Assembly (NCBI GenBank): GCA_000990585.1 | Contig: LBQD01000001.1 | Location: 207,276 to 271,275, forward strand | DNA: 64,000 nucleotides | Reading direction: 5' to 3' | Origin: Candidatus Moranbacteria bacterium GW2011_GWE2_35_2- | GTDB taxonomy: Bacteria > Patescibacteriota > Minisyncoccia > Moranbacterales > UBA9337 | In this document: positions 1 to 64,000 of the stretch, one piece after another | Layout of the letters: every line of letters begins with the position of its first letter | Position numbering within the stretch: the first letter of the stretch is position 1 | The notes under the pieces: model-generated | The model's database searches: none | What the model was told of the DNA's origin: nothing | Seen by the model: only the letters and a program-made list of their open reading frames with translations | Program-made: the position numbers and the translations under genes

Positions 1-294
1 GGACCGGAAATGATTTCTTGCCCTACCTGCGGCAGAACAGAAATTGATTTAATCGGATTGGCGAACAAAGTTGAAAAAGCGCTTTTGAAAATAAAAATAC
101 CTATTAAGGTAGCTGTAATGGGATGCGTGGTTAACGGTCCCGGAGAAGCCCGAGAAGCGGATATCGGAGTAGCCGGAGGAAAAGGAATGGGAGCTATTTT
201 TGCCAAAGGAAAAGTCATCAAAAGCGTCAAAGAAAAAGACATCCTCCCCACTCTTTTGGAAGAAATCAGGAAACTGGAAAAAGAAAAAATATAG
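1..294 (+). CDS. ispG: 4-hydroxy-3-methylbut-2-enyl diphosphate synthase IspG, C-terminal fragment (the gene begins upstream of the window)
   Basis: The frame is open from base 1. Translation contains the IspG C-terminal 4Fe-4S motifs (SCPTCGRT ... VAVMGCVVNGPGEAREADIGVAGG). Confidence 0.8.
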   Translation, partial: GPEMISCPTCGRTEIDLIGLANKVEKALLKIKIPIKVAVMGCVVNGPGEAREADIGVAGGKGMGAIFAKGKVIKSVKEKDILPTLLEEIRKLEKEKI

Positions 295-301
295 AAAAAT
301 A

Positions 302-334
302 CAAAAAAACAAGGAAATATTTCCTTGTTTTTTA
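302..334. terminator. Bidirectional rho-independent terminator between convergent ispG (+) and the histidine kinase gene (-)
   Basis: Inverted repeat acaaggaaat/atttccttgt with a tight loop, flanked by an A-run on one side and a T-run on the other. Confidence 0.5.
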
Positions 335-359
335 TATTACAAAAACACGCAAAAATCAC

Positions 360-2048
360 CTATTCCCCCTCCTTCATCCCCACTTCGGTGCTGATATTAG
401 GGTCAATCCATTTTAGGGGAAGTTGAATGTAGAAGCGCGAACCTTTTCCGATGCCGTCCGACTCAACCCAAACCCTTCCGCCATGCGCTTCAATAATATT
501 TTTCGCCACAAACAAACCTAAACCAGTTCCAGTGGCATTAAGTCTTGAGGTATTTTTACCGCGAGAGAATTTTTTGAAAAGATATGGAATTTCATCTCTC
601 GGTATTCCAATTCCAGTATCGGAAACAATAATTTTCACTGAGTTTGAATCGCTTTCAAATCCGATCTCCACCCCTCCTTTTTCAGTATATTTAATTGCAT
701 TGTCGATAAAATTGGAAATAACTTCGCGTACCTTGATTCCATCAACGTGAAAAACAGGCAATGGACTTTTTGGAGCGTTGACTTTCAAAAATAATCCTTC
801 GTCTTCAGCTTTGAGCGCCAAACTATCACACGATTGACTAACCAAATCCTCTAATCGCGCATCTGCCAAATCATATTTCATTCTTCCAGATTCAATTCGC
901 GAAGCATTGAGTAAGTCTTCCACTAAAAGAATCAATCGCTCATTGGCACTATAAGCTTTTTGCAAAGCGTTTTTAACAGAATCATCCACTTGTCCATATG
1001 AACCTTCGACAACCAAAGACAAGTACCCCTTGATTGCCGTGAGCGGAGTACGCAATTGATGTGAAGCGATGGAGATAAACTCAGACTTGGCTTTGTCCAA
1101 CTTTTTCAATTGAATATTCGCTTTCACCAATTGCTGACTTAAAACCTCCAATTCTTCTTTTTGCTGAATATCCCGTTTTACTGATTTGGTCAAAATATAC
1201 CCAAACCCCAACGCTAAAATTAAAGTAATCCCAACTAAAATAAAATTCACCAAAGAATCAATAAAAAAATATTCAGAGGCAATAATAATTATCAATGAGA
1301 GCATCAAAGCTTGCACTCCGAATACTTTTACATTAAAAGCTTTGTAACGAACGATTAAATATGCCAAAACACCCATAAAAACAGGGGCTCCGAATAGTCC
1401 GTATTGGGTTATTTCCCAATCAGTGGTAATATTTCCAACTATATTCGCCCACGAAAAAGAAATGATAAAAAATATAACCCCTAAAGAAAATATTACGATA
1501 TGTTTCCTTGACATTCCTTCACGGATAAATATTAAATTCTTCACAAGAAAATAAATAATTAAAGCGGATAATAATATTTCGAAGGAATAATTATATTTCA
1601 TCAATTCTCCCTGTATTGATTCGCACACCGAAAGGTCAAAATACTTCAAGTTATATGTCGTCGAAAGCAAAAATAAAATCGGCAGAAAAAGAATAACTAC
1701 GACAAATTTGAATCGATAATCGGTTTTTTCTTTCAGATAATGAGAAACGAAATACAAAAGAGTTAAGTATATCAAAGGTTCAACCAAATTCATCAGTCCC
1801 CATGAAAGCATTATGATTCTGCTGTCGATATTGACCCATGTAATTACATCAAAAATCGACCACAAAGAAAACAAAATCGCCACAATAAAAATCAAAAATG
1901 CGCTTATGGAAGAAGTATTCTTGAAAAAAACATAAGATCCTATAACTAAGGTTGCTATTATTCCGGTAAAGTGTGAATAATATAACAACTGAGGAGCTAT
2001 GTCGGAAAAAAGAAATAGAAATGGTGCTGAAGCATCTTGGCAAAACAT
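360..2048 (-). CDS. Membrane-bound sensor histidine kinase
   Basis: Multiple N-terminal hydrophobic helices. HisKA phospho-acceptor motif ASHQLRTPLTAIKGY. C-terminal HATPase_c signatures (DTGIGIP, GTGLGL). No response regulator is adjacent. Confidence 0.85.
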   Translation of the reverse strand: MFCQDASAPFLFLFSDIAPQLLYYSHFTGIIATLVIGSYVFFKNTSSISAFLIFIVAILFSLWSIFDVITWVNIDSRIIMLSWGLMNLVEPLIYLTLLYFVSHYLKEKTDYRFKFVVVILFLPILFLLSTTYNLKYFDLSVCESIQGELMKYNYSFEILLSALIIYFLVKNLIFIREGMSRKHIVIFSLGVIFFIISFSWANIVGNITTDWEITQYGLFGAPVFMGVLAYLIVRYKAFNVKVFGVQALMLSLIIIIASEYFFIDSLVNFILVGITLILALGFGYILTKSVKRDIQQKEELEVLSQQLVKANIQLKKLDKAKSEFISIASHQLRTPLTAIKGYLSLVVEGSYGQVDDSVKNALQKAYSANERLILLVEDLLNASRIESGRMKYDLADARLEDLVSQSCDSLALKAEDEGLFLKVNAPKSPLPVFHVDGIKVREVISNFIDNAIKYTEKGGVEIGFESDSNSVKIIVSDTGIGIPRDEIPYLFKKFSRGKNTSRLNATGTGLGLFVAKNIIEAHGGRVWVESDGIGKGSRFYIQLPLKWIDPNISTEVGMKEGE

Positions 2049-2130
2049 TTTTTTATTTTTATATTATATTATTTTATTTTTTATTGCCCTATAATTATAC
2101 CACAAATTAAATCAATACATCTACTAAATA

Positions 2131-3423
2131 TTATATCCAACCCCACTTTCTCAATTTTTCCCCATCTTCCTGTTCAAACTTCATCCCGATATCATTTCTG
2201 TAAAACTTTTTCGGAATTATAATTTTTTTAATTATTCTATGAATATTCTCTCTAACCTCCCCGACTGTCCCGCCTGAACATGCAACATTCAAAACAAATC
2301 CGGAATCTCCTGCTATCCTAAATTTCCCGTCATCATCCCTATAAACTTCATCGAAATGAATATTTTTAATTTCATCTTCTGTTAATTTAGATGAAAAATA
2401 AATTTCTTTATTCCTAAATGAATATTTTTCATTATCAACTTTATATGGAAAAGGAGGAACCGCAATCAAAACAGTCATAGAAAATCCATCTTTATATTTT
2501 AATTCGTATTTTTCTCCGTCCGCCACCGCTTTTAAAAATTTACTCCAATCGGATATATGCAAAGATTCTTGTGCATGAATAGCAGGCCAGCCAAATCTTG
2601 TTGTCAATTCCAATGGAAAAATTTTACCTTTATTAACAATACAATTTATATCAACATCGCCACGAAAATCTATTTTCTGAAAAAATGGTTTTAATTTTTC
2701 CAGTGTAGCTTGGAATAATTTATTGTTTTCATCCTTTTCATACCACATCAAAGTTCCCATTTCATCGGTTTTCGGACCTATACATCCCGCAAATAAATCT
2801 TTATGCTCCATATTAATTTCGATAGGACCAACCCAATCATTTCCATTAAAATATCTCGCCACTCCAATTTCAATTCCATATACCCTTTTTTGCAAATCTA
2901 CCGGAATACATTTTTCCTTATTTTGAAAATAAGATTCAAGAACATCAATAACATCCCTTCCGTCCTTAAATTCTCCCACATAGTTACAAGTCTTATCTTG
3001 ATGTCCATTTTGCTTAATAACCCAAGGTCCTTCATTATTTTTCACAAATGCAACTGCTTTTTCCAATAAATCGAATCTTTCCGTTGGAGCAATATCAATT
3101 CCGCAAGCAGAAAATATTTTTTGTCCGTATTGCCGATCATGCTCGAGCTTGTCTCCCATTTCGCATCCTCCGATAACGGAATATCCGTTTTTTCTCAACT
3201 CATCTTGAATTTTTCCATATCCAGTGCTATCAAAGACAATCATCCCCTCTTTTCCGACCCATTCAAGATCCTTTTCCCAATTGTCTGTTTTTTCAACCAT
3301 TCCATCGAAACATTTTTTCAAATCATGATCATCGATGAAAAGTCGCACGTCATTGCCTTCATTTTTCAATCTATACGCCAAATCTCCGCCTGACAAATCT
3401 CTCGAAACAAAAAGTATGTTCAT
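2131..3423 (-). CDS. ATP-grasp enzyme, divergent PurD (phosphoribosylamine-glycine ligase)-like
   Basis: 430 aa. Layout parallels PurD: ATP-grasp core with VIKQNGHQDKT, MEHKDL, GPKTDEMGT and ELTTRFGWP, which resemble the PurD AGKGV, DHKR, GPNTGGMG and CRFGDPE blocks. Divergent, so exact function is uncertain. Confidence 0.5.
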   Translation of the reverse strand: MNILFVSRDLSGGDLAYRLKNEGNDVRLFIDDHDLKKCFDGMVEKTDNWEKDLEWVGKEGMIVFDSTGYGKIQDELRKNGYSVIGGCEMGDKLEHDRQYGQKIFSACGIDIAPTERFDLLEKAVAFVKNNEGPWVIKQNGHQDKTCNYVGEFKDGRDVIDVLESYFQNKEKCIPVDLQKRVYGIEIGVARYFNGNDWVGPIEINMEHKDLFAGCIGPKTDEMGTLMWYEKDENNKLFQATLEKLKPFFQKIDFRGDVDINCIVNKGKIFPLELTTRFGWPAIHAQESLHISDWSKFLKAVADGEKYELKYKDGFSMTVLIAVPPFPYKVDNEKYSFRNKEIYFSSKLTEDEIKNIHFDEVYRDDDGKFRIAGDSGFVLNVACSGGTVGEVRENIHRIIKKIIIPKKFYRNDIGMKFEQEDGEKLRKWGWI

Positions 3424-3474
3424 AAAAAAATAATTCTGCGCAATTCCGGATAAAACCGCAAAAAATAAACTTGA

Positions 3475-4038
3475 TTATATATTATTTAAAAATCTCATAA
3501 TCCCATCATACCCCAAAGAATAGGTACCTGTCCAAAACACTGCTTGAAGCGATGTCATAAAAAAAATAACCAGTCCTTTTTTAAAGATAGTGTTGAGTTC
3601 ATTTTTAAAGTATTCGACCATTCTTTCCGGGCCATCCCAAATAGACGCTTTCAGTGCAAAAATGAAAAAAGAAGTCATACCGACCATTTTTGATTTAGAA
3701 AAAATTTTCCCAATAGATCTTCTATATTCTTGTCCTAAAGTCAAATCTTTTCCTGATTTAATGCAGATAATAAGAAGTAAGGTGGCTGAAATAAAATCAA
3801 AAGCCCACATCGCAAAAAATGCTTCCGCAAAACCCGATCCTGCCTGCTTAAATATGATTATCAAAAGAATGCTAAGTCCTGTTAATCCATAATCAAGAAT
3901 TGAATAAACAGCCCAGCGGATTACAATTGATTTTGTCCGTAAAAATTTTTCCCGTAAGGTTTCTTCACCTAATATCAGTCCGCTTCCGAGTATTATAACA
4001 GCCACCACCCCTAAAATTTTCGCAATATTCTCTTCCAT
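3475..4038 (-). CDS. Small integral membrane protein, unknown function
   Basis: 187 aa with several hydrophobic helices. Immediately downstream of the 62-bp repeat promoter element. Confidence 0.5.
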   Translation of the reverse strand: MEENIAKILGVVAVIILGSGLILGEETLREKFLRTKSIVIRWAVYSILDYGLTGLSILLIIIFKQAGSGFAEAFFAMWAFDFISATLLLIICIKSGKDLTLGQEYRRSIGKIFSKSKMVGMTSFFIFALKASIWDGPERMVEYFKNELNTIFKKGLVIFFMTSLQAVFWTGTYSLGYDGIMRFLNNI

Positions 4039-4046
4039 TAAATTAT

Positions 4047-4109
4047 TCTTAATTTCAAATCAACCAAATCCCAATTTCCACCCACTGCGTTTTATTATAC
4101 ATAAAAAAA
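4047..4109 (-). promoter_or_regulatory. 62-bp repeated promoter/5-prime-leader element, copy 1 (upstream of the 3475..4038 gene)
   Basis: Exact repeat of 9497..9560. On the minus strand it reads TTTTTTTATGTATAATAAAACGCAGTGGGTGGAAATTGGGATTTGGTTGATTTGAAATTAAG. TGTATAAT is an extended -10 box (complement of 4094..4099). About 45 nt of G-run-rich leader follow before the start codon. Confidence 0.5.
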
Positions 4110-4190
4110 TTTAGAAAAACAAATCTGACAAATAAAAAAGAGGCCGAATGGAAATCCATAAAGCCCCTTATGCTCGTACAAATAACTGCA

Positions 4191-5498
4191 TTAAAAAACT
4201 GGCAAGATACAAGTCTCTCTCGCATTCTTTTCGCCTTCTTGAAAAAGCATATAGAAACGATTGAGACCGAAGCCTATTCCGGCCGTCGGTGGAAGACCGA
4301 ATCCTAATGCACTAAGATAATCCTCATTTATTACTCTTCCTGTTCTCTCGGATTGTTCTATTAAGAGAGAAGAAACTTTTTTCATGTCATTTTCATCAGT
4401 TGAAATAGTTGCCATATTCACCCCCATTGCAATAAAAAAGGCACTTTCAGACATTTTCTCGTTTTGAGAATTTCTTTTGGCAAATGGAGATATTCCCGAC
4501 GGAACATCCACTAAAAAAGTTGGCTCAATAAAATTGGGGGTGAAAATCTTATCTACTAATTTCATTGTCCAAGTAAATTCATCCATATCCTCGAAAAAGA
4601 CCCCAGAAAATTTTCTCGCCAACCAAGTAGCCGTGCATTTATCCCCTCTAATTCCCAGAAACTCAAGACAAGCTTCATCAAAAGTTTTCCTGGCAAAAGG
4701 AGGTTTAAAGCAAACTTCACTATTACCATCAAATATAGATGATTGCCCAGTGACCTTGGTTAAAACATGGAAAATCATTCGCTCCAATAACTGCATCATA
4801 TCGTGATAATTCTGGTTAACTGCATACAATTCCAGTAGAGTAAATTCCGGTAAATGCATCCTATCAATTCCTTCATTCCTGAAGGATTGAGAAAGTTCAT
4901 AGACCTTTTCAAATCCTGCTACCATCAACCTTTTGAGCTTTAATTCACTGGTTAAGCTCAAATAAAGTTTTTTTCCATTAGCCTTGCAAACCGTTTGAAA
5001 TGGTTCGGCTTGACCTCCTTCAAAATGTTCCTGAAGAATGCCTGTGACAAATTCCCTAAATCCTTCTTTTCTCAGAAATTGCCTGACAGCATCATTCAAT
5101 TGAGACATTATCAAAATATAATCAAAAAGAGATTTATTAGCAATAATATCCATAACTTTATTTCCGCTTCTGCTCAGATGATTAATTCCTCCGAGCTTAT
5201 TCTGAAGGACTTCACATCCTTCTTTCTCCAGATAAACTGATTTAATAGAAATAGATGGCTCTCCTTTTTGAGTTACGATTTTCTCTCCTTCAAAGAAAAT
5301 CAAACTACCTAAACCCACTTTTTTGAATTGTTCATAATCAGTAGTTAATCCTTTTTGAATCAATAGCTGAACATCTTCTTCTTGAAAGCGAACTTTCCAG
5401 AATGATATTTTTCCAAAATCTCTCTTTTTGAGAACTCTGGCATAACCAGAAAACTGCGTGCCGTTTTCAACCTTTTCAAGAAAATTCTTATCTCTCAT
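4191..5498 (-). CDS. lysS: Lysine--tRNA ligase (class II)
   Basis: N-terminal OB-fold anticodon-binding region. Class II motif 2 FRNEGIDRMHLPEFTLLELY and motif 3 GLPPTAGIGFGLNRFYML match the LysRS consensus. Confidence 0.8.
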   Translation of the reverse strand: MRDKNFLEKVENGTQFSGYARVLKKRDFGKISFWKVRFQEEDVQLLIQKGLTTDYEQFKKVGLGSLIFFEGEKIVTQKGEPSISIKSVYLEKEGCEVLQNKLGGINHLSRSGNKVMDIIANKSLFDYILIMSQLNDAVRQFLRKEGFREFVTGILQEHFEGGQAEPFQTVCKANGKKLYLSLTSELKLKRLMVAGFEKVYELSQSFRNEGIDRMHLPEFTLLELYAVNQNYHDMMQLLERMIFHVLTKVTGQSSIFDGNSEVCFKPPFARKTFDEACLEFLGIRGDKCTATWLARKFSGVFFEDMDEFTWTMKLVDKIFTPNFIEPTFLVDVPSGISPFAKRNSQNEKMSESAFFIAMGVNMATISTDENDMKKVSSLLIEQSERTGRVINEDYLSALGFGLPPTAGIGFGLNRFYMLFQEGEKNARETCILPVF

Positions 5499-5545
5499 AG
5501 CTTCTCTCCATTTTTTGAAATGTAAATGAACTTTTATTAAAAATT

Positions 5546-6454
5546 CTATTTTTTAGGTATAAACACGAACTCTCCACAACCTGCTCCGACATCCTTACCT
5601 GCAGTCATAAATCTGACAATTTCATTTTCAACCCCATTATTTCTTAATTTATCTTCAAACTCTAATAAATCACCATAACCCGCCTTTTGATAATTGTCAA
5701 TATCGTTATTGGGTTCCGTTAATATTAGTTTAAAAATTTCCTTTTTGTCTTTTAGCAAATTTGCCAGTTTTTTAACATCTTCATTAAGATTATTAAATCC
5801 TAAAAACAACATGTAATTCAACCAAATAAATCTGCCTGTTTTTTTATAATAATCCTCAGCCGATTTAATAATTTCAGAAATTGAATACTTATTGGCAGCA
5901 GGCATAATTTTTTTTCTTTTTTCATCATCCGAAGCGTGCAAAGAAACCCAAAGGTCAATAGGAAGCTTTTCTTCCGCTAACTTATTCAATGAGTCAGGTA
6001 TTCCTACTGTCGCCAAGGCAATTCTTCTTATTCCGCTATACAAATCCTTTTTTTCTATAAGCTCTCTCATACAATTCACAACTTCGTCATAATTATCCAA
6101 TGGCTCACCTATTCCCATAAAAACAATACAATCAAATTTTTCAGTTTTTTCTTCCTTAGCTAAAACTCTTAACTCATCTTTCATTTCTTTCTTTGATAAA
6201 TTTCTCAAATATCCGTTTTTTCCCGAGGTGCAAAATTTGCAACCATATTTGCAACCCACTTGAGTCGAAATACAAGCATGCTCCTCCATCCTGCCATCCA
6301 TAATCATATGGAATGCCGCACTTTCAATCATATTTCCATCGTCTAATTTCAATCTCAGTTTTAAATCAGAAAGAGGCTGGAAGGTTTCTTTTTTCCATTT
6401 ATCTGTTTTTTGACGAGGATAACTATATTTTTTTCTATTTATAACTTTCATCAT
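5546..6454 (-). CDS. rlmN: Radical SAM 23S rRNA/tRNA adenine C2-methyltransferase (RlmN/Cfr family)
   Basis: ISTQVGCKYGCKFCTSG (CxxxCxxC preceded by SxQVGC), followed by GIGEPLDNY. This is typical of RlmN. Confidence 0.8.
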   Translation of the reverse strand: MMKVINRKKYSYPRQKTDKWKKETFQPLSDLKLRLKLDDGNMIESAAFHMIMDGRMEEHACISTQVGCKYGCKFCTSGKNGYLRNLSKKEMKDELRVLAKEEKTEKFDCIVFMGIGEPLDNYDEVVNCMRELIEKKDLYSGIRRIALATVGIPDSLNKLAEEKLPIDLWVSLHASDDEKRKKIMPAANKYSISEIIKSAEDYYKKTGRFIWLNYMLFLGFNNLNEDVKKLANLLKDKKEIFKLILTEPNNDIDNYQKAGYGDLLEFEDKLRNNGVENEIVRFMTAGKDVGAGCGEFVFIPKK

Positions 6455-6457
6455 TTT

Positions 6458-7489
6458 TTACCCAGCCACACCTGATTCTTTAATTTCAAAAATATTATTC
6501 CGAGAATCAAGCATCACTTTAGCTCCTAACGGCAAGGTCATTATTGGAGAGACATGACCAATGTTCGCATTAAATAAAATTGGATAATTATACTTCTTTG
6601 TATAATAATCAATAATTTTTCTAAGTTCTTTATTATCATCTTCATTATAAAAGTATGGTCTTCCGATTATTAACCCTTTTATATCCTTAAACACTCCTAT
6701 ATTATCTATATCAGCTAAAAATGAATCTAGATCAGCTAGAGGAAATTTTTCTCCCGGACTTGATTCGGGGATATCAATAAACATAATCTTATTTTTAAAA
6801 TCTACCCAGTATTCAGTTCCTGTGAGATGATTCATGGATGGAATACAACCTCCAAAAATTTGCCCTTGCGCTTTTCCTTTCTTCCACCATTCGTAACCTT
6901 TCGAAGGAGTTAGCTTCCTGGCTCTGGTTTGGTCTTTTTTCTCAAACCAATCCAAAAATTCCCAAGTCCAGGAATTAGACTGATTTACGTTACCAATCAC
7001 CTTATTATCCATTACTCCTTTTTCAAAATATTCCAACGTGTATGGCAAAACTTCAGGGTACTCTCCAAATTCAGAAATGATGCAGGGACCGTAATAAGTC
7101 CTTAAGTTAGCCTTTACCGCAAAAGCCATATGAAGCACTGTGATATCTGAATATCCTATAAAAATTTTAGGATTGTCCCTAATAACATCAAAATTAAGAT
7201 ATTTTAAAACTTGATTGGAATGGTCACCTCCAATTGTTGTGATTATCGCCTTAACTTCTTTATCTAAAAACATCTCGTGAATATCATCAGCCCTTTCTTT
7301 TCCCGAGGCAGATACGTAACCATTGTTTTTCAGCGAATTTTTTGCATATTTAATATTGAATCCTAATTTCAATAAATTTTTTTTTGCCTGTTCTATTCGA
7401 TGTGGAAAAATAGGACCCAAGCCTGCTGACGGAGAAACAATCCCGATTATATCGCCTTTCTTTAATTTTTTTGGAATAATTAAGTTCAT
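6458..7489 (-). CDS. LD-carboxypeptidase (peptidase S66, LdcA-like)
   Basis: N-terminal GDIIGIVSPSAG and central GYSDITVLH motifs of the S66 family. 3-bp gap to rlmN suggests an operon. Confidence 0.75.
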   Translation of the reverse strand: MNLIIPKKLKKGDIIGIVSPSAGLGPIFPHRIEQAKKNLLKLGFNIKYAKNSLKNNGYVSASGKERADDIHEMFLDKEVKAIITTIGGDHSNQVLKYLNFDVIRDNPKIFIGYSDITVLHMAFAVKANLRTYYGPCIISEFGEYPEVLPYTLEYFEKGVMDNKVIGNVNQSNSWTWEFLDWFEKKDQTRARKLTPSKGYEWWKKGKAQGQIFGGCIPSMNHLTGTEYWVDFKNKIMFIDIPESSPGEKFPLADLDSFLADIDNIGVFKDIKGLIIGRPYFYNEDDNKELRKIIDYYTKKYNYPILFNANIGHVSPIMTLPLGAKVMLDSRNNIFEIKESGVAG

Positions 7490-7500
7490 TTTGTTTTAAT

Positions 7501-8340
7501 TTAACTCTTAATAGCCACCACAAACATATTCATACCCCTATTTATAACTGTTGAATGACTGTTGTATTTCATTTCCAATTCAAATACCTTACTGAAAAAA
7601 TCCTCTCTCTCCAATGCATCTGAAATTCTACTTCTTTTAACATTTTCCGGGTCAAAATCTTCATATCCAGGTTGAACAAATACTGGAACTCCATAAGTTT
7701 TTTCGATAGAAAAACCTGCTTTTTGCAAATCATTTTCCAATATTTCTTTAGAAAAAACATTTAATTTTGGCACATAATCACCCCACTTAACCATTTTCTC
7801 CTCATCTAAATTATTCAGTTCTACAGCTTCAGCACAAAAATTATTTATTTTTGAAAAAATAGCATTATAAAAGCCATGACCCATTATAATAGCTTTTCCG
7901 CCTTTTTTTAAAATTCTATATATTTCACTGAACGCCTTTTCTTTTTCGTATATAAAACTTATCGGACTATAAATACTGATAACATAATCAATTGAGTCAG
8001 ATTTTAATTTTTCCATATTTTTCAAATCCCCTTCAATCAGTTGTACTCTACTTTCAATATCTGAATTTTTGATATTTTTTTCCGCCTCTTCAAGCATATC
8101 GCTAGACAAATCATATACAATAAATTTTGATTTATAGATTTTGCTTAAATCACAAACCCATCTTCCTGTTCCTCCTCCAGCATCCAAGATGATTGATTCC
8201 TCTCCAATATCAACAGGAATATTGTCCCTTATAATTTGCATAATTAAGGCATCAGATAGCTTCCAAAAACCATGTTTATTAGCATTATCGACATTTTTTG
8301 AATATGGCTTGAAAAAATTATCAAATTCTTTTTTATTCAT
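7501..8340 (-). CDS. Class I SAM-dependent methyltransferase
   Basis: Motif I ILDAGGGTGRW and an overall Rossmann methyltransferase pattern. Confidence 0.7.
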   Translation of the reverse strand: MNKKEFDNFFKPYSKNVDNANKHGFWKLSDALIMQIIRDNIPVDIGEESIILDAGGGTGRWVCDLSKIYKSKFIVYDLSSDMLEEAEKNIKNSDIESRVQLIEGDLKNMEKLKSDSIDYVISIYSPISFIYEKEKAFSEIYRILKKGGKAIIMGHGFYNAIFSKINNFCAEAVELNNLDEEKMVKWGDYVPKLNVFSKEILENDLQKAGFSIEKTYGVPVFVQPGYEDFDPENVKRSRISDALEREDFFSKVFELEMKYNSHSTVINRGMNMFVVAIKS

Positions 8341-8357
8341 ATTATTTAAAGTTAATA

Positions 8358-9476
8358 TTATGGGCGGGTTTCAATATTTTTAATTCTGGGATATAAAATA
8401 ACATCCCGTATATTATCCTTTCCTAAACTCCAAGCAATAAATCTTTCAATACCCAAACCAAAACCTGAAGTGGTCTTATAATTAGGTTGTTTCCTTAAGT
8501 CAATATACCATTCATATGGTTTTGGCGAAATATTTTCTTGTCTTTTGAGAGATTCATATATTTCATTCACATTATCTTGGCGCTGTCCGGAACCAACCAC
8601 TTCTCCTCCAAAAGAATTTTCCACTATAGGTGGGAAAAGCAAATCAGCATTAATTGTCTTATTAGGATTTTTTGGATTCGGTTTTTGATAAAAAGGAACT
8701 CTATCCCTATCAAAATCAGTAAGCCAAATAGGGGTTGTTACTTTCAAGATTTTCATAAGCTCAATTTCGCCCTCACAACTGATGTCATTACCATGACTGG
8801 TAAAATTAACCAACTCTCTTTTATCATTTTTTACCAATATATCAATCGCCTCGTCAAATGTAATTTTTGGAAATTCTTTAGTTCTCATTATTACCTCCAT
8901 GTATCGGCGTGTTTTTTCTGAATTTTCACTTATTTTTTTAACAATATTATTCATTGTAAAAATCACTTCAGCTAATGTCCTTATATACCCCTCAACTATT
9001 GGCAACAAATCATCCAACCTACCCTTCATTTCCATTTCACAATGATAGAATTGATTAAGATGACGCTTATCAGAATCCTCTCCCCGCATAGACGGCAAAT
9101 AGCAATAAACTTTTTCTAATCCATTCAAAAGTAAGGGCTCAAATCCGAATTGAGACGAATCAACTAAAAAAGTTTTCAAATTTCCAAACTTTATAGGAAC
9201 AGGTTTCGAATCAGATCCTGGACCCATAGGAGAAGAAATACTAGGAGTGAACATGAATAAATCAATATTTTTAGCTTTTTGTTTTTCGCTAAAATAAAAA
9301 TCAGAAATAATTTTAATGTAATGCCTCAAAACTATCAAAGCACGATAATAATCGCTGTCGCACAAATGCTTATAGTGCTTATTGGGGCAATACTCAGGCA
9401 TCTTGTATTTTTTATTTCCCTTTTTGAATATAGAATCATCTCCAATGATTTCTTTTTTCAATTTTTTTAACAACAT
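8358..9476 (-). CDS. Class II aaRS catalytic-core paralog (AsnRS/AspRS-like, no anticodon-binding domain); possible archaeal-type asparagine synthetase (AsnA-like)
   Basis: 372 aa. Motif 2-like MRGEDSDKRHLNQFYHCEMEM and motif 3 GFGLGIERFIAWSLG. No N-terminal OB fold. Confidence 0.55.
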   Translation of the reverse strand: MLLKKLKKEIIGDDSIFKKGNKKYKMPEYCPNKHYKHLCDSDYYRALIVLRHYIKIISDFYFSEKQKAKNIDLFMFTPSISSPMGPGSDSKPVPIKFGNLKTFLVDSSQFGFEPLLLNGLEKVYCYLPSMRGEDSDKRHLNQFYHCEMEMKGRLDDLLPIVEGYIRTLAEVIFTMNNIVKKISENSEKTRRYMEVIMRTKEFPKITFDEAIDILVKNDKRELVNFTSHGNDISCEGEIELMKILKVTTPIWLTDFDRDRVPFYQKPNPKNPNKTINADLLFPPIVENSFGGEVVGSGQRQDNVNEIYESLKRQENISPKPYEWYIDLRKQPNYKTTSGFGLGIERFIAWSLGKDNIRDVILYPRIKNIETRP

Positions 9477-9496
9477 AATAATAACTTTTTTTAATT

Positions 9497-9560
9497 CCTT
9501 AATTTCAAATCAACCAAATCCCAATTTCCACCCACTGCGTTTTATTATACATAAAAAAAA
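9497..9560 (-). promoter_or_regulatory. 62-bp repeated promoter/5-prime-leader element, copy 2 (upstream of the aaRS-like gene)
   Basis: Identical to 4047..4109. The TATAAT -10 box on the minus strand is the complement of 9544..9549. Confidence 0.5.
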
Positions 9561-10193
9561 TTATAATGGAATTATTTCTATTGGCACGGCTTGATCAGCA
9601 TTTTCCATTGGCATATTCTCCTCTGCATCATCATCTTCTTTTGTAATATCGCCTTCTTCACTATTTAAATCCTCCTCTTGATTTTCCAATATGTCAATTT
9701 CCTCTTCCTCGCCAGCTTCTTCCAAAGCTTCCGCATCTTCCGCACAGTCATCTTCCTCAAGACATTTGTCGGTTTCTTCAATTGGATTTTGAGCGGAAAA
9801 AATAGCAGGATCATTGCAACTTGTTGCGGAATAATTTTCCATATTTTCCTCGGTGCAAAATTCCTCCCCGCAATCCTTCTCGCCCTCAGAGCACAAAAAC
9901 GGCTCACATTCTTCATCCGCATCCGGATCGCAAAAAGGAATATCACTGGCATTTCTTCTGACAACTTTGAAATACCAAACATCTTCTTCCATATTTCCCG
10001 TACAGGCTTCCCCTTCTTCGAATGATTCCGGATCACATTCCCACACAAAGCAGTTTTCACTATATGGGTCGCAATCAACTTGCGATTCGATAATATAATC
10101 CTTTTTAATTACTATCCTCCAAAATGTCGCTCCGATAGAAATAAAAATTAACGCAATGAAAACCGCTATCAGTATCTTTGATTTTTTATCCAT
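9561..10193 (-). CDS. Membrane-anchored Cys-rich, polyacidic protein, unknown function
   Basis: N-terminal signal-anchor helix (ILIAVFIALIFISIGATFW). At least 14 Cys in CDP/CEP-type repeats. Extremely D/E-rich C-terminal tail. Last gene of the 14541..9561 minus-strand operon. Confidence 0.5.
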   Translation of the reverse strand: MDKKSKILIAVFIALIFISIGATFWRIVIKKDYIIESQVDCDPYSENCFVWECDPESFEEGEACTGNMEEDVWYFKVVRRNASDIPFCDPDADEECEPFLCSEGEKDCGEEFCTEENMENYSATSCNDPAIFSAQNPIEETDKCLEEDDCAEDAEALEEAGEEEEIDILENQEEDLNSEEGDITKEDDDAEENMPMENADQAVPIEIIPL

Positions 10194-10234
10194 TTTTTTA
10201 AAAAAATTATATTAATTTTTATTTTACCGCCCTT

Positions 10235-12136
10235 TTATTTCTCCATTTTATTCTTACTGATTAAATTTCGTATCTCTTTCAAATCTACGTTTGGTTTTTT
10301 TCTGAGATTTTTGAATTTTTTTGGCGCAACATTTTGCAGTTGTGAAAGTTTTACAGGAATTCCGGAAGGAACATATATCGCCGGTTCAATTTTATTCTGA
10401 AACGGTTGAGTTTCTTCCGGTTCTTTTTTTGGAACAACCTTTTCCGCTTCCTTCTGTTTAGCTTTTGCTATCGTTCGCTGATAATCTTTAAGACAATCTT
10501 TGCAAAAAGTCGGTCTTTTTCCATCCGGCTTGAATGGAACCTTCACATTCGTTTCACAAGTGGCGCATTTGGCATCATACAAAACACGCTCAACATTACC
10601 ATCCTCAACATTTTGAGACTCAACTCTTTTTTCCGAAATCAAAACTTTATCCTGCGAGCGAGACTGAGATTGAACTTGCGTCGCCTGAGGTCGCAATTGC
10701 GGTTGTGGTTGTTGCCGTCGCGAAGAAACTTGCGGTCGAACAGATGGTTTTTCCCCGGACGCATTGTCTTTCTGATAACTTTTTCGAGTATTTTGACTGT
10801 CATTTTGATAATCATCATCTCCTCCATCAAAACTCACGCCACTATCAATAACCATTCCGCTCCAACGCGCAATCTTTTCTTCCACCTCTTTTTTATTACT
10901 ACCATACCTTTCTCTTGAATTGCGAATAATCTTTTCGAAATTTTTTTCCGTTTCCTTAATTTCCACCGGTGGCAATGTCGTCGCTGAAAAAGCATCTCCC
11001 GCTACTCCATCAATCATCAGCTTTAAATAAACATGATACTTTGGAAGATTAATGATATCATTAGCCATGAAAACTGGCTCAAATTCTTTTTCTAATTGCT
11101 CGGCATCTTCGGCTCCCACTCGAAAAGCAATAATTGTTCCAACGTTTCCAAAAACCGCATCACGCACCGTTGCATTGCCATCAATAACCAGCTGACTAAT
11201 GTATTGATGTGCCAAAGTAAGACTCAACCGATATTTCCGAGCCTCAGACAAAATACTAGCGAAAGATTCAGTTGCAAAATTTTGAAATTCATCCACGTGC
11301 AAATAAAAATCTTTTCTTTCGTCTTCCGGAATATCGACGCGTCCCATTACTCCCAATTGAATTTTTGTCACAATCATTCCACCCAAAAGACGCATCGCAT
11401 CTTCTCCGATTCTTCCCTTGGAAAGATTAACAATCAAGATTTTCTTGTTATCCATAATCTCCCGCATATCAATGGTAGATTTTGGTTGACCGACAATGTG
11501 CCGAATCACTGACGAAGAAAGAAATTGACCAACTTTATTTTGAATTGCCGCTACCGCTTCCTTTCTGAATCGATCCTCCCATTTGTCAAACTCATTAATC
11601 CAAAAAGATTTTACTACCGGATCTTTAATTTTCACATAAACCCTCTTCCGATAATCTTTGTCAGACATCATACGGCTTACTCCAAGCATTGTCGATCCGG
11701 GATAATCCAAAAGCGCCAAAATAGTATTATTCAGAATATATTCCATTCGAGGACTCCATACATCTGGCCAGATTTTTTTGAATACTCCCATCATACCGGA
11801 AGCTACTAGGTTTTTTTTATCTTCATCCACCGCCTCTAAAATATTAAAAGCAATTGGATATTCCGCATCTGACGGATTGAGATAAATCACATCGTTGATT
11901 CTTTCCGCCGGAACAGCCTTTAAAATTTTTTCCGCCGTATCTCCGTGCGGATCAATATATGCAACTCCGTGTCCATTGCGAATATCTTGAATCACCAAAT
12001 GCTCCAATAAATTGGTTTTTCCCATACCGGTTTTTCCAATCACATAAATATGTCTCCGTCGATCGTCGGTCTTAATTCCAAATTCCGTTTCGCGATTACG
12101 AAAATTTGTTTTAGCAAAAAAAGTTATATCGGACAT
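10235..12136 (-). CDS. P-loop ATPase of the TraG/VirD4 coupling-protein / HerA-DUF87 type, with a C-terminal Q/S/R-rich low-complexity tail and a C4 zinc ribbon
   Basis: Walker A IGKTGMGKT near the N-terminus. AYIDPHGD resembles the DPHGE/DPKGE box. Walker B FYLHVDEFQNF. RKYRLSLTLAHQYISQL resembles the TraG-D_C Qs.sQL motif. Tail QQPQPQLRPQATQVQSQSRSQ followed by CATCETNVKVPFKPDGKRPTFCKDC. No N-terminal TM domain. Confidence 0.65.
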   Translation of the reverse strand: MSDITFFAKTNFRNRETEFGIKTDDRRRHIYVIGKTGMGKTNLLEHLVIQDIRNGHGVAYIDPHGDTAEKILKAVPAERINDVIYLNPSDAEYPIAFNILEAVDEDKKNLVASGMMGVFKKIWPDVWSPRMEYILNNTILALLDYPGSTMLGVSRMMSDKDYRKRVYVKIKDPVVKSFWINEFDKWEDRFRKEAVAAIQNKVGQFLSSSVIRHIVGQPKSTIDMREIMDNKKILIVNLSKGRIGEDAMRLLGGMIVTKIQLGVMGRVDIPEDERKDFYLHVDEFQNFATESFASILSEARKYRLSLTLAHQYISQLVIDGNATVRDAVFGNVGTIIAFRVGAEDAEQLEKEFEPVFMANDIINLPKYHVYLKLMIDGVAGDAFSATTLPPVEIKETEKNFEKIIRNSRERYGSNKKEVEEKIARWSGMVIDSGVSFDGGDDDYQNDSQNTRKSYQKDNASGEKPSVRPQVSSRRQQPQPQLRPQATQVQSQSRSQDKVLISEKRVESQNVEDGNVERVLYDAKCATCETNVKVPFKPDGKRPTFCKDCLKDYQRTIAKAKQKEAEKVVPKKEPEETQPFQNKIEPAIYVPSGIPVKLSQLQNVAPKKFKNLRKKPNVDLKEIRNLISKNKMEK

Positions 12137-12163
12137 AGTTTTATTAAATCATTGAAACAATTT

Positions 12164-13483
12164 TTATATTGGCAAATTTGCCGGTGCCCCTCCTCGCTTA
12201 GATTCGACTTTTTTCACTGAAGGTGCCACAACTGTCATATCCGGAAAATGAAAAATGGTCGCCAATTCCTCGGTATTGAGAAAAAATTTTGTTCCGGTCG
12301 GATCACGATCTTTGTACCTTTGAAATATTTTACGCTGGCGAAAAAGTGCGCGCATTTTTCCTCCTAAATAAACTCCATATGTCTTCGTTGCATTATCATG
12401 TTTAAATCCGTTCAAATTGGAATCGGAAAATTGGCGAATACCTCCCATAAAAGCTCCTATAACCGAACGATCAAGATTTTCTCTTTTTCCCAAAACAAGC
12501 AATCTGATTTTAGTTAGAAAAACCGTCTTACCCATTGATTCTTCGATCGCTTTCATCACCTCTTTTTCTCCGGGAGTGAGTCTGAATTCCAAAGGAGTTT
12601 GATCCGCCTTATCTTCCTTGGACGGAGCAAATTCCACTGGAGCAAAAATACCTTGAAAAATTCCCTTTATTACATCTGCAATATCTTTTCCGATACTGTT
12701 GAATACTCCGGGCTTTTCTTTCTTGACTCTTCCTGCTAATTTATCTATCAATGCTTTTCCGGAATTATAGTAATCAAGTTCTTCCGGAATTATAATAATT
12801 TGAAACCAAACCTGCTGTCCCGGTCCAATCGTTCCCATAGCTTCAACCAACGAAGACATCGGGTCAATCATTTTTCCAGTTACACTTTCTTCAAACCAGC
12901 GATAACTGCGCAAGGGATAAGCATCCGGCTTTATGAGCATAAAATCTGTTCCCCATAAATCCCAACTCTTATTCGGCACCAATCTCGGAACGTTATTTAT
13001 ATAATCCGAAACTTCCAAAATTTCCGCATTCGGATATTGTGCGTAAACATGCGATTCAACCAATTTTCTGTTTTGTTTCGTAGTGCGAATATAAAAATGA
13101 ACCTGTCCAGCATCACTCACTAATTCAAGACTAAAACTCAATGTAAGAGCGCCATCAACATACAAATCTTTCGCGCTAAGACCCTTATACACACCAGCAA
13201 GACCATTGTATATGGATTCCATCGGTTGCGGGCTTCTTTCTAGCTCACGAGGGGGAATAATTTCTAACAACGTCCAATCCAAAGAACCAACAAAATTATT
13301 TTGGACAAAATCCATCCAAAGCAGTTTGAATAAATAATAAAAAACGGGAGGAAGCACTATAAACCAAATTTTAGACAACAAAAACCACCCGCCTGTAATA
13401 CTTTGACCCAAATTTTGAAAAGATTCTCCGATTATCTCAAACATTTTATTTTTTATTTTTTCAGAAATTATACCTGCCCACAA
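12164..13483 (-). CDS. Membrane protein with an N-terminal TM hairpin and a large soluble domain, unknown function (operon partner of the ATPase)
   Basis: Hydrophobic segments GGWFLLSKIWFIVLPPVFYYLFKLLW near the N-terminus. Flanking genes lie 27 bp and 14 bp away on the same strand. Confidence 0.5.
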   Translation of the reverse strand: MWAGIISEKIKNKMFEIIGESFQNLGQSITGGWFLLSKIWFIVLPPVFYYLFKLLWMDFVQNNFVGSLDWTLLEIIPPRELERSPQPMESIYNGLAGVYKGLSAKDLYVDGALTLSFSLELVSDAGQVHFYIRTTKQNRKLVESHVYAQYPNAEILEVSDYINNVPRLVPNKSWDLWGTDFMLIKPDAYPLRSYRWFEESVTGKMIDPMSSLVEAMGTIGPGQQVWFQIIIIPEELDYYNSGKALIDKLAGRVKKEKPGVFNSIGKDIADVIKGIFQGIFAPVEFAPSKEDKADQTPLEFRLTPGEKEVMKAIEESMGKTVFLTKIRLLVLGKRENLDRSVIGAFMGGIRQFSDSNLNGFKHDNATKTYGVYLGGKMRALFRQRKIFQRYKDRDPTGTKFFLNTEELATIFHFPDMTVVAPSVKKVESKRGGAPANLPI

Positions 13484-13497
13484 AAACCTTCCGGTTA

Positions 13498-14541
13498 TTA
13501 TTTTTTCACAGTATATCGATTTCTATCCACTCGAACAAAAAAATTGTTCAAATTTATCATAATTGTAGATTTTTTAACTTTTCGACTTGCTAAAACTTTA
13601 TTCAAAATTTCATCCTTGCTAAGAGGCTTTCCGCTTTGCTTGAAAATATCATCCAAAACATCCTTAACTGTTCCACGCTTATATCCCCACTCTGAAAGAG
13701 CATATACGCCTCGTCCAACCAAAACAAATCTTTTATCCTTAATTAATTCATTATGCACTGTCTGTGGATGAGATTTTTTCTTACTAAGTCCGTGTTTGTC
13801 GATAAATTCGGCGACTTTGGTAAAATGAAGGGGCTTTCCATATTCTTTCATAATCAAATACGCTTTTTCCCTTGCTCCCTTTGGATTGATATCACTCCAA
13901 TCAATCATTCCCCATTTTCCAAAATTATTGATTTTTATTTCCTTGCAAACATCCAAATAATCCAAAATCACATCCTTTTTAATAGTGGAATCAATGCTGG
14001 AAATTTCTTTTATAACTTCTTCCGAAGAAATTGCAGACTTTCTTTCCATCAAAACATTTTTTGCGATATCTTTGCATTTATTCCATTGCTCGAAATTAAA
14101 ATCCTTCAAATAAAAGGACTTTTCTATTTCCAAACCTCCCACTCGAAACTCAACGCCATTGATCACTTTCAAAAAAAACTTTATTGCGCCTTGCGTTTTG
14201 ACATTTTGACTCAAATTATTCAAAAGCTTTTCTTCCTTGATTATACCATTACTTTTTTCGATTGCAAACTTGATCTCCTTTTCAATTAACAGAATGTTTT
14301 TATCTCCCTTCTTTTTTATTTTCGCAATCGCCTCTCGTATAATTTGACGAACTCTTTCTCTGGTTATATTATATTTTTTTCCAATACCCTCCAATGTGGT
14401 TGAATATCCGTCAAGTACTCCAAATCTCATCTTAATTATTTTATCCGCTCTCTCTGGCAGAAAATCCAAAACAGCGTTCATATATTTAACCGCCGCAAAA
14501 TCCCTCTTTTCGGAAACTTTAACTTTTTTACTCTTATTCAT
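13498..14541 (-). CDS. DNA-binding protein with an N-terminal sigma-70 region-4-like HTH and C-terminal HARE-HTH-like winged-helix domain(s)
   Basis: TLEGIGKKYNITRERVRQIIREAIAKIKKKG matches sigma70 region 4. KPLHFTKVAEFIDKHGL ... KRFVLVGRGVYALSEWGY matches the HARE-HTH pattern seen in RNAP delta. A second weaker copy follows. First gene of the operon. Confidence 0.55.
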   Translation of the reverse strand: MNKSKKVKVSEKRDFAAVKYMNAVLDFLPERADKIIKMRFGVLDGYSTTLEGIGKKYNITRERVRQIIREAIAKIKKKGDKNILLIEKEIKFAIEKSNGIIKEEKLLNNLSQNVKTQGAIKFFLKVINGVEFRVGGLEIEKSFYLKDFNFEQWNKCKDIAKNVLMERKSAISSEEVIKEISSIDSTIKKDVILDYLDVCKEIKINNFGKWGMIDWSDINPKGAREKAYLIMKEYGKPLHFTKVAEFIDKHGLSKKKSHPQTVHNELIKDKRFVLVGRGVYALSEWGYKRGTVKDVLDDIFKQSGKPLSKDEILNKVLASRKVKKSTIMINLNNFFVRVDRNRYTVKK

Positions 14542-14614
14542 ATTTATTGAGAAAAATAAAATTATTTAAATTGTCAAATTAGAATAACACATATTTGGGA
14601 TAATTGTCAAGAGA

Positions 14615-14643
14615 TTGATTTTAAACTTTTCAATTGGTATAAT
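14615..14643 (+). promoter_or_regulatory. Putative sigma70 promoter of dnaB
   Basis: TTGATT (14615..14620), a 17-nt spacer, then TATAAT (14638..14643). About 22 nt upstream of the dnaB ATG. The ORF-track TTG start at 14615 is actually this -35 box. Confidence 0.4.
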
Positions 14644-14665
14644 AAATAAATCACTACTATATTAT

Positions 14666-16036
14666 ATGGCAAACAAACAATCTCAGAACAATCTGCGCGT
14701 ACCGCCGAACAATCTCGAAGCCGAACAATCGGTCCTTGGCTCATTAATGCTAGACAAAGATGCTATAATCAAGGTTGCGGATTTTTTGAATATTGGAGAT
14801 TTCTACAAAGACACACACAATATCATCTACCAATCGATGCTTAGCTTATATGAAAGCAAAGAACCGATTGATGTCTTAAGTCTTTCCAATAAGCTGGAAG
14901 AAAATAAAGAGCTGGAAATTACCGGGGGATCAAGCTATTTGGCATCGTTGGTAAATTCCGTGCCATCCTCCGCTAATGTTGTTCACTATGCAAAAGTTGT
15001 CCAGAAAAAAGCAATTCTACGCCGCCTGATTAATGTTTCCAACGAAATAACCGAGATCGGATACCAAGAATCGGAAGATGTGGAAAAAACTCTCGATCAA
15101 GCCGAACAAAAACTTTTCAGTGTTTCACAAAAGTACACAAAAAAAGATTTTGTTCCCATTAAATCAATCTTGGAAAGTGCTTTCAATCGCATCGACGAGT
15201 TGCATAAAGGCGAACATGATTTTCGCGGAATACCTACCGGTTTTTCCGATTTGGACAATATTCTTTCCGGACTGCAAAAATCCGATCTTATTATTCTCGC
15301 CGCCCGTCCATCAATCGGAAAAACGACGCTCGCATTAGATATTGCCCGCCAAATCGGAACAAAAAGCAAAATTCCGGTCGGAATATTTTCTCTGGAAATG
15401 TCCTCGGATCAACTTATCGACAGAATGATTGCCGCTGAAGCGGATGTTGATTTGTGGCGACTACGAACAGGAAGACTGCGTAGCGATGCAGGCAATGATG
15501 ACTTTCAAAGAATTGGTAGCGCTATGGGCTCGCTCAGTGAAGCGCCGATTTATATCGATGATGCCGGTAGCGCCAACATTATGGAAATTCGCACTATGGC
15601 GCGTCGATTACAATCTGAACATAAGGTCGGATTGATTATTATCGACTATTTACAATTGATGGAAGGAAGAAAAACACAAGGCGATAGCCGTGTGCAGGAA
15701 ATTTCCGAAATCTCCCGCGCCCTCAAACAGCTAGCGAGAGAAATCAATGTTCCTGTTTTGGCGCTTTCTCAATTGTCACGCGCCGTTGAATCACGCAGTC
15801 CACAAATTCCGAAACTTTCCGACCTTCGCGAATCTGGATCAATCGAACAAGACGCCGATGTTGTTCTGTTTTTGTATCGTGAAGACCGAGAAAAACCCGA
15901 TACGCCCAATAAAAATATCGTCGAAGTAATTGTTTCCAAACATAGAAACGGTCCGCTTGGAAAAGCTCAATTATATTTCAAAGAAGAATCCACTACTTTC
16001 AAAAATTTGGAAAAAATCCATAATAATCCTCAGTAA
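14666..16036 (+). CDS. dnaB: Replicative DNA helicase DnaB
   Basis: N-terminal NLEAEQSVLGSLMLD. Walker A ARPSIGKTTLALD. RecA-like core with SQLSR and the arginine finger. ATG at 14666 preferred over the upstream TTG. Confidence 0.9.
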   Translation: MANKQSQNNLRVPPNNLEAEQSVLGSLMLDKDAIIKVADFLNIGDFYKDTHNIIYQSMLSLYESKEPIDVLSLSNKLEENKELEITGGSSYLASLVNSVPSSANVVHYAKVVQKKAILRRLINVSNEITEIGYQESEDVEKTLDQAEQKLFSVSQKYTKKDFVPIKSILESAFNRIDELHKGEHDFRGIPTGFSDLDNILSGLQKSDLIILAARPSIGKTTLALDIARQIGTKSKIPVGIFSLEMSSDQLIDRMIAAEADVDLWRLRTGRLRSDAGNDDFQRIGSAMGSLSEAPIYIDDAGSANIMEIRTMARRLQSEHKVGLIIIDYLQLMEGRKTQGDSRVQEISEISRALKQLAREINVPVLALSQLSRAVESRSPQIPKLSDLRESGSIEQDADVVLFLYREDREKPDTPNKNIVEVIVSKHRNGPLGKAQLYFKEESTTFKNLEKIHNNPQ

Positions 16037-16098
16037 AAAATAACTACTATCATTATTTATTTTTCAATTTTAAGATTTAATCATCAAAAATTGAAAAT

Positions 16099-16704
16099 TT
16101 GAAAATTAATAAAGTGTACCCAAAAGTATTTAAAAATTTAATTACACATTTTTCTTCACTTCCTTCTGTTGGTCCAAAAATGGCGGAACGACTAGTTTTG
16201 TTTTTGTTTAAACAAAATCAAGACAATTTGGATGATTTTGCTAAAAATTTACTCTCATTAAAAGATTTGAAATTTTGTCAAAAATGTTTCAATATTTCCG
16301 AAGATTTGCTTTGTCATATTTGTCAGGACAAACAGAGAAGCCCTAAGGTTATTTGCGTTGTCGAAGATCCATTGGATGTGATTTCAATTGAACGCACGGG
16401 GATTTATCGCGGACTATACCATATTCTTGGTGGCACAATGCAATCATCAGGAAAATTGGAGAATAACGACTTGAAAATTCCTCAACTTCTTAATCGAGCA
16501 AAAGATGAAGAAATTGAAGAAATTATTTTAGCAACCAATCCGACAACTGAAGGGGATCTTACCGCACTCTATCTCAAACGCAAATTGGAGTCTCTTGGCA
16601 TAAAAATAACCCGCCTCGGCAGAGGAATGTCAACAGGCGGAGACATCGAATACGCCGATGAAATCACCCTCGGCAGCGCCCTAACAAACAGAAAAGAATT
16701 ATAA
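16099..16704 (+). CDS. recR: Recombination protein RecR
   Basis: HhH region LPSVGPKMAERL, C4 zinc finger CQKCFNISEDLLCHICQD, and a Toprim domain. The start codon is probably a TTG at about 16098/16099. Confidence 0.85.
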   Translation: MKINKVYPKVFKNLITHFSSLPSVGPKMAERLVLFLFKQNQDNLDDFAKNLLSLKDLKFCQKCFNISEDLLCHICQDKQRSPKVICVVEDPLDVISIERTGIYRGLYHILGGTMQSSGKLENNDLKIPQLLNRAKDEEIEEIILATNPTTEGDLTALYLKRKLESLGIKITRLGRGMSTGGDIEYADEITLGSALTNRKEL

Positions 16705-16710
16705 TATAAA

Positions 16711-16740
16711 AAAACCTCGAATCAAATCGAGGTTTTTTTT
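16711..16740. terminator. Bidirectional rho-independent terminator between recR (+) and rplU (-)
   Basis: aaaaaacctcga atcaaa tcgaggtttttttt: a 6-bp GC-containing stem, 6-nt loop, A-run before and T-run after. Confidence 0.6.
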
Positions 16741-16757
16741 GAAGTATTTTTAAAGTT

Positions 16758-17054
16758 CTATCGGGCTATTTTTGTAATTTCCACTTCGGTGCGGAGCTGT
16801 TTGTGTCCAAATTTCATTTTATATCGTTTTTTAGCTTTATGCTTCATTCCCCAAACTTTGTCGTCTTTTGTTTGAGACACAATTTTTCCCTCAACCTCCG
16901 TCTTAGGATTCAAGTCGGCACTTTTTTCATCGCCCAAAAACAAAGTTTCAAAAACCACTTTATCACCTTCAACTCCTTCGATTTTTTCAACTTTTACCTT
17001 GTCGCCCTGAACAACTTTATACTGTTTTCCTCCACTTTTAATAATTGCCAACAT
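16758..17054 (-). CDS. rplU: 50S ribosomal protein L21
   Basis: MLAIIKSGGKQYKVVQGDKVKVEKI ... FGHKQLRTEVEITKI matches the L21 consensus. Confidence 0.85.
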   Translation of the reverse strand: MLAIIKSGGKQYKVVQGDKVKVEKIEGVEGDKVVFETLFLGDEKSADLNPKTEVEGKIVSQTKDDKVWGMKHKAKKRYKMKFGHKQLRTEVEITKIAR

Positions 17055-17120
17055 ATTTTTTGAAAAATTAACTGCGAGTTATACAAAAGATATCCTACAC
17101 TTTATTACTAAAAAAGTCAA

Positions 17121-18962
17121 TCATTTTTTCAAAACCGACAGAAATGCCTCCGATGGAATAACCACTCTTCCGACATTTTTCATCTTTTTCTTTCCTTTTT
17201 TCTGTTTTTCCAAAAGTTTTCTTTTTCTCGTTACATCCCCTCCGTATAATTTCGAAATAACATCCTTGCGAAAAGGTCGAATAGTTTCCCGAGCGATTAT
17301 CTTTCCACCGATAGCCGCCTGAATGGCAATTACAAAATTTTGTCGCGGAATAGAATCTCTAAGTTTAGCAACCGCCGCCTTTCCCTGTAAGAGTACTCTT
17401 TCGCGCGGAACAATTCTTGAAAGCGCTTCCACTTTTTCCTCCGCCACCAAAATATCCATTTTTACCAAATCCGATTGACGATATCCGATTACTTCATAAT
17501 TCATCGATGCAAAACCGGAAGAAACGCTTTTAAGCTCATCATGAAAATTTACAATAATATCCGTAAGAGGGGATTCGTAACTAAGTAAAACCCTTTCTTG
17601 GTCGATATATTCCGTATTTTTATATTCCGCTCTAATCGAAGACATTAAATCCATTATTGATCCTAAATAATTTGACGGGGTAATAATATCCAATTTCGCG
17701 TACGGTTCAGAAATTCCTTCAATCATTGAAACATCCGGCATATCGGATGCCGAATAAATTATTTTTTCTTCTTCTTGATTTTTGAGTTTTATTCGATAAA
17801 CTACGCTGGGAGTTGTAATGGTTGGAGAAATTTCAAATTCCCGTTCCAAACGCGCTTGAATAATTTCCAAATGCAACATTCCCAAAAATCCACAACGAAA
17901 TCCTTTTCCCAACGCCAAATTGCTTTCCGGTTCAAAAACAAAAGCGGCGTCGTTAAGACGCAATTTTTCCAAAGCATCTCGCATCAAGGTATATTCATCC
18001 CCTTCAACCGGATAAAAACTGGCATACACCATCGGTCGCACTTCTTTATATCCGGAAAGAGGTTCTATTTTTTCTAATTTTTGAGATTTGAGATTTGAGA
18101 TTTGAGATTTTGTTATCGTATCCCCTACTCGGCAATATTCCACACTTTTAAAACCGGTAGCGATATATCCGATATCTCCCGCTTTTAAATTATCTTCGTT
18201 TTTGAAAGCCGGACGAAAACTTCCCACTTCCACCACAGAGGTTTCTTTTTCTGTTGCCATCATTAAAACCTTATCCTCTCTTTTCACTTGCCCATCTACA
18301 ATTCTCGCATATGCCAAAACACCTTTGTAAATATCGTATTTTGAATCAAAAATCAAAGCGCGCAAAGGCTTTTGAATATCTCCCATAGGAGAGGGGACTT
18401 TTTCAATCACCCTCTGAATTATTTCCGACACACCTATTCCGGTTTTTCCTGAAGCCAAAAGAATATCATTATCCGAACATCCCAGAATATGCACAACCTC
18501 CTTTTTGGTTTTTTCCACTTCGGCATTGGGCAGATCTATTTTGTTTATTACGGGAATAATTTCCAAACCTTGCTCAATCGCCAAATACAAATTGGAAAGC
18601 GTCTGTGCTTGCACTCCTTTGGTTGCATCCACCAATAAAATCGCCCCCTCCACTGCCGCCAGCGAACGCGAAACTTCATAACCGAAATCAACATGCCCTG
18701 GAGTATCAATCAAATTTAAAATATATTTTTGATCGTTTGAAAAATATTCCATTCTCACTGGTTGCAATTTGATGGTTATTCCCCGCTCTCGCTCCAAATC
18801 CATTTGATCCAAAAGTTGCTCTTTCATTTTTCGCTTTTCCACTGCTCCTGTAAACTCCAAAAAACGATCGGACAAGGTTGACTTGCCATGATCGATATGT
18901 GCAATTATGCAAAAATTTCGAATATTTTTTTGATAATCATTTTCCATATATTTCAACCCCAA
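17121..18962 (-). CDS. lepA: Elongation factor 4 (LepA)
   Basis: NIRNFCIIAHIDHGKSTLSDR G-domain. Full LepA domain order including the C-terminal LepA_C. Contains an in-frame heptamer repeat insertion. Confidence 0.9.
   Translation of the reverse strand: MGLKYMENDYQKNIRNFCIIAHIDHGKSTLSDRFLEFTGAVEKRKMKEQLLDQMDLERERGITIKLQPVRMEYFSNDQKYILNLIDTPGHVDFGYEVSRSLAAVEGAILLVDATKGVQAQTLSNLYLAIEQGLEIIPVINKIDLPNAEVEKTKKEVVHILGCSDNDILLASGKTGIGVSEIIQRVIEKVPSPMGDIQKPLRALIFDSKYDIYKGVLAYARIVDGQVKREDKVLMMATEKETSVVEVGSFRPAFKNEDNLKAGDIGYIATGFKSVEYCRVGDTITKSQISNLKSQKLEKIEPLSGYKEVRPMVYASFYPVEGDEYTLMRDALEKLRLNDAAFVFEPESNLALGKGFRCGFLGMLHLEIIQARLEREFEISPTITTPSVVYRIKLKNQEEEKIIYSASDMPDVSMIEGISEPYAKLDIITPSNYLGSIMDLMSSIRAEYKNTEYIDQERVLLSYESPLTDIIVNFHDELKSVSSGFASMNYEVIGYRQSDLVKMDILVAEEKVEALSRIVPRERVLLQGKAAVAKLRDSIPRQNFVIAIQAAIGGKIIARETIRPFRKDVISKLYGGDVTRKRKLLEKQKKGKKKMKNVGRVVIPSEAFLSVLKK
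18083..18110. repeat. (GAGATTT)x4 heptanucleotide microsatellite inside lepA
   Basis: Four exact tandem copies read directly from the sequence. They encode the extra segment KSQISNLKSQKLEK relative to canonical LepA between GDTIT and VYA. Confidence 0.8.
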
Positions 18963-19079
18963 TCATACACGTACCGCGCCAAATAATCAATATTTGCAAA
19001 ATCAAACAAGCCGCGACTGAATTTCGCGACTTATTTTAAAACAAAAAGCACGGCACTGTTTCTCAATATAATATCTGAT

Positions 19080-20084
19080 TTATTTTGTAATATACTGTGC
19101 CATTTCCACTAAACGATTGGAATATCCCCATTCATTATCATACCAGCTGACAATTTTTACCATATTATCTTGCGCCATCGTTAAACCAAGATCCACAATC
19201 GAACTGTGCGGATTCATTTTAAAATCCATTGAAACCAATTTTTCATCTGTCGCATCCAAAATTCCTTTCAATTTATTTTTCGCTGCCGTTTGAAAAGCCT
19301 CTTTAATTTCTTCCGCAGATTTTGGATTCTTTACTGTGCAAACGAAATCCGTAATAGAAACCACCGGTGTCGGAACACGCAAAGCGATTCCGTCAATTTT
19401 TCCACTCAAATGTTTAATAACTTTTCCTACTGTTTTTGCCGCTCCGGTGGAAGTTGGAATAATATTGATTGCCGCTGCCCGTGCTCGGCGTAAATCCTTG
19501 TGTGGAAGATCTAAAATCCGCTGATCATTCGTATAAGAATGAGTTGTTGTCATAAAACCTTTTTCGATTTTACAAAGTTCATCCAAAACTTTTATCATAG
19601 GCGCCAAGCAATTAGTCGTACATGAGCCATTGGAAATAATTGCTTCGTCTTGATATTCCATTTCATTTACGCCCAATAAATACACAGGGGTATCATCCTT
19701 GGGAGGAGCGGACATCAACACTTTTTTAGCTCCACTATCAATATGCGATTGTACCGCTTCTTTTGTAAGAAACACTCCTGTACATTCCAAAACCACATCC
19801 ACACCTAAATCTTTCCATGGAAGATTCTTTGGGTTCATTTCAGAAAAATATTTTATTTTCTTTCCATCAATAATAAGTTCGCTATTCTCTTTATCTACGC
19901 TCACTTTTTTTGCATACACTCCGTAAGAAGAATCATATTTGAGCAGATGCGCACCGGTTTCAATATCCGTCAAATCATTAATTGCCACTACCTCAATTCC
20001 TTTTTCCAAAGCAATCTTGAGCGAAGGTCGCCCAATTCTTCCAAACCCGTTAATAGCCATTCTAATTTTCTTTTTTCCAAACAT
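19080..20084 (-). CDS. gap: Glyceraldehyde-3-phosphate dehydrogenase
   Basis: INGFGRIGR NAD-binding motif and the active-site SCTTNCLAP. Confidence 0.9.
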   Translation of the reverse strand: MFGKKKIRMAINGFGRIGRPSLKIALEKGIEVVAINDLTDIETGAHLLKYDSSYGVYAKKVSVDKENSELIIDGKKIKYFSEMNPKNLPWKDLGVDVVLECTGVFLTKEAVQSHIDSGAKKVLMSAPPKDDTPVYLLGVNEMEYQDEAIISNGSCTTNCLAPMIKVLDELCKIEKGFMTTTHSYTNDQRILDLPHKDLRRARAAAINIIPTSTGAAKTVGKVIKHLSGKIDGIALRVPTPVVSITDFVCTVKNPKSAEEIKEAFQTAAKNKLKGILDATDEKLVSMDFKMNPHSSIVDLGLTMAQDNMVKIVSWYDNEWGYSNRLVEMAQYITK

Positions 20085-20110
20085 ATTTTTTAATATATAT
20101 TATTATTTTT

Positions 20111-20386
20111 TTATTCTCCGTCCAATGAAACAATTTTCCAATAATCTCCCTGAATTTTTTCGATATTAAATTTTGTATTTTTCAAAATAGTATTGTGTGA
20201 AATTCCTTCTAGTCCAAATTGCAAATTTTCAATTGAAATATCTTCAATATGTTCATCATGACCGTCATGCGCCATTGCCACTTGTCCGATTTTAACATCA
20301 ACCCGGGAAATTTTTTTCAAATTTCGTTCTTTAGCAATCTTCAAAACTTCATCAATTATTTCTTTAGCTAACAAAAAATCATGCAT
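20111..20386 (-). CDS. HypA-like hydrogenase nickel-incorporation protein lacking the C-terminal zinc finger
   Basis: Starts MHD (as in the HypA MHE nickel-binding start). His-rich HDGHDEH segment. 91 aa with no CxxC...CxxC. Located directly downstream of the hydrogenase genes. Confidence 0.4.
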   Translation of the reverse strand: MHDFLLAKEIIDEVLKIAKERNLKKISRVDVKIGQVAMAHDGHDEHIEDISIENLQFGLEGISHNTILKNTKFNIEKIQGDYWKIVSLDGE

Positions 20387-20452
20387 AATTTTTTTATATA
20401 AACATATAACATTATTTTTATATGTTAATGTTATGTGCCGAATTTTATGTAT

Positions 20453-21715
20453 TTAGTGTACCGCGCAACTGATACACGGGTCGTATGCCCGAATAAAAGC
20501 GCGCATTTTTTTCTCTTTATCTTTATCCGAAAGATTCAAAATTTCCGGCAAATACTTTCGAATATCATCTTCCAAATGACTTAAAAATTGGGCGGTTGGG
20601 GATATAATATTCACATTTTTAACATATCCCTTGCTATCAATATCAACATGATAATAAAGTGTTCCGCGTGGAGCCTCCACTGCTGCCGCTCCGGATCCTT
20701 CACGAACTTCATATTTTTTCGTCAGAGCGTTTTCCAAATTACTATTAATCAGAAGTCGCAACATTCTGAGTGATTCCTCTATCGAATGAACAACTTCTAC
20801 CATTTGATACAAAACATTATGAAAAGGATTATAATCTGGCAAAGAAAAACCAAGCGAATCCAAATATTGTTTAGCCTTGGGGTTTAGTTTTTTATGATGA
20901 TTATTCACTCTCGCAATCGCTCCCACCATATAGCTGGTTTTTCCGTCCGATTCCACTCTCTTTATTACCTCTTTGGGGCGTTGAAATTCATGAAAATTTT
21001 TCTCAAATTTTAAAACCGGAATATGTAATCCCTTATTGGATATTAAATCTCCGTCATAAATTGCATATTCTCCGCGTGCGTCCATGCAAACATATTCTGT
21101 CTCTCTTTCAAATCTTGGCAATTTTATCCCCTTGAAAAATTCCGCTACCTCAAAGGCTGTAGAAAGCGCTTCTTCGCCCTGTTTGATTAATTTTTGAACT
21201 TCCTCTATTTTTGGAACTTTCTTGAAACCGCCTACTTCATTGGTTAGCGGGTGCACTACGCGACCACCGATTATTTTCACAATTTCCATTCCATATTCTC
21301 GAAGTTTAATTGCTTTTTGTGTTTCCTCCGGATATTTCTCCACCAATTTCAAATCATTATCAATATCTAAAAAATCCGCTAAAGACAAGAAAAAAAGATG
21401 TAGGCAGTGAGAATGAATAATCTGTCCCAATTCCAATAATTTTCGAAGATTAACGGCTTCATTAGAAACACGCACGCCCATTGCGTTTTCAATAGATTTA
21501 ATTGAAGTAAGATTGTGCACCACAGGACATATTCCACAAATTCTTTGTGCTACTATTGGCATATCAGTATAATGCCTTCCGACCAAAATTCCTTCGATCA
21601 AACGAATGCCTTCTTTAACTTCAATTTTCGCCGACTTCACATCTCCGGAAAGAACACTCGCCATAAACCCAGCGTGACCCTCAATTTTGTTAATATGATT
21701 CAGTTTTATTTGCAT
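20453..21715 (-). CDS. [NiFe]-hydrogenase large (catalytic) subunit, group 3-like
   Basis: N-terminal RICGICPVVH and C-terminal DPCISCAVH Ni-Fe ligand motifs. 420 aa. Confidence 0.85.
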   Translation of the reverse strand: MQIKLNHINKIEGHAGFMASVLSGDVKSAKIEVKEGIRLIEGILVGRHYTDMPIVAQRICGICPVVHNLTSIKSIENAMGVRVSNEAVNLRKLLELGQIIHSHCLHLFFLSLADFLDIDNDLKLVEKYPEETQKAIKLREYGMEIVKIIGGRVVHPLTNEVGGFKKVPKIEEVQKLIKQGEEALSTAFEVAEFFKGIKLPRFERETEYVCMDARGEYAIYDGDLISNKGLHIPVLKFEKNFHEFQRPKEVIKRVESDGKTSYMVGAIARVNNHHKKLNPKAKQYLDSLGFSLPDYNPFHNVLYQMVEVVHSIEESLRMLRLLINSNLENALTKKYEVREGSGAAAVEAPRGTLYYHVDIDSKGYVKNVNIISPTAQFLSHLEDDIRKYLPEILNLSDKDKEKKMRAFIRAYDPCISCAVH

Positions 21716-21769
21716 AAATAATATCTTTTAATTTATCTTATTTATCCTATATGTATGTTTTATGCTTCT

Positions 21770-22522
21770 TTATTTGTTGTTTTTTTCTTCAATATCATCT
21801 CGCAGTCCAAATATTTCCGTCGTATTTTCGAATTCTTCATCAGTCATAAAATTTTTAAGTGTCGCGCGCATTGCTTTCACATTGGCGGTCGGACGCAATC
21901 CGCGACAACCTTGGCACATCATCTTTGAAGTCGGACAAACCGCATCACACCCTCCCTGAATCATCGGACCAAAACAAGGTTTTTTGTCCAAAAGTAAGCA
22001 TCTATTTCCTCTTTTTTTGCATTCCACACATACCGGCTGATCGGGAATCGTCGGAATTTTTCCTTCAAGAAGTTCCGGAAAATATTTCAAAAATTCTTCC
22101 CCGGTAATCGGACAGCCGGGAAAAGTAAAGTCAACTTTAACAAAATTATCCACCTCTTTAACTTCCGGATTATCAATTCCTTGAACATATTTATATACGT
22201 GCTTAATAGTATTTTTCTGCTCTTGGTAATTTTTTATTTCCGGCACGCCTCCCATTGCCGCACAATTTCCCAAAACCACTAAAAATTTACTTCTCTCTCT
22301 CAATTTTTTTAATGTTTCAATATTTTCTTCGGTTGTCGGATTACCTTCCACAATACCAATATCCAATTTCTCTCCCGCATCTTCTTCATCTTCAAGTAAG
22401 CGAAAATCCACCATCTCAACCTCATTCATCAAATCCAAAAACTTCTGCCCCAAATCCAAAAGCGCGAATTGACACCCCTCGCAAGAAGTCAAACTTACAA
22501 TAGCAATTTTTTGTTTTTGCAT
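21770..22522 (-). CDS. [NiFe]-hydrogenase small subunit with C-terminal extra Fe-S cluster cysteines
   Basis: MQKQKIAIVSLTSCEGCQ proximal-cluster motif. GNCAAMGG. C-terminal Cys clusters (CVECKKRGNRC, CFGPMIQGGCDAVCP). Start set at the internal ATG (22522) to avoid the overlap with the pilin gene created by the ORF-track start at 22576. Confidence 0.75.
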   Translation of the reverse strand: MQKQKIAIVSLTSCEGCQFALLDLGQKFLDLMNEVEMVDFRLLEDEEDAGEKLDIGIVEGNPTTEENIETLKKLRERSKFLVVLGNCAAMGGVPEIKNYQEQKNTIKHVYKYVQGIDNPEVKEVDNFVKVDFTFPGCPITGEEFLKYFPELLEGKIPTIPDQPVCVECKKRGNRCLLLDKKPCFGPMIQGGCDAVCPTSKMMCQGCRGLRPTANVKAMRATLKNFMTDEEFENTTEIFGLRDDIEEKNNK

Positions 22523-22536
22523 AATTATAAAATTAT

Positions 22537-23124
22537 TTAATCTTCCGTAATAATCCCTGAAAATGCAGCTCGACAATTAGCTCTAATTGAAACAGCATTA
22601 TATAAAGTTCCGACAGCGATATTCACTATACGACATCCGGCATGAGTACAGCAAAAAAGATTGCTATCGTCAGAAAATCCATCATTGTTTTTATCCTCAA
22701 TAATAGATACAACAAATCTACCAAGGGAATATTGCGATCCGACATATCCAGTATATCTATAGCCATGAGTTGATATATCAGGCCAATCGTATGCTAAATC
22801 TTCCGTATTATTATTAGTAGCATTTCCACAAAGAGAAGTTCCTGCAACCGGAATAGCTAAGTTCCCTCCTCCGCAATCATTACTACTAAGATGAACATCA
22901 AGATTTCCCTGGCAACGAACACCAAGATTCTGTGTCACGCATTCTACAAGAGCCGCTTGTGCGGATCGCAATGTAGCATATGCCACTTTTTGCCTTGCTT
23001 TGTCCCTAGCGCTATTCAAACTAACTAAAATAACGCTCGCTAAAATTCCAATAATTGCAATAACAATCAAAAGTTCGATTAATGTGAATGCTTTTTTGTT
23101 TTTTGTTTTTATTTTATTTTCCAT
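22537..23124 (-). CDS. Type IV pilin-like protein (prepilin N-terminal cleavage/methylation domain)
   Basis: KKAFTLIELLIVIAIIGILASV class III signal sequence. Cys pairs in the C-terminal region. Confidence 0.75.
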   Translation of the reverse strand: MENKIKTKNKKAFTLIELLIVIAIIGILASVILVSLNSARDKARQKVAYATLRSAQAALVECVTQNLGVRCQGNLDVHLSSNDCGGGNLAIPVAGTSLCGNATNNNTEDLAYDWPDISTHGYRYTGYVGSQYSLGRFVVSIIEDKNNDGFSDDSNLFCCTHAGCRIVNIAVGTLYNAVSIRANCRAAFSGIITED

Positions 23125-23206
23125 ATTAAAAAAGATGGGAATAATTTAAATAGTTTTTATATTTTCTATACTATCATATTTTTATAAAATCGAAAATGCA
23201 TCAATT

Positions 23207-23245
23207 TTTGCAAACAAAAAAGGAGCGGGGTTTCTTGTTTGCAAA
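23207..23245 (-). terminator. Putative terminator hairpin downstream of the 23284..23820 gene
   Basis: 11-bp inverted repeat tttgcaaacaa / ttgtttgcaaa with a 17-nt spacer. Followed on the minus strand by a T/A-rich tract. Confidence 0.35.
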
Positions 23246-23283
23246 AATCTGCAAAACATTAAAAACCACACTCCTTCCAAAAT

Positions 23284-23820
23284 CTATTTTTTTCGGCGGC
23301 GGCGACATGCCGCAATTCCGCCTAACCCTGCACTAAGCAACCAAAATGCGCTTGGCACAGGCGTTGGTAATGGCTTTGGAATTAGCGTCTTTGACGCTAA
23401 TTCCACGTTGTCAATGTCTCCTGTCGCCCAAAACGACAGGAAAAACATCGACTCCTCCATATCCCACCCAGGAGGTGGGACTGCCGGTTGGAACGAATTC
23501 GTTCCAACCGAAAAAACTCCTCTTTTTGTATCCGCCCAAACCTCAATCTCCCCATCCGGGGACATTGAGGTAAAAGATTTGAGGGTAAAAGCGCCTCCAT
23601 CGAGGCGCTCTATTCCTACCCAACACCCTACATGGAGGTACCCCTCCTCCATAATCACATCCTCTGGTGCATCCAGAGGTGAGAAAACCCAGTAACCATC
23701 CGTTGTCAATGGCAGCTCTTCGCTGCCATCAAAACCAATGGTAGTCGCCGCCATACTCTGGCCGAAAAAAGAAAATACAGCAACGACAGAAAAAACAACA
23801 ATAATAATCGACTTTTTCAT
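23284..23820 (-). CDS. Secreted protein with a PEP-CTERM-like C-terminal sorting signal
   Basis: N-terminal signal peptide MKKSIIIVVFSVVAVFSFFGQSMA. C-terminus PLPTPVPSAFWLLSAGLGGIAACRRRRKK: a Pro-rich motif, then a hydrophobic helix, then an Arg/Lys tail. The gene is visibly GC-richer than its neighbours. Confidence 0.55.
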   Translation of the reverse strand: MKKSIIIVVFSVVAVFSFFGQSMAATTIGFDGSEELPLTTDGYWVFSPLDAPEDVIMEEGYLHVGCWVGIERLDGGAFTLKSFTSMSPDGEIEVWADTKRGVFSVGTNSFQPAVPPPGWDMEESMFFLSFWATGDIDNVELASKTLIPKPLPTPVPSAFWLLSAGLGGIAACRRRRKK

Positions 23821-23962
23821 TTTTCTCTCCTCCGGGAGGGCGTAAACCCTCCTCTTTCTTTTCTTTTTTTAAAACAACATTTGCGCGCCCGCCGGGCACG
23901 CCCTTTCCATTTAGCGTAAGCATTGCATAAAATTTTATTTCTGTCAAGCCTACTTTTTGGAT

Positions 23963-24706
23963 TTATTTTAGATAATACTCTAATGTATAGATCCAATTTT
24001 CATCATTTTCCTCTCCTCGTTGCTTGGCTTTCTCCTTTTGTTCCCAGAGCCAGCGTAAATAACGCGCATCTTTCCGATAGACATCTTCCACCTTCTCTCC
24101 TTTATACTTGCCAAAATTGAATTTTTTCAACAAAACCGGCAAAGCGGAAATTTCAATCATCTTTTCCAAAATATCTTCTTCACTTATCAGATTTTCTTCC
24201 ATTTTTTCAAACAAATAATCAAACAATTTTTCCAAAACTCGAATATCCCCCAACGCATTGTGCGCCGGAGCGTCTTTCAGTTCCAAATCAAGATCGAAAT
24301 AATAGCGCAAGTATTGCAAATTATACCTTGGAATTTCTCCTTTTTCATCCAAATACTGAGCAATTTTAACCGTATCAATTTTTCTACCGATAATCAATCC
24401 TTCGTTTTGAAGAATGCGTGCGTCAAAATCAGCATTATGCGCCACAAAAATATTTCTCTCATCGGAAAAAATTTTCTCCAAATCTTTTTTCATCGCAGAA
24501 TTGGAAAATGACTCCTTATCCGCTACCATCTTATTGGTGATATGAGAAACTGCCATCGCCTCAATAGAAATAGGAATTGGCGGCTTGAAAAATCCCTCTG
24601 CTTCTTTCCCCTCAAATTTATATGCAACCTGACAAAGACGAGCCTCGGAATCATTACCTGTTGTCTCCGTATCTAAAAATATTAATTTGTCTTTATTCAT
24701 TATCAT
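23963..24706 (-). CDS. DEDDh 3-prime-5-prime exonuclease (DnaQ / DNA polymerase III epsilon-like)
   Basis: Exo I motif LIFLDTETTG, Exo II FVAHNADFD and Exo III HNALGD. Confidence 0.75.
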   Translation of the reverse strand: MIMNKDKLIFLDTETTGNDSEARLCQVAYKFEGKEAEGFFKPPIPISIEAMAVSHITNKMVADKESFSNSAMKKDLEKIFSDERNIFVAHNADFDARILQNEGLIIGRKIDTVKIAQYLDEKGEIPRYNLQYLRYYFDLDLELKDAPAHNALGDIRVLEKLFDYLFEKMEENLISEEDILEKMIEISALPVLLKKFNFGKYKGEKVEDVYRKDARYLRWLWEQKEKAKQRGEENDENWIYTLEYYLK

Positions 24707-24958
24707 TTATTTTTGAAGAATTACTTTTCTATTGTATCCCAAAACAACATTCAAGTAAATCACCACCTCTCCTCATATTAATTGTCTATATAATAATCTG
24801 AGGGCTTTTTAAATTAGAATAAATATTGGTATACTTTAAGAAACTAATCTTTGTTATTTCCGCACATTCTCTTATTGCTTCCATTTCTTCTCTTTTGTCA
24901 TTCCTGCACTTGTCCGCCTTTGGAAGAAAGTTAAGAATCCGGAAGTACAAAACAATAT

Positions 24959-26203
24959 ATGCGAACATTCAATTTTCCAAATATAAAACACAAAAAAACA
25001 ATCCTCGCTCTCGGAGCCGAATCCGCCGGCAATTTTTCAGTTTTCCAAAACGAAATTATCTATTTTTCCCAAAATTTCAACGATCTTCTCGATGAAGAAA
25101 ATTTCAAAAATTACAAAAAAGAATTGCGTGATTTTCTGCAAAATAACAATATAAAGCCAAATATAATTCTCACTGACCTACATCCGGATTTCAAAACCAC
25201 GCAATTAGGAATCGAACTTTCTAAAAAATACAAAGCTAAACACATCCAAATTCAACACCATCTCGCCCATATATACTCACAAATTTCCAATTTCCAATTT
25301 CCAATTTCCAAACAATTTTCAAATTCCAATGTTCAAATTCCAAATTTATTTTATGGAATCGCGCTGGATGGCACCGGATATGGCACTGATGGAAAAATTT
25401 GGGGCGGAGAGGTGTTTTACCTGCAACCTTACAACCTACAACCCATTAGAATCGGACATATTGAGAATCAAATTATGATTGGCAGGGAGTTGGCAATTCG
25501 CGAACCAGCGAGAATGCTAATATCCGTTCTGGATAAATTTTCAAACAAAAAAGAAATTTATAATTTTATCAAAAAACATTATTCCCGCAATGAATTTGAA
25601 CTTTTGCACAATCAACTCCGGCAAAATTTCAACTGCATAGAAACTTCCAGTTGCGGAAGAGTTTTTGATGCAGTTTCTGTTCTTTTGGGATTTTGCGGAA
25701 ATGAAAGAAGTTTCAAACACAAAGCTTCACACTTATTGAAAAAAAATTCCACTACTCCTTACAAAGATCTGAAGCCGAAAATAATTGTCAAAAAACAAGC
25801 CGTAAGAAGCAAAAAACAAAAAATATTCAATAATCAATATATAATAGTCAATGAATATACGAAATATATTCTAAATACAACCCATCTTTTTAAATATTTA
25901 ATTAAAAACTTACATAAAAACAAAAAACGGCTCGCTGCTACCGCGCAATTATACATCGCCCAAGGACTAAAAAAGATAATCGAAAAACACATAGAACACA
26001 ACATAAAACATAAAACAAAGGATGTTGTTTTATCGGGAGGTTTGAGCAAAAATAAAATAATTTTAAACTATTTTAAAAACAAAAAATCCGAGAAATTTTC
26101 GGACAATAAACTGCAAAATGCAATTCCTCGTGACGATGCAGGAATTAGTTTTGGACAAATAATTTATTACTTGAAAAATTCAAATCCTAAAACTTCCAAG
26201 TAA
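24959..26203 (+). CDS. HypF-like carbamoyltransferase, Kae1-like C-terminal domain only
   Basis: LALGAESAGNFSVFQN, TDLHPDFKTTQ and IQHHLAHIYS match the HypF Kae1-domain motifs (ALGAE, DLHPDY.ST, VQHHHAH). Acylphosphatase, Zn-finger and YrdC domains are absent. Contains a heptamer repeat insertion. Confidence 0.6.
   Translation: MRTFNFPNIKHKKTILALGAESAGNFSVFQNEIIYFSQNFNDLLDEENFKNYKKELRDFLQNNNIKPNIILTDLHPDFKTTQLGIELSKKYKAKHIQIQHHLAHIYSQISNFQFPISKQFSNSNVQIPNLFYGIALDGTGYGTDGKIWGGEVFYLQPYNLQPIRIGHIENQIMIGRELAIREPARMLISVLDKFSNKKEIYNFIKKHYSRNEFELLHNQLRQNFNCIETSSCGRVFDAVSVLLGFCGNERSFKHKASHLLKKNSTTPYKDLKPKIIVKKQAVRSKKQKIFNNQYIIVNEYTKYILNTTHLFKYLIKNLHKNKKRLAATAQLYIAQGLKKIIEKHIEHNIKHKTKDVVLSGGLSKNKIILNYFKNKKSEKFSDNKLQNAIPRDDAGISFGQIIYYLKNSNPKTSK
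25284..25311. repeat. (TTTCCAA)x4 heptanucleotide microsatellite inside the hypF-like gene, followed by degenerate copies to about 25345
   Basis: Four exact tandem copies. Reverse complement of the prmC repeat unit TTGGAAA. Encodes SNFQFPISKQ. Confidence 0.8.
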
Positions 26204-26267
26204 ATTCTTATTTATCGCCAATTTTTTACTCTGTAAAATTTTTTAAACACTTCTCAAATTCAACACA

Positions 26268-27890
26268 CTAATCAATTCTCTGTTCACTTGGAATTCCAAA
26301 AATTTTCATCCAAATTGATTTCTTAAAATCATAAAACTCTTCAATTCCAAAATAATAACAACTAAGAAGGAAAACAGCAACTCCGACAGATCCGGAAATA
26401 ATAATTTGAAACAAAACTTCTGCCAACGTATCCAAGGAAATAAAATTTCCCAAATAATACCTTGTCAATTGGATAACTACTCCGGCCACCAGCGAAGAAA
26501 ATCCGATTTTAAAAAATGAAGAAATAATTTTTCTATCATCCAAATATCCAACTTTTTTTCGCAGGACAAAAATCAATAAGAGCATATTCAAAATTCCGGA
26601 AATAGAAAAAGCGATCGCCAAACTCATTATCTGAAAATCTCTTATTAATAAAATCACTAATAAAATATTCACCGCCTCACTTACTAATGCAACATAAAAA
26701 GGAATTTTTGTATCGCAAATCGCATAAAAAGATCTTGCTAAAAGCGGAATCAAGCTTTGCGCGAAAAGACTGATTGATAAAATTCCCAATACATTTAAAG
26801 TTTTTACCGTATCTTCCCAATCAAATTGACCACCACCCAAAATTGCCCGCACAATTTCCGCTCGCAAAACAAAAATAAAAACACTCATTGGAATTACGAA
26901 AAATATTATCCGACGAAAAGTTCGAGAAAAAATTCTCACAAATTCCTGCTGATTTTCTTTTCCAGTCGCACTACTCAAATGCGGAAAAGCGGCAACAGCA
27001 AAAGATATTCCGAAAAGTCCCAAGGGAACACTCTGGATATTATTGGCAAAATTAAAAACCGCCAAACTTCCTGCCGCCAAAGTTGATGCAAAAATTGTAA
27101 TTATCAGCAAATTAATTTGATTAACAGCCATTCCCAAGCTTCTTGGAATCATCAATGCAAGCACCTTTCTTACATTTTTATCACATATTGATTTTGCCAA
27201 TGAAAAGCTGTATTTGAATCCAACCTTCTTGGCTGCCGGATATTGAATCAGCATATGGAAAAAAGCGCCTAAAACCACTCCCCACGCCAAACCGATTGGT
27301 CCCCAAAAATGCACAAAAACCAAAGCTCCGAAAATGATTCCGGCATTATACATTATCGGAGCCAATGAATACACTAAAAATCTCTTATATGAAACCAAAA
27401 TACCTCCAAAAACAGCGCTGATTCCCAAAAAAAGCGGACTCAAAAACATAATCCGTGTAAAATCGACCACTTCTCTCATTTTTTCCGGAGAAAATCCCGG
27501 TGTGATAAGTTTTATCACAAAAGGGGCAAAAATAACCAAAACCAAAGATATCGCCGCAATCGAAGCTGCTAACAATGTTATTACTCCGGAAGATAATATT
27601 ATCGCTTCCTCTTTTTTCTTACCTGCAACTAAATGTGTAAATACTGGAATAAAAGCCGCACTGAGCGCCCCAACAACCAAAAGATTATATATCAGGTCCG
27701 GAATACGAAAAGCTGCATAATACACATCTAAAACATCTCCGGCACCAAATTGAGATGCTAAAATTCTATCCCGTACTAAACCTAAAACTCTACTCACTAT
27801 TCCTGCAATAGAAATAACCAAAGCGGCACCCGCCACTGTTTCGACGGGACAGCCGTTCAAAATTTTATTATTGATTATTTTTTTAATCAT
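26268..27890 (-). CDS. murJ: Lipid II flippase MurJ (MviN)
   Basis: N-terminal SRVLGLVRDRILASQFGAGDVLDVYYAAFRIPDLIYNLLVVGALSAAFIPVF matches the MurJ consensus. About 14 TM helices. Confidence 0.8.
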   Translation of the reverse strand: MIKKIINNKILNGCPVETVAGAALVISIAGIVSRVLGLVRDRILASQFGAGDVLDVYYAAFRIPDLIYNLLVVGALSAAFIPVFTHLVAGKKKEEAIILSSGVITLLAASIAAISLVLVIFAPFVIKLITPGFSPEKMREVVDFTRIMFLSPLFLGISAVFGGILVSYKRFLVYSLAPIMYNAGIIFGALVFVHFWGPIGLAWGVVLGAFFHMLIQYPAAKKVGFKYSFSLAKSICDKNVRKVLALMIPRSLGMAVNQINLLIITIFASTLAAGSLAVFNFANNIQSVPLGLFGISFAVAAFPHLSSATGKENQQEFVRIFSRTFRRIIFFVIPMSVFIFVLRAEIVRAILGGGQFDWEDTVKTLNVLGILSISLFAQSLIPLLARSFYAICDTKIPFYVALVSEAVNILLVILLIRDFQIMSLAIAFSISGILNMLLLIFVLRKKVGYLDDRKIISSFFKIGFSSLVAGVVIQLTRYYLGNFISLDTLAEVLFQIIISGSVGVAVFLLSCYYFGIEEFYDFKKSIWMKIFGIPSEQRID

Positions 27891-28001
27891 ATCCCCCTAA
27901 ATTTATCAAAAATAATCCGCACTGAATCCAAAAACCATCCAATTCAATATACTATACTTACCTATATAAATCAATCGAACAAGCCAGTTTTAATATTCCT
28001 T

Positions 28002-30533
28002 TTATTTTACTTTCATTTTATCGTTAATTATCACCAATCCAGAAAAATTATCAACATTCAACTTTCCACCTTGTTTCAAAATTCCATTTTCATTTACGAT
28101 ATTTTCCGGATATTTCCATTCAATATCATATCCGTCCGGATATTTAATCTGTGAGGAAAAATCGCTTCCGCGACTTCCGGATTGTTTTTGCGCAAGCAAA
28201 GAATATGAATTTACAAAACCATCCTGAAAATCCAATCGAAAAGGCAACACGTATTTTAATCTAACGACTATATTTTCTTGCGGACTTACATATGTCCAAA
28301 AAGCAAAAACTGTTTTTTCCGCATCCTGATATGTCCTAACTCCGTCTTCCTGATTAATAATCATATTATCCTCTTCTTTCTTTACATCAACATCTTCCTT
28401 GAATTTCAATACACTATAATCCAATGACGCTTGACTAAATTCCACTGTTTGTCCGTCAATTTCCAATAATCGAGAGCCAACCGGAACGTAAACGCGCATA
28501 TAATTACTATTCACCTTATTCCACCAATCATATTGACTATTTCCTCCATTATGCTTTCTGGTTATTTCCACCGTATCAATAATCGAACCGTCGACTTGAA
28601 TTTCCGCTTTATGTTCGATTTTTTCATCAACCACCCCATCAGTTTTATACCCATTAATGTTGGTATTAATCACGCTCAAATAATCTCCTTGAGTTTGTAA
28701 AATTTCTCCTGACCATCCTCTTTGAGAAATCATATTCTGCAAATCTTCATTTCGAGAATAAAAAAGAATATGCTTTTCCTCCAAAGATTGTATTAAAACT
28801 TCCAGAGCGCCCAGGATAACCCTCGGATCAGTTGAATCTGTCAAACGTTTTAAAATTATCGGCGCCAAATCGGAAAGAATCTTTTTTGGCTTATTTTCCT
28901 TTTTATCATAATCAATCTCCACTTCAAATTGCGTTTTCTCAACAAAATTATCACTTGTCAAAACAGTTTCATATTCCGGCATTTCAATCGGACCCACAAG
29001 TGCCAACAATTTTTCCATAGTATACGGAGTAAGAGTAATAACTCCATCAACCGTCGGCCCTCCGGTTTTCTCATAGAACAAAATGGCTTTTTCCGCACTC
29101 ACCGGAAAATCCGGAAACCAATTGCTGTCATGCAGACTCCACGCCGCGCTGATTTTTTGAACAGGCTTAGGTGGAACAATTTTATCCCTAAGTTGACCAT
29201 CGGGATTAAAAATTCCATCAATAAAAAAGTTATCAACATTTCCATTACTAATTTCCAATAATCCATAACTTCCGATAAATCCGCCGGTCGCTCTCATTTC
29301 ATTATTATTTTGAAAAAGAAAAAGATATTTTCGCAAACCATTACCTCCTAATAAATCAATAAAAATATGACTATTTTCCGATAAAAGCGCGATCGCATTT
29401 GTAAAAATAACCGCCTTGGATTTAGTTTCAACAAATTTCTCCCTCTTGTCTTCCGGTAAGTCATCGACTTTAACCAAATCGATTTTTTTTTGAGCTTTTT
29501 TCAAGTCTGACATAGCCAAATCCAAATTTTCCCGAACAGATAGAAAAATATCCAATAAGGAGGTATTTTTCAAATCTTCCGGTTTACTTTTGAAATGATA
29601 TATTTTTTCCGTCGCCAAATTCAAATTTTTTCCGGCAGATGAAAAATACTCTCCCGCTTCAACTATATTCTTTCCACTGGATAATTTAGATGCGAACGGC
29701 AAATACTTGGAAGCGGATATTATCGCACCCCCCAACTCTTCCATTTCCTCGGAAGCTTGCGCAAAATTATTCCTAGCATCTTCAAAATTATTTATAGAAG
29801 CCTCAAAATCGTTGTTTTTTATATTCTCAACCGCTTGCATAATATTTTCATATGCCTGATCGCCCGCTTCCATAGCGTTACTCTTCACTTTTATTCCCTT
29901 ATCCAAAAATGAAGTCCCTCCAACAATCGTAATCGCCATAAACCCGCTACCGACAAAAGCCAGTAGTGATCTTTTGAAATTAAACCCAAAAGAAAGACGC
30001 GCCGGCAAAAATAAATCTCGCAAAGAAAATTTACACTCGGCAGCATCCGCACGATGAAAAAAACTCCTGCTTTTCGTTTTTATTTCTATATTTTTGTGTT
30101 TGTTTTTTTTTGCATTCAATTCTTCCCTTGTCCTTATGCTCTCATTTATTTTTTCATTCTTGCAAATTTCCACTTTTGTTCTGATGACATCTTCTTTCAC
30201 AGTTTGGATGCAATTTTCTTTGCTTAAACAAACCGCGACCGGAACCTTTTTAATGGCTAATTTTTTTTCTCCCAGCACGCTACGCAAACTTTTTTTTATT
30301 TTTGTTCCCGCATCTTTTCTGCCTGTTTCAAATTGCCACGTTTTCTCATCAACACCTGAGATATGGATTTTCTTTCCGAAATAAAAACTTTCATTATTTT
30401 TTGAAGTATATCTCCAATTTTTTCGCACTTTATAAATTTTTTTCCAATTCAAACCGCCGCCACGTAAGGACGGACGAATATCAAACATTTGAGGAATTAT
30501 GTTATTTTTTTTATTTTTCATTAACTCCTGCAA
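28002..30533 (-). CDS. DUF4012-like membrane-anchored extracytoplasmic protein
   Basis: Single TM helix near residue 200. Signature NNEMRATGGFIGSYGLLEI typical of DUF4012 proteins. Cell-envelope gene context. Confidence 0.5.
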   Translation of the reverse strand: MQELMKNKKNNIIPQMFDIRPSLRGGGLNWKKIYKVRKNWRYTSKNNESFYFGKKIHISGVDEKTWQFETGRKDAGTKIKKSLRSVLGEKKLAIKKVPVAVCLSKENCIQTVKEDVIRTKVEICKNEKINESIRTREELNAKKNKHKNIEIKTKSRSFFHRADAAECKFSLRDLFLPARLSFGFNFKRSLLAFVGSGFMAITIVGGTSFLDKGIKVKSNAMEAGDQAYENIMQAVENIKNNDFEASINNFEDARNNFAQASEEMEELGGAIISASKYLPFASKLSSGKNIVEAGEYFSSAGKNLNLATEKIYHFKSKPEDLKNTSLLDIFLSVRENLDLAMSDLKKAQKKIDLVKVDDLPEDKREKFVETKSKAVIFTNAIALLSENSHIFIDLLGGNGLRKYLFLFQNNNEMRATGGFIGSYGLLEISNGNVDNFFIDGIFNPDGQLRDKIVPPKPVQKISAAWSLHDSNWFPDFPVSAEKAILFYEKTGGPTVDGVITLTPYTMEKLLALVGPIEMPEYETVLTSDNFVEKTQFEVEIDYDKKENKPKKILSDLAPIILKRLTDSTDPRVILGALEVLIQSLEEKHILFYSRNEDLQNMISQRGWSGEILQTQGDYLSVINTNINGYKTDGVVDEKIEHKAEIQVDGSIIDTVEITRKHNGGNSQYDWWNKVNSNYMRVYVPVGSRLLEIDGQTVEFSQASLDYSVLKFKEDVDVKKEEDNMIINQEDGVRTYQDAEKTVFAFWTYVSPQENIVVRLKYVLPFRLDFQDGFVNSYSLLAQKQSGSRGSDFSSQIKYPDGYDIEWKYPENIVNENGILKQGGKLNVDNFSGLVIINDKMKVK

Positions 30534-30575
30534 AAATACAAAATCTCTATAAGCCTAAAAACTGCAACAAACTAT

Positions 30576-31697
30576 TTATACTTTTTCATATATTTTCAAA
30601 GTTTTTTCTGCCATTTTTTTCCAGCTGTATTTTTTTATCTGCTCGTATCCTTTTTTAACCAAATCAATTCTCAACTTTGAATCCATATAGATAGTCCGCA
30701 TTTTCTCTTCCATATCAAATCGATTTCTACCGTCAAAAAACAACGCACTATCTCCAAGAATTTCTTTCATACATTTATGATCCGATGATACTACCGGGAC
30801 ACCCTTTGCCATCGCTTCAAGCGGAGGAAGCCCAAATCCCTCATACAAAGAAGGGAAAACATACGCGTTAGATGAATAATACACTGCATCCAACTCACAA
30901 TCCGGAATAAATCCCGGAAATACTACGCCAGAAATTTTTTTCTGCTTCACCTGTTCCTTTATCTTTCGATAAAAATAATCATCTTTTCCCACTAAAACCA
31001 AATTAATTTCTGGATTTTCTTGTCTCAAATAAGCAAATGCCGAAACTAATCCATCCAAATTTTTATGCGGATAAGCATTACCAACATACATCAAATATGG
31101 TTTTATTATACCATATTTTTCCAAAATTCTTTCCTTGTTCTCACTTGCCAAAAAACAGAAGTCTTCACAAGCTTCATAAGTAACACGGATTTTCCCTCGC
31201 GCTTGCGGATAATGATTTTCAATGTCATTTTTCGTGAACTCGGAAACAGTGATTATTCTTTTCGCCCGCTCAATCGCCGATTTGATTACAATTTTGTAAG
31301 CCAAGAATTTCAACCAGTAAAAAAAAGGACTGAGTGTTGTTCCAAGAATCGTCGGGAAATGCACTAAAATCAAATCATGAATGGTTATTACAAACTTTTT
31401 TCGATACAAAAGCGGAACATTGAAATGCGGAAAATGGACCAAATCCAAATTATATTTTTTCAGTAAACGAGACATATTAATCTGCTCAGAAAAAGTGTAC
31501 CAGCGATAGTCCGCCAAAATCTTGTGAAATTTTTCATTTCTCGGTTGGTATTCGTTGAAATTTTCTTTGCGTAAAAAAATATAATACTCATTTTGAGCAT
31601 CCGTTTTTTCCAAGTTCTCAATCAATTTTTGCGTGTATCTTCCAAGTCCCTTGCCGATAGACCCAAAAAAACGCGCGTCAATTCCAATCTTTTTCAT
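30576..31697 (-). CDS. Glycosyltransferase family 1 (GT4-type)
   Basis: MKKIGIDARFFGSIGKGLGRY N-terminus. C-terminal EGFGLPPLEAMAKGVPVV block typical of GT1. Confidence 0.75.
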   Translation of the reverse strand: MKKIGIDARFFGSIGKGLGRYTQKLIENLEKTDAQNEYYIFLRKENFNEYQPRNEKFHKILADYRWYTFSEQINMSRLLKKYNLDLVHFPHFNVPLLYRKKFVITIHDLILVHFPTILGTTLSPFFYWLKFLAYKIVIKSAIERAKRIITVSEFTKNDIENHYPQARGKIRVTYEACEDFCFLASENKERILEKYGIIKPYLMYVGNAYPHKNLDGLVSAFAYLRQENPEINLVLVGKDDYFYRKIKEQVKQKKISGVVFPGFIPDCELDAVYYSSNAYVFPSLYEGFGLPPLEAMAKGVPVVSSDHKCMKEILGDSALFFDGRNRFDMEEKMRTIYMDSKLRIDLVKKGYEQIKKYSWKKMAEKTLKIYEKV

Positions 31698-31800
31698 ATC
31701 CCCATTCTACATCATTTTTTCAATATTTTGAAATAAAAAAAAGACAGAATTTCAAGTCCTGTCTTTTATGAAAGAAAAAATATATTAAATCCTATTATGA

Positions 31801-32715
31801 TTATTTTTTCAAATATTTTGAAATGCTTGACGCAGCGATGGCTCCTTCGGCGGCGGCGGTGACAATTTGCTTGAATTTATCCGATCCGGTTGTAATATCC
31901 CCAGCTGCCCAAATTCCTTTTTCAGTTGTCCTGCCATCCGATTCTATTTTAATATGCCCATCTTCATCCAAATCGATATTCAAATTTTCCACCAAATTTA
32001 CATTCGGTTCCAACCCGATTTCCACAAAAACTCCGTCTATTTTCAAAACATCACTGTCTTTAAAAAAATTGTCTAAAATAATTTCTTTCACTTTTTCATT
32101 TCCTTTTATTTCTTTAATATTCGTATTATATAAAACTTCTATTTTTTCATTTTTCAACACGGATTGAACCCAAAAATCTTCCGCGCGCAATTTGTCTTTT
32201 CGATAAATCAAGAAAACTTTTTCCGCGATTGACGCCAGATGTAAAGCCGCACTTGCGGCACTATCAGATCCTCCAACAACCGCTACTTTCTTTCCACGAT
32301 AAAAAAAACCGTCGCACGTGGCGCAATAAGAAACTCCTTTACCGGAAAATTCTTTTTCTCCCGCAACTCTCAAATGTCGATGCTTTGTCCCCATTGCTAA
32401 AAGAACGGCTCTGGCTTCCAATTTTTCTCCACTTTTCAAAAACAAAACAAAATTATCCCCATTTTTCTCTATCTCATCCACTTCGGCGGTTTTTATTTCC
32501 GCCTGTAAAGATTTTACGTGCTCAATAGCTTTTTGTGCAAACTCAAAACCGCTGATTTTTTGTGTCCCCAGCCAATTACCAATTTCATGAGTTTCCGTAA
32601 CCAGACCACCGGAAATACCTCCAATAATAATGTTCTTTATTCCATAACGAGACGCATACACCGACGCGGAAAGACCTGCCGGACCGGCCCCGATAATCGC
32701 CAAATCATATCGCAT
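31801..32715 (-). CDS. trxB: Thioredoxin-disulfide reductase
   Basis: FAD motif DLAIIGAGPAG, redox-active CATCDG, NADPH motif VAVVGGSDSA. Confidence 0.85.
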   Translation of the reverse strand: MRYDLAIIGAGPAGLSASVYASRYGIKNIIIGGISGGLVTETHEIGNWLGTQKISGFEFAQKAIEHVKSLQAEIKTAEVDEIEKNGDNFVLFLKSGEKLEARAVLLAMGTKHRHLRVAGEKEFSGKGVSYCATCDGFFYRGKKVAVVGGSDSAASAALHLASIAEKVFLIYRKDKLRAEDFWVQSVLKNEKIEVLYNTNIKEIKGNEKVKEIILDNFFKDSDVLKIDGVFVEIGLEPNVNLVENLNIDLDEDGHIKIESDGRTTEKGIWAAGDITTGSDKFKQIVTAAAEGAIAASSISKYLKK

Positions 32716-32721
32716 AATAAT

Positions 32722-34131
32722 TTATCTGTCTTTTAAATCATTAACCGCCTTTCGAAATCTGTCTCCCCGCTCAAATTCATTTGCGAACAAACCAAAACTT
32801 GCCGCCCCCGGAGAAAGTAAAACGATATCATCTTTCTGGGCGCTACGAGAAGCAAATTCAACTGCCTTATCCATAGAATCAACTATAATAAATTTATTAT
32901 TTCTATCTTCTTCGGGAAGATTTTTTCTTATTTCTAAAATCAATTTATCTGTCGCATCTCCTGCTAAGAATATTATTCCTTTTGAGTACTCTACTATTTC
33001 TTTCGCAAGTTCGGAAAAATCCAAATTTTTATCCGCCCCACCCGCAATCAATATCACTTCTCTTCCTTCAAAAGAATTGATAGCGGAAATTGCCGCTTGA
33101 GGGATGGTTGCCGCCGTATCATTATAGTACCTGACACCACGAAGCTCTCTAACAAACTCCAAACGATGAGGAATTCCTTTTAATTTCAAAATTGCCTCCT
33201 TTATTTGAGGCACCTTAATTCCAAAAGCATAAACAGCTCCGATAGCCGCCATCACATTAACAATACTATGTCTTCCGATAATTTTTATATCATCCAATAC
33301 TGCCAACTTTTTAATATCGATTCCATCGTTCAAATACATATTATCACCATCCAAAAAAACGGAATAATTTTTTCTAATCGGTTTTTCCGAAAAAGAAAAA
33401 ATTCTCGCTTTCGCATCTTGAATTATTTCTTGCACTTTTTCATCATCATCATTAACAATCAGCCAATCTTTCGATTTCTGATTGGCAAAAATATTCTTTT
33501 TATCATCAACGTATTCCTGCATCGACTTATAATAATTTAAGTGATCAGGAAGGATGTTTTTTAATACTGCAATTTGTGGACTTTTTCCAATTCTTCCCAA
33601 AGCACTGAGCCGCCAACTGGAAAGTTCAAAAACTACCACGCTATTCTTTTTTAATTCTTCCAATTTATCCAAAACTGAAGCATTTCCGATTCCAACCTTA
33701 ATTGGATTTTTTCCCACCAATTTTAACAAATCAAAAACCATCGTAGAGATGGTGGTTTTTCCTTTCGTTCCAGTAATCCCAATAATCGGATTCTTGCACA
33801 ATTGAAAAAATAAACTAGAATCCATTTCTACCGGAATCTTTTTTTCCATTGCCAATTTTATATATTTATTCGTCCAACTCACAGCCGGATTTATAATCAC
33901 CATATCAACCTTCAAAAAATCCTCTTGCCGATGATGACCAAGTATATATTTGATATTTTTTATTCCTTCCAATTTAGCCAGAGAAGGAGCTAGCTGCTCT
34001 TTTGATTTCATGTCCGTAACGATAACGTGAGCACCGTGTTTTGCAAGAAATTTAACCACACCCAAACCTCCGCCCAAAAGCCCTAATCCCAGGACGGTTA
34101 TTTTTTTTCCTTTAAAATATGAAACATCCAT
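32722..34131 (-). CDS. murD: UDP-N-acetylmuramoylalanine--D-glutamate ligase
   Basis: ITVLGLGLLGGG N-terminus, P-loop ITGTKGKTT, Mur ligase C-terminal domain. Confidence 0.85.
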   Translation of the reverse strand: MDVSYFKGKKITVLGLGLLGGGLGVVKFLAKHGAHVIVTDMKSKEQLAPSLAKLEGIKNIKYILGHHRQEDFLKVDMVIINPAVSWTNKYIKLAMEKKIPVEMDSSLFFQLCKNPIIGITGTKGKTTISTMVFDLLKLVGKNPIKVGIGNASVLDKLEELKKNSVVVFELSSWRLSALGRIGKSPQIAVLKNILPDHLNYYKSMQEYVDDKKNIFANQKSKDWLIVNDDDEKVQEIIQDAKARIFSFSEKPIRKNYSVFLDGDNMYLNDGIDIKKLAVLDDIKIIGRHSIVNVMAAIGAVYAFGIKVPQIKEAILKLKGIPHRLEFVRELRGVRYYNDTAATIPQAAISAINSFEGREVILIAGGADKNLDFSELAKEIVEYSKGIIFLAGDATDKLILEIRKNLPEEDRNNKFIIVDSMDKAVEFASRSAQKDDIVLLSPGAASFGLFANEFERGDRFRKAVNDLKDR

Positions 34132-34182
34132 AATAATCGTTTATTCCTACTAATTTTCCCTCAGTTCATTGTGCCAAAGACG

Positions 34183-35784
34183 TTAGAAAAAGTCAAAGTA
34201 TTTTTTGATATTTTTTGATCGGATTACTTCTCCTGCTCGCACACCTGTAAGACGCCCCTGATCCATAACAATTTTTCCATTAACAATTACATTTGTAATT
34301 CCAACACAATAACGATACGGGTTCTCAGTAGTCGCTAAATCCTCGATTTTTTCCGGATCAAAAACAACTACATCAGCAAAGTTTTCCACTTCCAGCGTTC
34401 CTCTTTTTTTCAATCCGAATTTTGCTGCCGGCTTACCGCTCATTTTATGTACTGCTTCTTCCCAACTTAATATTCTTTCCCCGCGCACATACTTGAAAAA
34501 CACGCGAGGAAATGATCCGAAGTTTCTCGGATGAACCAATTCGCCAGTTTTTTTATAATCAACGGAATATCCACTACCATTAGAAGAAATGATAGAAAAA
34601 GGATGTTGGATAGCTTTGACAATATTTTTTTCACTAAGTGCCTCTGTTATAGTTACTACCTGACCCTCGCTGGCAATCAAAATATCAACGATGGTTTCTT
34701 CAACGGATTTTCCCTGTGAAATAGCAATATCGGTGATTTTTTTTCTCGTAAGTGTCTTATTAAGAGGAGAAATGGAGATTGTTATTTTGGAAAAATCAAA
34801 TTTATTACTTCGCATTTCCGCAATCACCTGTCTTCTTGTCGTGGGATCTTTCAAACGATAAAGCATCATCTTTCTTCCTCCCTCAGAAACCCAATCAGGA
34901 AGAAAAATATATAATACCGAACCGGTAGCGGTATATGGATATACATCAAAATTAACATCAATTCCATTTCCTCTGGCAGTTTCCACTAAATTGATCGCTT
35001 CCGCCATTAAATGCCAATTTTCCTCCCCCATTACCTTTAAGTGGGATATTTGCATTTTCACTCCGGTTTTCTGAGAAACTTCAATAGCTTCTTCGATTGA
35101 TTCAATAAGATCTTTTCCTTCCCCTCGGATATGCGTGGCATATACTCCGTCATATTTTTTTACAATTTTTGCCAATTCCACTATTTCTTCCATCTTTGCT
35201 TGCTTAGCATGCGTATATACCAAACCAGTAGAAAATCCCAAAGCACCTTCTTTCATCGCTGATTTGAGCATTTTTTTCATTTTATCAAATTCTTCCTCTG
35301 TCATCTCCCGAACCTGATCCTGAATAACTCCACGACGCAAAGTTCCATGCCCCACTAAAGTAGAAAAGTTTACCGATAATTTCAGCGTCTCAACTTCTTT
35401 AAAAAAATCTTCCATACCGAGCCAATTGAAATTTATCTTATCGACATTTACCCATTTTTGAATAGAACGAATAATCTCTCGATCAACCAAAGGCGCCAAC
35501 GAAGATCCGCAATTTCCGCCAATAATAGTCGTAATTCCTTGATAAATCAAGCTTTCTAATTGAGGATTGATAAAAATTCTCCAATAAGTATCAGAATGAT
35601 TATTGACATCGACAAAACCGGGAACAACGTACTGTCCCCTCGCATCAATAGTTTTGTCAGCTTTTTCATTCTGAAGGTTTCCTATCTTTTGTATAAAACC
35701 TTCTTTTATTCCGATATCCGCCTTTTTCATCGGATCTCCCGTTCCATCGATGATAACTCCGTTTTTAATAATAATATCGTACAT
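34183..35784 (-). CDS. Amidohydrolase-family N-acyl-D-amino-acid deacylase (D-aminoacylase)-like
   Basis: MYDIIIKNGVIIDGTGDP start. VPGFVDVNNHSD metal-binding HxH. Length and pattern of D-aminoacylases. Confidence 0.65.
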   Translation of the reverse strand: MYDIIIKNGVIIDGTGDPMKKADIGIKEGFIQKIGNLQNEKADKTIDARGQYVVPGFVDVNNHSDTYWRIFINPQLESLIYQGITTIIGGNCGSSLAPLVDREIIRSIQKWVNVDKINFNWLGMEDFFKEVETLKLSVNFSTLVGHGTLRRGVIQDQVREMTEEEFDKMKKMLKSAMKEGALGFSTGLVYTHAKQAKMEEIVELAKIVKKYDGVYATHIRGEGKDLIESIEEAIEVSQKTGVKMQISHLKVMGEENWHLMAEAINLVETARGNGIDVNFDVYPYTATGSVLYIFLPDWVSEGGRKMMLYRLKDPTTRRQVIAEMRSNKFDFSKITISISPLNKTLTRKKITDIAISQGKSVEETIVDILIASEGQVVTITEALSEKNIVKAIQHPFSIISSNGSGYSVDYKKTGELVHPRNFGSFPRVFFKYVRGERILSWEEAVHKMSGKPAAKFGLKKRGTLEVENFADVVVFDPEKIEDLATTENPYRYCVGITNVIVNGKIVMDQGRLTGVRAGEVIRSKNIKKYFDFF

Positions 35785-35895
35785 TTTTATTTTTTGTTTT
35801 TTCTATTGTAATTTTAACCCTTAATAAGCGTTTTGGCAAATAAAAAATACAACTGAACAATTTTTCAAAAACAGAAAGTCATACAAAAAGATAAA

Positions 35896-36915
35896 TCAAC
35901 AAATTCGCGGGATTAATTTTCCTTTTGGCATTTCAATCGGACGCAAACTTCCTAAATTAGTTTTTAAATATACACCCCTTTCATTCCCCTTTTTAGTTCC
36001 CGTTTTTCCCTTTTCCACCCTCCCGATAACCTTTGCCTCCAAATTAAATCTTTGCAAAATCTTCAAAACTTTTTTAATATTTTTTGGAGAAACGCTGGCA
36101 ATAAATCTTCCTTCACTCGCCAAAGAAAAAACGTCCAATCCTAAGAGATTTGTTATCGCCATAACCTCCTTCTTATACGGCAAGCTTTTTTCTTCCAAAA
36201 CAACTTTCACTCCTGATTTTTCCGCCATCTCAACCAAATTCGCCGCCAACCCTCCGCGCGTTGGATCTTTACAAGCATTCAAATATTTTCCGACTTTTTC
36301 AATCTCCTTATTAAAAGGCTTGCTATCACTTTTTATTTTAGTTTTATAGTTGAATCTTTTTGCTAAAAGTGCTACTGTATGCTCTCCCAAATCACCGGAA
36401 GAAATAATATAGTCTCCATTTTTAATTCCATTGTTGGAAATTATATTATCCGCCAATCCAACTCCGGCAGTGGTAATCTCAATTTTGTCAATTTTTCCTT
36501 TTTCGCTCACTTTTGTGTCGCCCGTTACTACCGGTACGCCCGATTTTTTGGAAACCTCTGCGATTGATTGGACTATTTTTTGCAAATCACTTTTTGGAAA
36601 ACCTTCTTCAACCACGATACTGAGTGAAATTCCAATTGGATTGGCACCCATTACCGATAAATCATTGATCGTTCCGCTCATTGCAATTTTACCAATATCT
36701 CCACCCGGAAAAAATATCGGATCAACAATATACGCATCTGTTGTAAAAACTAATTTTTTATTACCTTTCAATTTAAAAACCGCTGCGTCATCTTCACAAT
36801 TATTCCATTTTTTATTCTTACTGGAAAAATCAAGGATCTTCCGAATTTCGGAAATCAACTCCCCTGATTTATATCCGCCATCACCCTCATCTAAAGTTAT
36901 ATTTTCATTTCGCAT
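35896..36915 (-). CDS. hypE: Hydrogenase maturation factor HypE
   Basis: DDAAVFKL, AFTTDAYIV.PIFFPGGDIGKIAMSGTINDLSVMGANP match the HypE/AIR-synthase-related consensus. Start set at the internal ATG (MRNENITL); the 42-aa upstream extension of the ORF track is hydrophobic and implausible. Confidence 0.7.
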   Translation of the reverse strand: MRNENITLDEGDGGYKSGELISEIRKILDFSSKNKKWNNCEDDAAVFKLKGNKKLVFTTDAYIVDPIFFPGGDIGKIAMSGTINDLSVMGANPIGISLSIVVEEGFPKSDLQKIVQSIAEVSKKSGVPVVTGDTKVSEKGKIDKIEITTAGVGLADNIISNNGIKNGDYIISSGDLGEHTVALLAKRFNYKTKIKSDSKPFNKEIEKVGKYLNACKDPTRGGLAANLVEMAEKSGVKVVLEEKSLPYKKEVMAITNLLGLDVFSLASEGRFIASVSPKNIKKVLKILQRFNLEAKVIGRVEKGKTGTKKGNERGVYLKTNLGSLRPIEMPKGKLIPRIC

Positions 36916-37068
36916 AATAATGAATAAAAAAATACATTTTATTGGTTTGAATTCCAAATTATGATATGATTTTAACATAATCATAGTCGGGCTATAAATA
37001 TATCCTAACATTAAAACAATAAGATACCAACTAGACAAAAAGGTCTGCAGAAAAAAATTACATTACTA

Positions 37069-38001
37069 TTGAATTATGAATTTTCAAAAATAACTATGGA
37101 AATAAAAACAATCTCTGATTCACAAAAAAAATATTTTCAAAAAATTGATTCTTTGGATCTTGAGCTTTTGATTGCGCATACTCTGGAAAAACCGCGGGAA
37201 TTTGTTTTAGCGCACCCAAAGTATGCACTAACACGAGATCAAGAATTGAGAATTGAAAACTATGCAAAACAAAGATTGAATAATGAGCCATTGGCATATA
37301 TTATTGGACACAAAGAATTTTTCGGACTAGATTTTAAAATAAACAAAAACACGCTCATTCCCCGTCCGGAAACAGAACAACTTGTTGAACTCGCGATTCA
37401 AGAAATAAAAAATAAAAGTCAAAAATCAATAATTATCGATGTGGGCACTGGAAGCGGATGCATCATAATCTCAATTGCAAAAAACAATAAGCAAAGAGCA
37501 ATGAACGATGTAAAATTCTATGCAACCGATATTTCCAGTGAAGCATTAAAAATTGCAAAACAAAACGCAACAGCACACGGAGTCGAAAAAAAAATAAAAT
37601 TCCTCCGCGGCAATCTCCTTGCTCCGCTTATTGGAAATTGGAAATTGGAAATTGGAAATTCCAGAATGATAATTCTGGCGAACCTCCCCTACCTCTCAAA
37701 AGAAATATATAATTCCACTTCTCCTGACGTGAAAAACTTTGAACCGAAATCGGCGCTTGTTAGCGCACACGCTGGACTTGCGCATTATGAAAAATTATTC
37801 AAGCAATTAAAAAAATTTCCGGCTGCAAATTGTAAGCTATCGATTATCCTAGAATTCAGTCCGGAACAAAAACCCTTACTGAAAAAAATAATTCCGAAAT
37901 ATTTCCCGAAAGCGGAAATAAAATTCCACAAGGACCTCTGCGGATTGTGGCGAATATGTAAAATCAATATTCTATCTTCACGCAAAAACCCGCTATTTTA
38001 G
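37069..38001 (+). CDS. prmC: Release factor glutamine N5-methyltransferase PrmC (HemK)
   Basis: IIGHKEFFGLDFKINKNTLIPRPETE, DVGTGSGCI motif I, and ANLPYL (an NPPY variant). Contains a heptamer repeat insertion. Confidence 0.75.
   Translation: MNYEFSKITMEIKTISDSQKKYFQKIDSLDLELLIAHTLEKPREFVLAHPKYALTRDQELRIENYAKQRLNNEPLAYIIGHKEFFGLDFKINKNTLIPRPETEQLVELAIQEIKNKSQKSIIIDVGTGSGCIIISIAKNNKQRAMNDVKFYATDISSEALKIAKQNATAHGVEKKIKFLRGNLLAPLIGNWKLEIGNSRMIILANLPYLSKEIYNSTSPDVKNFEPKSALVSAHAGLAHYEKLFKQLKKFPAANCKLSIILEFSPEQKPLLKKIIPKYFPKAEIKFHKDLCGLWRICKINILSSRKNPLF
37631..37658. repeat. (TTGGAAA)x4 heptanucleotide microsatellite inside prmC
   Basis: Four exact tandem copies encoding the extra segment GNWKLEIGN just upstream of the NPPY-like motif. 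Confidence 0.8.
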
Positions 38002-38040
38002 CGGGTTTTTGCTTGAAGAACTAAATGACTTTTTTAAAAG

Positions 38041-38178
<138 letters not shown>

Positions 38179-38674
38179 GTTGTTCCACCTCCTTTTCTTT
38201 AAAAAATTTCTTCCGGCATTTTTGCCATTGAAACTTTTAATTTTAATTTTTATTTTTATCTTAATCTCTCAAATTTTAATTTTTATTTTTGCGCCGTATT
38301 AAAAATATTTTTTTATAAAATAATTTATATTTTTATCTATCATAATTATAGAACATATATATTTTTATGCAAGTGTTTTTTGTAAATTTTTTGTAAAATA
38401 TTTTTCAATAACATTTTTTATCTTACTTTAATAAAAAATAATTTTTTATTAAAAATTATGATGACCAATTTTAAAAAAAATAAAATCCACGCATATTTTA
38501 AAATGGCACAAAAATATGTATTTGTCCAGTGTTGACTATCTGGCTATGTAAAGTTAAAATTAAAAGACAAAGTTGGTCGAAAAGTTACACCCGCAAAATT
38601 CGGGCCAGCTTCAACGAAAGCTGAACCTTAACAATTAAACATCTCTACTTAAAAGAGATACTCTAGAGAGGAAG

Positions 38675-39340
38675 GTGAACAATATGGAAGAAAATCAAAA
38701 CCAAGAAGATGAATTTTCAGAAAAACAATCCGAATTAAAATCATGGCTACAAGAAAATTTGCGCATCATCATTAGTATTGCGATTGTAATAATAATCGCC
38801 GGAGGAATTTATTCTTATGCAAAAAGATCGCAAATCGACAACGAATCGATCGCCCCGGAAGAAGATCAATTATCTTTTGACGAAGAATTGGAGAATATCG
38901 ACAACGAAAACGACAATGACGTCATTGAAGAAGATACTGTCGTAATTGATGAAACAAAAACTGAACCAGTAAAAGATAGTGGCGAAGAAAACGAAGCAGC
39001 GAAACAAGAAAAAACATCCCCGAGCGAAACAAGCAAGGAAACTGATGGATCATTCATCCAAACCGCGCAAAAAGGAGAAGGACTCACTCATTTAGCAAGA
39101 AGAGCTTTGGCTAATTATCTGGAAAAAAATCCTGATTCTCAGCTCACAACGGAACACAAAATTTATATCGAGGATTATTTAAGAAAAAATGTCGATTATA
39201 AAGGAAGGGTATTCGTTGGATCATCGGCCGAATTCTCCAAAGATCTCATCAAGCAAGCAATCGAGCAATCCAAAAAACTCAACGATAATCAATTGAAAAA
39301 TCTGCAAAAATACTCAGCTTTGGTACCTTCATTATCTTGA
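38675..39340 (+). CDS. Membrane-anchored protein with an acidic linker, unknown function
   Basis: Single TM helix IISIAIVIIIAGGIY after an acidic N-terminus. 221 aa. Preceded by an SD-like gagaggaagg. Confidence 0.45.
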   Translation: MNNMEENQNQEDEFSEKQSELKSWLQENLRIIISIAIVIIIAGGIYSYAKRSQIDNESIAPEEDQLSFDEELENIDNENDNDVIEEDTVVIDETKTEPVKDSGEENEAAKQEKTSPSETSKETDGSFIQTAQKGEGLTHLARRALANYLEKNPDSQLTTEHKIYIEDYLRKNVDYKGRVFVGSSAEFSKDLIKQAIEQSKKLNDNQLKNLQKYSALVPSLS

Positions 39341-39374
39341 TCCAAACTGACTTCATTATCTTGATCCAAACTGA
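39327..39374. repeat. 24-bp tandem direct repeat x2 spanning the stop codon of the 38675..39340 gene
   Basis: cttcattatcttgatccaaactga occurs twice consecutively. Confidence 0.6.
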
Positions 39375-39409
39375 AATGAAATAAATTCAAAATGTTCCTT
39401 TAATAAAAA

Positions 39410-39446
39410 CACAAAAACCCCGCAACAGCGGGGTTTTTGTGTTTTT
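39410..39446. terminator. Bidirectional rho-independent terminator
   Basis: acaaaaa ccccgc aaca gcgggg tttttgtgttttt: a GC stem with A-run and T-run flanks, between convergent genes. Confidence 0.65.
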
Positions 39447-39906
39447 ATTCATAGATCATTGAGATCTCATCACCCACTTTTATTTTGTATTTATCCAATA
39501 ATCCTGCCGGAATTTCTAAAACACTATCAATGTTATTTGGAGGAAAAATAACTTCAGAAAAATTTTTAGCGATATTTTTATTCACATATACAATCCTATT
39601 ATCCAAAATCCAAACAAAATCAAGTGGAAAATTCATATCCTTCATCCAAAATCCGTATTTTCCGGGTTTGGAAAATTCAAAAAGCATTCCGCAATTTAAA
39701 CATAATTCCTCTCTTCCGGAAAGCCCTTTTTCTTTTTCATTTTTCGAACGCACTACTTCCACCATAAACACCTCGCCACCCATAATTACTTCTCGTCGAC
39801 GCGAATTTTCAGAAAATTTATTTTCCAAAAGAACACACCCCGCAACAAAAATAATTCCGAAAAAAATAAATTTGATAAATTTTATTTTATTTTTTGATAA
39901 TTTCAT
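39445..39906 (-). CDS. DUF192 (COG1430) domain protein
   Basis: N-terminal signal/TM segment. GLSGREELCLNCGMLFEF...GFWMKDMNFPLDFVWI matches the DUF192 core. Confidence 0.6.
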   Translation of the reverse strand: MKLSKNKIKFIKFIFFGIIFVAGCVLLENKFSENSRRREVIMGGEVFMVEVVRSKNEKEKGLSGREELCLNCGMLFEFSKPGKYGFWMKDMNFPLDFVWILDNRIVYVNKNIAKNFSEVIFPPNNIDSVLEIPAGLLDKYKIKVGDEISMIYE

Positions 39907-40930
39907 TTCTATTCTTCAATATTCCTGCATCAAAAAAAAGCATCATAATCAAAGTAAGCAAAAAAACCGAAAAAATAACTACGATTTTGCCAAATGAGCG
40001 AATATTAAAAGAAATAATCACAACAATCCCAGTAACTACATAAAAGAAAAGCGCTATTTTCTTTTGCGACCAACCTAATTCAAGAAAGCGATGATGCAAA
40101 TGGCGTCTGTCGGAAGAAAATATTGATTTTCCCAACCTGATTCTTTTCCAAATCACCCATCCGAAATCCGCCAAAGGAAGCGACATTACCAACAGAGTGG
40201 TGGCAATTTTTGCTCCGGAAAAAATAGCCATTACTGCAAGAATAAATCCCATAAAAATAGACCCGCTTGTCCCTGCTATTATTTTTGACGGACTGAAATT
40301 AAAAATCAAAAATCCCATGATTGATCCCGCCAAGACAGATGCCATTATCGCCATCGGCGGCTGATTAACTTCCGGTTTAAGACTCACAAAAATTATCGCA
40401 ATCGACCCTAAAAGTGTTATTCCTCCACTTACACCATCAACTCCATCAAACCAGTTCATTGAATTCATAATTACAACCATCCAAATTATTCCGAGCAATA
40501 AACTCGCAATCGAAAAATCTCCACTACCGATTTCAATGATACCGCCAAAAGGGTTGGTGATATATTCAATATGCACATCAAAAATAAAAATCAATATTGA
40601 AGCGCATATCTGAAAAAAAAGTTGCTTCTTCCAACTAAGACCCAAGAAATCATCCAAAACTCCAAAAATCAAAATAACAATAGATGATATTATCACTCCC
40701 TTCATTGGAAGAGTAATAACCAAATTTGAATCAAAAATAATTCCGAGAACAAAAGAAATAATAATAGCCACCCCTCCTAATCGCGAAATCCTCCCCGTAT
40801 GAGTATGATGCGCTTGCTTCTTTCCAAGGAATAGAGAAAATTTCTCTGTTAAAAAAACAAAAAGCAATATCAATCCGGATGAAATCAAGAATGTACGCAA
40901 AAACGAAAATAAAAATAATTCATATTCCAT
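39887..40930 (-). CDS. Polyprenyl-phosphate N-acetylhexosamine-1-phosphate transferase (MraY/WecA/TagO family, GT4)
   Basis: Around ten TM helices. Motifs VLDDFLGLSWK, NFSPSKIIAGTSGS and HLHHRFLELGW typical of WecA/MraY. Confidence 0.7.
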   Translation of the reverse strand: MEYELFLFSFLRTFLISSGLILLFVFLTEKFSLFLGKKQAHHTHTGRISRLGGVAIIISFVLGIIFDSNLVITLPMKGVIISSIVILIFGVLDDFLGLSWKKQLFFQICASILIFIFDVHIEYITNPFGGIIEIGSGDFSIASLLLGIIWMVVIMNSMNWFDGVDGVSGGITLLGSIAIIFVSLKPEVNQPPMAIMASVLAGSIMGFLIFNFSPSKIIAGTSGSIFMGFILAVMAIFSGAKIATTLLVMSLPLADFGWVIWKRIRLGKSIFSSDRRHLHHRFLELGWSQKKIALFFYVVTGIVVIISFNIRSFGKIVVIFSVFLLTLIMMLFFDAGILKNRNEIIKK

Positions 40931-40942
40931 AAGACATCAAAT

Positions 40943-42640
40943 CTATTTTTTTATTTTTTCCGTCACCCAAAATTCACCGAAATATTTTTTAATCAGTAGC
41001 CTTGTTTGCGATTCAATTGCAGGCATTGCTCCCAAAGTAGGAGCTATGATTGGAACTAATATCCATTGAAGTATCATATTGATGTATCTTCTCTTTGAGT
41101 ATTTTTTCGGGCGAGGCGGCATCAAAACAAAACTCAATGACATTGATATTATAAGACCCATCATTGCCAAATTCATCAAATAGCGCGTAATAAAAGGCAA
41201 ATTATGTGCCAAAACTTTTTCATTAAAACTTGTTCCTCCAAAAATGAGAGGCATCCATCCTAATATAGCCAGAATAAAAGGCGCAGTCGCCCATGAATGA
41301 TGCCCTTCTAATATTTCAAATGCAGTTTTAATTTTCTTACCCAATCGAATTTTTTTATTCGGCCAAATAGAACGCATAATTACTGGGAAATTTTCAATTC
41401 CATATGCCCAACGTCTTTTTTGTTTATATTGATTTTTTATCGTTTTCCAATATGTTTCCGCCAAAACAGCATCTAGCGAAATCGGAAGATAAATCGGGGA
41501 TACCTGGTAATCCCCATTAAAATATGCAAAACATTTCCAATAAATTATCGAGTCTTCGCTAATCATATTTACCGGCCAAAAACCCACTTTTACCAAAGTA
41601 TCAAAAGGTTCACTATGAGAAGAAAAAGTCACCATTTCATTACGCGTACTCTGATACATATGCCAAAAAGAAGAACTAGTAACAATCACTCGCACAAAAG
41701 CGTTCGTATCCCACAAATTATTATGATACATTGGCAAGGGCTGATATGATCGTTGTAATCTTTTCGGATCGGTAATGTACGCATAAGTAAGCGCGGCAAA
41801 ATATTGCTTATGACAAACACTATCACAATCAAAATTGGAAAAAATAACTTGTTTATGATCTATATTTTTTTCATCCAGATATTTTACTAATTTTTTTGCG
41901 GCATAAGTTGCATTAGAAGCTTTGCATTTCATCTCGTCATCCCTGACTTCATGCGTCGTTACTAAAAAATCACGAAAAACTCCTGCAAATTTATTTTTTA
42001 AATACTCTACTTTTTCCAATCGATGTTTTTCATCCTCTCTTTCCTCAGTAGCAAGAAGAATGATTATCTGCTGATTAGGAAAATTAGTATCGGCAATCGC
42101 CTTGATAGCCGGTTCAATAATTTCTCTTGGCTCTCCTGCTGTTGGAAGCAAAACCACATGTATTATTTTTCTCCAATCCCATATTTCAATCCTGTTTTCT
42201 CGCAAGACGCTAACTTCTTTCAGGTGTCCGACGTATCGACTTATCTCTTTCTTAACTTTCAATCTTTGTCCGAATTTTTCCTTTCCTATCCATCCGATTT
42301 CCTTCAAGCTGTATTTTAGAACGGTTATTTTATCGTTTATTATTTTTATATATGCATCCGGATTTGATATATTTTGACATCGCTCCCACCAATCTATTGC
42401 CTGCCCTTCTTTTAGTTTTCGGTAAGCGACAACGGAATATGTCGATATGTATATTGTACGATAAATCCAATAAATATCAAAAATAATTACAAAAACCGCC
42501 ACCCAGACCGGTAGCAAAAAAGAAAACAAAAACATACCCAATAATGTCGCCCACGTCAAAATTCCGGGAATTACTTCCAATATTCTTTGCACCCTTCTTT
42601 CGTTTGGAATTTCAGTTTTTGGATTTGGAAAAACAAACAT
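40943..42640 (-). CDS. Membrane protein with a putative GT2-like glycosyltransferase domain
   Basis: TM helices at both ends. Central soluble domain with LPTAGEPREIIEPAIKAIADTNFPNQQIIILLATEERED (GT-A fold-like). Weak assignment. Confidence 0.4.
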   Translation of the reverse strand: MFVFPNPKTEIPNERRVQRILEVIPGILTWATLLGMFLFSFLLPVWVAVFVIIFDIYWIYRTIYISTYSVVAYRKLKEGQAIDWWERCQNISNPDAYIKIINDKITVLKYSLKEIGWIGKEKFGQRLKVKKEISRYVGHLKEVSVLRENRIEIWDWRKIIHVVLLPTAGEPREIIEPAIKAIADTNFPNQQIIILLATEEREDEKHRLEKVEYLKNKFAGVFRDFLVTTHEVRDDEMKCKASNATYAAKKLVKYLDEKNIDHKQVIFSNFDCDSVCHKQYFAALTYAYITDPKRLQRSYQPLPMYHNNLWDTNAFVRVIVTSSSFWHMYQSTRNEMVTFSSHSEPFDTLVKVGFWPVNMISEDSIIYWKCFAYFNGDYQVSPIYLPISLDAVLAETYWKTIKNQYKQKRRWAYGIENFPVIMRSIWPNKKIRLGKKIKTAFEILEGHHSWATAPFILAILGWMPLIFGGTSFNEKVLAHNLPFITRYLMNLAMMGLIISMSLSFVLMPPRPKKYSKRRYINMILQWILVPIIAPTLGAMPAIESQTRLLIKKYFGEFWVTEKIKK

Positions 42641-42656
42641 ATTTATATATATTATT

Positions 42657-43070
42657 TTAATAGTTAATCAATATCATTGAAATACTGGCAATAATAATTC
42701 CTACTTCAACAAAAAGAGATGCTAGCATCAGACAATAAGCGCCAATTCTTTCTTCTTGTTGATAAAAATACTTCGCCAAAAAAATATTAATTAACGCGAA
42801 AAACACTCCCATCACTGGCATTATATATATTTGCCACCAATCCCCAATCAAATCAACGCCAAAATACACATTATAATGCAAAATTACGAGAGAAGATGTT
42901 TTTTTTATAAAAATTGAAAGGATAATGAAACTTACCGCATTCAAAAATAAAATTATAGCCAAAAGAAAAAAAACGATCGGATTCTTGAAAAAATCCCCAT
43001 AAAAAAATGTCTTTAATTTGGAAAAAAAATATTCCCTCAAATTGTTTTCATTTTTTAATCCTTTCAACAA
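42657..43070 (-). CDS. Small membrane protein, unknown
   Basis: 137 aa with hydrophobic helices. The start is uncertain and overlaps the upstream gene by about 23 nt. Confidence 0.35.
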   Translation of the reverse strand: MLKGLKNENNLREYFFSKLKTFFYGDFFKNPIVFFLLAIILFLNAVSFIILSIFIKKTSSLVILHYNVYFGVDLIGDWWQIYIMPVMGVFFALINIFLAKYFYQQEERIGAYCLMLASLFVEVGIIIASISMILINY

Positions 43071-43650
43071 AACGCTTCAACTTTGGCAACTTATTTATTA
43101 CCTCATCATGCGGACCTTCAAGAAAATCGAGTAAGAATCGATCCAGCATATCCAATCGATATTTTAATTCCTCACTGCTAACCAAAACGTAACGAATCTC
43201 CTTTCCGATTTCCGCCTCTAAGCTTCCCATTAGCTTTTTCAACTTACTCTTGCTTACATCATCCGCCGCCAAAATCATATCCGCCTTACTTTTTGGATAA
43301 TTCAAAAAAACTCCGCTAATAAGAACCATCTTTACATTTCCAACACTGCCTATTTTTTTCAAGCTTTTACATTGAGGAAACACATTAGCCTTAGAAATCA
43401 AGCTTTTCAATTCGGGATAAAATGGAAAACTTATATTTGCAAAATAATTTTTTTTACCTTTTTTATTCCTTTCGGTTAAAAATTTTATTTTCACGAGATT
43501 ATTAATTTCACGCCTAACCTCACTACTTTTCAAAAGATTCCTTTTTGTAATATCATCCACCGAAAAAACTTCCCCGGGATTAAGTAAAAAAAATCTAATT
43601 ATTCTCGTTTTAGCCTTAGAACCAAACAAATTCTCCAATATTTCTGACAT
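43048..43650 (-). CDS. Hypothetical protein, possible N-terminal winged-helix
   Basis: 200-aa ORF with a KAKTRIIRFFLLNPGEVFSVDDITKRNLLKSSEVRREINNLVKIKFL wHTH-like segment. Confidence 0.4.
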   Translation of the reverse strand: MSEILENLFGSKAKTRIIRFFLLNPGEVFSVDDITKRNLLKSSEVRREINNLVKIKFLTERNKKGKKNYFANISFPFYPELKSLISKANVFPQCKSLKKIGSVGNVKMVLISGVFLNYPKSKADMILAADDVSKSKLKKLMGSLEAEIGKEIRYVLVSSEELKYRLDMLDRFLLDFLEGPHDEVINKLPKLKRFVERIKK

Positions 43651-43820
43651 ATTTTTTTATAAATTATACTCATCACATAGCCTACTTGCGCTAAATTAGC
43701 TCAATATAAAATAAATTAAACTAAACTTGATATTAAGCTAAAACAAGTATAATATCAATGATACAAAAAGTAAACCCCTTTCTTACAATGCGTTTTTTTG
43801 TTATAATATAAAAAACCATT

Positions 43821-46046
43821 ATGGAAAAAATAAAATCTAAAAAAAAGAAAATTCGAAAAATGGAAAAAATTGTCTCCAATATCTTAGTCGTGAGCGATCA
43901 CGAACTAAAACCCTATATTGAAATGCTCGACTACGCCCCGGAAAACATTACCCATAAATCACTAGGGAGACTTTTGGGGTTTTTTGAAATTAAGGATGAG
44001 AATGAAGATTCTGCTTACATTGTTAACTTTCTCGCTTCAGTAGCAAAGAAAGAATATTTCATCAACACCAAGAGAGGTCCGATAGAAAGTTTTGAAGCAG
44101 CGCTAAACAAGATAAATTTAGCATTAGCTGAAATCGCCAAACATGGAAACGTTAACTGGTTAGGAAAACTTGATAGTGCCCTATGCGCAATAGAAGAAAA
44201 CAATTTACATTTTAGCGTTTCAGGAAACGGAAAAGTACTTCTAATGAGAAACGGGAATTTAACCGAGATAAGTCAAGGACTTGCAGAAAAAGATAGTACC
44301 GGACCAGATTATCTCAATCCAATGAAAACTTTTGTAAACGTTTCTAGCGGACGACTTGAAGATAAAGATAAAATCATTATAACAACAGACGACATTTTCC
44401 AAATTTTTTCCTTAAATGAACTCAAAAGAGGAGCTTTGCAATTTTCACAAGAAAAATTCATTCAGTTCATTAAAACTGCGCTTATTAACGAACTTGACAT
44501 CGCCGGCACTATAATAATAGACATCCGCAGAAAAATCATAGAAGCAAAAGAATCCGTTTCTTTTGCTCAAAAAATGGTCGCCGAGGAAAATGAAAAAGAA
44601 CTAAATGTTTTTAGCAGTAAGATATTTGAAGAAAAAAACAATAAAAAAAACGCCTCCGGAAAAATAAACGATACAAGTAAGTCTGTCGAAAAAGAAAACA
44701 ACCATGAGAATAAAATTGAATATACCGATGAGAAAACCAAACATATATACCTAAAAGAAGATCCGATAGAAATTCCCGTAAAAAAAGAAATAATTGAACC
44801 ACTCAAAGAATTTTTACGAGAAAAATTTCTTGATTTTTCCTATTGGTTAAAAAACGATTTCAGAAGATTGGCGTTGCAAACAACAAAAAAAATGGTTTTC
44901 AACTACGAAAAATATTCACAAATTTTAAAAAAAATAATCTTGCGAACAATCTCACAATGGAAAGAAAAAAAGGAATCCAATCCCATCTCCCATCAAAATT
45001 ATTTTCCGGAAAAAAACACATCCGCAGTAAAAATAAAAACTTTTTTCTCTCTTTTCCGAAAAATAAAATCAAACGTCAGAATTACTATTCCAAATTTTGG
45101 AAAAATAAAATTAATTATCCGAAAAATGACCTATTCGCAAAGGATTTATTCGCTACTCATACTCCTTATAATAATAATTCTACCGCTCTTTTTCCGAAAT
45201 AACCCGCAGACTCTTCCTGATACTCCGCGAGAAATTGAAACAAACGTATTATCTTTCGCATTAAGTGAAGAAAAAAACATCCAACCAATTGATTTGACAA
45301 AAAAAATATTTTTTTCAGAAAAATCCCACCTATTAACGGTCGAATCGGACGGCCGATTATTTTTCGTTTTTGATGATAAAATAATTGAATTTACACCAGA
45401 AAACAATCAAGAATCCGCTTCTTTTAATCTTCCGGAATTTGGCTCAAAAGCAGAAATAGCAACTTTTATGCCGGACTTGCATCTAATTTTAATTTTAACC
45501 GAACAAAAAAAAGTAATCAGCTTTAATACGATTTCAAGAAAATTCCAGCAAACAAATTTTACCGCTCCGGAAGGTGCGCAAATCGCAGATATGGAAACAT
45601 ATCTTACTTATCTGTATTTACTCGACAGCGCCAATGACCAAGTATATATTTATCCACGAGCCGAAGGAGGGTTTAGCGAAAAAGAATCCCGCCTCAAAGA
45701 GACATTCGATATTCAATTATCTGATAATATGACTATTGATGGAAATATATACATATCTTCCGAAGAAAAAATCCTAAGCTTCTTTCAAGGGAAAAAGACA
45801 GGGTTTAATCTGGAACAATCAAAAACCCCGATAAAAAACAATCTGATATTTACCTCTCAAATGAATAATTTTATTTATTCTGTTGATAAAGAAAACGGGC
45901 GCTTGATAAAATTTACAAAAAAAGGAGAGATCGCCAAACAATATTACTCGGAAAAAATAAAATTAACGGAGAATTTTACTGTCAACAATGCTGATACAAA
46001 AGCATACATCTCGATACCGGATGGAATTTATCAACTTGATATCTAA
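43821..46046 (+). CDS. Large hypothetical protein: N-terminal cytoplasmic domain, one TM helix, C-terminal extracytoplasmic repeat region
   Basis: 741 aa. TM segment YSLLILLIIIILPLFF in the middle. Very Lys-rich. No confident domain assignment. Confidence 0.45.
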   Translation: MEKIKSKKKKIRKMEKIVSNILVVSDHELKPYIEMLDYAPENITHKSLGRLLGFFEIKDENEDSAYIVNFLASVAKKEYFINTKRGPIESFEAALNKINLALAEIAKHGNVNWLGKLDSALCAIEENNLHFSVSGNGKVLLMRNGNLTEISQGLAEKDSTGPDYLNPMKTFVNVSSGRLEDKDKIIITTDDIFQIFSLNELKRGALQFSQEKFIQFIKTALINELDIAGTIIIDIRRKIIEAKESVSFAQKMVAEENEKELNVFSSKIFEEKNNKKNASGKINDTSKSVEKENNHENKIEYTDEKTKHIYLKEDPIEIPVKKEIIEPLKEFLREKFLDFSYWLKNDFRRLALQTTKKMVFNYEKYSQILKKIILRTISQWKEKKESNPISHQNYFPEKNTSAVKIKTFFSLFRKIKSNVRITIPNFGKIKLIIRKMTYSQRIYSLLILLIIIILPLFFRNNPQTLPDTPREIETNVLSFALSEEKNIQPIDLTKKIFFSEKSHLLTVESDGRLFFVFDDKIIEFTPENNQESASFNLPEFGSKAEIATFMPDLHLILILTEQKKVISFNTISRKFQQTNFTAPEGAQIADMETYLTYLYLLDSANDQVYIYPRAEGGFSEKESRLKETFDIQLSDNMTIDGNIYISSEEKILSFFQGKKTGFNLEQSKTPIKNNLIFTSQMNNFIYSVDKENGRLIKFTKKGEIAKQYYSEKIKLTENFTVNNADTKAYISIPDGIYQLDI

Positions 46047-47632
46047 TTCTCAATCAACGAATTCAAATTCATTTCCTTGGGCTTTTTTACTTGCATAATA
46101 TCCAGAATTGTCGGCGCGATATTTCCAAGCACTCCGCCTTTTTTCAATTTTTTATTTTTAAATTTTTCACCAACAATCACAAAAGGAACGACGTTTTTTG
46201 TATGAAAAGTATGTTTTCTTTTTTCTTTGTCAATTTTGTCAACCATAACTTCGGCGTTTCCATGATCTGCTGTTATCACAATATTCCCGTCCACTTTCAA
46301 AATTTCAACTACGATATTTTCCAATTGCCTGTCAACAAACTCTGCCGCTTTGATTGTCGCTTTGATGTCTCCCGTATGCGCCACCATATCCGCATTGGCA
46401 AAATTAATTGCGATAAAATCATACGCCTTATTTTTTATAGCCACCACTACCTTATCGGCAATTTTTTTTGCTGACATTTGCGGACAATCAACATATGAAT
46501 CAATAATCGGCGATGGAACCATAAACCAATCCTCGCCATCCACGGGATCCGGATAGCCGCCATTGAAAAAATATGTAATGTGGGCATATTTTTCACTCTC
46601 AGCAATATACATTTGTTTTTTTCCATTTAGTACCATCGGAAGAGTCGCCTCAAGCGTTCTTCCTGGAAAAGCCGTATGAATATCCAAATCCGGTCCAAAA
46701 TCTGTCATTGCGACAAAATACAAATTTTCCAAATGATCAATAATCGGCATATCATCAGCCAACGCCCGATCTCTGTTCACTGCGACAAAGAGCTTGGAAA
46801 ATTGACGTGCCCGATCAGAACGTAAATTATAGAAAATAATACTGTCATTTTTCTTTAATTTAATTATTGGTTTTTCATTTTCAAAAATAACTGTCGGTAA
46901 AATATATTCATCCGTCAAATTATTTTTATACGCATTTCTAATCGCTTCTTCCGGACTGTTCGCTTTTTGACCAAGTGAAAAAACAATTGCGTCATAGGCA
47001 AGCGCCAGACGCTTCCAATTCTTTGCCCGATCCATTGCATAAAATCTTCCAGAGATTGTCGCTATTTTTCCAATTCCTTCCTGACGGATGATCTCTTGAA
47101 AATTTTTCAATTGATCCAATGCGCTTTTGGGATATGAATCCCTACCATCAGTAAACAAATGGCAATATACTTCTTCTATTCCATTTCTTTTTGCCAATTG
47201 CAACAACGCACGAAAATGCTCTGGATTGCTGTGCGGACTGTCAACATCACTCATTAGTCCCATAATGTGAAAATTTCCTTTGTTTATTTTTGTATGTCGC
47301 ACCGCGCCTATTAGAATAGGATTTTCAAAAAAAGATTTATTTTTAATACTTTCACTAATAAAATGAGAATCTTGCGCCACAACTCTGCCGGCGCCGATGT
47401 TCATATGTCCGGCCTCAGATCCACTCATTTGATTATCATCCAGTCCGACATTTTTTCCTGTCGCTTCCAATGTCGTAAAAGGATATTTTTTAAAAATTTC
47501 ATCCAAAAAAGGAGTTTTCGCCAAATAAATAGCATTACCCTCGGAAGGCGGAGCAATCCCCCACCCATCCAAAATAATCAAAACTGTCGGAGCCTTTTTC
47601 CCGCCAATTATTTTTTTCAAAAAATTCATCAT
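46043..47632 (-). CDS. gpmI: 2,3-bisphosphoglycerate-independent phosphoglycerate mutase
   Basis: VLIILDGWGIAPPSEGNAI N-terminus. Metalloenzyme core HTGDI and ITADHGN. Start set at the MMNFLKK methionine. Confidence 0.85.
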   Translation of the reverse strand: MMNFLKKIIGGKKAPTVLIILDGWGIAPPSEGNAIYLAKTPFLDEIFKKYPFTTLEATGKNVGLDDNQMSGSEAGHMNIGAGRVVAQDSHFISESIKNKSFFENPILIGAVRHTKINKGNFHIMGLMSDVDSPHSNPEHFRALLQLAKRNGIEEVYCHLFTDGRDSYPKSALDQLKNFQEIIRQEGIGKIATISGRFYAMDRAKNWKRLALAYDAIVFSLGQKANSPEEAIRNAYKNNLTDEYILPTVIFENEKPIIKLKKNDSIIFYNLRSDRARQFSKLFVAVNRDRALADDMPIIDHLENLYFVAMTDFGPDLDIHTAFPGRTLEATLPMVLNGKKQMYIAESEKYAHITYFFNGGYPDPVDGEDWFMVPSPIIDSYVDCPQMSAKKIADKVVVAIKNKAYDFIAINFANADMVAHTGDIKATIKAAEFVDRQLENIVVEILKVDGNIVITADHGNAEVMVDKIDKEKRKHTFHTKNVVPFVIVGEKFKNKKLKKGGVLGNIAPTILDIMQVKKPKEMNLNSLIEN

Positions 47633-47674
47633 AAAGTAATTATACCACAAAATATCTATATGCTCATTGTTAAA

Positions 47675-47710
47675 CAAAAAACATCCCAGTTATCAAATAA
47701 TTGGGATGTT
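47675..47710 (-). terminator. Rho-independent terminator downstream of the HExxH gene
   Basis: On the minus strand: aacatcccaattatttgataactgggatgtt followed by TTTTTT. Confidence 0.5.
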
Positions 47711-47806
47711 TAAGGGTGGCTATAATTAGTTTTTTGCCTGCCCGCCCTTAGAAGAAATGCCGAAATTTAAAACTCTTTACCATAAATCAAAGCGACCCTA
47801 TAAATA

Positions 47807-48517
47807 TCACTGCTTAATAATGCCGATTGCTTCATCAATTAAATTTTGAAAGTTTCTATTTTTTGACCAAATATTTCTCAGCTTTTTTCGCAATTCTTGA
47901 TGTTCGGGATAACCATCATCTTGAGACAAAATAATATCCTCGAATTCCGGCTCGTTCAATAAAAAAGTTAGTGCCTCTTTTAGATTCTCAATTTGATTAT
48001 TCTTCAGCCCATTCTTTTTTAAGTAATTCTTGTAATACGTTAGAAATTGTAAATGCATTAATTCATGACAAATCGTCGTAATTGAAAAAGGGGTGCTATG
48101 CCACATTGAAACCATGAACCAATTTTCTTTTTCATTATACGGACACACCAGTCCAGTAGTAAAATAGCAACTAAATTTTTCGGTAAAAACAGGTTGCTCC
48201 GTGATAACCGAAAGTATTTTAAAATATTTTTTTTCGACTACCCGCCATGATTTTTCCAAGGCTTGCATCTCAGCCTTCATAACTTTATTTTTATATTCTT
48301 TTTTTGAATCTTTTTCAATGTAATCCTCGACTATTTTTTGAGCACGAAAAAAACTAACTTTTTCAATTTTTTCCAAAAGCTCATCGGGGATTTGGGCAAT
48401 CTGATCACGCCAGCTCAAGCCCCACATATTCTTGTCTTTCGCAATAAGCACCCAGCTCCATGCATCTTTTTTAATATTGTAATCGAAATTTAATTTAATC
48501 ATGATGTAAGTATACAA
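47807..48517 (-). CDS. Putative zinc metallopeptidase (HExxH motif), unknown family
   Basis: ICHELMHLQF HExxH motif in a 236-aa soluble protein. Immediately downstream of the RiPP maturase. Confidence 0.45.
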   Translation of the reverse strand: MYTYIMIKLNFDYNIKKDAWSWVLIAKDKNMWGLSWRDQIAQIPDELLEKIEKVSFFRAQKIVEDYIEKDSKKEYKNKVMKAEMQALEKSWRVVEKKYFKILSVITEQPVFTEKFSCYFTTGLVCPYNEKENWFMVSMWHSTPFSITTICHELMHLQFLTYYKNYLKKNGLKNNQIENLKEALTFLLNEPEFEDIILSQDDGYPEHQELRKKLRNIWSKNRNFQNLIDEAIGIIKQ

Positions 48518-48565
48518 AAAAAATGAGGAGTAATCAAATGAATTTGATCACCCCCCCCTTGAAAC

Positions 48566-49942
48566 TCACTTTGCCTGGTCGTACAGATCCCAGATCAACC
48601 AGGTTAATGTATCCTTTGCGTGAACGCAGAATCCCTCATCGATCTCCCAGATACTACCATTATTCAGATCAGCATTGTGAGGACAACCGCCTCCGCAAAT
48701 CGTCAACGCTTTGCAGTCGTAACACTTAGGCATGTTGAGAGGAGATCGTCTACTCCACTCTTTCCAGAACGGATGCTCGAATGGATCAAAATCGGAGTCC
48801 GGATTGACGAAGAACTCCCCTGTGCCACTATATGCATGACACACACCAATCCTCCCATTCGGGAGAATCACGACCTGCTTTCCGCATCCGCAACAGTCAC
48901 GGTCGTAGATTGTTCCATCAACGAACGCCCTCACTTTGCGCATCATTCGCGCTTCATAGATTCCTCTTTCTCGCGCGATCTTAAAGCACTCAATCATCGC
49001 CTGTGCTACCTTACTGGAATAACTTGGATCGTTGATTTTGTACTGGTGACTATTGAGCAAGGGATTAAACCCAACATTACACACTCCCGCACCATCCAGA
49101 AACCAATTGAAAATGGCCGGAAGTTCTTCGACATTTTTTTCACTAACCGTGCAAGAAATGCACGTTTTTGCCCCGACCTCCTTGAGAATTGCTACTCCTC
49201 GCATAACATCATCAAAAGTTCCTCTATTATTCCCGCCTCGCCACACGCGACAAGCGTCATGCACAGACCGATATCCATCCAGAGAAACATCCACCTCGAT
49301 ATTATGCTTTGCGCAGAAAGTGGCAATTTCTCGAGTTATCAAGGATCCATTGGTATTGATATTCATCGCCAGGTTTTTTGGCAACACGCCTGACTCCTTG
49401 AGAGTTTCCACTTCCTCAACAGTGGCAAAAAATATGTCGACGTTAATAAGAGGCTCTCCTCCGTAAAAAACGACGCTCGATTCATACGGATAAAAGTCGC
49501 TATACCCACAGGCCTTTTTGAAAAAACCTGCGAACTGCCTCACTGCGGAGATAGCCATCTTTTTCGTCATGTTCATTATCTTTTCTTTCGGACCACTGTA
49601 AGATCCTTCGAAAAAACAATAGGTACAAGCGAAATTACAGCTATTCGTCAAAAGTAAATACAGTGTGTCGATACACGGATGCTGAAGGATTGATTTCTGA
49701 AGTACTTCCAGATCTTCTTTTTCATCAGCATCGCTGGACACCACAAGCTTCTTCTGAATCAAGTAGTCCATCGTTTCATCGTTGATATCCGAAAAAGATA
49801 CGTGAGATAAACGATTACGGATGTTTGTAAGATCAGCGTTATTCACGAAGATAACTTCCCGCGATAAGGCATGAAAAATTGCCGTAATGCCACCTCTTTC
49901 GAAAAAGTGCACGAAATTAGAAAACCTCAGCGCATCCTTCAT
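48566..49942 (-). CDS. Radical SAM / SPASM-domain peptide maturase (sactipeptide/ranthipeptide/SCIFF-maturase-like)
   Basis: CNFACTYC (CxxxCxxC) about 100 aa from the N-terminus, leaving room for an RRE-like domain. C-terminal SPASM cysteines CCGCGKQVVILPNGRIGVCHAY and CYDCKALTICGGGCPH. Start set at the ATG (49942) preceded by SD aagggagga. The ORF track uses an in-frame ATG 48 nt further upstream. Confidence 0.85.
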   Translation of the reverse strand: MKDALRFSNFVHFFERGGITAIFHALSREVIFVNNADLTNIRNRLSHVSFSDINDETMDYLIQKKLVVSSDADEKEDLEVLQKSILQHPCIDTLYLLLTNSCNFACTYCFFEGSYSGPKEKIMNMTKKMAISAVRQFAGFFKKACGYSDFYPYESSVVFYGGEPLINVDIFFATVEEVETLKESGVLPKNLAMNINTNGSLITREIATFCAKHNIEVDVSLDGYRSVHDACRVWRGGNNRGTFDDVMRGVAILKEVGAKTCISCTVSEKNVEELPAIFNWFLDGAGVCNVGFNPLLNSHQYKINDPSYSSKVAQAMIECFKIARERGIYEARMMRKVRAFVDGTIYDRDCCGCGKQVVILPNGRIGVCHAYSGTGEFFVNPDSDFDPFEHPFWKEWSRRSPLNMPKCYDCKALTICGGGCPHNADLNNGSIWEIDEGFCVHAKDTLTWLIWDLYDQAK

Positions 49943-50003
49943 TTCAATCCTCCCTTTATATAAGTTGAGGGGAATACGAATCGATCGCATCCCCCTCGGT
50001 TTC

Positions 50004-50168
50004 TTACGGTTTCTTGATTACTCTACCAACGCCAGTGCATTTGCATGCCTGACCTCCGCCTCCGCCAGTGCAGGATGCACAAGCACCGCACTTGAGGTTC
50101 ATAGCAACCTTTGACTCAAGGTTGCCAAGCACTTTGCGATAGTGCTCGTCTTTCGGGATAAGCAACAT
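50004..50168 (-). CDS. RiPP precursor peptide (54 aa, Cys/Gly-rich core; SCIFF/ranthipeptide-like), missed by the ORF track
   Basis: Manual minus-strand translation gives MLLIPKDEHYRKVLGNLESKVAMNLKCGACASCTGGGGGQACKCTGVGRVIKKP. Strong SD aggaggtga lies 7 nt upstream of the ATG. The stop is 61 nt upstream of the maturase ATG. Confidence 0.65.
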   Translation of the reverse strand: MLLIPKDEHYRKVLGNLESKVAMNLKCGACASCTGGGGGQACKCTGVGRVIKKP

Positions 50169-50233
50169 TTTTTATCACCTCCTTTCGATTTTGAATGAAC
50201 GATCATGAGCTATCACTATGCTAACCTTGCCAC

Positions 50234-50262
50234 ACATTATCAATCCCTCCCCATTTTGTCAA
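50234..50262 (-). promoter_or_regulatory. Consensus-like sigma70 promoter driving the precursor-maturase cassette
   Basis: On the minus strand: TTGACA (complement of 50257..50262), a 17-nt spacer, then TAATGT (complement of 50234..50239). About 65 nt upstream of the precursor ATG. Confidence 0.5.
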
Positions 50263-50281
50263 ACGATTTAGCTTATTTTCA

Positions 50282-51535
50282 TTACTTTCTCAAAAATCTA
50301 TAAACAATAAACAGGAGTGCTAATGAAGATAAAATCAGAATTGATGACAGTAAATATGGAATCCTTTCCGAAATTGGTTTTTTTGGAACTTCCTTTGGAA
50401 TAAAACTTTGATTTTCTTTTTGCGCCGACAATCCAATTAATTTCGCATTTTCAACATCCAGATATTGAAAATATTTTTCAATATCATATTGCGGATATTC
50501 AGCTTCCTTGTTTCCATAATATATCCGATATTTCTCACTTCCACTGGCTTGAAAAATTACCTCCCGATAAACCGAATAAGCGGTAATACTTATAAAATTC
50601 AAAGATTCATTATCTTTATTCAAAACCTCCAACTTTATATATCGATCAGTAATTTCCGGGAAATTCAATTCTGAATTTTCTCCGGAAAATTTTGCAGTCT
50701 CATAATTAAATATATAGTCTTGCGCAACCTTTTTTAAATTATCCAAATTATTTCCGGAATAAATTATAACTCCGCGGTTAAAATTAGAACCTTCCGCTCT
50801 CAAGTCCAAACGGTTAACCGGAATACCGGACACTCCCAAATCGGCAATAATTTCTGTTGATTTTCGCTGACTATTGTCTTGAACGCTAAAGCTTACTTTC
50901 CTTTTTAATTCTTGCATTTTTTGTTTGACGGAATGCTTTGCCCGAGCGGAAGTCGCCCTAACCGGACTCTCTCCTTGACCGGCAATTTCCACCTTCAAAT
51001 AACGAAAACTTACTTCTTCCGAAAATTGAATTGTGTTATTGGAAGCCTTAAAGTTGCCTTTCACATCCGTATAATCATAAATATAGGCATTGTCTTTGAT
51101 AACATTCCAATTTTTCATATCACTGCTTCCATAGACAATCACGCTTCTTTGATAATTTTGAGAATCTGTAGTTAAAATCAGACCGTTAGTTAGTTTTCCA
51201 TCAACACCCAGATCCAAAATAACTGAAGAATATTGATCGGCAACATATGAATTATCAATCATTTTAACAGAATAAGTTTCATCAGTTATTCCGGAATTTC
51301 CCGAAAAAAGCTTGAATGGAACTTCCCTGTTTGCATTTTCCATAATCCGAATATCGCTAAAATTTTCATTAGACTGAGAAAATATTTCGTCATCAAATCC
51401 CACTTTAATCAAGCCATTTTCTGTATCGCTAAATTCCACGTCCTTGTAATATGTCCATTCGGAAATATTAAACGCTCCGTGTGCTACTAATGGAAAAATA
51501 GAGAGAAACATTCCTGTGATTAATATTTTTTTCAT
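50282..51535 (-). CDS. Secreted protein with two internally repeated domains and a C-terminal TM anchor (possibly DUF3999-like)
   Basis: Signal peptide MKKILITGMFLSIFPLVAHGA at the canonical ATG (51535). Internal duplication (YQRSVIVYGSSDMKNWNVI and FNRGVIIYSGNNLDNLKKV). C-terminal hydrophobic plus basic tail. Confidence 0.45.
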   Translation of the reverse strand: MKKILITGMFLSIFPLVAHGAFNISEWTYYKDVEFSDTENGLIKVGFDDEIFSQSNENFSDIRIMENANREVPFKLFSGNSGITDETYSVKMIDNSYVADQYSSVILDLGVDGKLTNGLILTTDSQNYQRSVIVYGSSDMKNWNVIKDNAYIYDYTDVKGNFKASNNTIQFSEEVSFRYLKVEIAGQGESPVRATSARAKHSVKQKMQELKRKVSFSVQDNSQRKSTEIIADLGVSGIPVNRLDLRAEGSNFNRGVIIYSGNNLDNLKKVAQDYIFNYETAKFSGENSELNFPEITDRYIKLEVLNKDNESLNFISITAYSVYREVIFQASGSEKYRIYYGNKEAEYPQYDIEKYFQYLDVENAKLIGLSAQKENQSFIPKEVPKKPISERIPYLLSSILILSSLALLFIVYRFLRK

Positions 51536-51603
51536 AATTATTATTTGTTGTTGCAAAACCCGTGCGCCTTTCAAACCACCAGACGAGTGAATCCTGCGCT
51601 ACG

Positions 51604-53565
51604 TTAAATTATTTCTTTTATCTTATCCTTGTATCGGTTGTAAGCAAATGAAATTCCCAAGAGAATTACACCGAGCGTCATTGAAGAGATTATTCGATAC
51701 AAAGTCCCCAAACTCCACAAATCTACAAAGAAAAGTTTTAAAATAGCCAGGAATAACAAAATTAATCCGCCTACTCTTACTCCCTTGCGTCCTCGCGTCA
51801 TACCGACTGCTACTAAAATTATTCCATACAAAAGCCAGAAAATCGACAAAATTACACTATTCCTGCTTTGCAGACCCTTGATCTTAGTGTGATCATATTT
51901 TGCGATAGCGACAGTGCTGGCAGAATTTAACGCATTGCCCTGAACACGATCATTTTCAATGGCAACCCGAGATTCTTCCCGCACTTGATCTATTTTATTC
52001 TGATAATAATTATTTATCTCGCGACTGCCGGTGAAAATAGTCAAAAAATTAGCCACAATAAACATCAGGATTGCAATCTGCTTCGCTGCCAAGAAACTTT
52101 CAGGTTTTTCCTTTTCCTCATCACTTGAGATTACAGAAAACAAAAATGCTGCCGCGTAAGAAATCACGATTGCAAAAAGAGCGGTAAAGAAAAATTTATT
52201 TGCCAAAACAGAATGTGAAGAATAAAACACATCTATCATAAAAATTCTGAAAATTGCCAGTCCGAAAATCAACAAGCCGAAAGATTTAATAATCACCTGC
52301 TCCTTATTTTTGACTGCAATCAGGAATAATAAAATAGCCTCAATCAACCATCCGCTGGTTATTGCCACTCCCTGAAACTGGATAGGAATTACCAATGTAG
52401 CAAAACCTATCGTGAGAAAAGCCAGAAATCCATATAGTTTATCATCTTCCGGAGTTAAATATTTCACCAAATAAGCCCACGAGAAGTAATATATTCCCAA
52501 AATCAAAGCAAAAAATCCCATAAATGAATGATGCTGTCCATTCATCAGACTATAACTGGCGATAAAATAAGTTGTTCCCGATAGAAGTAATAAAATCTGT
52601 TCAACTGCCTCCGATTTTTCCTGCCGTACGATATTGTAAATCAATGAGGATATTGTGTAGATGAAAAAAAACAAAGTCAGGAAAAACATCGTACTTCCCA
52701 ATTGAGCTTGCGTGTAAAAACTCGCACCCCAAACAAAGAAAAGAATTCCGGTTCCGGCAAAACCGATAAAATTAAGCGCTCTCCATTTTCGAAAAAATGA
52801 AATCACCAAAATCGCCACATCCAAAATAAAAATATAAAAAAACAATGAGAATTGATTATTCTGACCCGTTGAAATCAAGAGCGGAGTAGAAAAACCGCCC
52901 AAAATAGCAACAGTCATCAGGGAAATAGCATTGTATCTGAGACTAAGAACAATGCCCACGGCAGTAACCAAAATCATTCCGAAAAAGGATGCAATCGGAC
53001 CAAGCAAGCTATAAAAATCAAAGGCTGCAAAAACAGAAAGGTATAAAATCGCAATTCCGCCCCCGGTTATTATTTGACCGTAAGAAAAATATTTTCGAAT
53101 ATATTTTTCTCCCGCGACCAGCAAAGACATTCCGATCATAATTCCCATTAAAACTCTCCCTGTTTCTCCAATCCAATTATTATCAAAAGCATATTTAAGG
53201 AGAAAAGAAACCCCCAAAACCAAAGCAGTGATGCCGATTCTAGCAAACCATTTTCCTCCAATATTTCCCTCTAAATCACTTTCCTCTTTGGAAGCGGACT
53301 CTTCCTGGAGAGTTATTCGCTCATCACTTGATTCCGCTGATACTTGCTTAATAGGTTGCGACACTTCTTCAGTCGGAGAAGGCGGGGTCGGCGCAAAAGA
53401 AGCACTCTCTTTTTCCTGGGCAACATCGACAAAATTACTTCCGGCATTAAGTCGCGATTCCAGAAGAGAGATCCTTTGATCTTGTTTCTCAACCACACTG
53501 CCAATTTCATCCAATTTAGTTAATATTTTTTCATAAATCTCCTTTTCCCCGTTTGAATTCTCCAT
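51604..53565 (-). CDS. Multi-pass membrane protein with an N-terminal coiled-coil region (DUF2339-like)
   Basis: 653 aa. Hydrophilic N-terminal ~90 residues, then more than 12 hydrophobic helices. Confidence 0.45.
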   Translation of the reverse strand: MENSNGEKEIYEKILTKLDEIGSVVEKQDQRISLLESRLNAGSNFVDVAQEKESASFAPTPPSPTEEVSQPIKQVSAESSDERITLQEESASKEESDLEGNIGGKWFARIGITALVLGVSFLLKYAFDNNWIGETGRVLMGIMIGMSLLVAGEKYIRKYFSYGQIITGGGIAILYLSVFAAFDFYSLLGPIASFFGMILVTAVGIVLSLRYNAISLMTVAILGGFSTPLLISTGQNNQFSLFFYIFILDVAILVISFFRKWRALNFIGFAGTGILFFVWGASFYTQAQLGSTMFFLTLFFFIYTISSLIYNIVRQEKSEAVEQILLLLSGTTYFIASYSLMNGQHHSFMGFFALILGIYYFSWAYLVKYLTPEDDKLYGFLAFLTIGFATLVIPIQFQGVAITSGWLIEAILLFLIAVKNKEQVIIKSFGLLIFGLAIFRIFMIDVFYSSHSVLANKFFFTALFAIVISYAAAFLFSVISSDEEKEKPESFLAAKQIAILMFIVANFLTIFTGSREINNYYQNKIDQVREESRVAIENDRVQGNALNSASTVAIAKYDHTKIKGLQSRNSVILSIFWLLYGIILVAVGMTRGRKGVRVGGLILLFLAILKLFFVDLWSLGTLYRIISSMTLGVILLGISFAYNRYKDKIKEII

Positions 53566-53595
53566 TTTTTTGTTTTAAAAGATAAAAATTATTAT

Positions 53596-54033
53596 TTATT
53601 GAAAATAGCGTCCGAAAATAATTAATACAACAATTATCACGACAAAAACCAGACCAAGTGCAAAACTAGACATAATTCCATAGGAAATATACCTGCGTCT
53701 ATTAAAAAGATAAATTATTGCAAATATCTCCAAAGGAAAAGCGATGAAATTCACCAAGGGAATGAATCCTAAAACAAAAGGAGAAATGAGTCCGAAAAAA
53801 AAGTCTTTGTTTTTTTCTCCGGAAGCGGTATATTCTCTTTTATTTTTGAAATTCCAAAAGTCATTTCTCGCTCCCCGTGTTTTATCCCCGGTAATATCGC
53901 CTCCGTAAACCGCTACCAAACTTTGCGCGATATCATCTTCTGTATATCCCGCCTTTTGCAACTCTTTTTTCAAAACTTCTTTTGAAAACTTATCCTTATT
54001 AGCCTGAATGTAATTAATAGCGTTTTGACTCAT
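53596..54033 (-). CDS. Small protein with C-terminal TM helices, unknown
   Basis: 145 aa. Soluble N-terminal half and a hydrophobic C-terminal half. Confidence 0.4.
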   Translation of the reverse strand: MSQNAINYIQANKDKFSKEVLKKELQKAGYTEDDIAQSLVAVYGGDITGDKTRGARNDFWNFKNKREYTASGEKNKDFFFGLISPFVLGFIPLVNFIAFPLEIFAIIYLFNRRRYISYGIMSSFALGLVFVVIIVVLIIFGRYFQ

Positions 54034-54042
54034 TTTTTTGTT

Positions 54043-55302
54043 TTAAATTTTTAGGTCTTCGCTAATTTTCAGCAACCGGTTATATTTGCAAATTCTTTCA
54101 CCTCTTGAAAGTGAACCGGTTTTTATGTAGTCTGCATCCGCTCCCACTGCCAAATCGGCAATAAAATCATCTGTCGTTTCTCCGCTCCGATGAGAAATAA
54201 CCGTTTTCATTCCATTAGCTTTAGCAAGCTTGATGCACTCAATAGTTTCCGTGAGCGTTCCGATTTGGTTTACTTTAATAAGAACACTATTGCAAGCTTT
54301 TTCGGTAATCGCCGTCTGCAATCTTTTCACATTAGTCACCAGTAAATCATCTCCGATCAGCATTATTTTCTTTCCCAACTTCTCATTCATCATCGCCCAA
54401 CCTTTCCAATCTTCCTCACCCAGTCCATCCTCGATGGAAATAATATTATATTTTTCAATCCAATCTTTATACAAATCCAAAAGTTCCTCTTTACCGAGAG
54501 TTTTTCCTTCCGGCTGTAATAAATATTTTCCGCTTTTTTCATCAAAAAAAGAATTAGCCGCCACATCCAAACCGATGTTCGCTTGCTTTCCCGGTTCGTA
54601 TCCTGCCGTTTTAATCGCTGTGTTTATTATTTCCAACGCCTGTGAATTGCTTTTCAAACGAGGAGCAAACCCTCCTTCATCCCCCACTCCGGTGCTGTAT
54701 TTTTTTTCCGTCAAACTTTTTTTAAGAGCGTAAAAAATCTCACTCCCTGCTCGAAGCTGTTCGCAGTATTTTTCAATTCCATCAGGAACCAGTTTGAATT
54801 CCTGAACACAAAGACCGGAATCACTATGCTGACCTCCATTGAGGATATTAAACATTGGAAAAGGCATCTTTTTTTCTTTGGAAAAGTTAAAGGTATCGGA
54901 AATATATTCATACAACTCTTTTTTTTTGTCCATCGCCGCTGCCCGACAAACTGCCAAAGAAACTCCCAAGATTGCATTAGCTCCAAGACGAGATTTATTT
55001 TCCGTCCCATCCAATTCAATTATTTTACGATCGATTTTTTCCTGCTCGCCAACTTCCATTCCAACCGCCGCTTTGGCAATTTCATTGTTCACATTTTCCA
55101 CCGCTTTGAGAACTCCTTTTCCTCCATATCTTTTCTTGTCGCCATCGCGAAGTTCCAATGCCTCGTGTGATCCGGTCGACGCTCCACTTGGCACTGCCGC
55201 CACCGACTTTATTCCATTTTCCAATTCCAATTCAACTTCCACTGTCGGATTTCCCCTCGAATCCAAAATTTCCCGCGCAACTACTTTTTTTATTTTTATC
55301 AT
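54043..55302 (-). CDS. eno: Enolase
   Basis: KVVAREILDSRGNPTVEVE N-terminus. SHRSGETED catalytic motif. Confidence 0.9.
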   Translation of the reverse strand: MIKIKKVVAREILDSRGNPTVEVELELENGIKSVAAVPSGASTGSHEALELRDGDKKRYGGKGVLKAVENVNNEIAKAAVGMEVGEQEKIDRKIIELDGTENKSRLGANAILGVSLAVCRAAAMDKKKELYEYISDTFNFSKEKKMPFPMFNILNGGQHSDSGLCVQEFKLVPDGIEKYCEQLRAGSEIFYALKKSLTEKKYSTGVGDEGGFAPRLKSNSQALEIINTAIKTAGYEPGKQANIGLDVAANSFFDEKSGKYLLQPEGKTLGKEELLDLYKDWIEKYNIISIEDGLGEEDWKGWAMMNEKLGKKIMLIGDDLLVTNVKRLQTAITEKACNSVLIKVNQIGTLTETIECIKLAKANGMKTVISHRSGETTDDFIADLAVGADADYIKTGSLSRGERICKYNRLLKISEDLKI

Positions 55303-55337
55303 ATTTTTTATACTATGTTTTTTTTATTTATAAATTT

Positions 55338-56381
55338 TTAATCATTTAATACATCTAACCCTGGCATTGACTGGCTGCTCAAAAAATCCAACATCGCTCC
55401 GCCTCCAGTGGAAACAAAAGAGATTTTGTCCATCGCTCCGTTTTCTTCCAAAATCTGCACCGATTCTCCTCCGCCCATCACTGAAAAAGCTTCACTTTCA
55501 ATTATAGCTTGCAAAATTTTCTTGGTTCCGGTGTTATATGGTTTTTCTTCAAATTTTCCCATCGGCCCGTTCCACACAATCGTCCTGGCCCCGGATATTA
55601 TTTTTTCAAAATTTTCAATCGTTTCGCTTCCGATATCAAAGCGGTCTTGAGCAAAATCAACCGGCAAAATCACTTTTTCGCCAAATTCAATTTTTTGGTC
55701 AATTGCCTCGTTGGCAATTTTCCCGCCCACCAAAATATGATCATAATTTTCTTCAAATTTCCGAATGAGCGGCAACTTGGTTTCGATTTTTGCTCCTCCA
55801 ATAATTGCTACGGCAGGATACTCCGGATTATTTCTCAATTTTTCCAAATTTTTCACTTCCTTTTGTAACCACAACCCGGCAAAACTTGGTAAAACTTTCG
55901 CTACTCCCGAAACAGAAGATTGATCGCGATGACATACGGAAAAAGCTTCACTAACAAAAACATCAAACGGGGTTGCCATCTTTTTGGAAAATTCCGAATT
56001 ATTGGATTCTTCTTCCGCATAAAACCGCACATTCTCCAAAAGTAAAATTTCATCATCTTGCAAATCTTCCAATTCTCTAGCGATATTTTCATCCAGACAA
56101 TCACTGACAAATTTTATTTTCACTCCGAGTATCCTTTCAGCATCATTGACGAGTTGTTCTAGAGAGAATTCTTCTTTCGCCTGCCCGCCAGGTCTGCCGA
56201 AATGAGAAACCAAAGCAACTTTTCCTCCTTGGGACAAAATATATTCCACGGTTTCTTTGGCAGCCGCAATTTTGAATTCTTCTTTCACATTCCCACTTTC
56301 ATCCAAAGACACATTAAAATCCACCCGCACCAAAACTTTTTTTTCATTTAAATCAGCGTCCTGTACTTTTCTCAAATTCAT
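55338..56381 (-). CDS. pgk: Phosphoglycerate kinase (short form)
   Basis: KKVLVRVDFNV and ALVSHFGRPGG N-terminal motifs. GGGAMLDFL near the C-terminus. Confidence 0.8.
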   Translation of the reverse strand: MNLRKVQDADLNEKKVLVRVDFNVSLDESGNVKEEFKIAAAKETVEYILSQGGKVALVSHFGRPGGQAKEEFSLEQLVNDAERILGVKIKFVSDCLDENIARELEDLQDDEILLLENVRFYAEEESNNSEFSKKMATPFDVFVSEAFSVCHRDQSSVSGVAKVLPSFAGLWLQKEVKNLEKLRNNPEYPAVAIIGGAKIETKLPLIRKFEENYDHILVGGKIANEAIDQKIEFGEKVILPVDFAQDRFDIGSETIENFEKIISGARTIVWNGPMGKFEEKPYNTGTKKILQAIIESEAFSVMGGGESVQILEENGAMDKISFVSTGGGAMLDFLSSQSMPGLDVLND

Positions 56382-56466
56382 ATTGTTTATATTTTCTTTT
56401 TATTATTTTCACCAAACTAAACAAATTATATCATATTTTACCGCCAAAAAACATCCAGCGAAAAAA

Positions 56467-57045
56467 TTATCCTTTTCTTGAAACGAAATTATTATCTTTA
56501 ATATAAAACCGCCAAGATTTGTCTTTGTACTTTCCGGCATAATCAATCCCGATTCGCTTGGCGCAAATTATCTCACTCTTTTTTATTTTTTCTCCGTTTT
56601 CAATCCAAAGCCCATATTTTTTCACATAAACAGGTGCTTTATTAAAACTCCTGTCAATTTGCAAAAATTTGGTCAACTTCGCCGGACCATTGGTTTTTCT
56701 TTGCCTCGCCGAAGTTTTGTTTTCAATTGCAAAAAACGGCTCGACCGCGCGAATCAGCACCGCCGCCGGATAATCTTTTTTTCCGGTCACAATATTAAGC
56801 ATATGATGCATTCCGTAAGTAAAATATACATAACAAATTCCCGGTTCGCCAAACATCACTTCGTTTCTTGGCGTCCGACCGCGACTGGCATGGCTTGCCA
56901 AATCATCCGGTCCCTCATATGCTTCTGTTTCCACAATTTTGCTTTTTAAAATTTTATCATCAATATTCCGCACCAAAAAACAACCAAGCAACTCACGCGC
57001 CACCATTAAAGCCGACTTATTATAAAAATCTTTTTTCAAAATCAT
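56467..57045 (-). CDS. mpg: DNA-3-methyladenine glycosylase (Mpg/AAG family)
   Basis: VARELLGCFLV ... ETEAYEGPDDLASHASRGRTPRNEVMFGEPGICYVYFTYGMHHMLN matches the Pur_DNA_glyco family. Confidence 0.8.
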   Translation of the reverse strand: MILKKDFYNKSALMVARELLGCFLVRNIDDKILKSKIVETEAYEGPDDLASHASRGRTPRNEVMFGEPGICYVYFTYGMHHMLNIVTGKKDYPAAVLIRAVEPFFAIENKTSARQRKTNGPAKLTKFLQIDRSFNKAPVYVKKYGLWIENGEKIKKSEIICAKRIGIDYAGKYKDKSWRFYIKDNNFVSRKG

Positions 57046-57068
57046 ATCAAATAATAATCAATGTGCCG

Positions 57069-58322
57069 TCACAAATATTTTCTTTTTTTCAATTTGTCCG
57101 GAAAATATTGCTGCTCGGCATCCTCGGGATTTTCAAAATCCGGAGTATATTTGTAATCCTTTCCGTATCCCAAATTTTTCATAAATTTTGTTGGAGCATT
57201 GCGCAAATGAATCGGAACTGGTTCGGCAGGAAAATTTTCGGCGTCTTTTTTGGCGTTTTCATAAGCAATATACAATTGATTGCTTTTTTTTGATTTTGCC
57301 ATATACACCACCGCTTGCGCCAAATTCACTCCGCATTCCGGCATCCCGATATAATGGCAAGCTTGGTACGCACTCACTGCCTGTTCCAAGGCAAATGAGT
57401 TAGCAATGCCGATATCCTCGGAAGCAAAACGAATCAGTCTGCGAGCAATATACAATGGATCTTCTCCTCCGGAAAGCATCCGCGCCAGCCAATACAGCGC
57501 CGCATTCGCATCTCCTCCACGCATGCTTTTGTGTAGCGCCGAAATAATATTATAGTGTTGCTCTCCCGCCCGGTCATAGAGCAGATTGCTTTTTTGCAAC
57601 GCCTCTTTGATATCTTTTTCGCCGATAACAATTTCTTTTTTATTGTTTTTTACCGCGCTAACCGCAAATTCCAAAACTCCCAGTGCCACCCGCGCGTCGC
57701 CATTGGAAAGCCCGGCGAGAAGTTTGATGTCTTTTTTTGCTATTTTAATTTCAAATTTTCCCAGTCCTTTTTCGCTGTCTTTCAAAGCTCTTTCAATCAA
57801 CACTTTAATATCCTTCTCGTCCAATGATTCTAAAACAAAAACTCGGCTTCTGGAAAGAAGAGCGTAATTGACTTCAAAACTTGGATTTTCTGTTGTTGCT
57901 CCGATTAAAATCAATGTTCCATCTTCAACATACGGCAAAAGCCTGTCTTGTTGCGCTTTGTTGAAACGGTGGATTTCATCTAAAAATAAAATAGTCTTTT
58001 TTGCCGGATTATTTTTCGCTTCTTCGATAATTTTTCTGATTTCTTTGACTCCGCTGGAAACCGCACTGAGATGGAAAAACTTAGCGTTGGTCATCTTGGC
58101 GATGATGCGCGCCAATGTAGTTTTTCCGCTTCCGGGCGGACCCCAAAAGATCATCGAAGGAATTTGATCGCTTTCGATTATTTTACGTAATATTTTTCCC
58201 TCACCGATAATACCTTCTTGCCCGACAAAATCGGAAAGCTTCTCAGGACGCATCCGATCCGCCAAAGGTTTCTTGTTTTCGTTATCAAGCATAAATATTT
58301 CAACTGATAATCTATTTTTCAC
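57069..58322 (-). CDS. rarA: Replication-associated recombination protein A (AAA+ ATPase RarA/MgsA)
   Basis: MRPEKLSDFVGQE, Walker A GPPGSGKTTLARIIA, Walker B LFLDEIHRFNKAQQD, and the MgsA C-terminal domain. Confidence 0.85.
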   Translation of the reverse strand: MKNRLSVEIFMLDNENKKPLADRMRPEKLSDFVGQEGIIGEGKILRKIIESDQIPSMIFWGPPGSGKTTLARIIAKMTNAKFFHLSAVSSGVKEIRKIIEEAKNNPAKKTILFLDEIHRFNKAQQDRLLPYVEDGTLILIGATTENPSFEVNYALLSRSRVFVLESLDEKDIKVLIERALKDSEKGLGKFEIKIAKKDIKLLAGLSNGDARVALGVLEFAVSAVKNNKKEIVIGEKDIKEALQKSNLLYDRAGEQHYNIISALHKSMRGGDANAALYWLARMLSGGEDPLYIARRLIRFASEDIGIANSFALEQAVSAYQACHYIGMPECGVNLAQAVVYMAKSKKSNQLYIAYENAKKDAENFPAEPVPIHLRNAPTKFMKNLGYGKDYKYTPDFENPEDAEQQYFPDKLKKRKYL

Positions 58323-58453
58323 CTATTCATTTACAATCTCATCTATTTTAATGATACAACATCTTTATTATATCACTTCCAAATTCCCCCGCAAGGCAAT
58401 CACCCATTAGTTAAAGACCCTCATTCACAAGCACCCTATACAAAAGTAAATTT

Positions 58454-58485
58454 CGACATAATTCCACGACCGTGGAATTATGTCG
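58454..58485. promoter_or_regulatory. 32-bp near-perfect palindrome (15-bp arms, 2-nt centre): candidate operator or terminator between the PaaX-like gene and rarA
   Basis: cgacataattccacg ac cgtggaattatgtcg. It shares the ACG-AC-CGT core with two sites upstream of the PaaX-like gene (59148..59155 and, in inverted form, 59201..59208). Confidence 0.45.
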
Positions 58486-58561
58486 ATTTTCACACATTCA
58501 TTTATGACCACAAAATTATGCGTAATCTCAATTTTTTATGAAATGTATTTGATTTTATTTC

Positions 58562-59131
58562 TTAATTTTTTCCAAAAAAATGTTTCTTAATTTTTTCCTG
58601 ATTATCAATATCCACCGCAATAATCACCCTAACATATTGCTCTGCGAAATACAGTCGCACCAACTCCAAAATCGCCTTTTCAAAAGGATAAGGCGAAACA
58701 AAAACGCTGTGCTGCAATTTGAAAAATTTTAATTCTTTTAAGTGTTCTCTCAAAATATCTCGAAATATCCGATCTTTTTCCGGAATATCAAAAATCACAA
58801 TCCGCCATTTTTTATCCCATTTTTTAGGTTTTTTAAAATTTATCGAACCGCCCAACAAATCCAATTTTCTTGCCTGCTCTTTCCCTTTCGCAGTCAAAAT
58901 CAATTTAAAAGATCCATTTGGAAGTCTTTTTTCTTCTACTAATTTTTCCCCCGAGAGTCGTTTAATGGAACGCTCAAAACTAGATTGATCAACTTTTTTC
59001 CAATCTTTCCGTAAAAGGCGAAACGTCCTGAAATATTGCCTTGACGATGAAGACAAGCCCAGTGCAACACCCCCCAAGAGCGTTATCATTATTTTCTTCT
59101 GTACCGGTCCGAATTTATACATATTCTTCAT
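58562..59131 (-). CDS. PaaX-family transcriptional regulator-like protein (N-terminal wHTH, C-terminal PaaX_C-like domain)
   Basis: WDKKWRIVIFDIPEKDRIFRDILREHLKELKFFKLQHSVFVSPYP matches the PaaX C-domain signature (W..W.hvhFDIPE..R..R..L...GF..LQ.SVWvSP). Confidence 0.5.
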   Translation of the reverse strand: MKNMYKFGPVQKKIMITLLGGVALGLSSSSRQYFRTFRLLRKDWKKVDQSSFERSIKRLSGEKLVEEKRLPNGSFKLILTAKGKEQARKLDLLGGSINFKKPKKWDKKWRIVIFDIPEKDRIFRDILREHLKELKFFKLQHSVFVSPYPFEKAILELVRLYFAEQYVRVIIAVDIDNQEKIKKHFFGKN

Positions 59132-59277
59132 AAAACCACATCAACTTACGACCGTCATAAAATGTGGGATTATTAAAATCAAAAAAACTTACATTAACTT
59201 ACGGTCGTCGGATTATGTTAGATTTTAATAAGCTATATTAAATATATCACTAGATCCTTTCTATCATTTTATTATTG

Positions 59278-59697
59278 TTAATTTCTCCCATTTTTATCTT
59301 TCTTCCAATCCCAGGTAATTTTAATCAGGCTCAGGATAACAAAGAGTGAACCCATCCAAATTGAAACTGATTCTTTGGTGGGTCCGAAGCTCATCCAGCC
59401 TCCCGTATAAACCGGCGCCAGTAAAACGAAAAGCGCGGTAATTCCCATCCAAGATGCCGCAAATTTCAACCATTTTATAAAAATTTTATCAGAGATGAAG
59501 AAAAGAAAAAATGAGATAGCTAATGTAAATAGTGATAAAAACATCAATGGATCGACATATGCATTGTATGAAAATATACAATACTCATTATAATTGCATA
59601 AATCAAATTTATCTTCATTTACAGAAAAATATCCCCATAAAAACACTACCGCACCGATAAACACAACCACGAACCTCCACCAATAAGTTTTTTTCAT
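59278..59697 (-). CDS. Small integral membrane protein, unknown
   Basis: 139 aa with three to four hydrophobic helices. Confidence 0.4.
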   Translation of the reverse strand: MKKTYWWRFVVVFIGAVVFLWGYFSVNEDKFDLCNYNEYCIFSYNAYVDPLMFLSLFTLAISFFLFFISDKIFIKWLKFAASWMGITALFVLLAPVYTGGWMSFGPTKESVSIWMGSLFVILSLIKITWDWKKDKNGRN

Positions 59698-59728
59698 TTT
59701 TTTGTTTTAATTATTAACAAATTATTTT

Positions 59729-62700
59729 TTAATAAAATATCTTGATTGATCCTTTTTCCGTCTGCAGATATGGAACAGTCAGTCCTGGAATTTTTTGCGT
59801 TTTCTTTCCGTTTTCCCATATCCGTGTTTCATTTCTGTTGGAAAAATAGAACGACCGGACAAAATCACTTCCGTTTGTCAAATGCGCATTGAGAATTTGA
59901 AATTTGTTTTTCTTCCAATCAAAATTCCAATGGCATTGGAACAAAGAATTTGAGACATCGGTTTTGACTCCGTCATACGAAATCGAATCAATCTCACTGT
60001 AAACGATATTGCTATTTCCGCGATTTTTTTCTTTGATGTCAATAATCGTACTGTGTCCGGCTTTATCAATCAAGACCGCGATCAAAGTGCTGTTTTTTTC
60101 TTTTTCGCGATTTGCTTGCAAAAAGCGGTTCAAGATATCTTTTGCCCTGTCCCTCAATGGAGGCTTCTGAATCCGCTCTTTCATCCTGACTGAAACATCT
60201 CCGGACAGATTGTCTATTCCGAAAACTTCCAGTTTCTTGGAATCAGGATTAAAAAATATTTTTCCCTCCGGAGCAGTTTTGTCCATTTTCACTTCTATTT
60301 CTTTTACGTCCTCTTCATTTCCCGCCGTGTCAGTTGAAAAATATCGGACATTGAAAATCCCTTCGCCGGAAATTTCAATCGGATTTTCATACACTTCCCA
60401 ACTTGCTCCGCCATCCAGAGAATATTGGGTTTTTTCAATTTCGTTTTCTCCGTCTTCAGCCGAAAACGAAACAGCAACATTTCCAACAAACCAACCGGCA
60501 AGACCCTGCTCTCCTTGCGCGCTGGCAAAAGTTTGCGGAGGATTGCTATCCGGCATCACTCCCACTTCAACAATCGGCTCCGCCTGATAATCCTGCTGTC
60601 CATCGCCATCAATATCCACCTGCAAAACCGGCATTTCCATCAATCCTTGCTCGGAAATTTCCAAAACCGCCGTTGTTTCTTCCGTAGTCGGCAAATTGGC
60701 AAAAACAATCGCGGAAACCGTTTCCTCCCCGCCGGAAATCGGTTGTGCTTCTTCCACTTTCAAAGTATATGTCCCCGCTCCATATCCTTCCAGCTCAACT
60801 CGAACATTTTCTCCGGATCCAAATCCAACATATTTGCGTTCCCCGAATTGGTAATAATAGCTATTGGAAATTCCTTCCTCGAAAACTTCGTATTCTTGTC
60901 CGCCAACTTGAATTTTTTTCGGTCCGGTGTGATTTCCCTTTTCATCATACAAATGAATGTCCAACGGGGAATGCAATGACATTCGCAATCGCGAAGAGGC
61001 ATTTTCGTAATCATCCGGGCGAGAATCTTTGATATATTTCGGCAAATCACCGGATTTATTTGCAATAATATTTGAGATAAATTCCTGTAAATTATCAACT
61101 TCTAAAATATTCTTATGTCCTCTATCAATCGTAATTCCCTTATTATATTCAAACAAATCCACCCAATACCTTTTTACATTATCATTTTCAGGAATCATCA
61201 AGGCGCTAGGTGCGACAACTGTCTTGTCTCCGTCAACCGTAAATTGCGGCTGGTACGTCGGTGCGTATTCCCCGCTTTTCACACAAGAAGGAACTTTTCC
61301 TCCTGTCGGAAAACAATCATATTTTTCCCGCTCTGAATATTTAACCCCGCTTATGGTGTCCAATCCCCAGCCGGCGATTTGAATCGCTTCGACATTTTCC
61401 GGAGGAATCCACGAATCCAAACGCTTGTGCATTTCCGTCGCTTCATCCAAAAGATTTTCCCGCAAAGTATTTTCCCAATCCACTTCACTGTTTTCCGGCT
61501 CTTGGCGACCGTCGCCATCGCCGGTCAAAAAATCTTTCCATTCGTCAAAATCATCAATGTCATCGCCATAGGCATCTTTGAAGCTTTTGTAGCGGGTATT
61601 TTCCGAAGAAAAAGAAACAAAGGGATTTTCAATTCGATCAAAATATTCTTCCGATGGCAAAAGCCCATAGGCTCCCGGCATATTTTCCGCCAACGTTCGA
61701 GCATCTTCCTGGGAAATCAAAGTACCCGCAAGCGCCGGCTCGTCATAACCATACAACATCGCCAAAAGCGCCACCGGGGTTCCTATTTGCGGAGTTGCGA
61801 CAAAAATTATTTTGTCAATTTTGTCCGTCGCGCCACTTTTTTCCAATTCCATCATCAAAGATTTCGCCAAAAGTCCGCCATTGGAATGGGCGACGATTGT
61901 CACTTTTTCGTTTTTTGACGATTCCGCCAATTCCTCAATTTGCTCAAGCGCCGATTTCATTTCCTCTTCCGGATACAACGTTCCGCTTTGGGCAATATCT
62001 TCGACACTCTGCCTCCAATCATAGGCAAAAGACCGAAAATCATTGATGATATTTTCAGATTTCAAGCCGTCTAATTTTTCCAAAAATGTTTTGTAAATGT
62101 TTCCGCCAATCACCGGAATCGCCACTTCATCCAAAATATCCCTTGTGTACACATCTTCAATGCTTTTTCCATCTTCATCCATTCGCAATTCCTCCATATC
62201 ATCGCCAAAATAATTGGGAATCCAAAGCTTATCTTCGCTTCCCAGCATCCCTTCTTTGTACAGCCGGCTGGATTTTATTCCGGGAAGGAAAAGTACATTG
62301 GAAGTGCAAGTCTTACAAATAAATTTTTCCGCGCTCCAATCAATCAAAGTAAAATCCCCGATCAATTTTTCCCCGCCGGAAGAAAAATCCGGCGCCAAAG
62401 CTGGACCGTCTGGACTGCCGTACCAGTTGTTTTCCAAGCGAACCAGATTTTTGTCCCTGCCCAAAATCTCGGAATATTCCGAATAATTCAATGCGGTGGA
62501 AATAAGCGCAGTATTTTGACCATTTCCAAAAAAATTACTGTCGGAAACTTGCAGGAAACTTTTTTCTTCATTGGGATATGATTCAATATACGTTTCGATG
62601 TCCGCATAAAGATTGTTTTTAAATGTGGAGTTTTTAATATCCAGCCTCCCGGAAACAAATTTGAGCGCAGAATTTTTCACTTCTCCGTCATCAGAAACCG

Positions 62701-63280
62701 GAAAACTTTGCGCCTTGGCAATATTGGAAGAAAAAATATTTCCCCAATTTTCGGTCATTATTATTGGCGAAGAGGAAAAACACTCATCAGGAAAATCATT
62801 CCAGTTGTAATATGTTCCCAATTCCACAAAATCGACATAATGAAGTATCGAAGAATCCGCGCCTGCCAAAAAAGATCTGTCGTTAAATTCTATCATTCCT
62901 CGGCTCGGCGCAAAACATTCATCATCAAAAAAAGAAGGATCAACCGGCGGAGAAGTGAAAGTGATTCTTTCCTGTTCTGTTCCCTCCGCGACAATTCTTC
63001 CATAATAAACAGCAAGGCTTTCTCCAAGAATTATTCTCGTTCCTTTCTCAATTGTGAGTGTGGCACCTCCGACTACAACTACCGGAAGCTCGATGGAAAG
63101 ATCCACCTCTCCGCTCCAAACAACATCTTCGTCGATTACATAATAGTTTTCATAATCCAGCCACTCGCCTTCCTCCGAACTTGCGGTAATACTCGCCGAA
63201 TAATGATAATGCGATAAATTAAACCCTACCGGAGAAAATACCATCAAGAAAACAAGAATACTAACGCTGATTTTTTTCAT
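59729..63280 (-). CDS. Giant secreted protein (1183 aa) with an LCAT/PGAP1-like alpha/beta-hydrolase (lipase/acyltransferase) domain
   Basis: Signal peptide MKKISVSILVFLMVFSPVGF. FAYDWRQS (the LCAT-family YDWR motif) and the nucleophile elbow TIVAHSNGGLLAK (GxSxG-like). Long flanking beta-rich regions. Confidence 0.55.
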   Translation of the reverse strand: MKKISVSILVFLMVFSPVGFNLSHYHYSASITASSEEGEWLDYENYYVIDEDVVWSGEVDLSIELPVVVVGGATLTIEKGTRIILGESLAVYYGRIVAEGTEQERITFTSPPVDPSFFDDECFAPSRGMIEFNDRSFLAGADSSILHYVDFVELGTYYNWNDFPDECFSSSPIIMTENWGNIFSSNIAKAQSFPVSDDGEVKNSALKFVSGRLDIKNSTFKNNLYADIETYIESYPNEEKSFLQVSDSNFFGNGQNTALISTALNYSEYSEILGRDKNLVRLENNWYGSPDGPALAPDFSSGGEKLIGDFTLIDWSAEKFICKTCTSNVLFLPGIKSSRLYKEGMLGSEDKLWIPNYFGDDMEELRMDEDGKSIEDVYTRDILDEVAIPVIGGNIYKTFLEKLDGLKSENIINDFRSFAYDWRQSVEDIAQSGTLYPEEEMKSALEQIEELAESSKNEKVTIVAHSNGGLLAKSLMMELEKSGATDKIDKIIFVATPQIGTPVALLAMLYGYDEPALAGTLISQEDARTLAENMPGAYGLLPSEEYFDRIENPFVSFSSENTRYKSFKDAYGDDIDDFDEWKDFLTGDGDGRQEPENSEVDWENTLRENLLDEATEMHKRLDSWIPPENVEAIQIAGWGLDTISGVKYSEREKYDCFPTGGKVPSCVKSGEYAPTYQPQFTVDGDKTVVAPSALMIPENDNVKRYWVDLFEYNKGITIDRGHKNILEVDNLQEFISNIIANKSGDLPKYIKDSRPDDYENASSRLRMSLHSPLDIHLYDEKGNHTGPKKIQVGGQEYEVFEEGISNSYYYQFGERKYVGFGSGENVRVELEGYGAGTYTLKVEEAQPISGGEETVSAIVFANLPTTEETTAVLEISEQGLMEMPVLQVDIDGDGQQDYQAEPIVEVGVMPDSNPPQTFASAQGEQGLAGWFVGNVAVSFSAEDGENEIEKTQYSLDGGASWEVYENPIEISGEGIFNVRYFSTDTAGNEEDVKEIEVKMDKTAPEGKIFFNPDSKKLEVFGIDNLSGDVSVRMKERIQKPPLRDRAKDILNRFLQANREKEKNSTLIAVLIDKAGHSTIIDIKEKNRGNSNIVYSEIDSISYDGVKTDVSNSLFQCHWNFDWKKNKFQILNAHLTNGSDFVRSFYFSNRNETRIWENGKKTQKIPGLTVPYLQTEKGSIKIFY

Positions 63281-63459
63281 TTTTATTTCCGAATTCCGTT
63301 TGAAAAATATACCCCCCTGCCCCTGCCATATTTTCCAAACAAAATATTTTTACCTTCCGCTTATTTACTTTATGCAAATATTATACACCATTATCACATT
63401 TCATTGCATCCGCAAAAATCTACAAAAGTAGAAATCTTATATTGATATCCGACGATGGA

Positions 63460-63990
63460 TTATTTCAAACTCTTCTGATCAATAAATCTTTTCAATTCTT
63501 CTTTCACAATTTTTTCCATCTTGTCATGCGAAATTTTTCCCTTGCCAGAAAGCACTTCCAATTTGTTGACTTTGAGCATTTCATGCAAATACGCCACCCA
63601 ATCTTTCATCGTCCATCACAAAACCCTTCACCATATATTCCCTAAGTTTTTGCGTCGCCCAGATGCGGAATTGCGTGCCACGTAAGGATTTTACCCGATA
63701 ACCAACTGAGATAATAACATCGAGATTGTAAAAGTCTATATCCCTAGAAACAGCTCTGTTGCCTTCTTTTTGAACTATCCGGAATTTCCGGATAGTTGGA
63801 TTGGATTCCAGCTCTCCCTCTGTGTATACATTCTGAATATGTTCATTCAGGTTCTAACATCCTTATCAAAAAGCTCGGCCATTTGTTTCTGATTAAGCCA
63901 AACAGTTTCACCTTCAAGATTCACCTCTATTTCCGTTTTTCCGTCTTCCGTTTTGTATAAAATTATTTTATTATTTGATTTTTCCTCCAT
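63460..63990 (-). pseudogene. RhuM-family (virulence-protein RhuM-like) gene disrupted by frameshifts
   Basis: Minus-strand frame A gives MEEKSNNKIILYKTEDGKTEIEVNLEGETVWLNQKQMAELFDKDVRT and then a stop. Frame B continues with HIQNVYTEGELESNPTIRKFRIVQKEGNRAVSRDIDFYNLDVIISVGYRVKSLRGTQFRIWATQKLREYMVKGFVMDDERLGG, matching the conserved RhuM core. A third frame carries the C-terminal remainder. Confidence 0.5.
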
Positions 63991-64000
63991 TTTTTTATTT

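Follow-up and report, generated by a model that had tools for sequence, protein, structure and literature searches.

Genes B and C of the locus described here probably encode one membrane-anchored coupling ATPase of the VirD4/TrwB family, made as two polypeptides. This reading is built on directly observed domain identities, the relationship between split and fused forms of the two genes and their synteny, together with published essentiality data. The locus lies in a 64-kb window (the whole stretch of DNA that was analysed) and comprises four minus-strand ORFs, A to D, in the same orientation, with gaps of 14, 27 and 41 bp by ORF calling. dnaB begins at 14615, divergent from A, and the 73-bp region between the two is common to both. 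These coordinates agree with the arrangement given in the original prediction, an earlier reading of this DNA. The features are as follows.

9561..10193, minus strand: gene D, 210 aa; membrane-anchored, Cys-rich protein with an acidic tail
10235..12136, minus strand: gene C, 633 aa; predicted VirD4/TrwB-type (T4CP-family) P-loop ATPase
10493..10567, minus strand: CxxC-x17-CxxC treble-clef zinc ribbon of C, aa 524-548 (zf_Tbcl_2, E 2.9e-10; TIGR04272, E 2.7e-11)
12014..12037, minus strand: Walker A motif GKTGMGKT of C, aa 34-41 (motif scan)
12164..13483, minus strand: gene B, 439 aa from a TTG start; DUF8128 (PF26449) membrane-anchored protein
13313..13384, minus strand: hydrophobic anchor stretch of B, aa 21-44 in 426-aa numbering, with Pro-Pro in mid-stretch (hydropathy scan)
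13498..14541, minus strand: gene A, 347 aa; DNA-binding protein with sigma-70 region 4 and winged-helix modules including HARE-HTH
13687..13869, minus strand: HARE-HTH winged helix of A, aa 225-285 (Pfam HARE-HTH, E 6.4e-12)
14311..14469, minus strand: sigma-70 region 4 helix-turn-helix of A, aa 25-77 (Pfam Sigma70_r4, E 8.5e-14)
14581..14610, minus strand: promoter-like site ahead of A, within the 73 bp shared with dnaB (TTGACA, 18 nt, TG-TATTCT), a consensus match alone

Judged by its sequence, C is a VirD4/TrwB-type P-loop ATPase of the FtsK-HerA superfamily. Four Pfam models match it above cut-off (TrwB_AAD_bind, 41.9 bits; T4SS-DNA_transf, 32.5; DUF87, 29.3; TraG-D_C, 25.1), hhalign pairs it with TrwB of R388 over 259 columns (probability 94.4, E 8.9e-8), and its PDB profile matches are DotL and TrwB. 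Alignment with TrwK/VirB4 is limited to the P-loop, and the NCBIfam VirB4_CagE model, whose cut-off is 643 bits, gives a score of only 16. From the N-terminus, the ATPase core is followed by a Q/S/R-rich tract (approximately aa 430-516), the zinc ribbon and a conserved basic C-terminal peptide. Besides Walker A, the motif scan recovered DPHGD at aa 62 and the TraG-D_C-like HQYISQL at aa 310, as well as the tract and the ribbon, all of which had been predicted; the likewise predicted Walker B, FYLHVDEF at aa 277-284, was read by eye, and the scan pattern did not match it. The ribbon holds the only four cysteines of C and is kept in 65 of 68 complete orthologues. A hydropathy scan found no hydrophobic or membrane segment in C, which, with the Pfam matches, upholds the proposal of a TraG/VirD4-type protein devoid of its own N-terminal anchor. 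The domain families that had been named for the locus were also recovered, TraG-D_C, DUF87 and T4SS-DNA_transf in C and HARE-HTH in A. The AF2 model of C is poor (pLDDT 54.6) and unusable for fold comparison. Homologues of C number more than 8000, with approximately 65% identity among the matches listed, mostly from Moranbacteria and Parcubacteria, and approximately 63% across classes.

Membership of the FtsK-HerA superfamily could also suggest a segregation pump replacing FtsK, or a mobile-element or anti-phage remnant (MADS-like, phage-derived); PADLOC does match C to mad8 (E 9.2e-20) and weakly to HerA, and Bacillus phages and plasmids harbour relatives. We find this scarcely credible. C has no FtsK_SpoIIIE Pfam match, and Southlakia carries, besides the C homologue SEML1_0293, a canonical FtsK that is complete and essential, so that the identification of the ATPase as FtsK, which the original prediction had weighed against its own proposal, does not hold. 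The ATPase family is moreover core and near-universal in the phylum. The neighbours are housekeeping genes with no integrase or transposase domain among the scanned window ORFs, the GC content of the locus is not unusual, and the sole other PADLOC defence match is that of the sigma region 4 of A to MzaA.

The anchor that C lacks would be supplied by B, whose homologues carry PF26449, that is, DUF8128. In the database, B starts at an ATG at coordinate 13444, 13 codons downstream of the TTG, which gives 426 aa; this is likely the true start, and with it the gap between A and B grows to 53 bp. The AF2 model (pLDDT 90.8) consists of an N-terminal helix over aa 2-54 followed by an α/β body, and the C-terminal tail, which ends in AP.NLP, is conserved and disordered. 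A Foldseek search of this model against the PDB returned TrwK/VirB4 chains for all of the top 14 matches (E down to 4.3e-6), and VirB4/TrwK are its only significant matches there, at low TM-scores of 0.32-0.36. There is no sequence signal between B and TrwK, the likeness being at the level of the fold. Against the BFVD, the model matches phage G gp156 (E 4.9e-18) and gp155 (E 2.9e-7), and the viral matches fall on the N-terminal halves of phage ATPases, including the VirB4-type gp155. The α/β body of B is thus predicted to adopt a fold like that of the VirB4 N-terminal domain. Of the earlier suggestion that a transmembrane hairpin in this protein anchors the ATPase, the anchoring role is supported by B-C fusions with a single N-terminal transmembrane helix; the hairpin is not, since B has a single hydrophobic stretch and no clear two-helix hairpin.

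In 10 of 74 metagenome loci, B and C are fused in one polypeptide, with that single helix where checked. The 921-aa Southlakia SEML1_0293, with its ATPase domain at 402-719, has the same fused layout as judged by length and domain positions. Fusion extends to phages: PHROG 5156 (824 positions; function unknown) spans B and then C, and in phage G gp156 the B profile aligns to residues 29-320 (hhalign probability 98.3), alongside a C-like half (E 3e-44). As the function of these phage proteins is unknown, they add architecture and no mechanism. On an Embleya plasmid, a VirB4-like ATPase and a Replic_Relax protein flank an 812-aa homologue, and PrgI and NlpC/P60 are encoded close by. The N-terminal half of the homologue aligns with the B profile collinearly but weakly (E 3e-4, probability 39), and from these alignments it is likely a similar B-C fusion occupying the coupling-protein position of a conjugation cluster. 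Fusion in other lineages and in Bacillus phages, together with the position of the Embleya homologue, leads us to read B and C as a split, monoderm-type coupling ATPase located away from type IV secretion genes. In agreement with the original prediction, the 38 window ORFs scanned, 34 of them outside the four-gene cluster, yielded no VirB4, VirB6 or relaxase domain.

The conserved module comprises A, B and C only, and it is conserved across Patescibacteria. The order B-C is found in 73 of 75 genome loci and the order A-B in 68 of 70, whereas D follows C in only two of 75 (L002 and L003), both from the closest relatives at 78-80% identity. The proposed four-gene unit is thereby reduced to three genes, and D is a lineage-specific passenger. 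D does have an N-terminal hydrophobic anchor and an acidic tail as described (D or E make up 44% of the last 70 residues), with 12 cysteines counted where about 14 had been given; it matches no family in Pfam, NCBIfam, PADLOC or PHROGs. It is very unlikely that all four genes together make up a minimal module for surface assembly or secretion in which D is the substrate or surface component. The membrane anchor of D, the tight spacing and the lack of a terminator-like site between C and D would suit such a module, and D may possibly be co-transcribed; a site scan found no such site on the minus strand anywhere within the A-D cluster. Synteny, however, largely refutes it: in other genomes the gene after C is predicted to be mnmA or to encode a TM-coiled-coil protein, a glycosyltransferase or pgk. 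With D removed, surface assembly has no remaining basis; the other part of that earlier description, that the set is not a canonical T4SS, stands.

The Pfam matches of A confirm the predicted fusion of a sigma-70 region 4 helix-turn-helix with HARE-HTH. Members of the family measure approximately 350 aa and share these two domains, and the PDB sequence matches of A are all to sigma region 4. Its N-terminal helix-turn-helix is a typical sigma region 4, as in sigma-70 factors, but A lacks sigma regions 2 and 3 and so cannot act as a sigma factor. Its HARE-HTH resembles that of the RNA polymerase delta subunit (RpoE, Bacillota), scoring at the threshold of the NCBIfam model RNAP_delt_lowGC (41.6 bits, cut-off 42); A lacks the acidic C-terminal tail of delta and carries two more winged helices instead. 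Domain parsing of the Southlakia homologue SEML1_0294 gives one tri-helical and three winged domains.

Whether A belongs with the motor can be argued from both sides. SEML1_0294 is essential and SEML1_0293 non-essential in the same Southlakia Tn-seq experiment (Wang et al. 2023), 18 of 48 metagenome loci have no A gene within 4 kb, nine of ten fused B-C genes have none beside them, and the modules of A match sigma and delta parts known to contact RNA polymerase. A could thus be an essential housekeeping transcription factor, with B-C an unrelated, dispensable and possibly vestigial coupling pair that merely shares an ancestral gene order or a promoter with it. We regard this as possible but rather unlikely. 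The A-B-C adjacency persists amid changing flanking genes, even where B identity has fallen to 32-35%; the trio lies beside secDF in a distant representative (33% identity), the adjacency of A to the ATPase gene recurs in Saccharibacteria, and A adjoins B in the remaining 30 metagenome loci and one of the ten fused genes. Nor do the identity of C across classes and the retention of its ribbon look vestigial. The essentiality of A itself does speak for a role beyond that of a motor accessory.

Based on the above data, we propose that B contributes the membrane anchor together with a cytoplasmic α/β collar, with the fold found N-terminal to VirB4-class ATPases, and that C supplies the nucleotide-binding domain. 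We infer that the two assemble physically, and by analogy with TrwB the domain from C would form a ring, presumably a hexamer. The flexible tail and zinc ribbon of C probably bind nucleic acid or a partner protein. The pair would most likely feed a substrate, for which DNA is the leading candidate, to a membrane channel, either the chromosomal T4SS or another conduit, in a function that would be accessory and not growth-essential. A, which is usually transcribed just upstream and whose sigma region 4 and triple winged helix would bind DNA or RNA polymerase, may serve as DNA-binding adaptor or regulator of the motor besides having an essential role of its own. B-C probably descends from a monoderm conjugative coupling protein and now belongs to the Patescibacteria core genome, away from the virB4 cluster.

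This proposal can be set against what has been published. A survey of 3,035 Patescibacteria genomes found T4CP homologues in 2,918, with only 148 of 5,713 near virB4, and relaxases are rare in the phylum (PMC12102498); C is one of the orphan T4CP homologues already counted there. The A and ATPase families are known as core and Patescibacteria-enriched, with Tn-seq data, and the Southlakia T4SS cluster has no recognisable coupling protein (PMC10633639). The suggestion of an undescribed system consequently fails for the ATPase; it holds for the DUF8128 partner, for the existence of split and fused forms and for the neighbouring position of the sigma-r4/HARE-HTH gene, none of which we found in the searchable literature, where a search for "DUF8128" returned no paper. 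Since the Southlakia T4SS is essential in the same Tn-seq and the ATPase is dispensable, the essential task of the T4SS does not need the ATPase. B-C could also be a T4SS-independent competence motor that pulls DNA through ComEC in place of ComFA, which we consider improbable. Southlakia is competent but can do without competence, a comEC deletion being viable (PMC12857230), which matches the dispensability of SEML1_0293; the string "ComFA" was not found in the Southlakia annotation tables, and C combines DNA-translocase ancestry and a zinc ribbon with a weak, P-loop-only match to the archaeal DNA-importing ATPase CedD (NCBIfam). However, no competence gene adjoins the module in the window or the loci examined, dprA lying four genes from SEML1_0293, and the soluble phage and actinobacterial conjugative homologues point to export or coupling, not import.

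The putative B-C motor can be compared with three known systems. With the T4CPs (VirD4, TrwB, TraD and DotL), C has in common the P-loop domain and the TraG-D_C motif region; the B-C assembly would likewise be membrane-anchored, and its actinobacterial relative occupies a coupling-protein position. In contrast to classical T4CPs, which lack DUF8128, B-C carries its anchor on a separate polypeptide, with an α/β domain of approximately 350 aa between anchor and ATPase, and C adds the C-terminal zinc ribbon. The B-C family is also chromosomal, near-universal and vertically conserved in its phylum, the 64-kb window is free of VirB4, VirB6 and relaxase domains among its scanned ORFs, and the Southlakia homologue is dispensable beside an essential T4SS. 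The "VirD4-like" proteins of Bacillus phage G (gp156) and SPO1-like phages carry counterparts of B and C, in that order, in one chain, but the phage alignment starts at residue 29 and the membrane anchor is apparently missing. From VirB4, B differs in sequence, and C is distinct from the genuine, separate VirB4 encoded elsewhere in 80% of Patescibacteria genomes. Nevertheless, among solved structures only VirB4 chains (TrwK of R388) match the fold predicted for B, and B plus C repeats the VirB4 plan, in which an N-terminal α/β domain precedes a P-loop domain. A precedent for such a division is TrsD of pGO1, a separately encoded homologue of the VirB4 N-terminal domain that is abundant in Patescibacteria (PMC12102498).

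The four co-oriented genes, here called A to D, lie where the original prediction placed them and with the spacing that it gave:

13498-14541, minus strand: gene A, sigma-r4/HARE-HTH protein, 347 aa
12164-13483, minus strand: gene B, DUF8128 membrane-anchored protein, 439 aa from a TTG start
10235-12136, minus strand: gene C, VirD4/TrwB-type P-loop ATPase, 633 aa
9561-10193, minus strand: gene D, Cys-rich acidic protein, 210 aa

The gaps A-B, B-C and C-D measure 14, 27 and 41 bp, and the divergent dnaB stands 73 bp upstream. The database start of B is an ATG 13 codons further in, at coordinate 13444, giving 426 aa. A promoter-like site precedes A and the minus strand of the cluster contains no terminator-like hairpin, so that the layout appears compatible with co-transcription, which is a fit and not a proof. 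The GC content of the locus is not unusual, C matches UR69_C0001G0229 of Candidatus Moranbacteria bacterium GW2011_GWE2_35_2- at 100% identity, and A, B and C have no paralogues elsewhere in the window. A Pfam scan of 38 of its ORFs, 34 of them outside the cluster, detected no T4SS or relaxase component, in agreement with the earlier statement that VirB4, VirB6 and relaxase genes are lacking.

Several other genes of the window were noted in passing:

4191-5498 and 8358-9476, both minus strand: class II aminoacyl-tRNA-synthetase-like genes, four genes apart
20453-22576 (minus strand), 24959-26203 (plus strand) and 35896-37038 (minus strand): NiFe-hydrogenase large-/small-subunit-like, HypF C-terminal-only and HypE/AIRS-like genes
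43821-46046, plus (minority) strand: 741-aa ORF with no Pfam match at E <= 1e-5
59729-63280, minus strand: 1183-aa protein with an LCAT/PGAP1-like α/β-hydrolase (lipase/acyltransferase) domain at about aa 410-690

The 372-aa synthetase-like protein consists of the class II catalytic core only (tRNA-synt_2, aa 75-365), with no anticodon-binding domain, and may be an amino-acid-ligase or asparagine-synthetase-type paralogue. The hydrogenase gene set is present here in a reduced Patescibacteria genome.

Gene order across genomes defines what belongs together. B was searched for in one genome per GTDB species, which yielded 75 loci, mostly from Moraniibacteriota and Paceibacterota. C follows B in 73 of them, and A precedes B in 68 of the 70 loci that have enough upstream sequence, the two exceptions being an overlapping start and a 2-kb insertion. 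D occurs in only two of the 75 loci, both from near-identical relatives, and dnaB is close by in only five; elsewhere the gene 3' of C, judged from its N-terminal sequence, is apparently mnmA, a glycosyltransferase, pgk or the gene of a TM-coiled-coil protein. These counts establish A-B-C as the conserved unit and D as a lineage-specific addition. The proposed four-gene set therefore survives as three genes that co-occur across genomes, and a role for D in the system is rejected on synteny. D itself has the acidic, Cys-rich character ascribed to it, with an N-terminal anchor and an acidic tail, but 12 cysteines rather than about 14, and it has no family match in four libraries. A cluster representative 33% identical to B shows the order A, DUF8128, ATPase again, here beside secDF. 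secD/secF adjoin the module in three distant lineages (homologous loci L079, 935-1828; L099, 2452-3369; and L130, 7699-9937), a proximity that may reflect an ancestral neighborhood or be a functional hint.

The assignment of C to the TraG/VirD4/HerA-like ATPases with a zinc-ribbon tail is borne out by four Pfam models scoring above their cut-offs: TrwB_AAD_bind (41.9 bits; cut-off 20.5), T4SS-DNA_transf (32.5; 20.1), TraG-D_C (25.1; 22) and DUF87. A pattern scan recovered the anticipated Walker A, DPHGD and TraG-D_C-like (HQYISQL) motifs, and the Walker B-like FYLHVDEF was read by eye rather than matched by pattern. C has no hydrophobic segment, as expected of the proposed ATPase without an N-terminal transmembrane domain. 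A Q/S/R-rich linker is present, and the cysteines of C, exactly four in number, all belong to the zinc ribbon, a treble-clef finger (CxxC-x17-CxxC) found in 65 of 68 complete orthologues. The best PDB sequence matches are DotL and TrwB, the coupling protein (T4CP) of plasmid R388, to which C aligns in hhalign with a probability of 94.4. C falls below the cut-offs of the VirB4 models for the ATPase domain (TIGR00929, 16.4 bits vs 643; AAA_10, 14.4 vs 27.5), and only the P-loop aligns to TrwK, the VirB4 of R388, in hhalign. An AF2 model of C, built from 50 close homologues, is unreliable (pLDDT 54.6) and contains an all-helical stretch at aa 105-230, which may correspond to the all-alpha domain that coupling proteins carry within the nucleotide-binding domain.

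B belongs to DUF8128 (PF26449) by way of its homologues: each of the 120 listed, among them P0271 with 100% identity, has a precomputed match to this family. The B family comprises 1,794 clusters at 50% identity (E <= 1e-3), and the literature that we searched does not mention DUF8128. By hydropathy B has one hydrophobic stretch, and the predicted TM hairpin is not clearly apparent. In its AF2 model (77 sequences, pLDDT 90.8), a long helix at the N-terminus is accompanied by α/β domains and by a disordered tail in which the motif AP.NLP is conserved. When this model was compared with the PDB by Foldseek, the best 14 hits were all TrwK/VirB4 chains of plasmid R388 (E 4e-6 to 2e-3), with unrelated folds appearing only from E > 0.01. 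The TM-scores are low (0.32-0.36), and by sequence neither B vs TrwK nor the B profile vs the whole PDB gave any signal. The modeled resemblance of B to the VirB4 N-terminal domain would thus be one at fold level only. Among viral models, the best matches were gp156 of phage G (E 5e-18), its homologues in phages JL and Slash, and gp155 of phage G (E 3e-7), a VirB4/TraG-P-loop-type ATPase; tblastn of B against phage genomes returned nothing, though profile and fold searches gave these phage relatives. Because the model matches both gp156 and gp155, the same N-terminal fold is predicted to precede VirB4-like and VirD4-like ATPases alike. In phage G, gp155 (locus L077, 696-2345) lies immediately upstream of gp156, and the predicted fold of its N-terminus is that of B (E 2.9e-7); the two kinds of ATPase would then stand side by side, each with a B-type N-terminal domain.

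Several alignments indicate that B and C are two halves of one protein. On PHROG 5156 (824 positions), B matches positions 75-367 and C positions 407-805. Likewise, residues 29-320 of phage G gp156 (825 aa) align to the B profile with a probability of 98.3 and roughly residues 380-760 to C (E 3e-44). The Southlakia homologue SEML1_0293, of 921 aa with TrwB_AAD_bind at 402-719 (Wang et al., PMC10633639), has the same layout as the fused B-C proteins, and the fused protein translated from L130 carries a single N-terminal TM helix. A metagenome scan, with the fused B+C alignment as query, added 74 usable loci, in which B and C are split in 64 and share one reading frame in 10. Joining of the split genes by stop-codon readthrough or frameshift is rejected: B and C share a frame at 24 of about 73 loci, as many as chance alone would give. 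Within the fused lineage, all six loci with ORFs listed (L130, L128, L132, L135, L137 and L140) have two tandem paralogous DUF8128-T4CP-like genes (about 830 and 830-1040 aa; L130, 822-6622); between the two lies a conserved ORF of about 170 aa, which matches nothing in Pfam. In L130 secD and secF are next door to the pair, and the other five loci have ORFs of similar size and strand there. Two fused paralogues per genome would fit the published figure of about two T4CP homologues per genome.

One relative outside the phylum places a probable version of this architecture in a conjugation context. A plasmid of Embleya (Actinomycetota) encodes an 812-aa homologue whose C-like part spans about aa 396-781 (32% identity) and whose N-terminal half aligns weakly but collinearly with the B profile (E 3e-4), including the ELA...H.P and tail motifs. 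Its gene is flanked on one side by that of a VirB4-like ATPase and on the other by that of a Replic_Relax protein, and PrgI and NlpC/P60 genes are close by; the locus is a monoderm conjugation cluster in which the homologue takes the place of the coupling protein, in line with the published derivation of the Patescibacteria T4SS from monoderm conjugation machinery (PMC12102498). On a Pontibacillus megaplasmid (NZ_CP062975; L165, 4893-8169), a B-like ORF continues into the start of a C-like ATPase, whose remainder lies in three pieces over 2 kb, as in an interrupted or decayed fused gene, with a sigma-factor-like HTH gene downstream. When viral contigs were scanned with the B profile, a single truncated fragment was all that came up. 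The IMG/VR contig L076 (21-536), classed as viral, carries a truncated fused B-C copy: a 171-aa ORF leads in frame from the final ~37 residues of a B-like protein to the initial ~87 of a C-like ATPase, followed by a stop.

As predicted, A combines sigma-70 region 4 (Sigma70_r4, aa 25-77) with HARE-HTH (aa 225-285). Against PDB sequences the N-terminal HTH hits region 4 of primary sigma factors, and the HARE-HTH scores 41.6 bits against the low-GC RNA polymerase delta-subunit model of NCBIfam (cut-off 42). Both recognizable modules are of kinds through which sigma and delta contact RNA polymerase; a literature search on HARE-HTH together with CPR found nothing. The Southlakia homologue SEML1_0294 (349 aa; Sigma70_r4 27-72, HARE-HTH 225-283), parsed by Wang et al. 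as one tri-helical and three winged domains, lies directly upstream of SEML1_0293 (PMC10633639 Table S1). Gene order links A to B-C across classes. The main rival to a functional link is that A and B-C are merely neighbors. On the metagenome contigs A adjoins in 30 of the 48 loci whose upstream sequence is long enough, and an HMM of the A family placed it beside only 1 of the 10 fused loci; moreover, SEML1_0294 is essential at all time points in Southlakia Tn-seq (PMC10633639). Because it is independently essential and absent beside many B-C pairs, A is at least partly a general factor.

By contrast with SEML1_0294, SEML1_0293 is non-essential at all time points; both belong to core, Patescibacteria-enriched families (PMC10633639 Table S1). 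Its normalized Tn-seq reads fall from 5817 to 2940 and then 1372 over two passages (PMC10633639), and those of the neighbor SEML1_0292 are flat (PMC10633639 Table S1); the roughly four-fold loss suggests a mild fitness cost. B and C are inherited vertically as a core gene pair, dispensable, in the Southlakia homologue, for growth in co-culture. The best reading of the pair is a motor of the coupling-protein type that is split in two and whose N-terminal module is VirB4-like. By analogy with the family, B and C would assemble into a ring associated with the membrane and pass a substrate, most plausibly DNA, on to a channel.

Readings as a mobile element or a defense system were rejected, the latter because PADLOC matched only single components and no full set: mad8 and HerA for C, MzaA for A (its sigma-region-4 part), none for B or D. 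We found no paper on the mad8 component.

Patescibacteria, which are dependent on host cells, account for a large share of bacterial diversity. VirD4-type homologues number 5,713 in 2,918 of 3,035 of their genomes, only 148 of them near virB4, and their exaptation cannot, according to the authors, be excluded (Quiñonero-Coronel et al., PMC12102498). The essential T4SS of Southlakia has no recognizable coupling protein or relaxase (Wang et al., PMC10633639). The field faces an essential T4SS with no coupling protein in its cluster, yet orphan T4CP homologues almost everywhere (PMC12102498). To this we add that the orphans come either in two parts or fused, that they include a VirB4-like DUF8128 module, and that an essential sigma/delta-like DNA-binding gene usually accompanies them; we also offer a first structural and contextual annotation for DUF8128 and PHROG 5156. 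A bolder reading, which we consider improbable, is that A-B-C is a Patescibacteria-specific, T4SS-independent DNA-handling machine in which A, an essential factor built of modules of the RNA-polymerase-contacting kind, would bring DNA or transcribing complexes to the membrane-anchored VirB4/VirD4-hybrid motor. Such a machine could be, for example, the missing cytoplasmic motor that scavenges or exports nucleic acid at the host interface, and to call thousands of CPR proteins T4CPs would then be functionally misleading. If the motor is a mere dispersed relic of conjugation, the value is one of annotation only. The pieces, interfaces and mutants are now concrete and testable, Southlakia and Nanosynbacter being genetically tractable.

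Compared with FtsK/SpoIIIE, which join a motor domain to a gamma winged helix and a 4TM N-terminus, C has no FtsK_SpoIIIE match; a role as FtsK replacement is also rejected because Southlakia has a complete, separate and essential FtsK. Compared with sigma-70 family factors, A keeps region 4 and lacks region 2 (core binding, -10 recognition): Sigma70_r4 is its only sigma match, and its scores with the sigma models of NCBIfam, 24-60 bits, lie below the cut-offs of 189-800. The RNA polymerase delta subunit (RpoE) has its HARE-HTH at the N-terminus and a long acidic C-terminal tail, whereas that of A lies at aa 225-285, with no acidic tail and a D+E content of 13% overall. Lastly, C shares with the T4CPs VirD4, TrwB and TraG the same FtsK-HerA-type P-loop nucleotide-binding domain; it differs in that the 38 ORFs scanned in the window include no VirB4, VirB6 or relaxase gene, and in that its own polypeptide lacks the N-terminal transmembrane domain, the anchor being in B.

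What the first reader, a model, noticed from the sequence alone, without database searches (positions are those of the whole stretch)
23284..23960. GC-rich gene encoding a secreted protein with a PEP-CTERM-like sorting tail, in an organism context where exosortase systems are unexpected
The C-terminus is PLPTPVPSAFWLLSAGLGGIAACRRRRKK: a Pro-rich motif, a hydrophobic helix, then a poly-Arg/Lys tail. This is the architecture of exosortase or archaeosortase substrates (PEP-CTERM, VPXXXP-CTERM).

The gene and its 5-prime region are markedly GC-richer than their surroundings. They sit next to the type IV pilin gene. No exosortase gene is visible in this window. The protein is either horizontally acquired cargo or the substrate of a sortase encoded elsewhere.
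Basis: partly seen in the sequence, partly recalled or inferred. Interest (0 to 1): 0.6.

Follow-up and report, generated by a model that had tools for sequence, protein, structure and literature searches.

The report
Swappable exosortase-tailed surface protein gene
A tiny groundwater bacterium (Candidatus Moranbacteria, one of the ultra-small 'CPR' bacteria) carries next to its pilin gene a small secreted protein with a real exosortase-type sorting tail, on a self-contained cassette that related strains swap for very different versions and whose message is packed with hairpins; whether the cell has the enzyme that reads the tail could not be checked.

Summary
ORF 23284-23820 (-) encodes a 178-aa protein with a signal peptide, a beta-rich ectodomain, a Pro-rich linker and a C-terminal motif-helix-Arg/Lys tail. 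The tail passes NCBIfam VPLPA-CTERM (27.0 vs 25.35 bits) and PEP_CTERM (16.2 vs 16).

The genome is Candidatus Moranbacteria GW2011_GWE2_35_2-. At least 24 independently assembled contigs carry the gene in the same context, so it is not chimeric.

"Foreign GC-rich cargo" is poorly supported:
- The family has six full-length members plus one fragment; those whose genomic context could be read lie in Moranbacteria-type loci.
- Amino-acid composition alone predicts GC 0.45 against 0.49 observed. The remaining synonymous excess lies in predicted stems.

New findings:
- The gene is a ~730-bp cassette of promoter, two-hairpin leader, CDS and terminator, in a variable slot.
- Neighbouring genes are 90-98% identical between strains, while this protein is 47% identical.
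- Two contigs with identical flanks carry mosaic alleles whose synonymous sites are about half different or saturated. The tail stays 96% identical (dN/dS 0.02).
- All six coding sequences fold far better than synonymous-codon shuffles (z -3.2 to -11.1).

No exosortase lies in the 84 kb I could inspect of a roughly 790-kb genome, so processing of the tail remains inferred.

The parts
23942..23947 (-). -35 box TTGACA of the cassette promoter. The -10 is at 23919-23924 (AATGCT), preceded by an extended TGn at 23925-23927, with a 17-nt spacer.
   Evidence: Read from the sequence. TTGACA sits at the same place in L007, L014, L096 and L008, and upstream of the unrelated PEP-CTERM gene of L055. The consensus scan did not list it because the -10 is weak. 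Promoter function is inferred.
23883..23901 (-). Leader hairpin 1 (GCGTGCCC-GGC-GGGCGCGC) followed by a U-rich run. It is either a 5' stabiliser or an attenuator.
   Evidence: The terminator-like scan found it. Individual folds of five leaders all show a GC-rich hairpin at this position, with different stem sequences. It is also present in L096 and L008, which lack the upstream exonuclease gene, so it belongs to the cassette.
23834..23853 (-). Leader hairpin 2 (GGAGGG-UUUACG-CCCUCC), which abuts the Shine-Dalgarno sequence GGAGGAG (23827-23833).
   Evidence: The stem differs between alleles (GGAGGC/GCCUCC in L014, GGGGG/CCCCC in L008, GGGGA/UCCCC in L096) but the position is kept. A role in translation control is inferred.
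23746..23820 (-). Signal peptide, aa 1-25 (MKKSIIIVVFSVVAVFSFFGQSMA|A).
   Evidence: Read directly from the translation. All six family members start MKK/MKR followed by a hydrophobic run. No signal-peptide predictor was available.
23407..23745 (-). Variable beta-rich ectodomain, aa 26-138.
   Evidence: Pairwise identity between alleles is 31-59%, with dS saturated. The mosaic breakpoints lie here. AlphaFold with a 9-sequence alignment predicts mostly strands but with low confidence (pLDDT 57.7). Foldseek against PDB gave no significant match.
23371..23406 (-). Conserved linker VELASKTLIPKP (aa 139-150). It is encoded by a 13-bp perfect palindrome (23377-23405).
   Evidence: The stem is kept in six of seven alleles through G-U and double changes (helix 7). 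L007 and L098 are 12/12 identical in amino acids here at pS 0.52.
23287..23370 (-). C-terminal sorting domain, aa 151-178: Pro motif (TPVPSA), hydrophobic helix (FWLLSAGLGGIAAC) and basic cluster (RRRRKK).
   Evidence: TIGR03370 scores 27.0 bits against 25.35 and TIGR02595 16.2 against 16. Sister alleles read VPLPGA, VPIPGA or VPVPAA followed by WLLGAG...RR(K/R)R. dN/dS is 0.02 between L007 and L098.
23485..23510 (-). 26-nt perfect palindrome CGGTTGGAACGAATTCGTTCCAACCG inside the CDS (motif SVGTNSFQP). It is one of six strong CDS hairpins; the others are at 23709-23729, 23588-23611, 23540-23571, 23417-23443 and 23377-23405.
   Evidence: The gene has 6 hairpins, against a mean of 0.3 (maximum 3) in 200 codon shuffles. 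This hairpin is kept in 6 of 7 alleles (helix 2).
23215..23274 (-). Long imperfect terminator hairpin (GGAGTGTGGTTT...AAACCCCGCTCC) followed by a T-run, marking the 3' end of the cassette.
   Evidence: It appears in the fold of the whole cassette. It is conserved in L007, L098 and L096, and at 79% over 73 nt in L008, which has an unrelated genomic background.
22537..23124 (-). Type IV pilin gene, the other occupant of the variable exo|hydS slot.
   Evidence: TIGR02532 scores 32.4 bits. The slot holds the cassette plus a pilin (window, L007), the cassette alone (L014, L101), two pilins (L015) or nothing (L016).

Best explanation
**What it is.** The gene encodes a small cell-surface protein of a Moranbacteria-restricted family. 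The protein uses a sorting signal of the PEP-CTERM / VPLPA-CTERM (exosortase-substrate) class.

**How it most likely works**
- (Inferred) The signal peptide takes the protein through Sec.
- (Inferred from architecture) The C-terminal helix and Arg/Lys cluster stop transfer. The ~115-residue beta-rich ectodomain then sits outside on a conserved Pro-rich stalk.
- (Inferred) The VPxP(G/S/A)A motif at the membrane face is read by an exosortase-family enzyme encoded elsewhere in the genome. That enzyme would cleave the tail and hand the protein to a surface acceptor, as archaeosortase ArtA does in single-membrane archaea. The grounds are the protein-level conservation of the tail; I could not test it.

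**The cassette.** The gene is a self-contained ~730-bp expression cassette: TTGACA promoter, two leader hairpins, strong SD, CDS and long terminator. It sits in a variable surface-protein slot beside the pilin gene.

**How it varies.** Old, deeply diverged alleles are exchanged between strains by homologous recombination (shown). This is the pattern expected for a surface protein under frequency-dependent selection from hosts or phages (inferred).

**Why it is GC-rich.**
- Mostly the Gly/Ala/Pro/Trp/Arg-rich protein.
- Also an unusually dense set of stems in the leader and coding region.
- Not foreign base composition.

I think the stems most likely act at the mRNA level, for stability or translation control of an abundant envelope protein.
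For: **Sorting signal**
- Curated HMM cut-offs are passed.
- Four of the five other family members examined score 24-27 bits on TIGR03370; P0014 scores 18.9.
- NCBI already names P0014 'VPLPA-CTERM sorting domain-containing protein [Candidatus Moranbacteria]'.

**Tail under selection**
- L007 and L098 have 100% identical flanks.
- Within the tail, 51% of synonymous sites differ while 27 of 28 residues are identical (dN/dS 0.02). The linker is 12/12 identical at pS 0.52.

**Native family**
- An exhaustive HMMER scan of 1.84 billion representatives and a profile search of 5.8 billion proteins found only six full-length members.
- Three lie in the same exo|hydS slot.

**Cassette**
- The leader and terminator architecture is shared by alleles in three different genomic contexts.

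**Allele exchange**
- Neighbouring genes are 90-98% identical in amino acids while this protein is 47% identical.
- The L098 allele is a mosaic. Its ends match L007. Its centre is 75-87% identical in nucleotides to L014, whose flanks are only 35-50% identical.
- dS is saturated in the ectodomain.

**GC content**
- Expected GC from the protein with host codon usage is 0.45.
- GC3 is 0.30 at unpaired positions and 0.55 at paired positions.

**Structure**
- The whole cassette folds with z -12.7.
- All six CDSs beat synonymous-codon shuffles (z -3.2 to -11.1), while five control genes give 0.0 to -2.2.
- In the consensus structure, 89.9% of cells are paired across seven alleles, against 34-54% when partners are slid.

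**Second case**
- An unrelated Moranbacteria protein (L055 2553-3131) has a classical PEP-CTERM tail (TIGR02595, 27 bits).
- It has a similar leader layout.
Against: - No exosortase was seen in the window, in 10 kb beyond each end, or in about 50 Moranbacteria loci. This covers only about 84 kb of a ~790-kb genome, and XrtD is a distant probe.
- Only one tail-bearing protein lies in the 64 kb. Working exosortase systems usually have several substrates.
- The window allele has the weakest motif of the family (TPVPSA rather than VPLPGA). Pfam's own threshold is missed by 0.4 bits.
- Tail conservation could partly reflect its use as a recombination anchor, or RNA stems within it (helices 8 and 9).
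- The GC3 comparison between paired and unpaired positions is partly circular, because folding algorithms prefer G-C pairs.
- The covariation evidence rests on seven related sequences and on a structure predicted from those same sequences.
- Sense-versus-antisense stability does not separate RNA-level from DNA-level structure here. Every minus-strand gene in the window shows the same asymmetry.
- The ectodomain fold and the ligand are unknown.
Confidence: 0.55

Rival explanations
1. Tail anchor only. The signal is an evolutionary hand-me-down from an exosortase-bearing donor. These bacteria have no exosortase, and the helix plus Arg/Lys cluster simply keeps the ectodomain tethered to the single membrane.
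For: - No exosortase was found in any sequence I could inspect.
- Only one substrate lies in the window.
- CPR genomes are small and reduced (established knowledge).
- Distant full-length relatives with the same tail exist in a proteobacterium that has LpxC, BamD and OmpA (P0008, 29% identity). Ancient import is therefore plausible.
Against: - A generic anchor needs only hydrophobicity and charge.
- Here the VPxPGA-WLLGAG...RR(K/R)R pattern is kept across alleles with saturated synonymous divergence (dN/dS 0.02-0.3).
- A second, unrelated Moranbacteria protein carries a PEP-CTERM tail that scores well above threshold.
Confidence: 0.35
2. Recent horizontally acquired GC-rich cargo. The gene came in recently from a GC-richer organism and has not yet ameliorated.
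For: - GC is 0.49 against 0.36 for the window.
- Presence is patchy in the clade: absent from L015 and L016.
- The cassette also occurs in unrelated contexts (L096, L008).
Against: - No close homologue exists outside the six-member family in two very large protein searches.
- All alleles keep the same native-looking leader and terminator.
- Composition is explained by the amino acids and the stems.
- The alleles are anciently diverged from each other within the clade.
- The family was not found on viral contigs.
Confidence: 0.07
3. Targeted hypermutation, by a diversity-generating retroelement or palindrome-templated template switching, creates the variation in situ.
For: - The contrast between gene and flanks is extreme.
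- The palindromes differ in position between alleles.
- In the window allele, one arm (TSMSP) replaces the family consensus DGRSP and is the reverse complement of the conserved GEIEV arm.
Against: - Synonymous sites are as diverged as non-synonymous ones or more so (dN/dS 0.1-0.36).
- Variation spans the whole gene rather than a defined variable repeat.
- There is no second copy or template in the window.
- The exact protein shows no micro-variants in 17 or more contigs.
- The L098 mosaic is explained by recombination with an L014-type allele.
Confidence: 0.03

Closest known systems
VPLPA-CTERM proteins and their exosortase XrtD (NCBIfam TIGR03370; for example the Jannaschia sp. CCS1 plasmid p1 locus, L099)
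   Same: - Same extreme C-terminal layout: V-P-x-P-(A/G)-A motif, helix, Arg-rich end.
- The window protein and three sister alleles (P0004, P0015, P0016) pass the curated cut-off; P0002 and P0014 score below it.
- Small secreted proteins with N-terminal signal peptides.
   Different: - In Jannaschia, xrtD lies 2.6 kb from the substrate, inside a glycosyltransferase cluster. Here no XrtD homologue lies within 84 kb.
- The host is a CPR bacterium rather than a Rhodobacterales diderm.
- The window allele's motif is degenerate (TPVPSA).
PEP-CTERM / exosortase (EpsH, XrtA) system (TIGR02595, PF07589)
   Same: - Tripartite C-terminal signal.
- Marginal pass of TIGR02595.
- A short ectodomain ending in a '...DN(L/I/V)' strand just before the tail, as in many small PEP-CTERM proteins such as P0018.
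   Different: - No Pro-Glu-Pro motif.
- Pfam threshold just missed.
- No outer membrane.
- No PrsK/PrsR or EPS locus seen next to the gene.
Archaeosortase ArtA / PGF-CTERM (S-layer glycoprotein lipid anchoring in archaea)
   Same: A working precedent (from the literature, my recollection) for this enzyme family acting in cells with a single membrane and an S-layer-type envelope, which is what CPR cells are thought to have.
   Different: No PGF, VPXXXP or other archaeal CTERM model matched. No archaeosortase was seen.
Recombination-exchanged surface-antigen loci (pilin, flagellin, O-antigen and capsule allele replacement)
   Same: - Conserved flanks, deeply diverged alleles and mosaic recombinants.
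- Presence/absence polymorphism in one slot.
   Different: - The unit is a single ~730-bp promoter-to-terminator cassette.
- No silent donor copies were seen in the window.
E. coli lpp mRNA (a small abundant envelope protein whose long-lived message was reported to fold into many stable hairpins; recalled from Nakamura et al. 1980, not re-read here)
   Same: A small envelope protein whose message is unusually rich in stable local hairpins across the coding region.
   Different: Here the excess is shown against synonymous-codon shuffles and is shared by alleles only 38-57% identical in protein to the window allele. No half-life data exist.

Membership tests
Exosortase substrates, VPLPA-CTERM type (TIGR03370) | HMM score at or above the curated cut-off, with the match at the extreme C-terminus | tested here: met
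   27.0 bits against 25.35, residues 154-177 of 178. Sister alleles score 26.6, 26.2, 25.5, 24.1 and 18.9 bits.
Exosortase substrates, VPLPA-CTERM type (TIGR03370) | V-P-L-P-A-type motif directly before the hydrophobic helix | tested here: inconclusive
   The window allele reads TPVPSAF. The sister alleles read VPLPGA, VPIPGA and VPVPAA.
Exosortase substrates, VPLPA-CTERM type (TIGR03370) | Cognate exosortase (XrtD or another Xrt) in the same genome | not testable with these tools
   Only about 84 kb of a ~790-kb genome could be read. There is no Pfam or NCBIfam exosortase hit there and no phmmer hit to Jannaschia XrtD.
Exosortase substrates, VPLPA-CTERM type (TIGR03370) | Several substrates per genome sharing the tail | not testable with these tools
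   There is one in the 64-kb window. L008 has the cassette leader repeated after the gene, which hints at tandem copies in that organism.
PEP-CTERM (TIGR02595 / PF07589) | HMM thresholds | tested here: inconclusive
   TIGR02595 scores 16.2 against 16, a pass. PF07589 scores 20.3 against 20.7, a fail.
PEP-CTERM (TIGR02595 / PF07589) | Pro-Glu-Pro motif | tested here: not met
   No PEP motif in any of the six alleles.
PEP-CTERM (TIGR02595 / PF07589) | N-terminal signal peptide | tested here: met
   MKK followed by a hydrophobic run and SMA|A, read from the translation. All alleles share this. No predictor was run.
Archaeosortase substrates (VPXXXP-CTERM, PGF-CTERM and others) | Match to the corresponding CTERM model | tested here: not met
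   None of these models appears among the NCBIfam hits at E<=10.
Sortase substrates (LPXTG) | LPXTG-type pentapeptide before the helix | tested here: not met
   The conserved motif is VPxP(G/A)A and has no T-G. A separate sortase and a PVTGS-tailed protein exist in L055.
Diversity-generating retroelement target | Template repeat and reverse transcriptase nearby, with variation confined to a variable repeat | tested here: not met
   No second copy exists in the window. Divergence spans the whole gene with saturated dS.

The most novel reading that the evidence does not exclude
Ultra-small CPR bacteria, which have a single membrane, run an exosortase-type protein-sorting pathway of their own. 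Its substrates would be small, hypervariable surface proteins kept beside the pilin gene and used in attachment to hosts or in evasion of phages. They would be delivered as swappable promoter-to-terminator cassettes. The hairpin-saturated messages would be a distinct device, either for mRNA longevity or for survival and recombination of incoming single-stranded DNA during natural transformation.
Probability: 0.3. Interest if true: 0.75.

Novelty: new variant of a known kind. Interest (0 to 1): 0.55.

Why it matters
- **Surface biology of CPR bacteria.** They make up a large share of bacterial diversity and live attached to other cells, yet how they display and vary their surface proteins is almost unknown. 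An exosortase-class signal under strong purifying selection in Moranbacteria would extend this sorting system to single-membrane bacteria. It also points to a concrete, testable candidate for host or phage interaction next to the pilin gene.
- **Composition is not origin.** The cassette shows that a compositional island need not be foreign DNA. Here amino-acid content and selected stems account for it.
- **A coding sequence with a second constraint.** All known alleles are far more structured than their own synonymous recodings. This is an unusually clean case of a second layer of constraint on a coding sequence.

Tried and rejected
- **Chimeric assembly.** Rejected. At least 24 independent contigs carry the gene in identical context.
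- **Word-indexed homologue search with the single protein.** It found only the protein itself. The family appeared only with the exhaustive HMMER scan and the profile search.
- **Structure.**
  - The single-sequence AlphaFold model was useless (pLDDT 35.6).
  - The 9-sequence alignment gave pLDDT 57.7.
  - Foldseek against PDB gave nothing significant (best E 0.09, TM below 0.3).
- **Finding an exosortase.**
  - The Desulfosarcina plasmid region had none.
  - The Jannaschia plasmid gave an XrtD seed.
  - phmmer with that seed hit nothing in the window or in any fetched locus.
  - The contig of the tail look-alike P0005 had none.
  - Ten kb beyond each window end had none.
  - I ran no further search on XrtD.
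- **Sense versus antisense folding as a test of RNA-level selection.** Rejected as uninformative. All minus-strand genes fold better in sense because of strand composition.
- **Joint alignment of the leaders.** MAFFT cannot align stems that differ in sequence, so RNAalifold found little. Individual folds show the shared architecture.
- **More alleles.**
  - The metagenome scan added only an identical fragment and an L014-like fragment.
  - The viral-contig scan found none.
- **Other structured or repeated elements.**
  - No Rfam family and no tRNA lie in the window.
  - A silent donor copy in the window was looked for and not found.
- **Literature.** No paper in the held library links exosortase, archaeosortase or PEP-CTERM with CPR bacteria as carriers.
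Full report
**1. What is there**

The minus-strand ORF 23284..23820 encodes 178 residues. It comprises:
- an N-terminal signal-peptide-like segment (MKKSIIIVVFSVVAVFSFFGQSMA|A);
- an acidic, Gly/Ser/Thr/Pro-rich ectodomain of about 113 residues;
- a linker, VELASKTLIPKP;
- the tail, LPTPVPSAFWLLSAGLGGIAACRRRRKK.

The tail scores as follows against curated family models:

| Model | Score (bits) | Cut-off (bits) | Result |
|---|---|---|---|
| NCBIfam TIGR03370 VPLPA-CTERM | 27.0 | 25.35 | pass |
| NCBIfam TIGR02595 PEP_CTERM | 16.2 | 16 | marginal pass |
| Pfam PF07589 | 20.3 | 20.7 | just misses |

No archaeal CTERM model (VPXXXP, PGF) appears among the hits.

The gene has GC 0.490 and GC3 0.469, in a window of GC 0.360 where typical genes have GC3 near 0.31. 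The next gene downstream is a type IV pilin.

**2. Source and assembly**

The exact protein is 'hypothetical protein UR69_C0001G0241' of Candidatus Moranbacteria bacterium GW2011_GWE2_35_2-. This is a Rifle-aquifer member of the Candidate Phyla Radiation, and the longest contig is 788 kb.

At least 24 contigs from independent NCBI, JGI and ENA assemblies carry the protein. All have the same order: MurJ, HypF-like, exonuclease, this gene, pilin, hydrogenase small and large subunits. Chimerism is excluded.

**3. Is there an exosortase?**

None is visible in what I could read.
- The multi-pass membrane ORFs of the window are a histidine kinase, MurJ, a GT4 phosphotransferase, a GT2 synthase and a DUF2339 protein. 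Four small proteins have no family hit.
- I obtained a bona fide XrtD from the Jannaschia sp. CCS1 plasmid. There it lies 2.6 kb from a VPLPA-CTERM protein, inside a glycosyltransferase cluster.
- phmmer with this XrtD found nothing at E<=10 among all six-frame ORFs of the window and of every fetched locus. These include about 50 Moranbacteria loci of roughly 12 kb each.
- Ten kb beyond each end of the window also lacks any exosortase Pfam hit.

This covers about 84 kb of a ~790-kb genome. The whole-genome census, which is the decisive test, could not be run with these tools.

**4. The family**

A word-indexed search with the single protein found only the protein itself. An exhaustive HMMER scan of 1.84 billion representatives and a profile search of 5.8 billion proteins found six full-length members:

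| Protein | Locus | Identity to window protein | Genomic context |
|---|---|---|---|
| P0001 | window | – | exo\|hydS slot, with pilin |
| P0002 | L007 | 47% | same slot, with pilin |
| P0015 | L098 | 55% | same flanks as L007 |
| P0014 | L014 | 53% | same slot, no pilin |
| P0016 | L096 | 46% | beside signal peptidase I, HisRS ... FtsA, FtsZ |
| P0004 | L008 | 34-38% | 1.15-kb Rifle contig of GC ~0.44 |

- NCBI already names P0014 'VPLPA-CTERM sorting domain-containing protein [Candidatus Moranbacteria]'.
- A metagenome scan added one L014-like fragment (L101). Viral contigs hold none.
- The nearest outsiders are tail-centred or weak full-length matches. One example is P0008 (29% identity), from a GC 0.67 diderm with LpxC, BamD and OmpA.

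The family is tiny. As far as context shows, it belongs to Moranbacteria.

**5. A variable slot and swapped alleles**

Window versus L007:

| Protein | Amino-acid identity |
|---|---|
| exonuclease | 90% |
| pilin | 94% |
| hydrogenase small subunit | 98% |
| hydrogenase large subunit | 96% |
| this protein | 47% |

Among GTDB species representatives with the same synteny, the slot between the exonuclease and the hydrogenase holds different contents:
- the cassette plus a pilin (window, L007);
- the cassette alone (L014);
- two pilins (L015);
- nothing (L016), where the pilin promoter and start codon are fused onto the hydrogenase start.

L007 and L098 have 100% identical flanks on both sides. 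Their genes are only 39-60% identical in nucleotides in the centre. The centre of L098 is 75-87% identical to L014, whose flanks are 35-50% identical. That is a recombinant mosaic.

Nei-Gojobori counts:
- Synonymous sites are saturated in the ectodomain, with dN/dS of 0.1-0.36. The alleles are therefore old, not freshly hypermutated.
- In the tail, L007 and L098 differ at 51% of synonymous sites but at 1 of 28 residues (dN/dS 0.02).
- In the linker they differ at 52% of synonymous sites and at 0 of 12 residues.

The tail is thus held by protein-level selection far more tightly than a generic hydrophobic anchor would require. I read this as indirect evidence that something recognises it.

**6. 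The cassette**

All alleles share one layout, including L096 and L008, which sit in unrelated contexts:
- TTGACA;
- a GC-rich hairpin followed by a U/A-rich run;
- a second hairpin whose 3' arm (CCUCC-like) abuts a strong Shine-Dalgarno sequence;
- AUG AAA AA;
- the CDS.

All but L014 also share the long imperfect terminator hairpin.

The stems differ in sequence between alleles while their positions are kept. The first hairpin is present where no exonuclease gene lies upstream. It therefore belongs to the cassette and is not that gene's terminator.

In L008 the leader is repeated after the gene at the contig end, which suggests tandem copies there.

**7. Why it is GC-rich**

- Recoding the protein with the genome's own codon usage predicts GC 0.45, against 0.49 observed and 0.36 for the genome.
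- At predicted unpaired third positions GC3 is 0.30, the genome's value. At paired third positions it is 0.55. The caveat is that folding algorithms favour G-C pairs.
- Composition therefore does not argue for a foreign origin.

**8. An exceptionally structured message**

- The window CDS contains six strong local hairpins, against a mean of 0.3 and a maximum of 3 in 200 codon shuffles.
  - One is a 26-nt perfect palindrome at SVGTNSFQP.
  - Another is a 13-bp perfect stem at ELASKTLIP.
- The whole cassette folds to -324 kcal/mol against -232 +/- 7 for dinucleotide shuffles (z -12.7). The neighbouring pilin gene gives z -0.8.
- Against shuffles that keep the protein and the codon usage, all six alleles are more stable: z -11.1, -5.2, -6.0, -3.6, -3.2 and -3.3. 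Five control genes give -0.3, -1.1, -2.2, -2.0 and 0.0.
- In a seven-allele alignment of the 3' half, a consensus of 54 pairs is formed in 89.9% of cells, against 34-54% when partners are slid.
  - 11 pairs change on both sides.
  - The covariation score is above all 500 shuffles.
  - The sample is small and the structure was predicted from the same sequences.
- Many one-sided changes are to G-U pairs, which fits RNA better than DNA. However, a sense-versus-antisense comparison proved uninformative.

I favour an mRNA-level role, either stability or translation control of an abundant envelope protein. A role for single-stranded DNA hairpins during uptake and recombination is not excluded. Natural competence has been shown for a CPR bacterium (PMC10187176, seen).

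**9. A second case**

Another Moranbacteria genome (L055) has an unrelated 192-aa secreted protein between recG and comEC.
- Its tail is a classical PEP-CTERM one (PVPEPATMLLF...RRRRKQ; TIGR02595 27 bits against 16).
- Its GC is 0.50 in a locus of 0.39.
- Its leader has a similar TTGACA, hairpin and U/A-run layout.

NCBI names it a PEP-CTERM protein. One of its distant full-length relatives (P0027, 29% identity) lies in a cluster of four PEP-CTERM genes in genome GCA_000621145.1, whose organism I did not identify. Exosortase-class tails therefore recur in this CPR lineage.

**10. Verdict**

- The tail is a true member of the exosortase-substrate signal class by sequence.
- 'Foreign GC-rich cargo' is not supported.
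- The thing is best described as a Moranbacteria-specific, recombination-swapped surface-protein cassette with a conserved sorting tail and a hairpin-dense message.
- Whether the tail is processed by an exosortase in these single-membrane cells is the open question. I put that at roughly even odds.

Noticed in passing
L055:2553-3131: An unrelated 192-aa secreted protein in another Moranbacteria genome carries a classical PEP-CTERM tail (TIGR02595, 27 bits). Its GC is 0.50 in a locus of 0.39, and its leader has a similar layout. One of its distant full-length relatives (P0027, L104) lies in a cluster of four PEP-CTERM genes in genome GCA_000621145.1, whose organism I did not identify.
   Followed up: partly
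L055:9133-12110: A 632-aa surface protein ends PVTGSGG, then a helix, then a basic tail, and is followed by a sortase-like gene (TLVTCWP motif). Moranbacteria therefore also have a sortase-type anchoring pathway, distinct from the tail studied here.
   Followed up: no
L008:400-440 and 1110-1153: The cassette leader (CGTGGCGTCCGATGAAGGAGCGCGGTCATTTGAAAAAAA) recurs immediately downstream of the gene, at the contig end. This suggests tandem paralogous cassettes in that organism and explains the assembly break.
   Followed up: no
L016:6744-6860: This is the empty form of the slot. The cassette is absent and the pilin gene is deleted. The pilin promoter and start codon (ATGGAAAACAAAAAG...) are left fused in an A-rich microhomology to the start of the hydrogenase small-subunit gene.
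   Followed up: partly
window 23540-23571: In the window allele, the hairpin arm encoding TSMSP replaces the family consensus DGRSP. That arm is the reverse complement of the arm encoding the conserved GEIEV. A template-switch event that perfected a quasi-palindrome would produce this pattern.
   Followed up: partly
window 48566-49990: A second GC-rich gene (GC 0.446, GC3 0.484) encodes a radical SAM protein. Its first 600 nt fold only mildly better than synonymous shuffles (z -2.2).
   Followed up: partly
window 10235-12136: A 633-aa protein has TrwB/TraG-type coupling-protein and DUF87 domains (Pfam listing). It is a possible part of the type IV secretion machinery recently described for Patescibacteria.
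   Followed up: no
window 50282-53565: A DUF3999 protein with an F5/8 type C domain sits next to a 16-TM DUF2339 protein. This is a conserved pair of unknown function.
   Followed up: no
L003:9224-9719; L002 and L004:17785-19129: In some assemblies of the same population, the exonuclease gene beside the cassette is split into two short ORFs and dnaB is split in two. These are either strain-level pseudogenes or assembly errors.
   Followed up: no
window 59729-63280 and L103:3952-9821: A 1183-aa secreted protein has LCAT/PGAP1-type lipase domains. Just beyond the window end it is followed by an island holding an Eco57I-type restriction enzyme, RadC, an antitoxin and RhuM-like genes.
   Followed up: no
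window 24959-26203: A HypF-like protein of 414 aa has only the C-terminal HypF domains. It lies beside the [NiFe]-hydrogenase and hypA genes, so the maturation set looks reduced.
   Followed up: no

Follow-up and report, generated by a model that had tools for sequence, protein, structure and literature searches.

A probable horizontally acquired, Patescibacteria-specific three-gene RiPP cassette with a FibroRumin-like radical-SAM/SPASM maturase in a Moranbacteria genome

Overview

The small genome of a Moranbacteria member of the candidate phyla radiation (CPR) carries a 2.5-kb inserted unit encoding a Cys-rich peptide, a radical-SAM enzyme and an HExxH protein. We consider it probable that this unit is a three-gene RiPP cassette, self-contained and acquired horizontally, and that within the FibroRumin-like radical-SAM/SPASM superfamily it represents a clade specific to Patescibacteria. 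Here we document its gene content and conservation, the co-divergence of its genes, the cofactor motifs and folds of the encoded proteins, and its regulatory hairpins. On the basis of sequence comparisons the system appears as a clade sister to FibroRumin and restricted to Patescibacteria. Newly defined are a precursor class (K-C-G-x-C-x-x-C followed by a Gly-rich spacer and then C), a maturase clade outside the curated FibroRumin models, and a nameless protein family represented by the third gene.

Gene content and extent of the cassette

The DNA that was analysed, a stretch of 64,000 nucleotides referred to as the window, had been described from its letters alone in an earlier note, which pointed to a complete RiPP-type cassette with a precursor gene and, downstream of it, a radical-SAM/SPASM maturase gene whose product has an N-terminal extension of RRE size. 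Both genes are indeed present where they had been placed, and so are the promoter, the Shine-Dalgarno sequences and the C8 tract (Table 1). The word "complete", however, does not hold: a third conserved gene, coding for the HExxH protein (47807..48502), lies outside the claimed span, the left edge of which (48540) is situated between gene 2 and gene 3 within the conserved cassette.

Table 1. Coordinates of the cassette, its genes and its predicted expression signals in the window
Feature	Position	Strand	Basis or remark
Transferable three-gene unit	47756..50279	-	blastn against the L009 cassette
Putative promoter P1 of the peptide-maturase operon	50234..50262	-	read from sequence
Shine-Dalgarno sequence of the peptide gene, AGGAGGTGA	50183..50175	-	read from sequence
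Precursor peptide gene (54 aa, five Cys)	50168..50004	-	ORF read from sequence
GC-rich hairpin, 13 bp stem	49967..49997	-	6 nt downstream of the stop codon of the peptide gene; -23.6 kcal/mol
Shine-Dalgarno sequence of the maturase gene, GGGAGGA	49954..49948	-	read from sequence
Maturase gene (458 aa)	49942..48566	-	start at the ATG having a Shine-Dalgarno sequence
Intrinsic terminator of the peptide-maturase operon	48516..48556	-	terminator scan
Putative promoter P2 of gene 3 (TTGATT, 17 nt, TATACT)	48509..48537	-	promoter scan
Gene 3 (231-aa cytoplasmic HExxH protein)	47807..48502	-	
Hairpin and T-run downstream of gene 3, likely terminator	47672..47711	-	inverted repeat I4; -13.8 kcal/mol, z = -4.1

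The extent of the unit is given by its closest relative, the cassette of locus L009, which is 85.6% identical to the window at the nucleotide level over exactly 47756..50279 (blastn) and has unrelated flanks. The gene order peptide, maturase, HExxH protein recurs in 14 loci with flanks that differ in each, and gene 3 follows the maturase gene in every close relative. Maturase and gene 3 co-diverge, with identities to the window proteins of 89/87, 78/74, 76/71, 71/77, 66/68 and 60/61% (maturase/gene 3) among the relatives. No exporter or immunity gene belonging to the three-gene unit was found.

A histidine kinase gene that adjoins the cassette in two loci was considered as a further member and rejected, the homologue in the window being located 46 kb away (414..1661). 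Histidine kinase homologues were observed a few kb or less from the maturase gene in eight loci.

The precursor peptide

The precursor (MLLIPKDEHYRKVLGNLESKVAMNLKCGACASCTGGGGGQACKCTGVGRVIKKP) consists of a leader with the conserved motif IPxxxxYRKVLGxL and a core reading K-C-G-A-C-A-S-C-T-G5-Q-A-C-K-C-T-G; a spacer of 61 nt separates its gene from the maturase gene. This 54-aa ORF with five Cys had been recognised correctly, and it is conserved beside related maturases: 22 homologues have been called as genes, and uncalled copies also occur, upstream of every close maturase gene. K26, C27, G28, C30 and C33 are invariant in the peptide alignment and C42 is nearly so. Four of the five Cys are thereby conserved in the clade, the Cys being the sole strictly conserved side chains of the core, which lacks Asp, Asn or other obvious acceptors.

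The best family for the peptide is TIGR04135 (22.1 bits, E 1.1e-4, cutoff of 45 not reached), and no other model was returned by the NCBIfam scan at E <= 1; PADLOC and PHROGs gave no match. At the level of the superfamily, Cys-rich precursors with a related leader are positioned upstream of nearly all of the 79 best loci, and their core patterns are diverse (CxxCxxC, CxCxCxC, CxxCxCxC).

The maturase

The mechanically called maturase ORF comprises 474 aa and begins at an upstream ATG inside a hairpin, while homologues have 457 aa; the start listed here gives 458 aa (Table 1). An RRE-like domain occupies about residues 1-90 of the protein and precedes the radical-SAM core, with a seven-Cys SPASM domain at the C-terminal end. 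PF04055 matches with 54.6 bits, above its gathering threshold of 29.5, and is the sole Pfam model reported. The CxxxCxxC motif (C102/C106/C109) is invariant in all 84 superfamily members, and the SPASM Cys C350, C368, C407, C410, C416, C420 and C439 are present in 82-84 of the 84. Their arrangement (C350...G363xxxxC368; C407xxC410x5C416x3C420; C439) follows the seven-Cys SPASM pattern CX9-15GX4C, gap, CX2CX5CX3C, gap, C. The proposal of a radical-SAM enzyme with a SPASM domain is thus borne out by these conserved Cys and by PF04055, PF13186 (SPASM) not being returned by the Pfam search at E <= 1.

Among family models the best match is TIGR04136 (279.9 bits, E 3.6e-83, covering positions 1-454 of 458; cutoff of 400 not reached), followed by the models for PapB (146 bits) and CefB (126 bits). 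PADLOC and PHROGs gave nothing beyond a generic viperin-core similarity. The AlphaFold model (pLDDT 88.5) has a beta-sheet (strands 11-16, 19-24 and 30-34) and three helices (35-46, 56-63 and 75-84) at its N-terminus, where a PqqD-like RRE would have a three-stranded sheet and then three helices. It is CteB-like over its full length, the RRE-like domain included, and its fold fits the SPASM enzymes CteB, anSME and SuiB. CteB (5WGG; TM 0.74/0.77, E 6e-19) and TigE (8VPO) are the closest structures, with alignments that take in their N-terminal domains. By sequence, the nearest solved enzyme is TigE (8VPO, E 2e-20, residues 16-441), with anSME, ChlB and SuiB also near.

The HExxH protein

The product of gene 3 carries the motif C145-H146-E147-L-M-H150 together with invariant E176, E184, H201 and R205; the HExxH sits on a zincin active-site helix within a zincin fold, and the invariant E176 and E184 are candidate metal ligands. 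Its sole family match is a RiPP maturation metalloprotease, with NF058609 scoring 15 bits (E 0.013; cutoff of 225 not reached). No Pfam family passed (M78, E 0.16), PADLOC and PHROGs gave no match, and neither Foldseek against the PDB (no significant match) nor a profile search of PDB sequences identified a relative. The nameless family to which it belongs comprises 483 clusters at 50% identity and is genetically tied to these maturases. A dedicated HExxH gene was not found beside the superfamily members of Firmicutes, Bacteroidota, Proteobacteria or DPANN archaea.

Promoters, hairpins and terminators

The predicted promoter P1 is composed of TTGACA (50262..50257), a spacer of 17 nt and TAATGT (50239..50234). 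It was not listed by a strict consensus scan because its -10 box fits TATAAT at only three of six positions. Comparable signals (a TTGACA or TTGACT -35 box, 16-18 nt and a -10-like hexamer) are present upstream of the peptide gene in L009 and four other relatives. The 5' UTR of the peptide gene has no stable fold (z = +1.1).

The energy of the hairpin following the peptide gene is low compared with shuffled sequences (z = -4.5), and a hairpin of -20 to -31 kcal/mol occurs at this position in 8/8 cassettes with differing stem sequences; it likely acts as an attenuator or as a transcript-stabilising element at the junction between precursor and maturase. The operon terminator consists of a 14-bp hairpin followed by T8 (-19.8 kcal/mol, z = -4.4), and the C8 tract (48551..48558 on the + strand) corresponds to a G8 run that forms the 5' arm of this hairpin. 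All eight cassettes have a hairpin and a T-run after the maturase gene.

The -35 box of P2 lies within the descending arm of the terminator and its -10 box ends 6 nt before the ATG of gene 3. Since gene 3 has no Shine-Dalgarno sequence, its transcript would be of the leaderless type. P2-like sequences (TTGATT or TTGATA, a spacer of 16-19 nt and a TATAAT-like box) were detected in seven of the eight cassettes, and the gap between -10 box and ATG is exactly 6 nt in five of the eight. The hairpin downstream of gene 3 is situated outside the DNA homology with L009 and may therefore be part of the host DNA at this junction. A search of 47400..50600 against Rfam identified no family, the single match having 17.6 bits relative to a threshold of 150.

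Relation to known systems

Both window genes best match the two partner models of FibroRumin (TIGR04135/TIGR04136), a system defined computationally. Shared features are a precursor directly upstream of the maturase gene, a Cys-rich core, the order of RRE-like, radical-SAM and seven-Cys SPASM domains and the leader motif Y-x-K-[VM]-[LF]-G-x-[LI]. The scores, however, set the window apart: FibroRumin maturases of Lachnospiraceae and Atopobium reach 794 and 808 bits on TIGR04136, where the window protein has 279.9 (the controls Desulfosporosinus and a Paceibacterota member gave 462 and 403 bits), and Firmicutes precursors reach 52-68 bits on TIGR04135, compared with 22.1 for the window peptide. 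The core of FibroRumin is CACVACNSCTCACSC, which differs from the K-C-G-x-C-x-x-C, Gly-rich spacer, C arrangement, and its precursors come as tandem pairs whereas the window has a single one. Unlike FibroRumin, the window cassette has a dedicated HExxH partner and Patescibacteria hosts.

The second and third best models, for PapB/freyrasin-type ranthipeptide maturases (NF047865) and for CefB maturases with Cys at every fifth position (NF038107), represent Cys-directed radical-SAM/SPASM enzymes. The scores of the window maturase fall well short of both cutoffs (340 and 600), and the window core has neither CxxxD nor an every-fifth-Cys periodicity. The cyclopropylglycine synthases TigE/TvgB (PDB 8VPO; PMC10878394) have the same domain order as the maturase with an identity of only about 20%, and they act on Val-containing repeat peptides instead of Cys-rich cores.

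Full-text literature searches returned no paper with "FibroRumin", "TIGR04135" or "TIGR04136" and no published product for the superfamily; for ranthipeptides or radical-SAM enzymes in Patescibacteria/CPR they returned generic gene-cluster surveys only.

Proposed mechanism and meaning

We propose that P1 would drive a bicistronic mRNA with strong ribosome-binding sites, on which the hairpin after the precursor gene may bias expression towards the peptide. Judging from the fold, the putative N-terminal RRE of the maturase would bind the leader through IPxxxxYRKVLGxL. The radical-SAM cluster would then cleave SAM and, together with the SPASM auxiliary clusters, the enzyme would cross-link the K-C-G-x-C-x-x-C...C core. 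By analogy with CteB and PapB the cross-links are, on balance, expected to be thioether bridges from Cys sulfur to carbon; the acceptor atom of such bridges is C-alpha in sactipeptides and C-beta or C-gamma in ranthipeptides. This chemistry is not assured because, among solved enzymes, the cyclopropylglycine synthase TigE has the closest sequence. The same cassette might instead perform C-C cross-linking or cyclopropanation, epimerisation or Cys oxidation, with a product that could be a metal-binding Cys/Gly-rich peptide. The proximity of TigE, anSME, ChlB and SuiB, the diversity of core patterns in the superfamily and the lack of Asp or Asn acceptors would all accommodate such chemistry. We nevertheless regard it as a clearly less probable outcome, given that strict conservation of core side chains is limited to Cys, that the next family models (PapB and CefB) are thioether-forming or Cys-directed, and that the seven-Cys SPASM arrangement is as in CteB.

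Gene 3 would be transcribed separately, probably into a leaderless mRNA, from the promoter inside the maturase terminator, to give a cytoplasmic zincin for which leader removal is the most probable function. As a candidate leader peptidase, an assignment to which we give close to even chances, it differs from the known RiPP zincin leader peptidases (M1-family EryP/AplP and YydH/LiaK) in belonging to no Pfam, NCBIfam or PHROG family, and with only 231 aa it would therefore be a bare catalytic domain. HExxH motifs and a zincin-like fold are also found in alpha-KG HExxH oxygenases (ChlH, PflC/PosC), which adjoin or are fused to RiPP radical-SAM enzymes (PMC12636437). That gene 3 is an iron/alpha-ketoglutarate tailoring enzyme of this kind (hydroxylation or oxidative cleavage), or acts in some other way that does not involve proteolysis, for example as a regulator or an immunity protein, appears unlikely to us.

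CPR genomes are tiny, and very few biosynthetic gene clusters can be recognised in them; therefore a conserved, exchanged cassette offers a rare handle on how these episymbionts might signal to or act on hosts and neighbours. As the superfamily apparently has no published product, a single solved structure would serve to annotate several hundred loci in Patescibacteria, DPANN archaea and gut Firmicutes; all three cassette genes are small. More speculatively, and with considerable doubt, the product could be a Gly-rich peptide, Cys-cross-linked or metal-binding, of a class that is new in structure, and the HExxH partner a new kind of RiPP-processing enzyme rather than an ordinary leader protease. 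Horizontal spread of the cassette among episymbiotic Patescibacteria might then be due to a role of the peptide in interactions with hosts or competitors, and the sister cassettes of DPANN archaea may serve the same purpose.

Host range and acquisition

All homologues above about 55% identity that have a taxon label are from Patescibacteria. Among species-representative genomes, Patescibacteria lineages account by label for 41 of the best 79 loci and DPANN archaea for 5, and superfamily members from Firmicutes have 36% identity or less. The view that such loci are typical of Clostridia and not of reduced genomes does not agree with this distribution.

Acquisition by insertion is supported by empty sites, by variable context and by DNA homology that does not extend beyond the cassette. 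In five syntenic relatives the DUF3999 gene is followed by iPGM within about 11-26 bp with no cassette in between. None of the iPGM-anchored loci that retain upstream sequence has a cassette there, about 30 of them showing enolase or the DUF3999 gene instead. The genomic context of the cassette is different in every other genome, and the L009 copy, with its unrelated flanks, derives from a marine-biofilm MAG. The donors were likely other Patescibacteria and not Clostridia.

A search around the cassette for transposase, integrase and terminal direct or inverted repeats revealed nothing convincing, no target-site duplication was found, and there are no tRNA genes in the window that could be integration sites. 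Together with the host-like GC of gene 3 and the distance of the relatives with empty sites (63-67% iPGM identity), the lack of a mobility gene and of a target-site duplication would fit vertical inheritance of a cassette that was ancestral at the site and lost in the relatives. We judge this to be quite unlikely in view of the cassette-free iPGM-anchored loci, the different contexts in other genomes, the 85.6% identical DNA in the marine-biofilm MAG, and the atypical GC3 of maturase and peptide gene.

Still less probable, indeed very improbable, is a clostridial-type SCIFF/ranthipeptide locus recently moved from Clostridia, with the GC island as the transferred DNA. The affiliation has a basis in architecture: SCIFF/CteB systems (TIGR03973/TIGR03974; thermocellin-type ranthipeptides) too have a precursor and a radical-SAM/SPASM maturase with an RRE or RRE-like N-terminus, a dedicated transporter is absent from both loci, the best structural match is CteB, and the GC3 outliers are real. 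HMM scores, however, rule out SCIFF membership. TIGR03974 gave 95.5 bits against a cutoff of 425 (tenth among families), and no SCIFF precursor model matched the peptide because TIGR04135 was its only NCBIfam model at E <= 1. Moreover, the SCIFF precursor has six Cys in about 45 residues, compared with five (four conserved) in 54 aa in a different pattern, the maturase is only 18% identical to CteB, and to our knowledge SCIFF loci are without an HExxH partner. The labelled homologues of 55-89% identity are all from Patescibacteria, and the GC step leaves out gene 3, itself a member of the transferred unit.

A chimeric assembly, named by the earlier note as what would undo its reading, is excluded: one contig does end within the maturase gene, but four assemblies, which differ in sample and assembler, agree with the window at 99.98-100% identity along 10.5 kb that include both junctions, and the locus is present on 24 contigs.

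Base composition

Relative to 49 other genes (GC 0.360 +/- 0.036, GC3 0.327 +/- 0.044), the maturase gene has a GC of 0.448 (z = 2.5) and a GC3 of 0.486 (z = 3.6), and the peptide gene a GC of 0.509 (z = 4.2) and a GC3 of 0.527 (z = 4.6); just 0.3% of maturase-sized windows have a GC of at least 0.448. The contrast that had been noticed by eye is thus real when computed. It does not mark the edge of an island or argue for transfer, because the GC3 step is found within the cassette itself and recurs in relatives whose flank GC is quite different, and it was rejected as an island-versus-host boundary. Hence, of the earlier case for horizontal acquisition, insertion is upheld by the syntenic relatives, while the GC contrast as evidence and Clostridia as source are not. 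We also note that the GC3 split is located inside a cassette whose genes co-diverge.

Gene content of the cassette

A conserved order of three genes, encoding a small peptide, a radical SAM maturase and a protein of 231-234 aa (gene 3), was found in every contig with a close maturase homologue (55-89% identity), and the neighbours beyond these genes vary between contigs. The earlier note had presented peptide and maturase as a complete cassette and missed gene 3, which always follows the close maturases; its two ORFs, 61 nt apart, were confirmed, and the Shine-Dalgarno sequences, the promoter and the C8 tract that it named are all present. The ORF list gives a 474-aa version of the maturase, which starts within a hairpin and lacks a Shine-Dalgarno sequence; the homologues have 457 aa.

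Table. Features of the cassette, its surroundings and related loci (window coordinates unless a locus is named)
Feature	Position	Strand	Basis or remark
Predicted promoter TTGACA-17-TAATGT, upstream of peptide	50262..50234	-	Read from sequence
Peptide Shine-Dalgarno AGGAGGTGA		-	Read from sequence
Precursor peptide, 54 aa, MLLIPKDEHYRKVLGNLESKVAMNLKCGACASCTGGGGGQACKCTGVGRVIKKP	50168..50004	-	ORF reading
GC-rich hairpin after peptide stop codon	49997..49967	-	-23.6 kcal/mol, z = -4.5
Maturase, 458 aa	49942..48566	-	ORF reading; Shine-Dalgarno GGGAGGA
Maturase SPASM cysteines	C350, C368, C407, C410, C416, C420, C439		Conservation in superfamily alignment
Predicted terminator (hairpin + T8) after maturase	48556..48516	-	z = -4.4
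C8 tract	48551..48558
Gene 3	48502..47807	-	Third conserved gene; beyond the span of the earlier note
Host iPGM start	47632..47660	-	Extended -10 TGGTATAAT
DUF2339 membrane protein	50282..54033
DUF3999/F5_F8-type-C protein	54043..55302
Sensor kinase directly adjacent to cassette	L003 4195..5559; L007 8165..9628
Sensor kinase within a few kb	L016, L017, L026, L028, L040, L059
Window homologue of sensor kinase	414..1661

Family assignment of maturase and precursor

The top NCBIfam match of the maturase, by far, is TIGR04136 (FibroRumin system radical SAM peptide maturase), aligned end to end at 279.9 bits (E 4e-83; below the curated cutoff of 400 bits), followed by PapB (146 bits), CefB (126 bits) and then anSME, and the Pfam search returned PF04055 alone. 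The peptide has a single NCBIfam match, TIGR04135 (FibroRumin family radical SAM-modified Cys-rich RiPP; 22.1 bits, E 1e-4, below the curated cutoff of 45 bits), which is the partner model of TIGR04136. Lachnospiraceae and Atopobium, used as positive controls, score 794-808 bits (maturases) and 52-68 bits (precursors) on these models; the window's clade, one Nanoarchaeota member and several other CPR (Patescibacteria) clades fall below both cutoffs. The SCIFF affiliation proposed previously does not hold, with the maturase reaching only 95.5 bits on TIGR03974 (cutoff 425), far behind TIGR04136. Judged by sequence, the window's clade is a sister of the FibroRumin family and, by curated criteria, a member neither of that family nor of SCIFF.

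Of 84 superfamily sequences, 82-84 retain the cysteines of the CxxxCxxC cluster (C102/106/109) and the seven of the SPASM domain. In the AlphaFold model (pLDDT 88.5) the predicted N-terminus is a beta-sheet plus three-helix domain, probably of the RRE type, and the model superposes over its full length on CteB (5WGG, TM 0.74/0.77), then on TigE (8VPO), anSME, ChlB and SuiB. Since the best structural match, CteB, is a thioether-forming SCIFF maturase whereas the nearest solved enzyme by sequence, 8VPO, is a cyclopropylglycine synthase (PMC10878394), the exact chemistry is not readable from homology.

Among 27 aligned clade members, K26, C27, G28, C30 and C33 of the peptide are invariant, P5, Y10, L14, G15, N24, L25 and C42 are nearly so, and the fifth cysteine (C44) is limited to an ACKCTGVG subclade that includes the window. 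A different, near-identical core, C-x-C-S-C-T-[AS]-C-S-S-C-R-C-T-P-C, is common to a WWE3 bacterium (L017, 3728..3907), a Nanoarchaeota MAG (L018, 279..449) and a Patescibacteria MAG (L021, 1136..1306), whose maturases are >50% identical; this reflects either CPR-DPANN cross-domain exchange or a binning error. At several loci of Firmicutes and Proteobacteria, two or three distinct precursors lie in tandem, and a Bacteroidota MAG (L048) has two paralogous maturases in tandem (2558..3952 and 4001..5374; 35% and 32% identical to that of the window).

Gene 3

In the gene 3 protein a C-H-E-x-x-H-L-Q-F motif is invariant, as are E176, E184, H201, R205 and three cysteines elsewhere. No family was found for it in Pfam, PHROG or PADLOC, and its sole NCBIfam match, with the model for the YydH/LiaK metalloprotease of RiPP maturation, is weak (E 0.013). 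The role that we tentatively favour is that of a candidate leader peptidase, for which the chances appear close to even; an oxygenase or another role seems unlikely. Maturase and gene 3 co-diverge (identities to the window 89/87, 78/74, 76/71, 71/77, 66/68 and 60/61%), and diverged copies of gene 3 (22-53% identity) adjoin more distant maturases in approximately 12 further Patescibacteria-type loci. Beside Firmicutes, Bacteroidota, Proteobacteria and DPANN maturases no gene 3 homologue was found, with the exception of one 3.3-kb contig binned as Gammaproteobacteria. Grouped at 50% identity, the homologues retrieved by exhaustive searching fall into 483 clusters, almost all of them 210-250 aa long. 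Some loci have a second, strongly diverged paralogue (25-30% identity) within approximately 1.5 kb of the first (L010, 7579..8205; L033, HExxH genes at 5711..6178 and 6424..6816).

Transcription signals

A classic element of RiPP operons is a hairpin next to the precursor gene that biases the ratio of precursor to enzyme. Both the hairpin after the peptide and the predicted maturase terminator, of which the C8 tract forms the 5' arm of the stem, lie at the same positions in 8/8 cassettes examined, with differing stem sequences. The putative gene 3 promoter (TTGATT-17-TATACT) lies within and just past this terminator, an arrangement readable in seven of the eight cassettes. Only 6 nt separate its -10 from the ATG, and the start lacks a Shine-Dalgarno sequence. 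Gene 3 would thus constitute a separate transcription unit, whose transcript is probably leaderless. The host iPGM (phosphoglycerate mutase) gene has a start of the same leaderless type (-10 ending 6 nt before the ATG, no Shine-Dalgarno sequence), whereas the genes for peptide and maturase have strong Shine-Dalgarno sequences.

Distribution

The window comes from a CPR/Patescibacteria genome: the product of the gene just downstream matches a hypothetical protein of Candidatus Moranbacteria bacterium GW2011_GWE2_35_2- at 100% identity. All homologues above approximately 55% identity with a taxon label are from Patescibacteria, and the donors were likely Patescibacteria as well, judging from these matches. 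At 32-42% identity, the wider superfamily is abundant in CPR and DPANN archaea, which account for 41 and five of the 79 best loci, and has members in Firmicutes, Bacteroidota, Proteobacteria and Cyanobacteria as well; it is therefore wrong to regard such systems as alien to reduced genomes. In eight Patescibacteria loci a HisKA/HATPase sensor kinase lies no more than a few kb from the maturase, and its window homologue (49% identical) lies 46 kb off; a connection with peptide signalling may exist but is not conserved. In L007 a 523-aa DUF4135 protein (N-terminal domain of LanM-type lanthionine synthetases; 3401..4972), approximately 0.8 kb upstream of the cassette, may be a nearby second peptide-modification function.

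A radical SAM/SPASM enzyme acting on a Cys-rich RiPP is a well-known kind of system. A full-text literature search gave no mention of "FibroRumin", "TIGR04135" or "TIGR04136", and on Patescibacteria or CPR in combination with ranthipeptides or radical SAM it gave generic gene-cluster surveys only. The new elements are a core specific to this clade, an architecture of three genes that is restricted to Patescibacteria and includes a HExxH protein without a name, a promoter embedded in a terminator, and a transfer that can be demonstrated at the level of the cassette.

Insertion site and assembly

The locus is present on 24 contigs, and in four assemblies (different samples and assemblers) a 10.5-kb stretch across both junctions matches the window at 99.98-100% identity, which rules out a chimeric assembly. 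One 107-kb contig (L130) ends at its position 1 inside the maturase gene (approximately window 48895), in the most GC-rich 100-bp stretch of the locus (0.53); the contig end may mark a break in coverage or assembly at the compositional step.

Empty sites were searched for using the downstream housekeeping gene iPGM as anchor. Five metagenomic relatives (63-67% iPGM identity) have the order enolase, (145-aa gene), DUF2339, DUF3999, iPGM, with 11-26 bp between the DUF3999 gene and iPGM and without the cassette, and in approximately 25 others enolase lies directly beside iPGM. The most similar cassette is that of L009, a Patescibacteria MAG from a marine biofilm; DNA identity to it is 85.6% across window 47756..50279, covering the three genes and the peptide-maturase promoter and stopping there. 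The empty sites and these homology limits support the horizontal acquisition suggested in the earlier note, and on this sequence evidence we take the cassette to have been acquired horizontally. No transposase, integrase, tRNA or terminal repeats marking it were found in the window. The DUF2339-DUF3999 block (with the 145-aa gene) separates enolase from iPGM in the window and the five relatives, and the cassette sits after it; this looks like an insertion nested in an earlier one, at a recurrent insertion site. The only mobility gene found near any copy is an rve-family transposase in the related locus L001 (8630..9568), 0.5 kb downstream of gene 3; the same locus has a B12-binding radical SAM protein (4092..5393) 0.4 kb upstream of the precursor.

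Base composition

The segment judged GC-rich by eye is so on computation: among 51 gene-sized ORFs, maturase (GC 0.448, GC3 0.486) and peptide (GC 0.509, GC3 0.527) have GC3 z-scores of 3.6 and 4.6, compared with means of 0.360 ± 0.036 (GC) and 0.327 ± 0.044 (GC3) for the remaining genes. A GC of at least 0.448 occurs in 0.3% of maturase-sized windows, every one at the cassette locus. Since the excess sits at third codon positions, it is not merely an effect of Gly, Ala and Cys codons. As evidence of acquisition, and as an island edge, the GC3 step was rejected: in five relatives (L009, L001, L005, L010 and L011) the split between maturase (GC3 0.39-0.50) and gene 3 (0.26-0.36) is kept whatever the GC3 of the flanks (0.30 to 0.47), so that either gene is the outlier, depending on the host. 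This split parallels the differing expression signals of the two genes.

The sole other strong composition outlier in the window is a 178-aa ORF (23284..23820, minus strand; GC 0.490, GC3 0.469) with a C-terminal PEP-CTERM-like match (20.3 bits, just under the Pfam threshold of 20.7). The GC minimum of the window (0.218, at 38001..38500) lies between opposite-strand genes and has a strong AT skew (-0.33).
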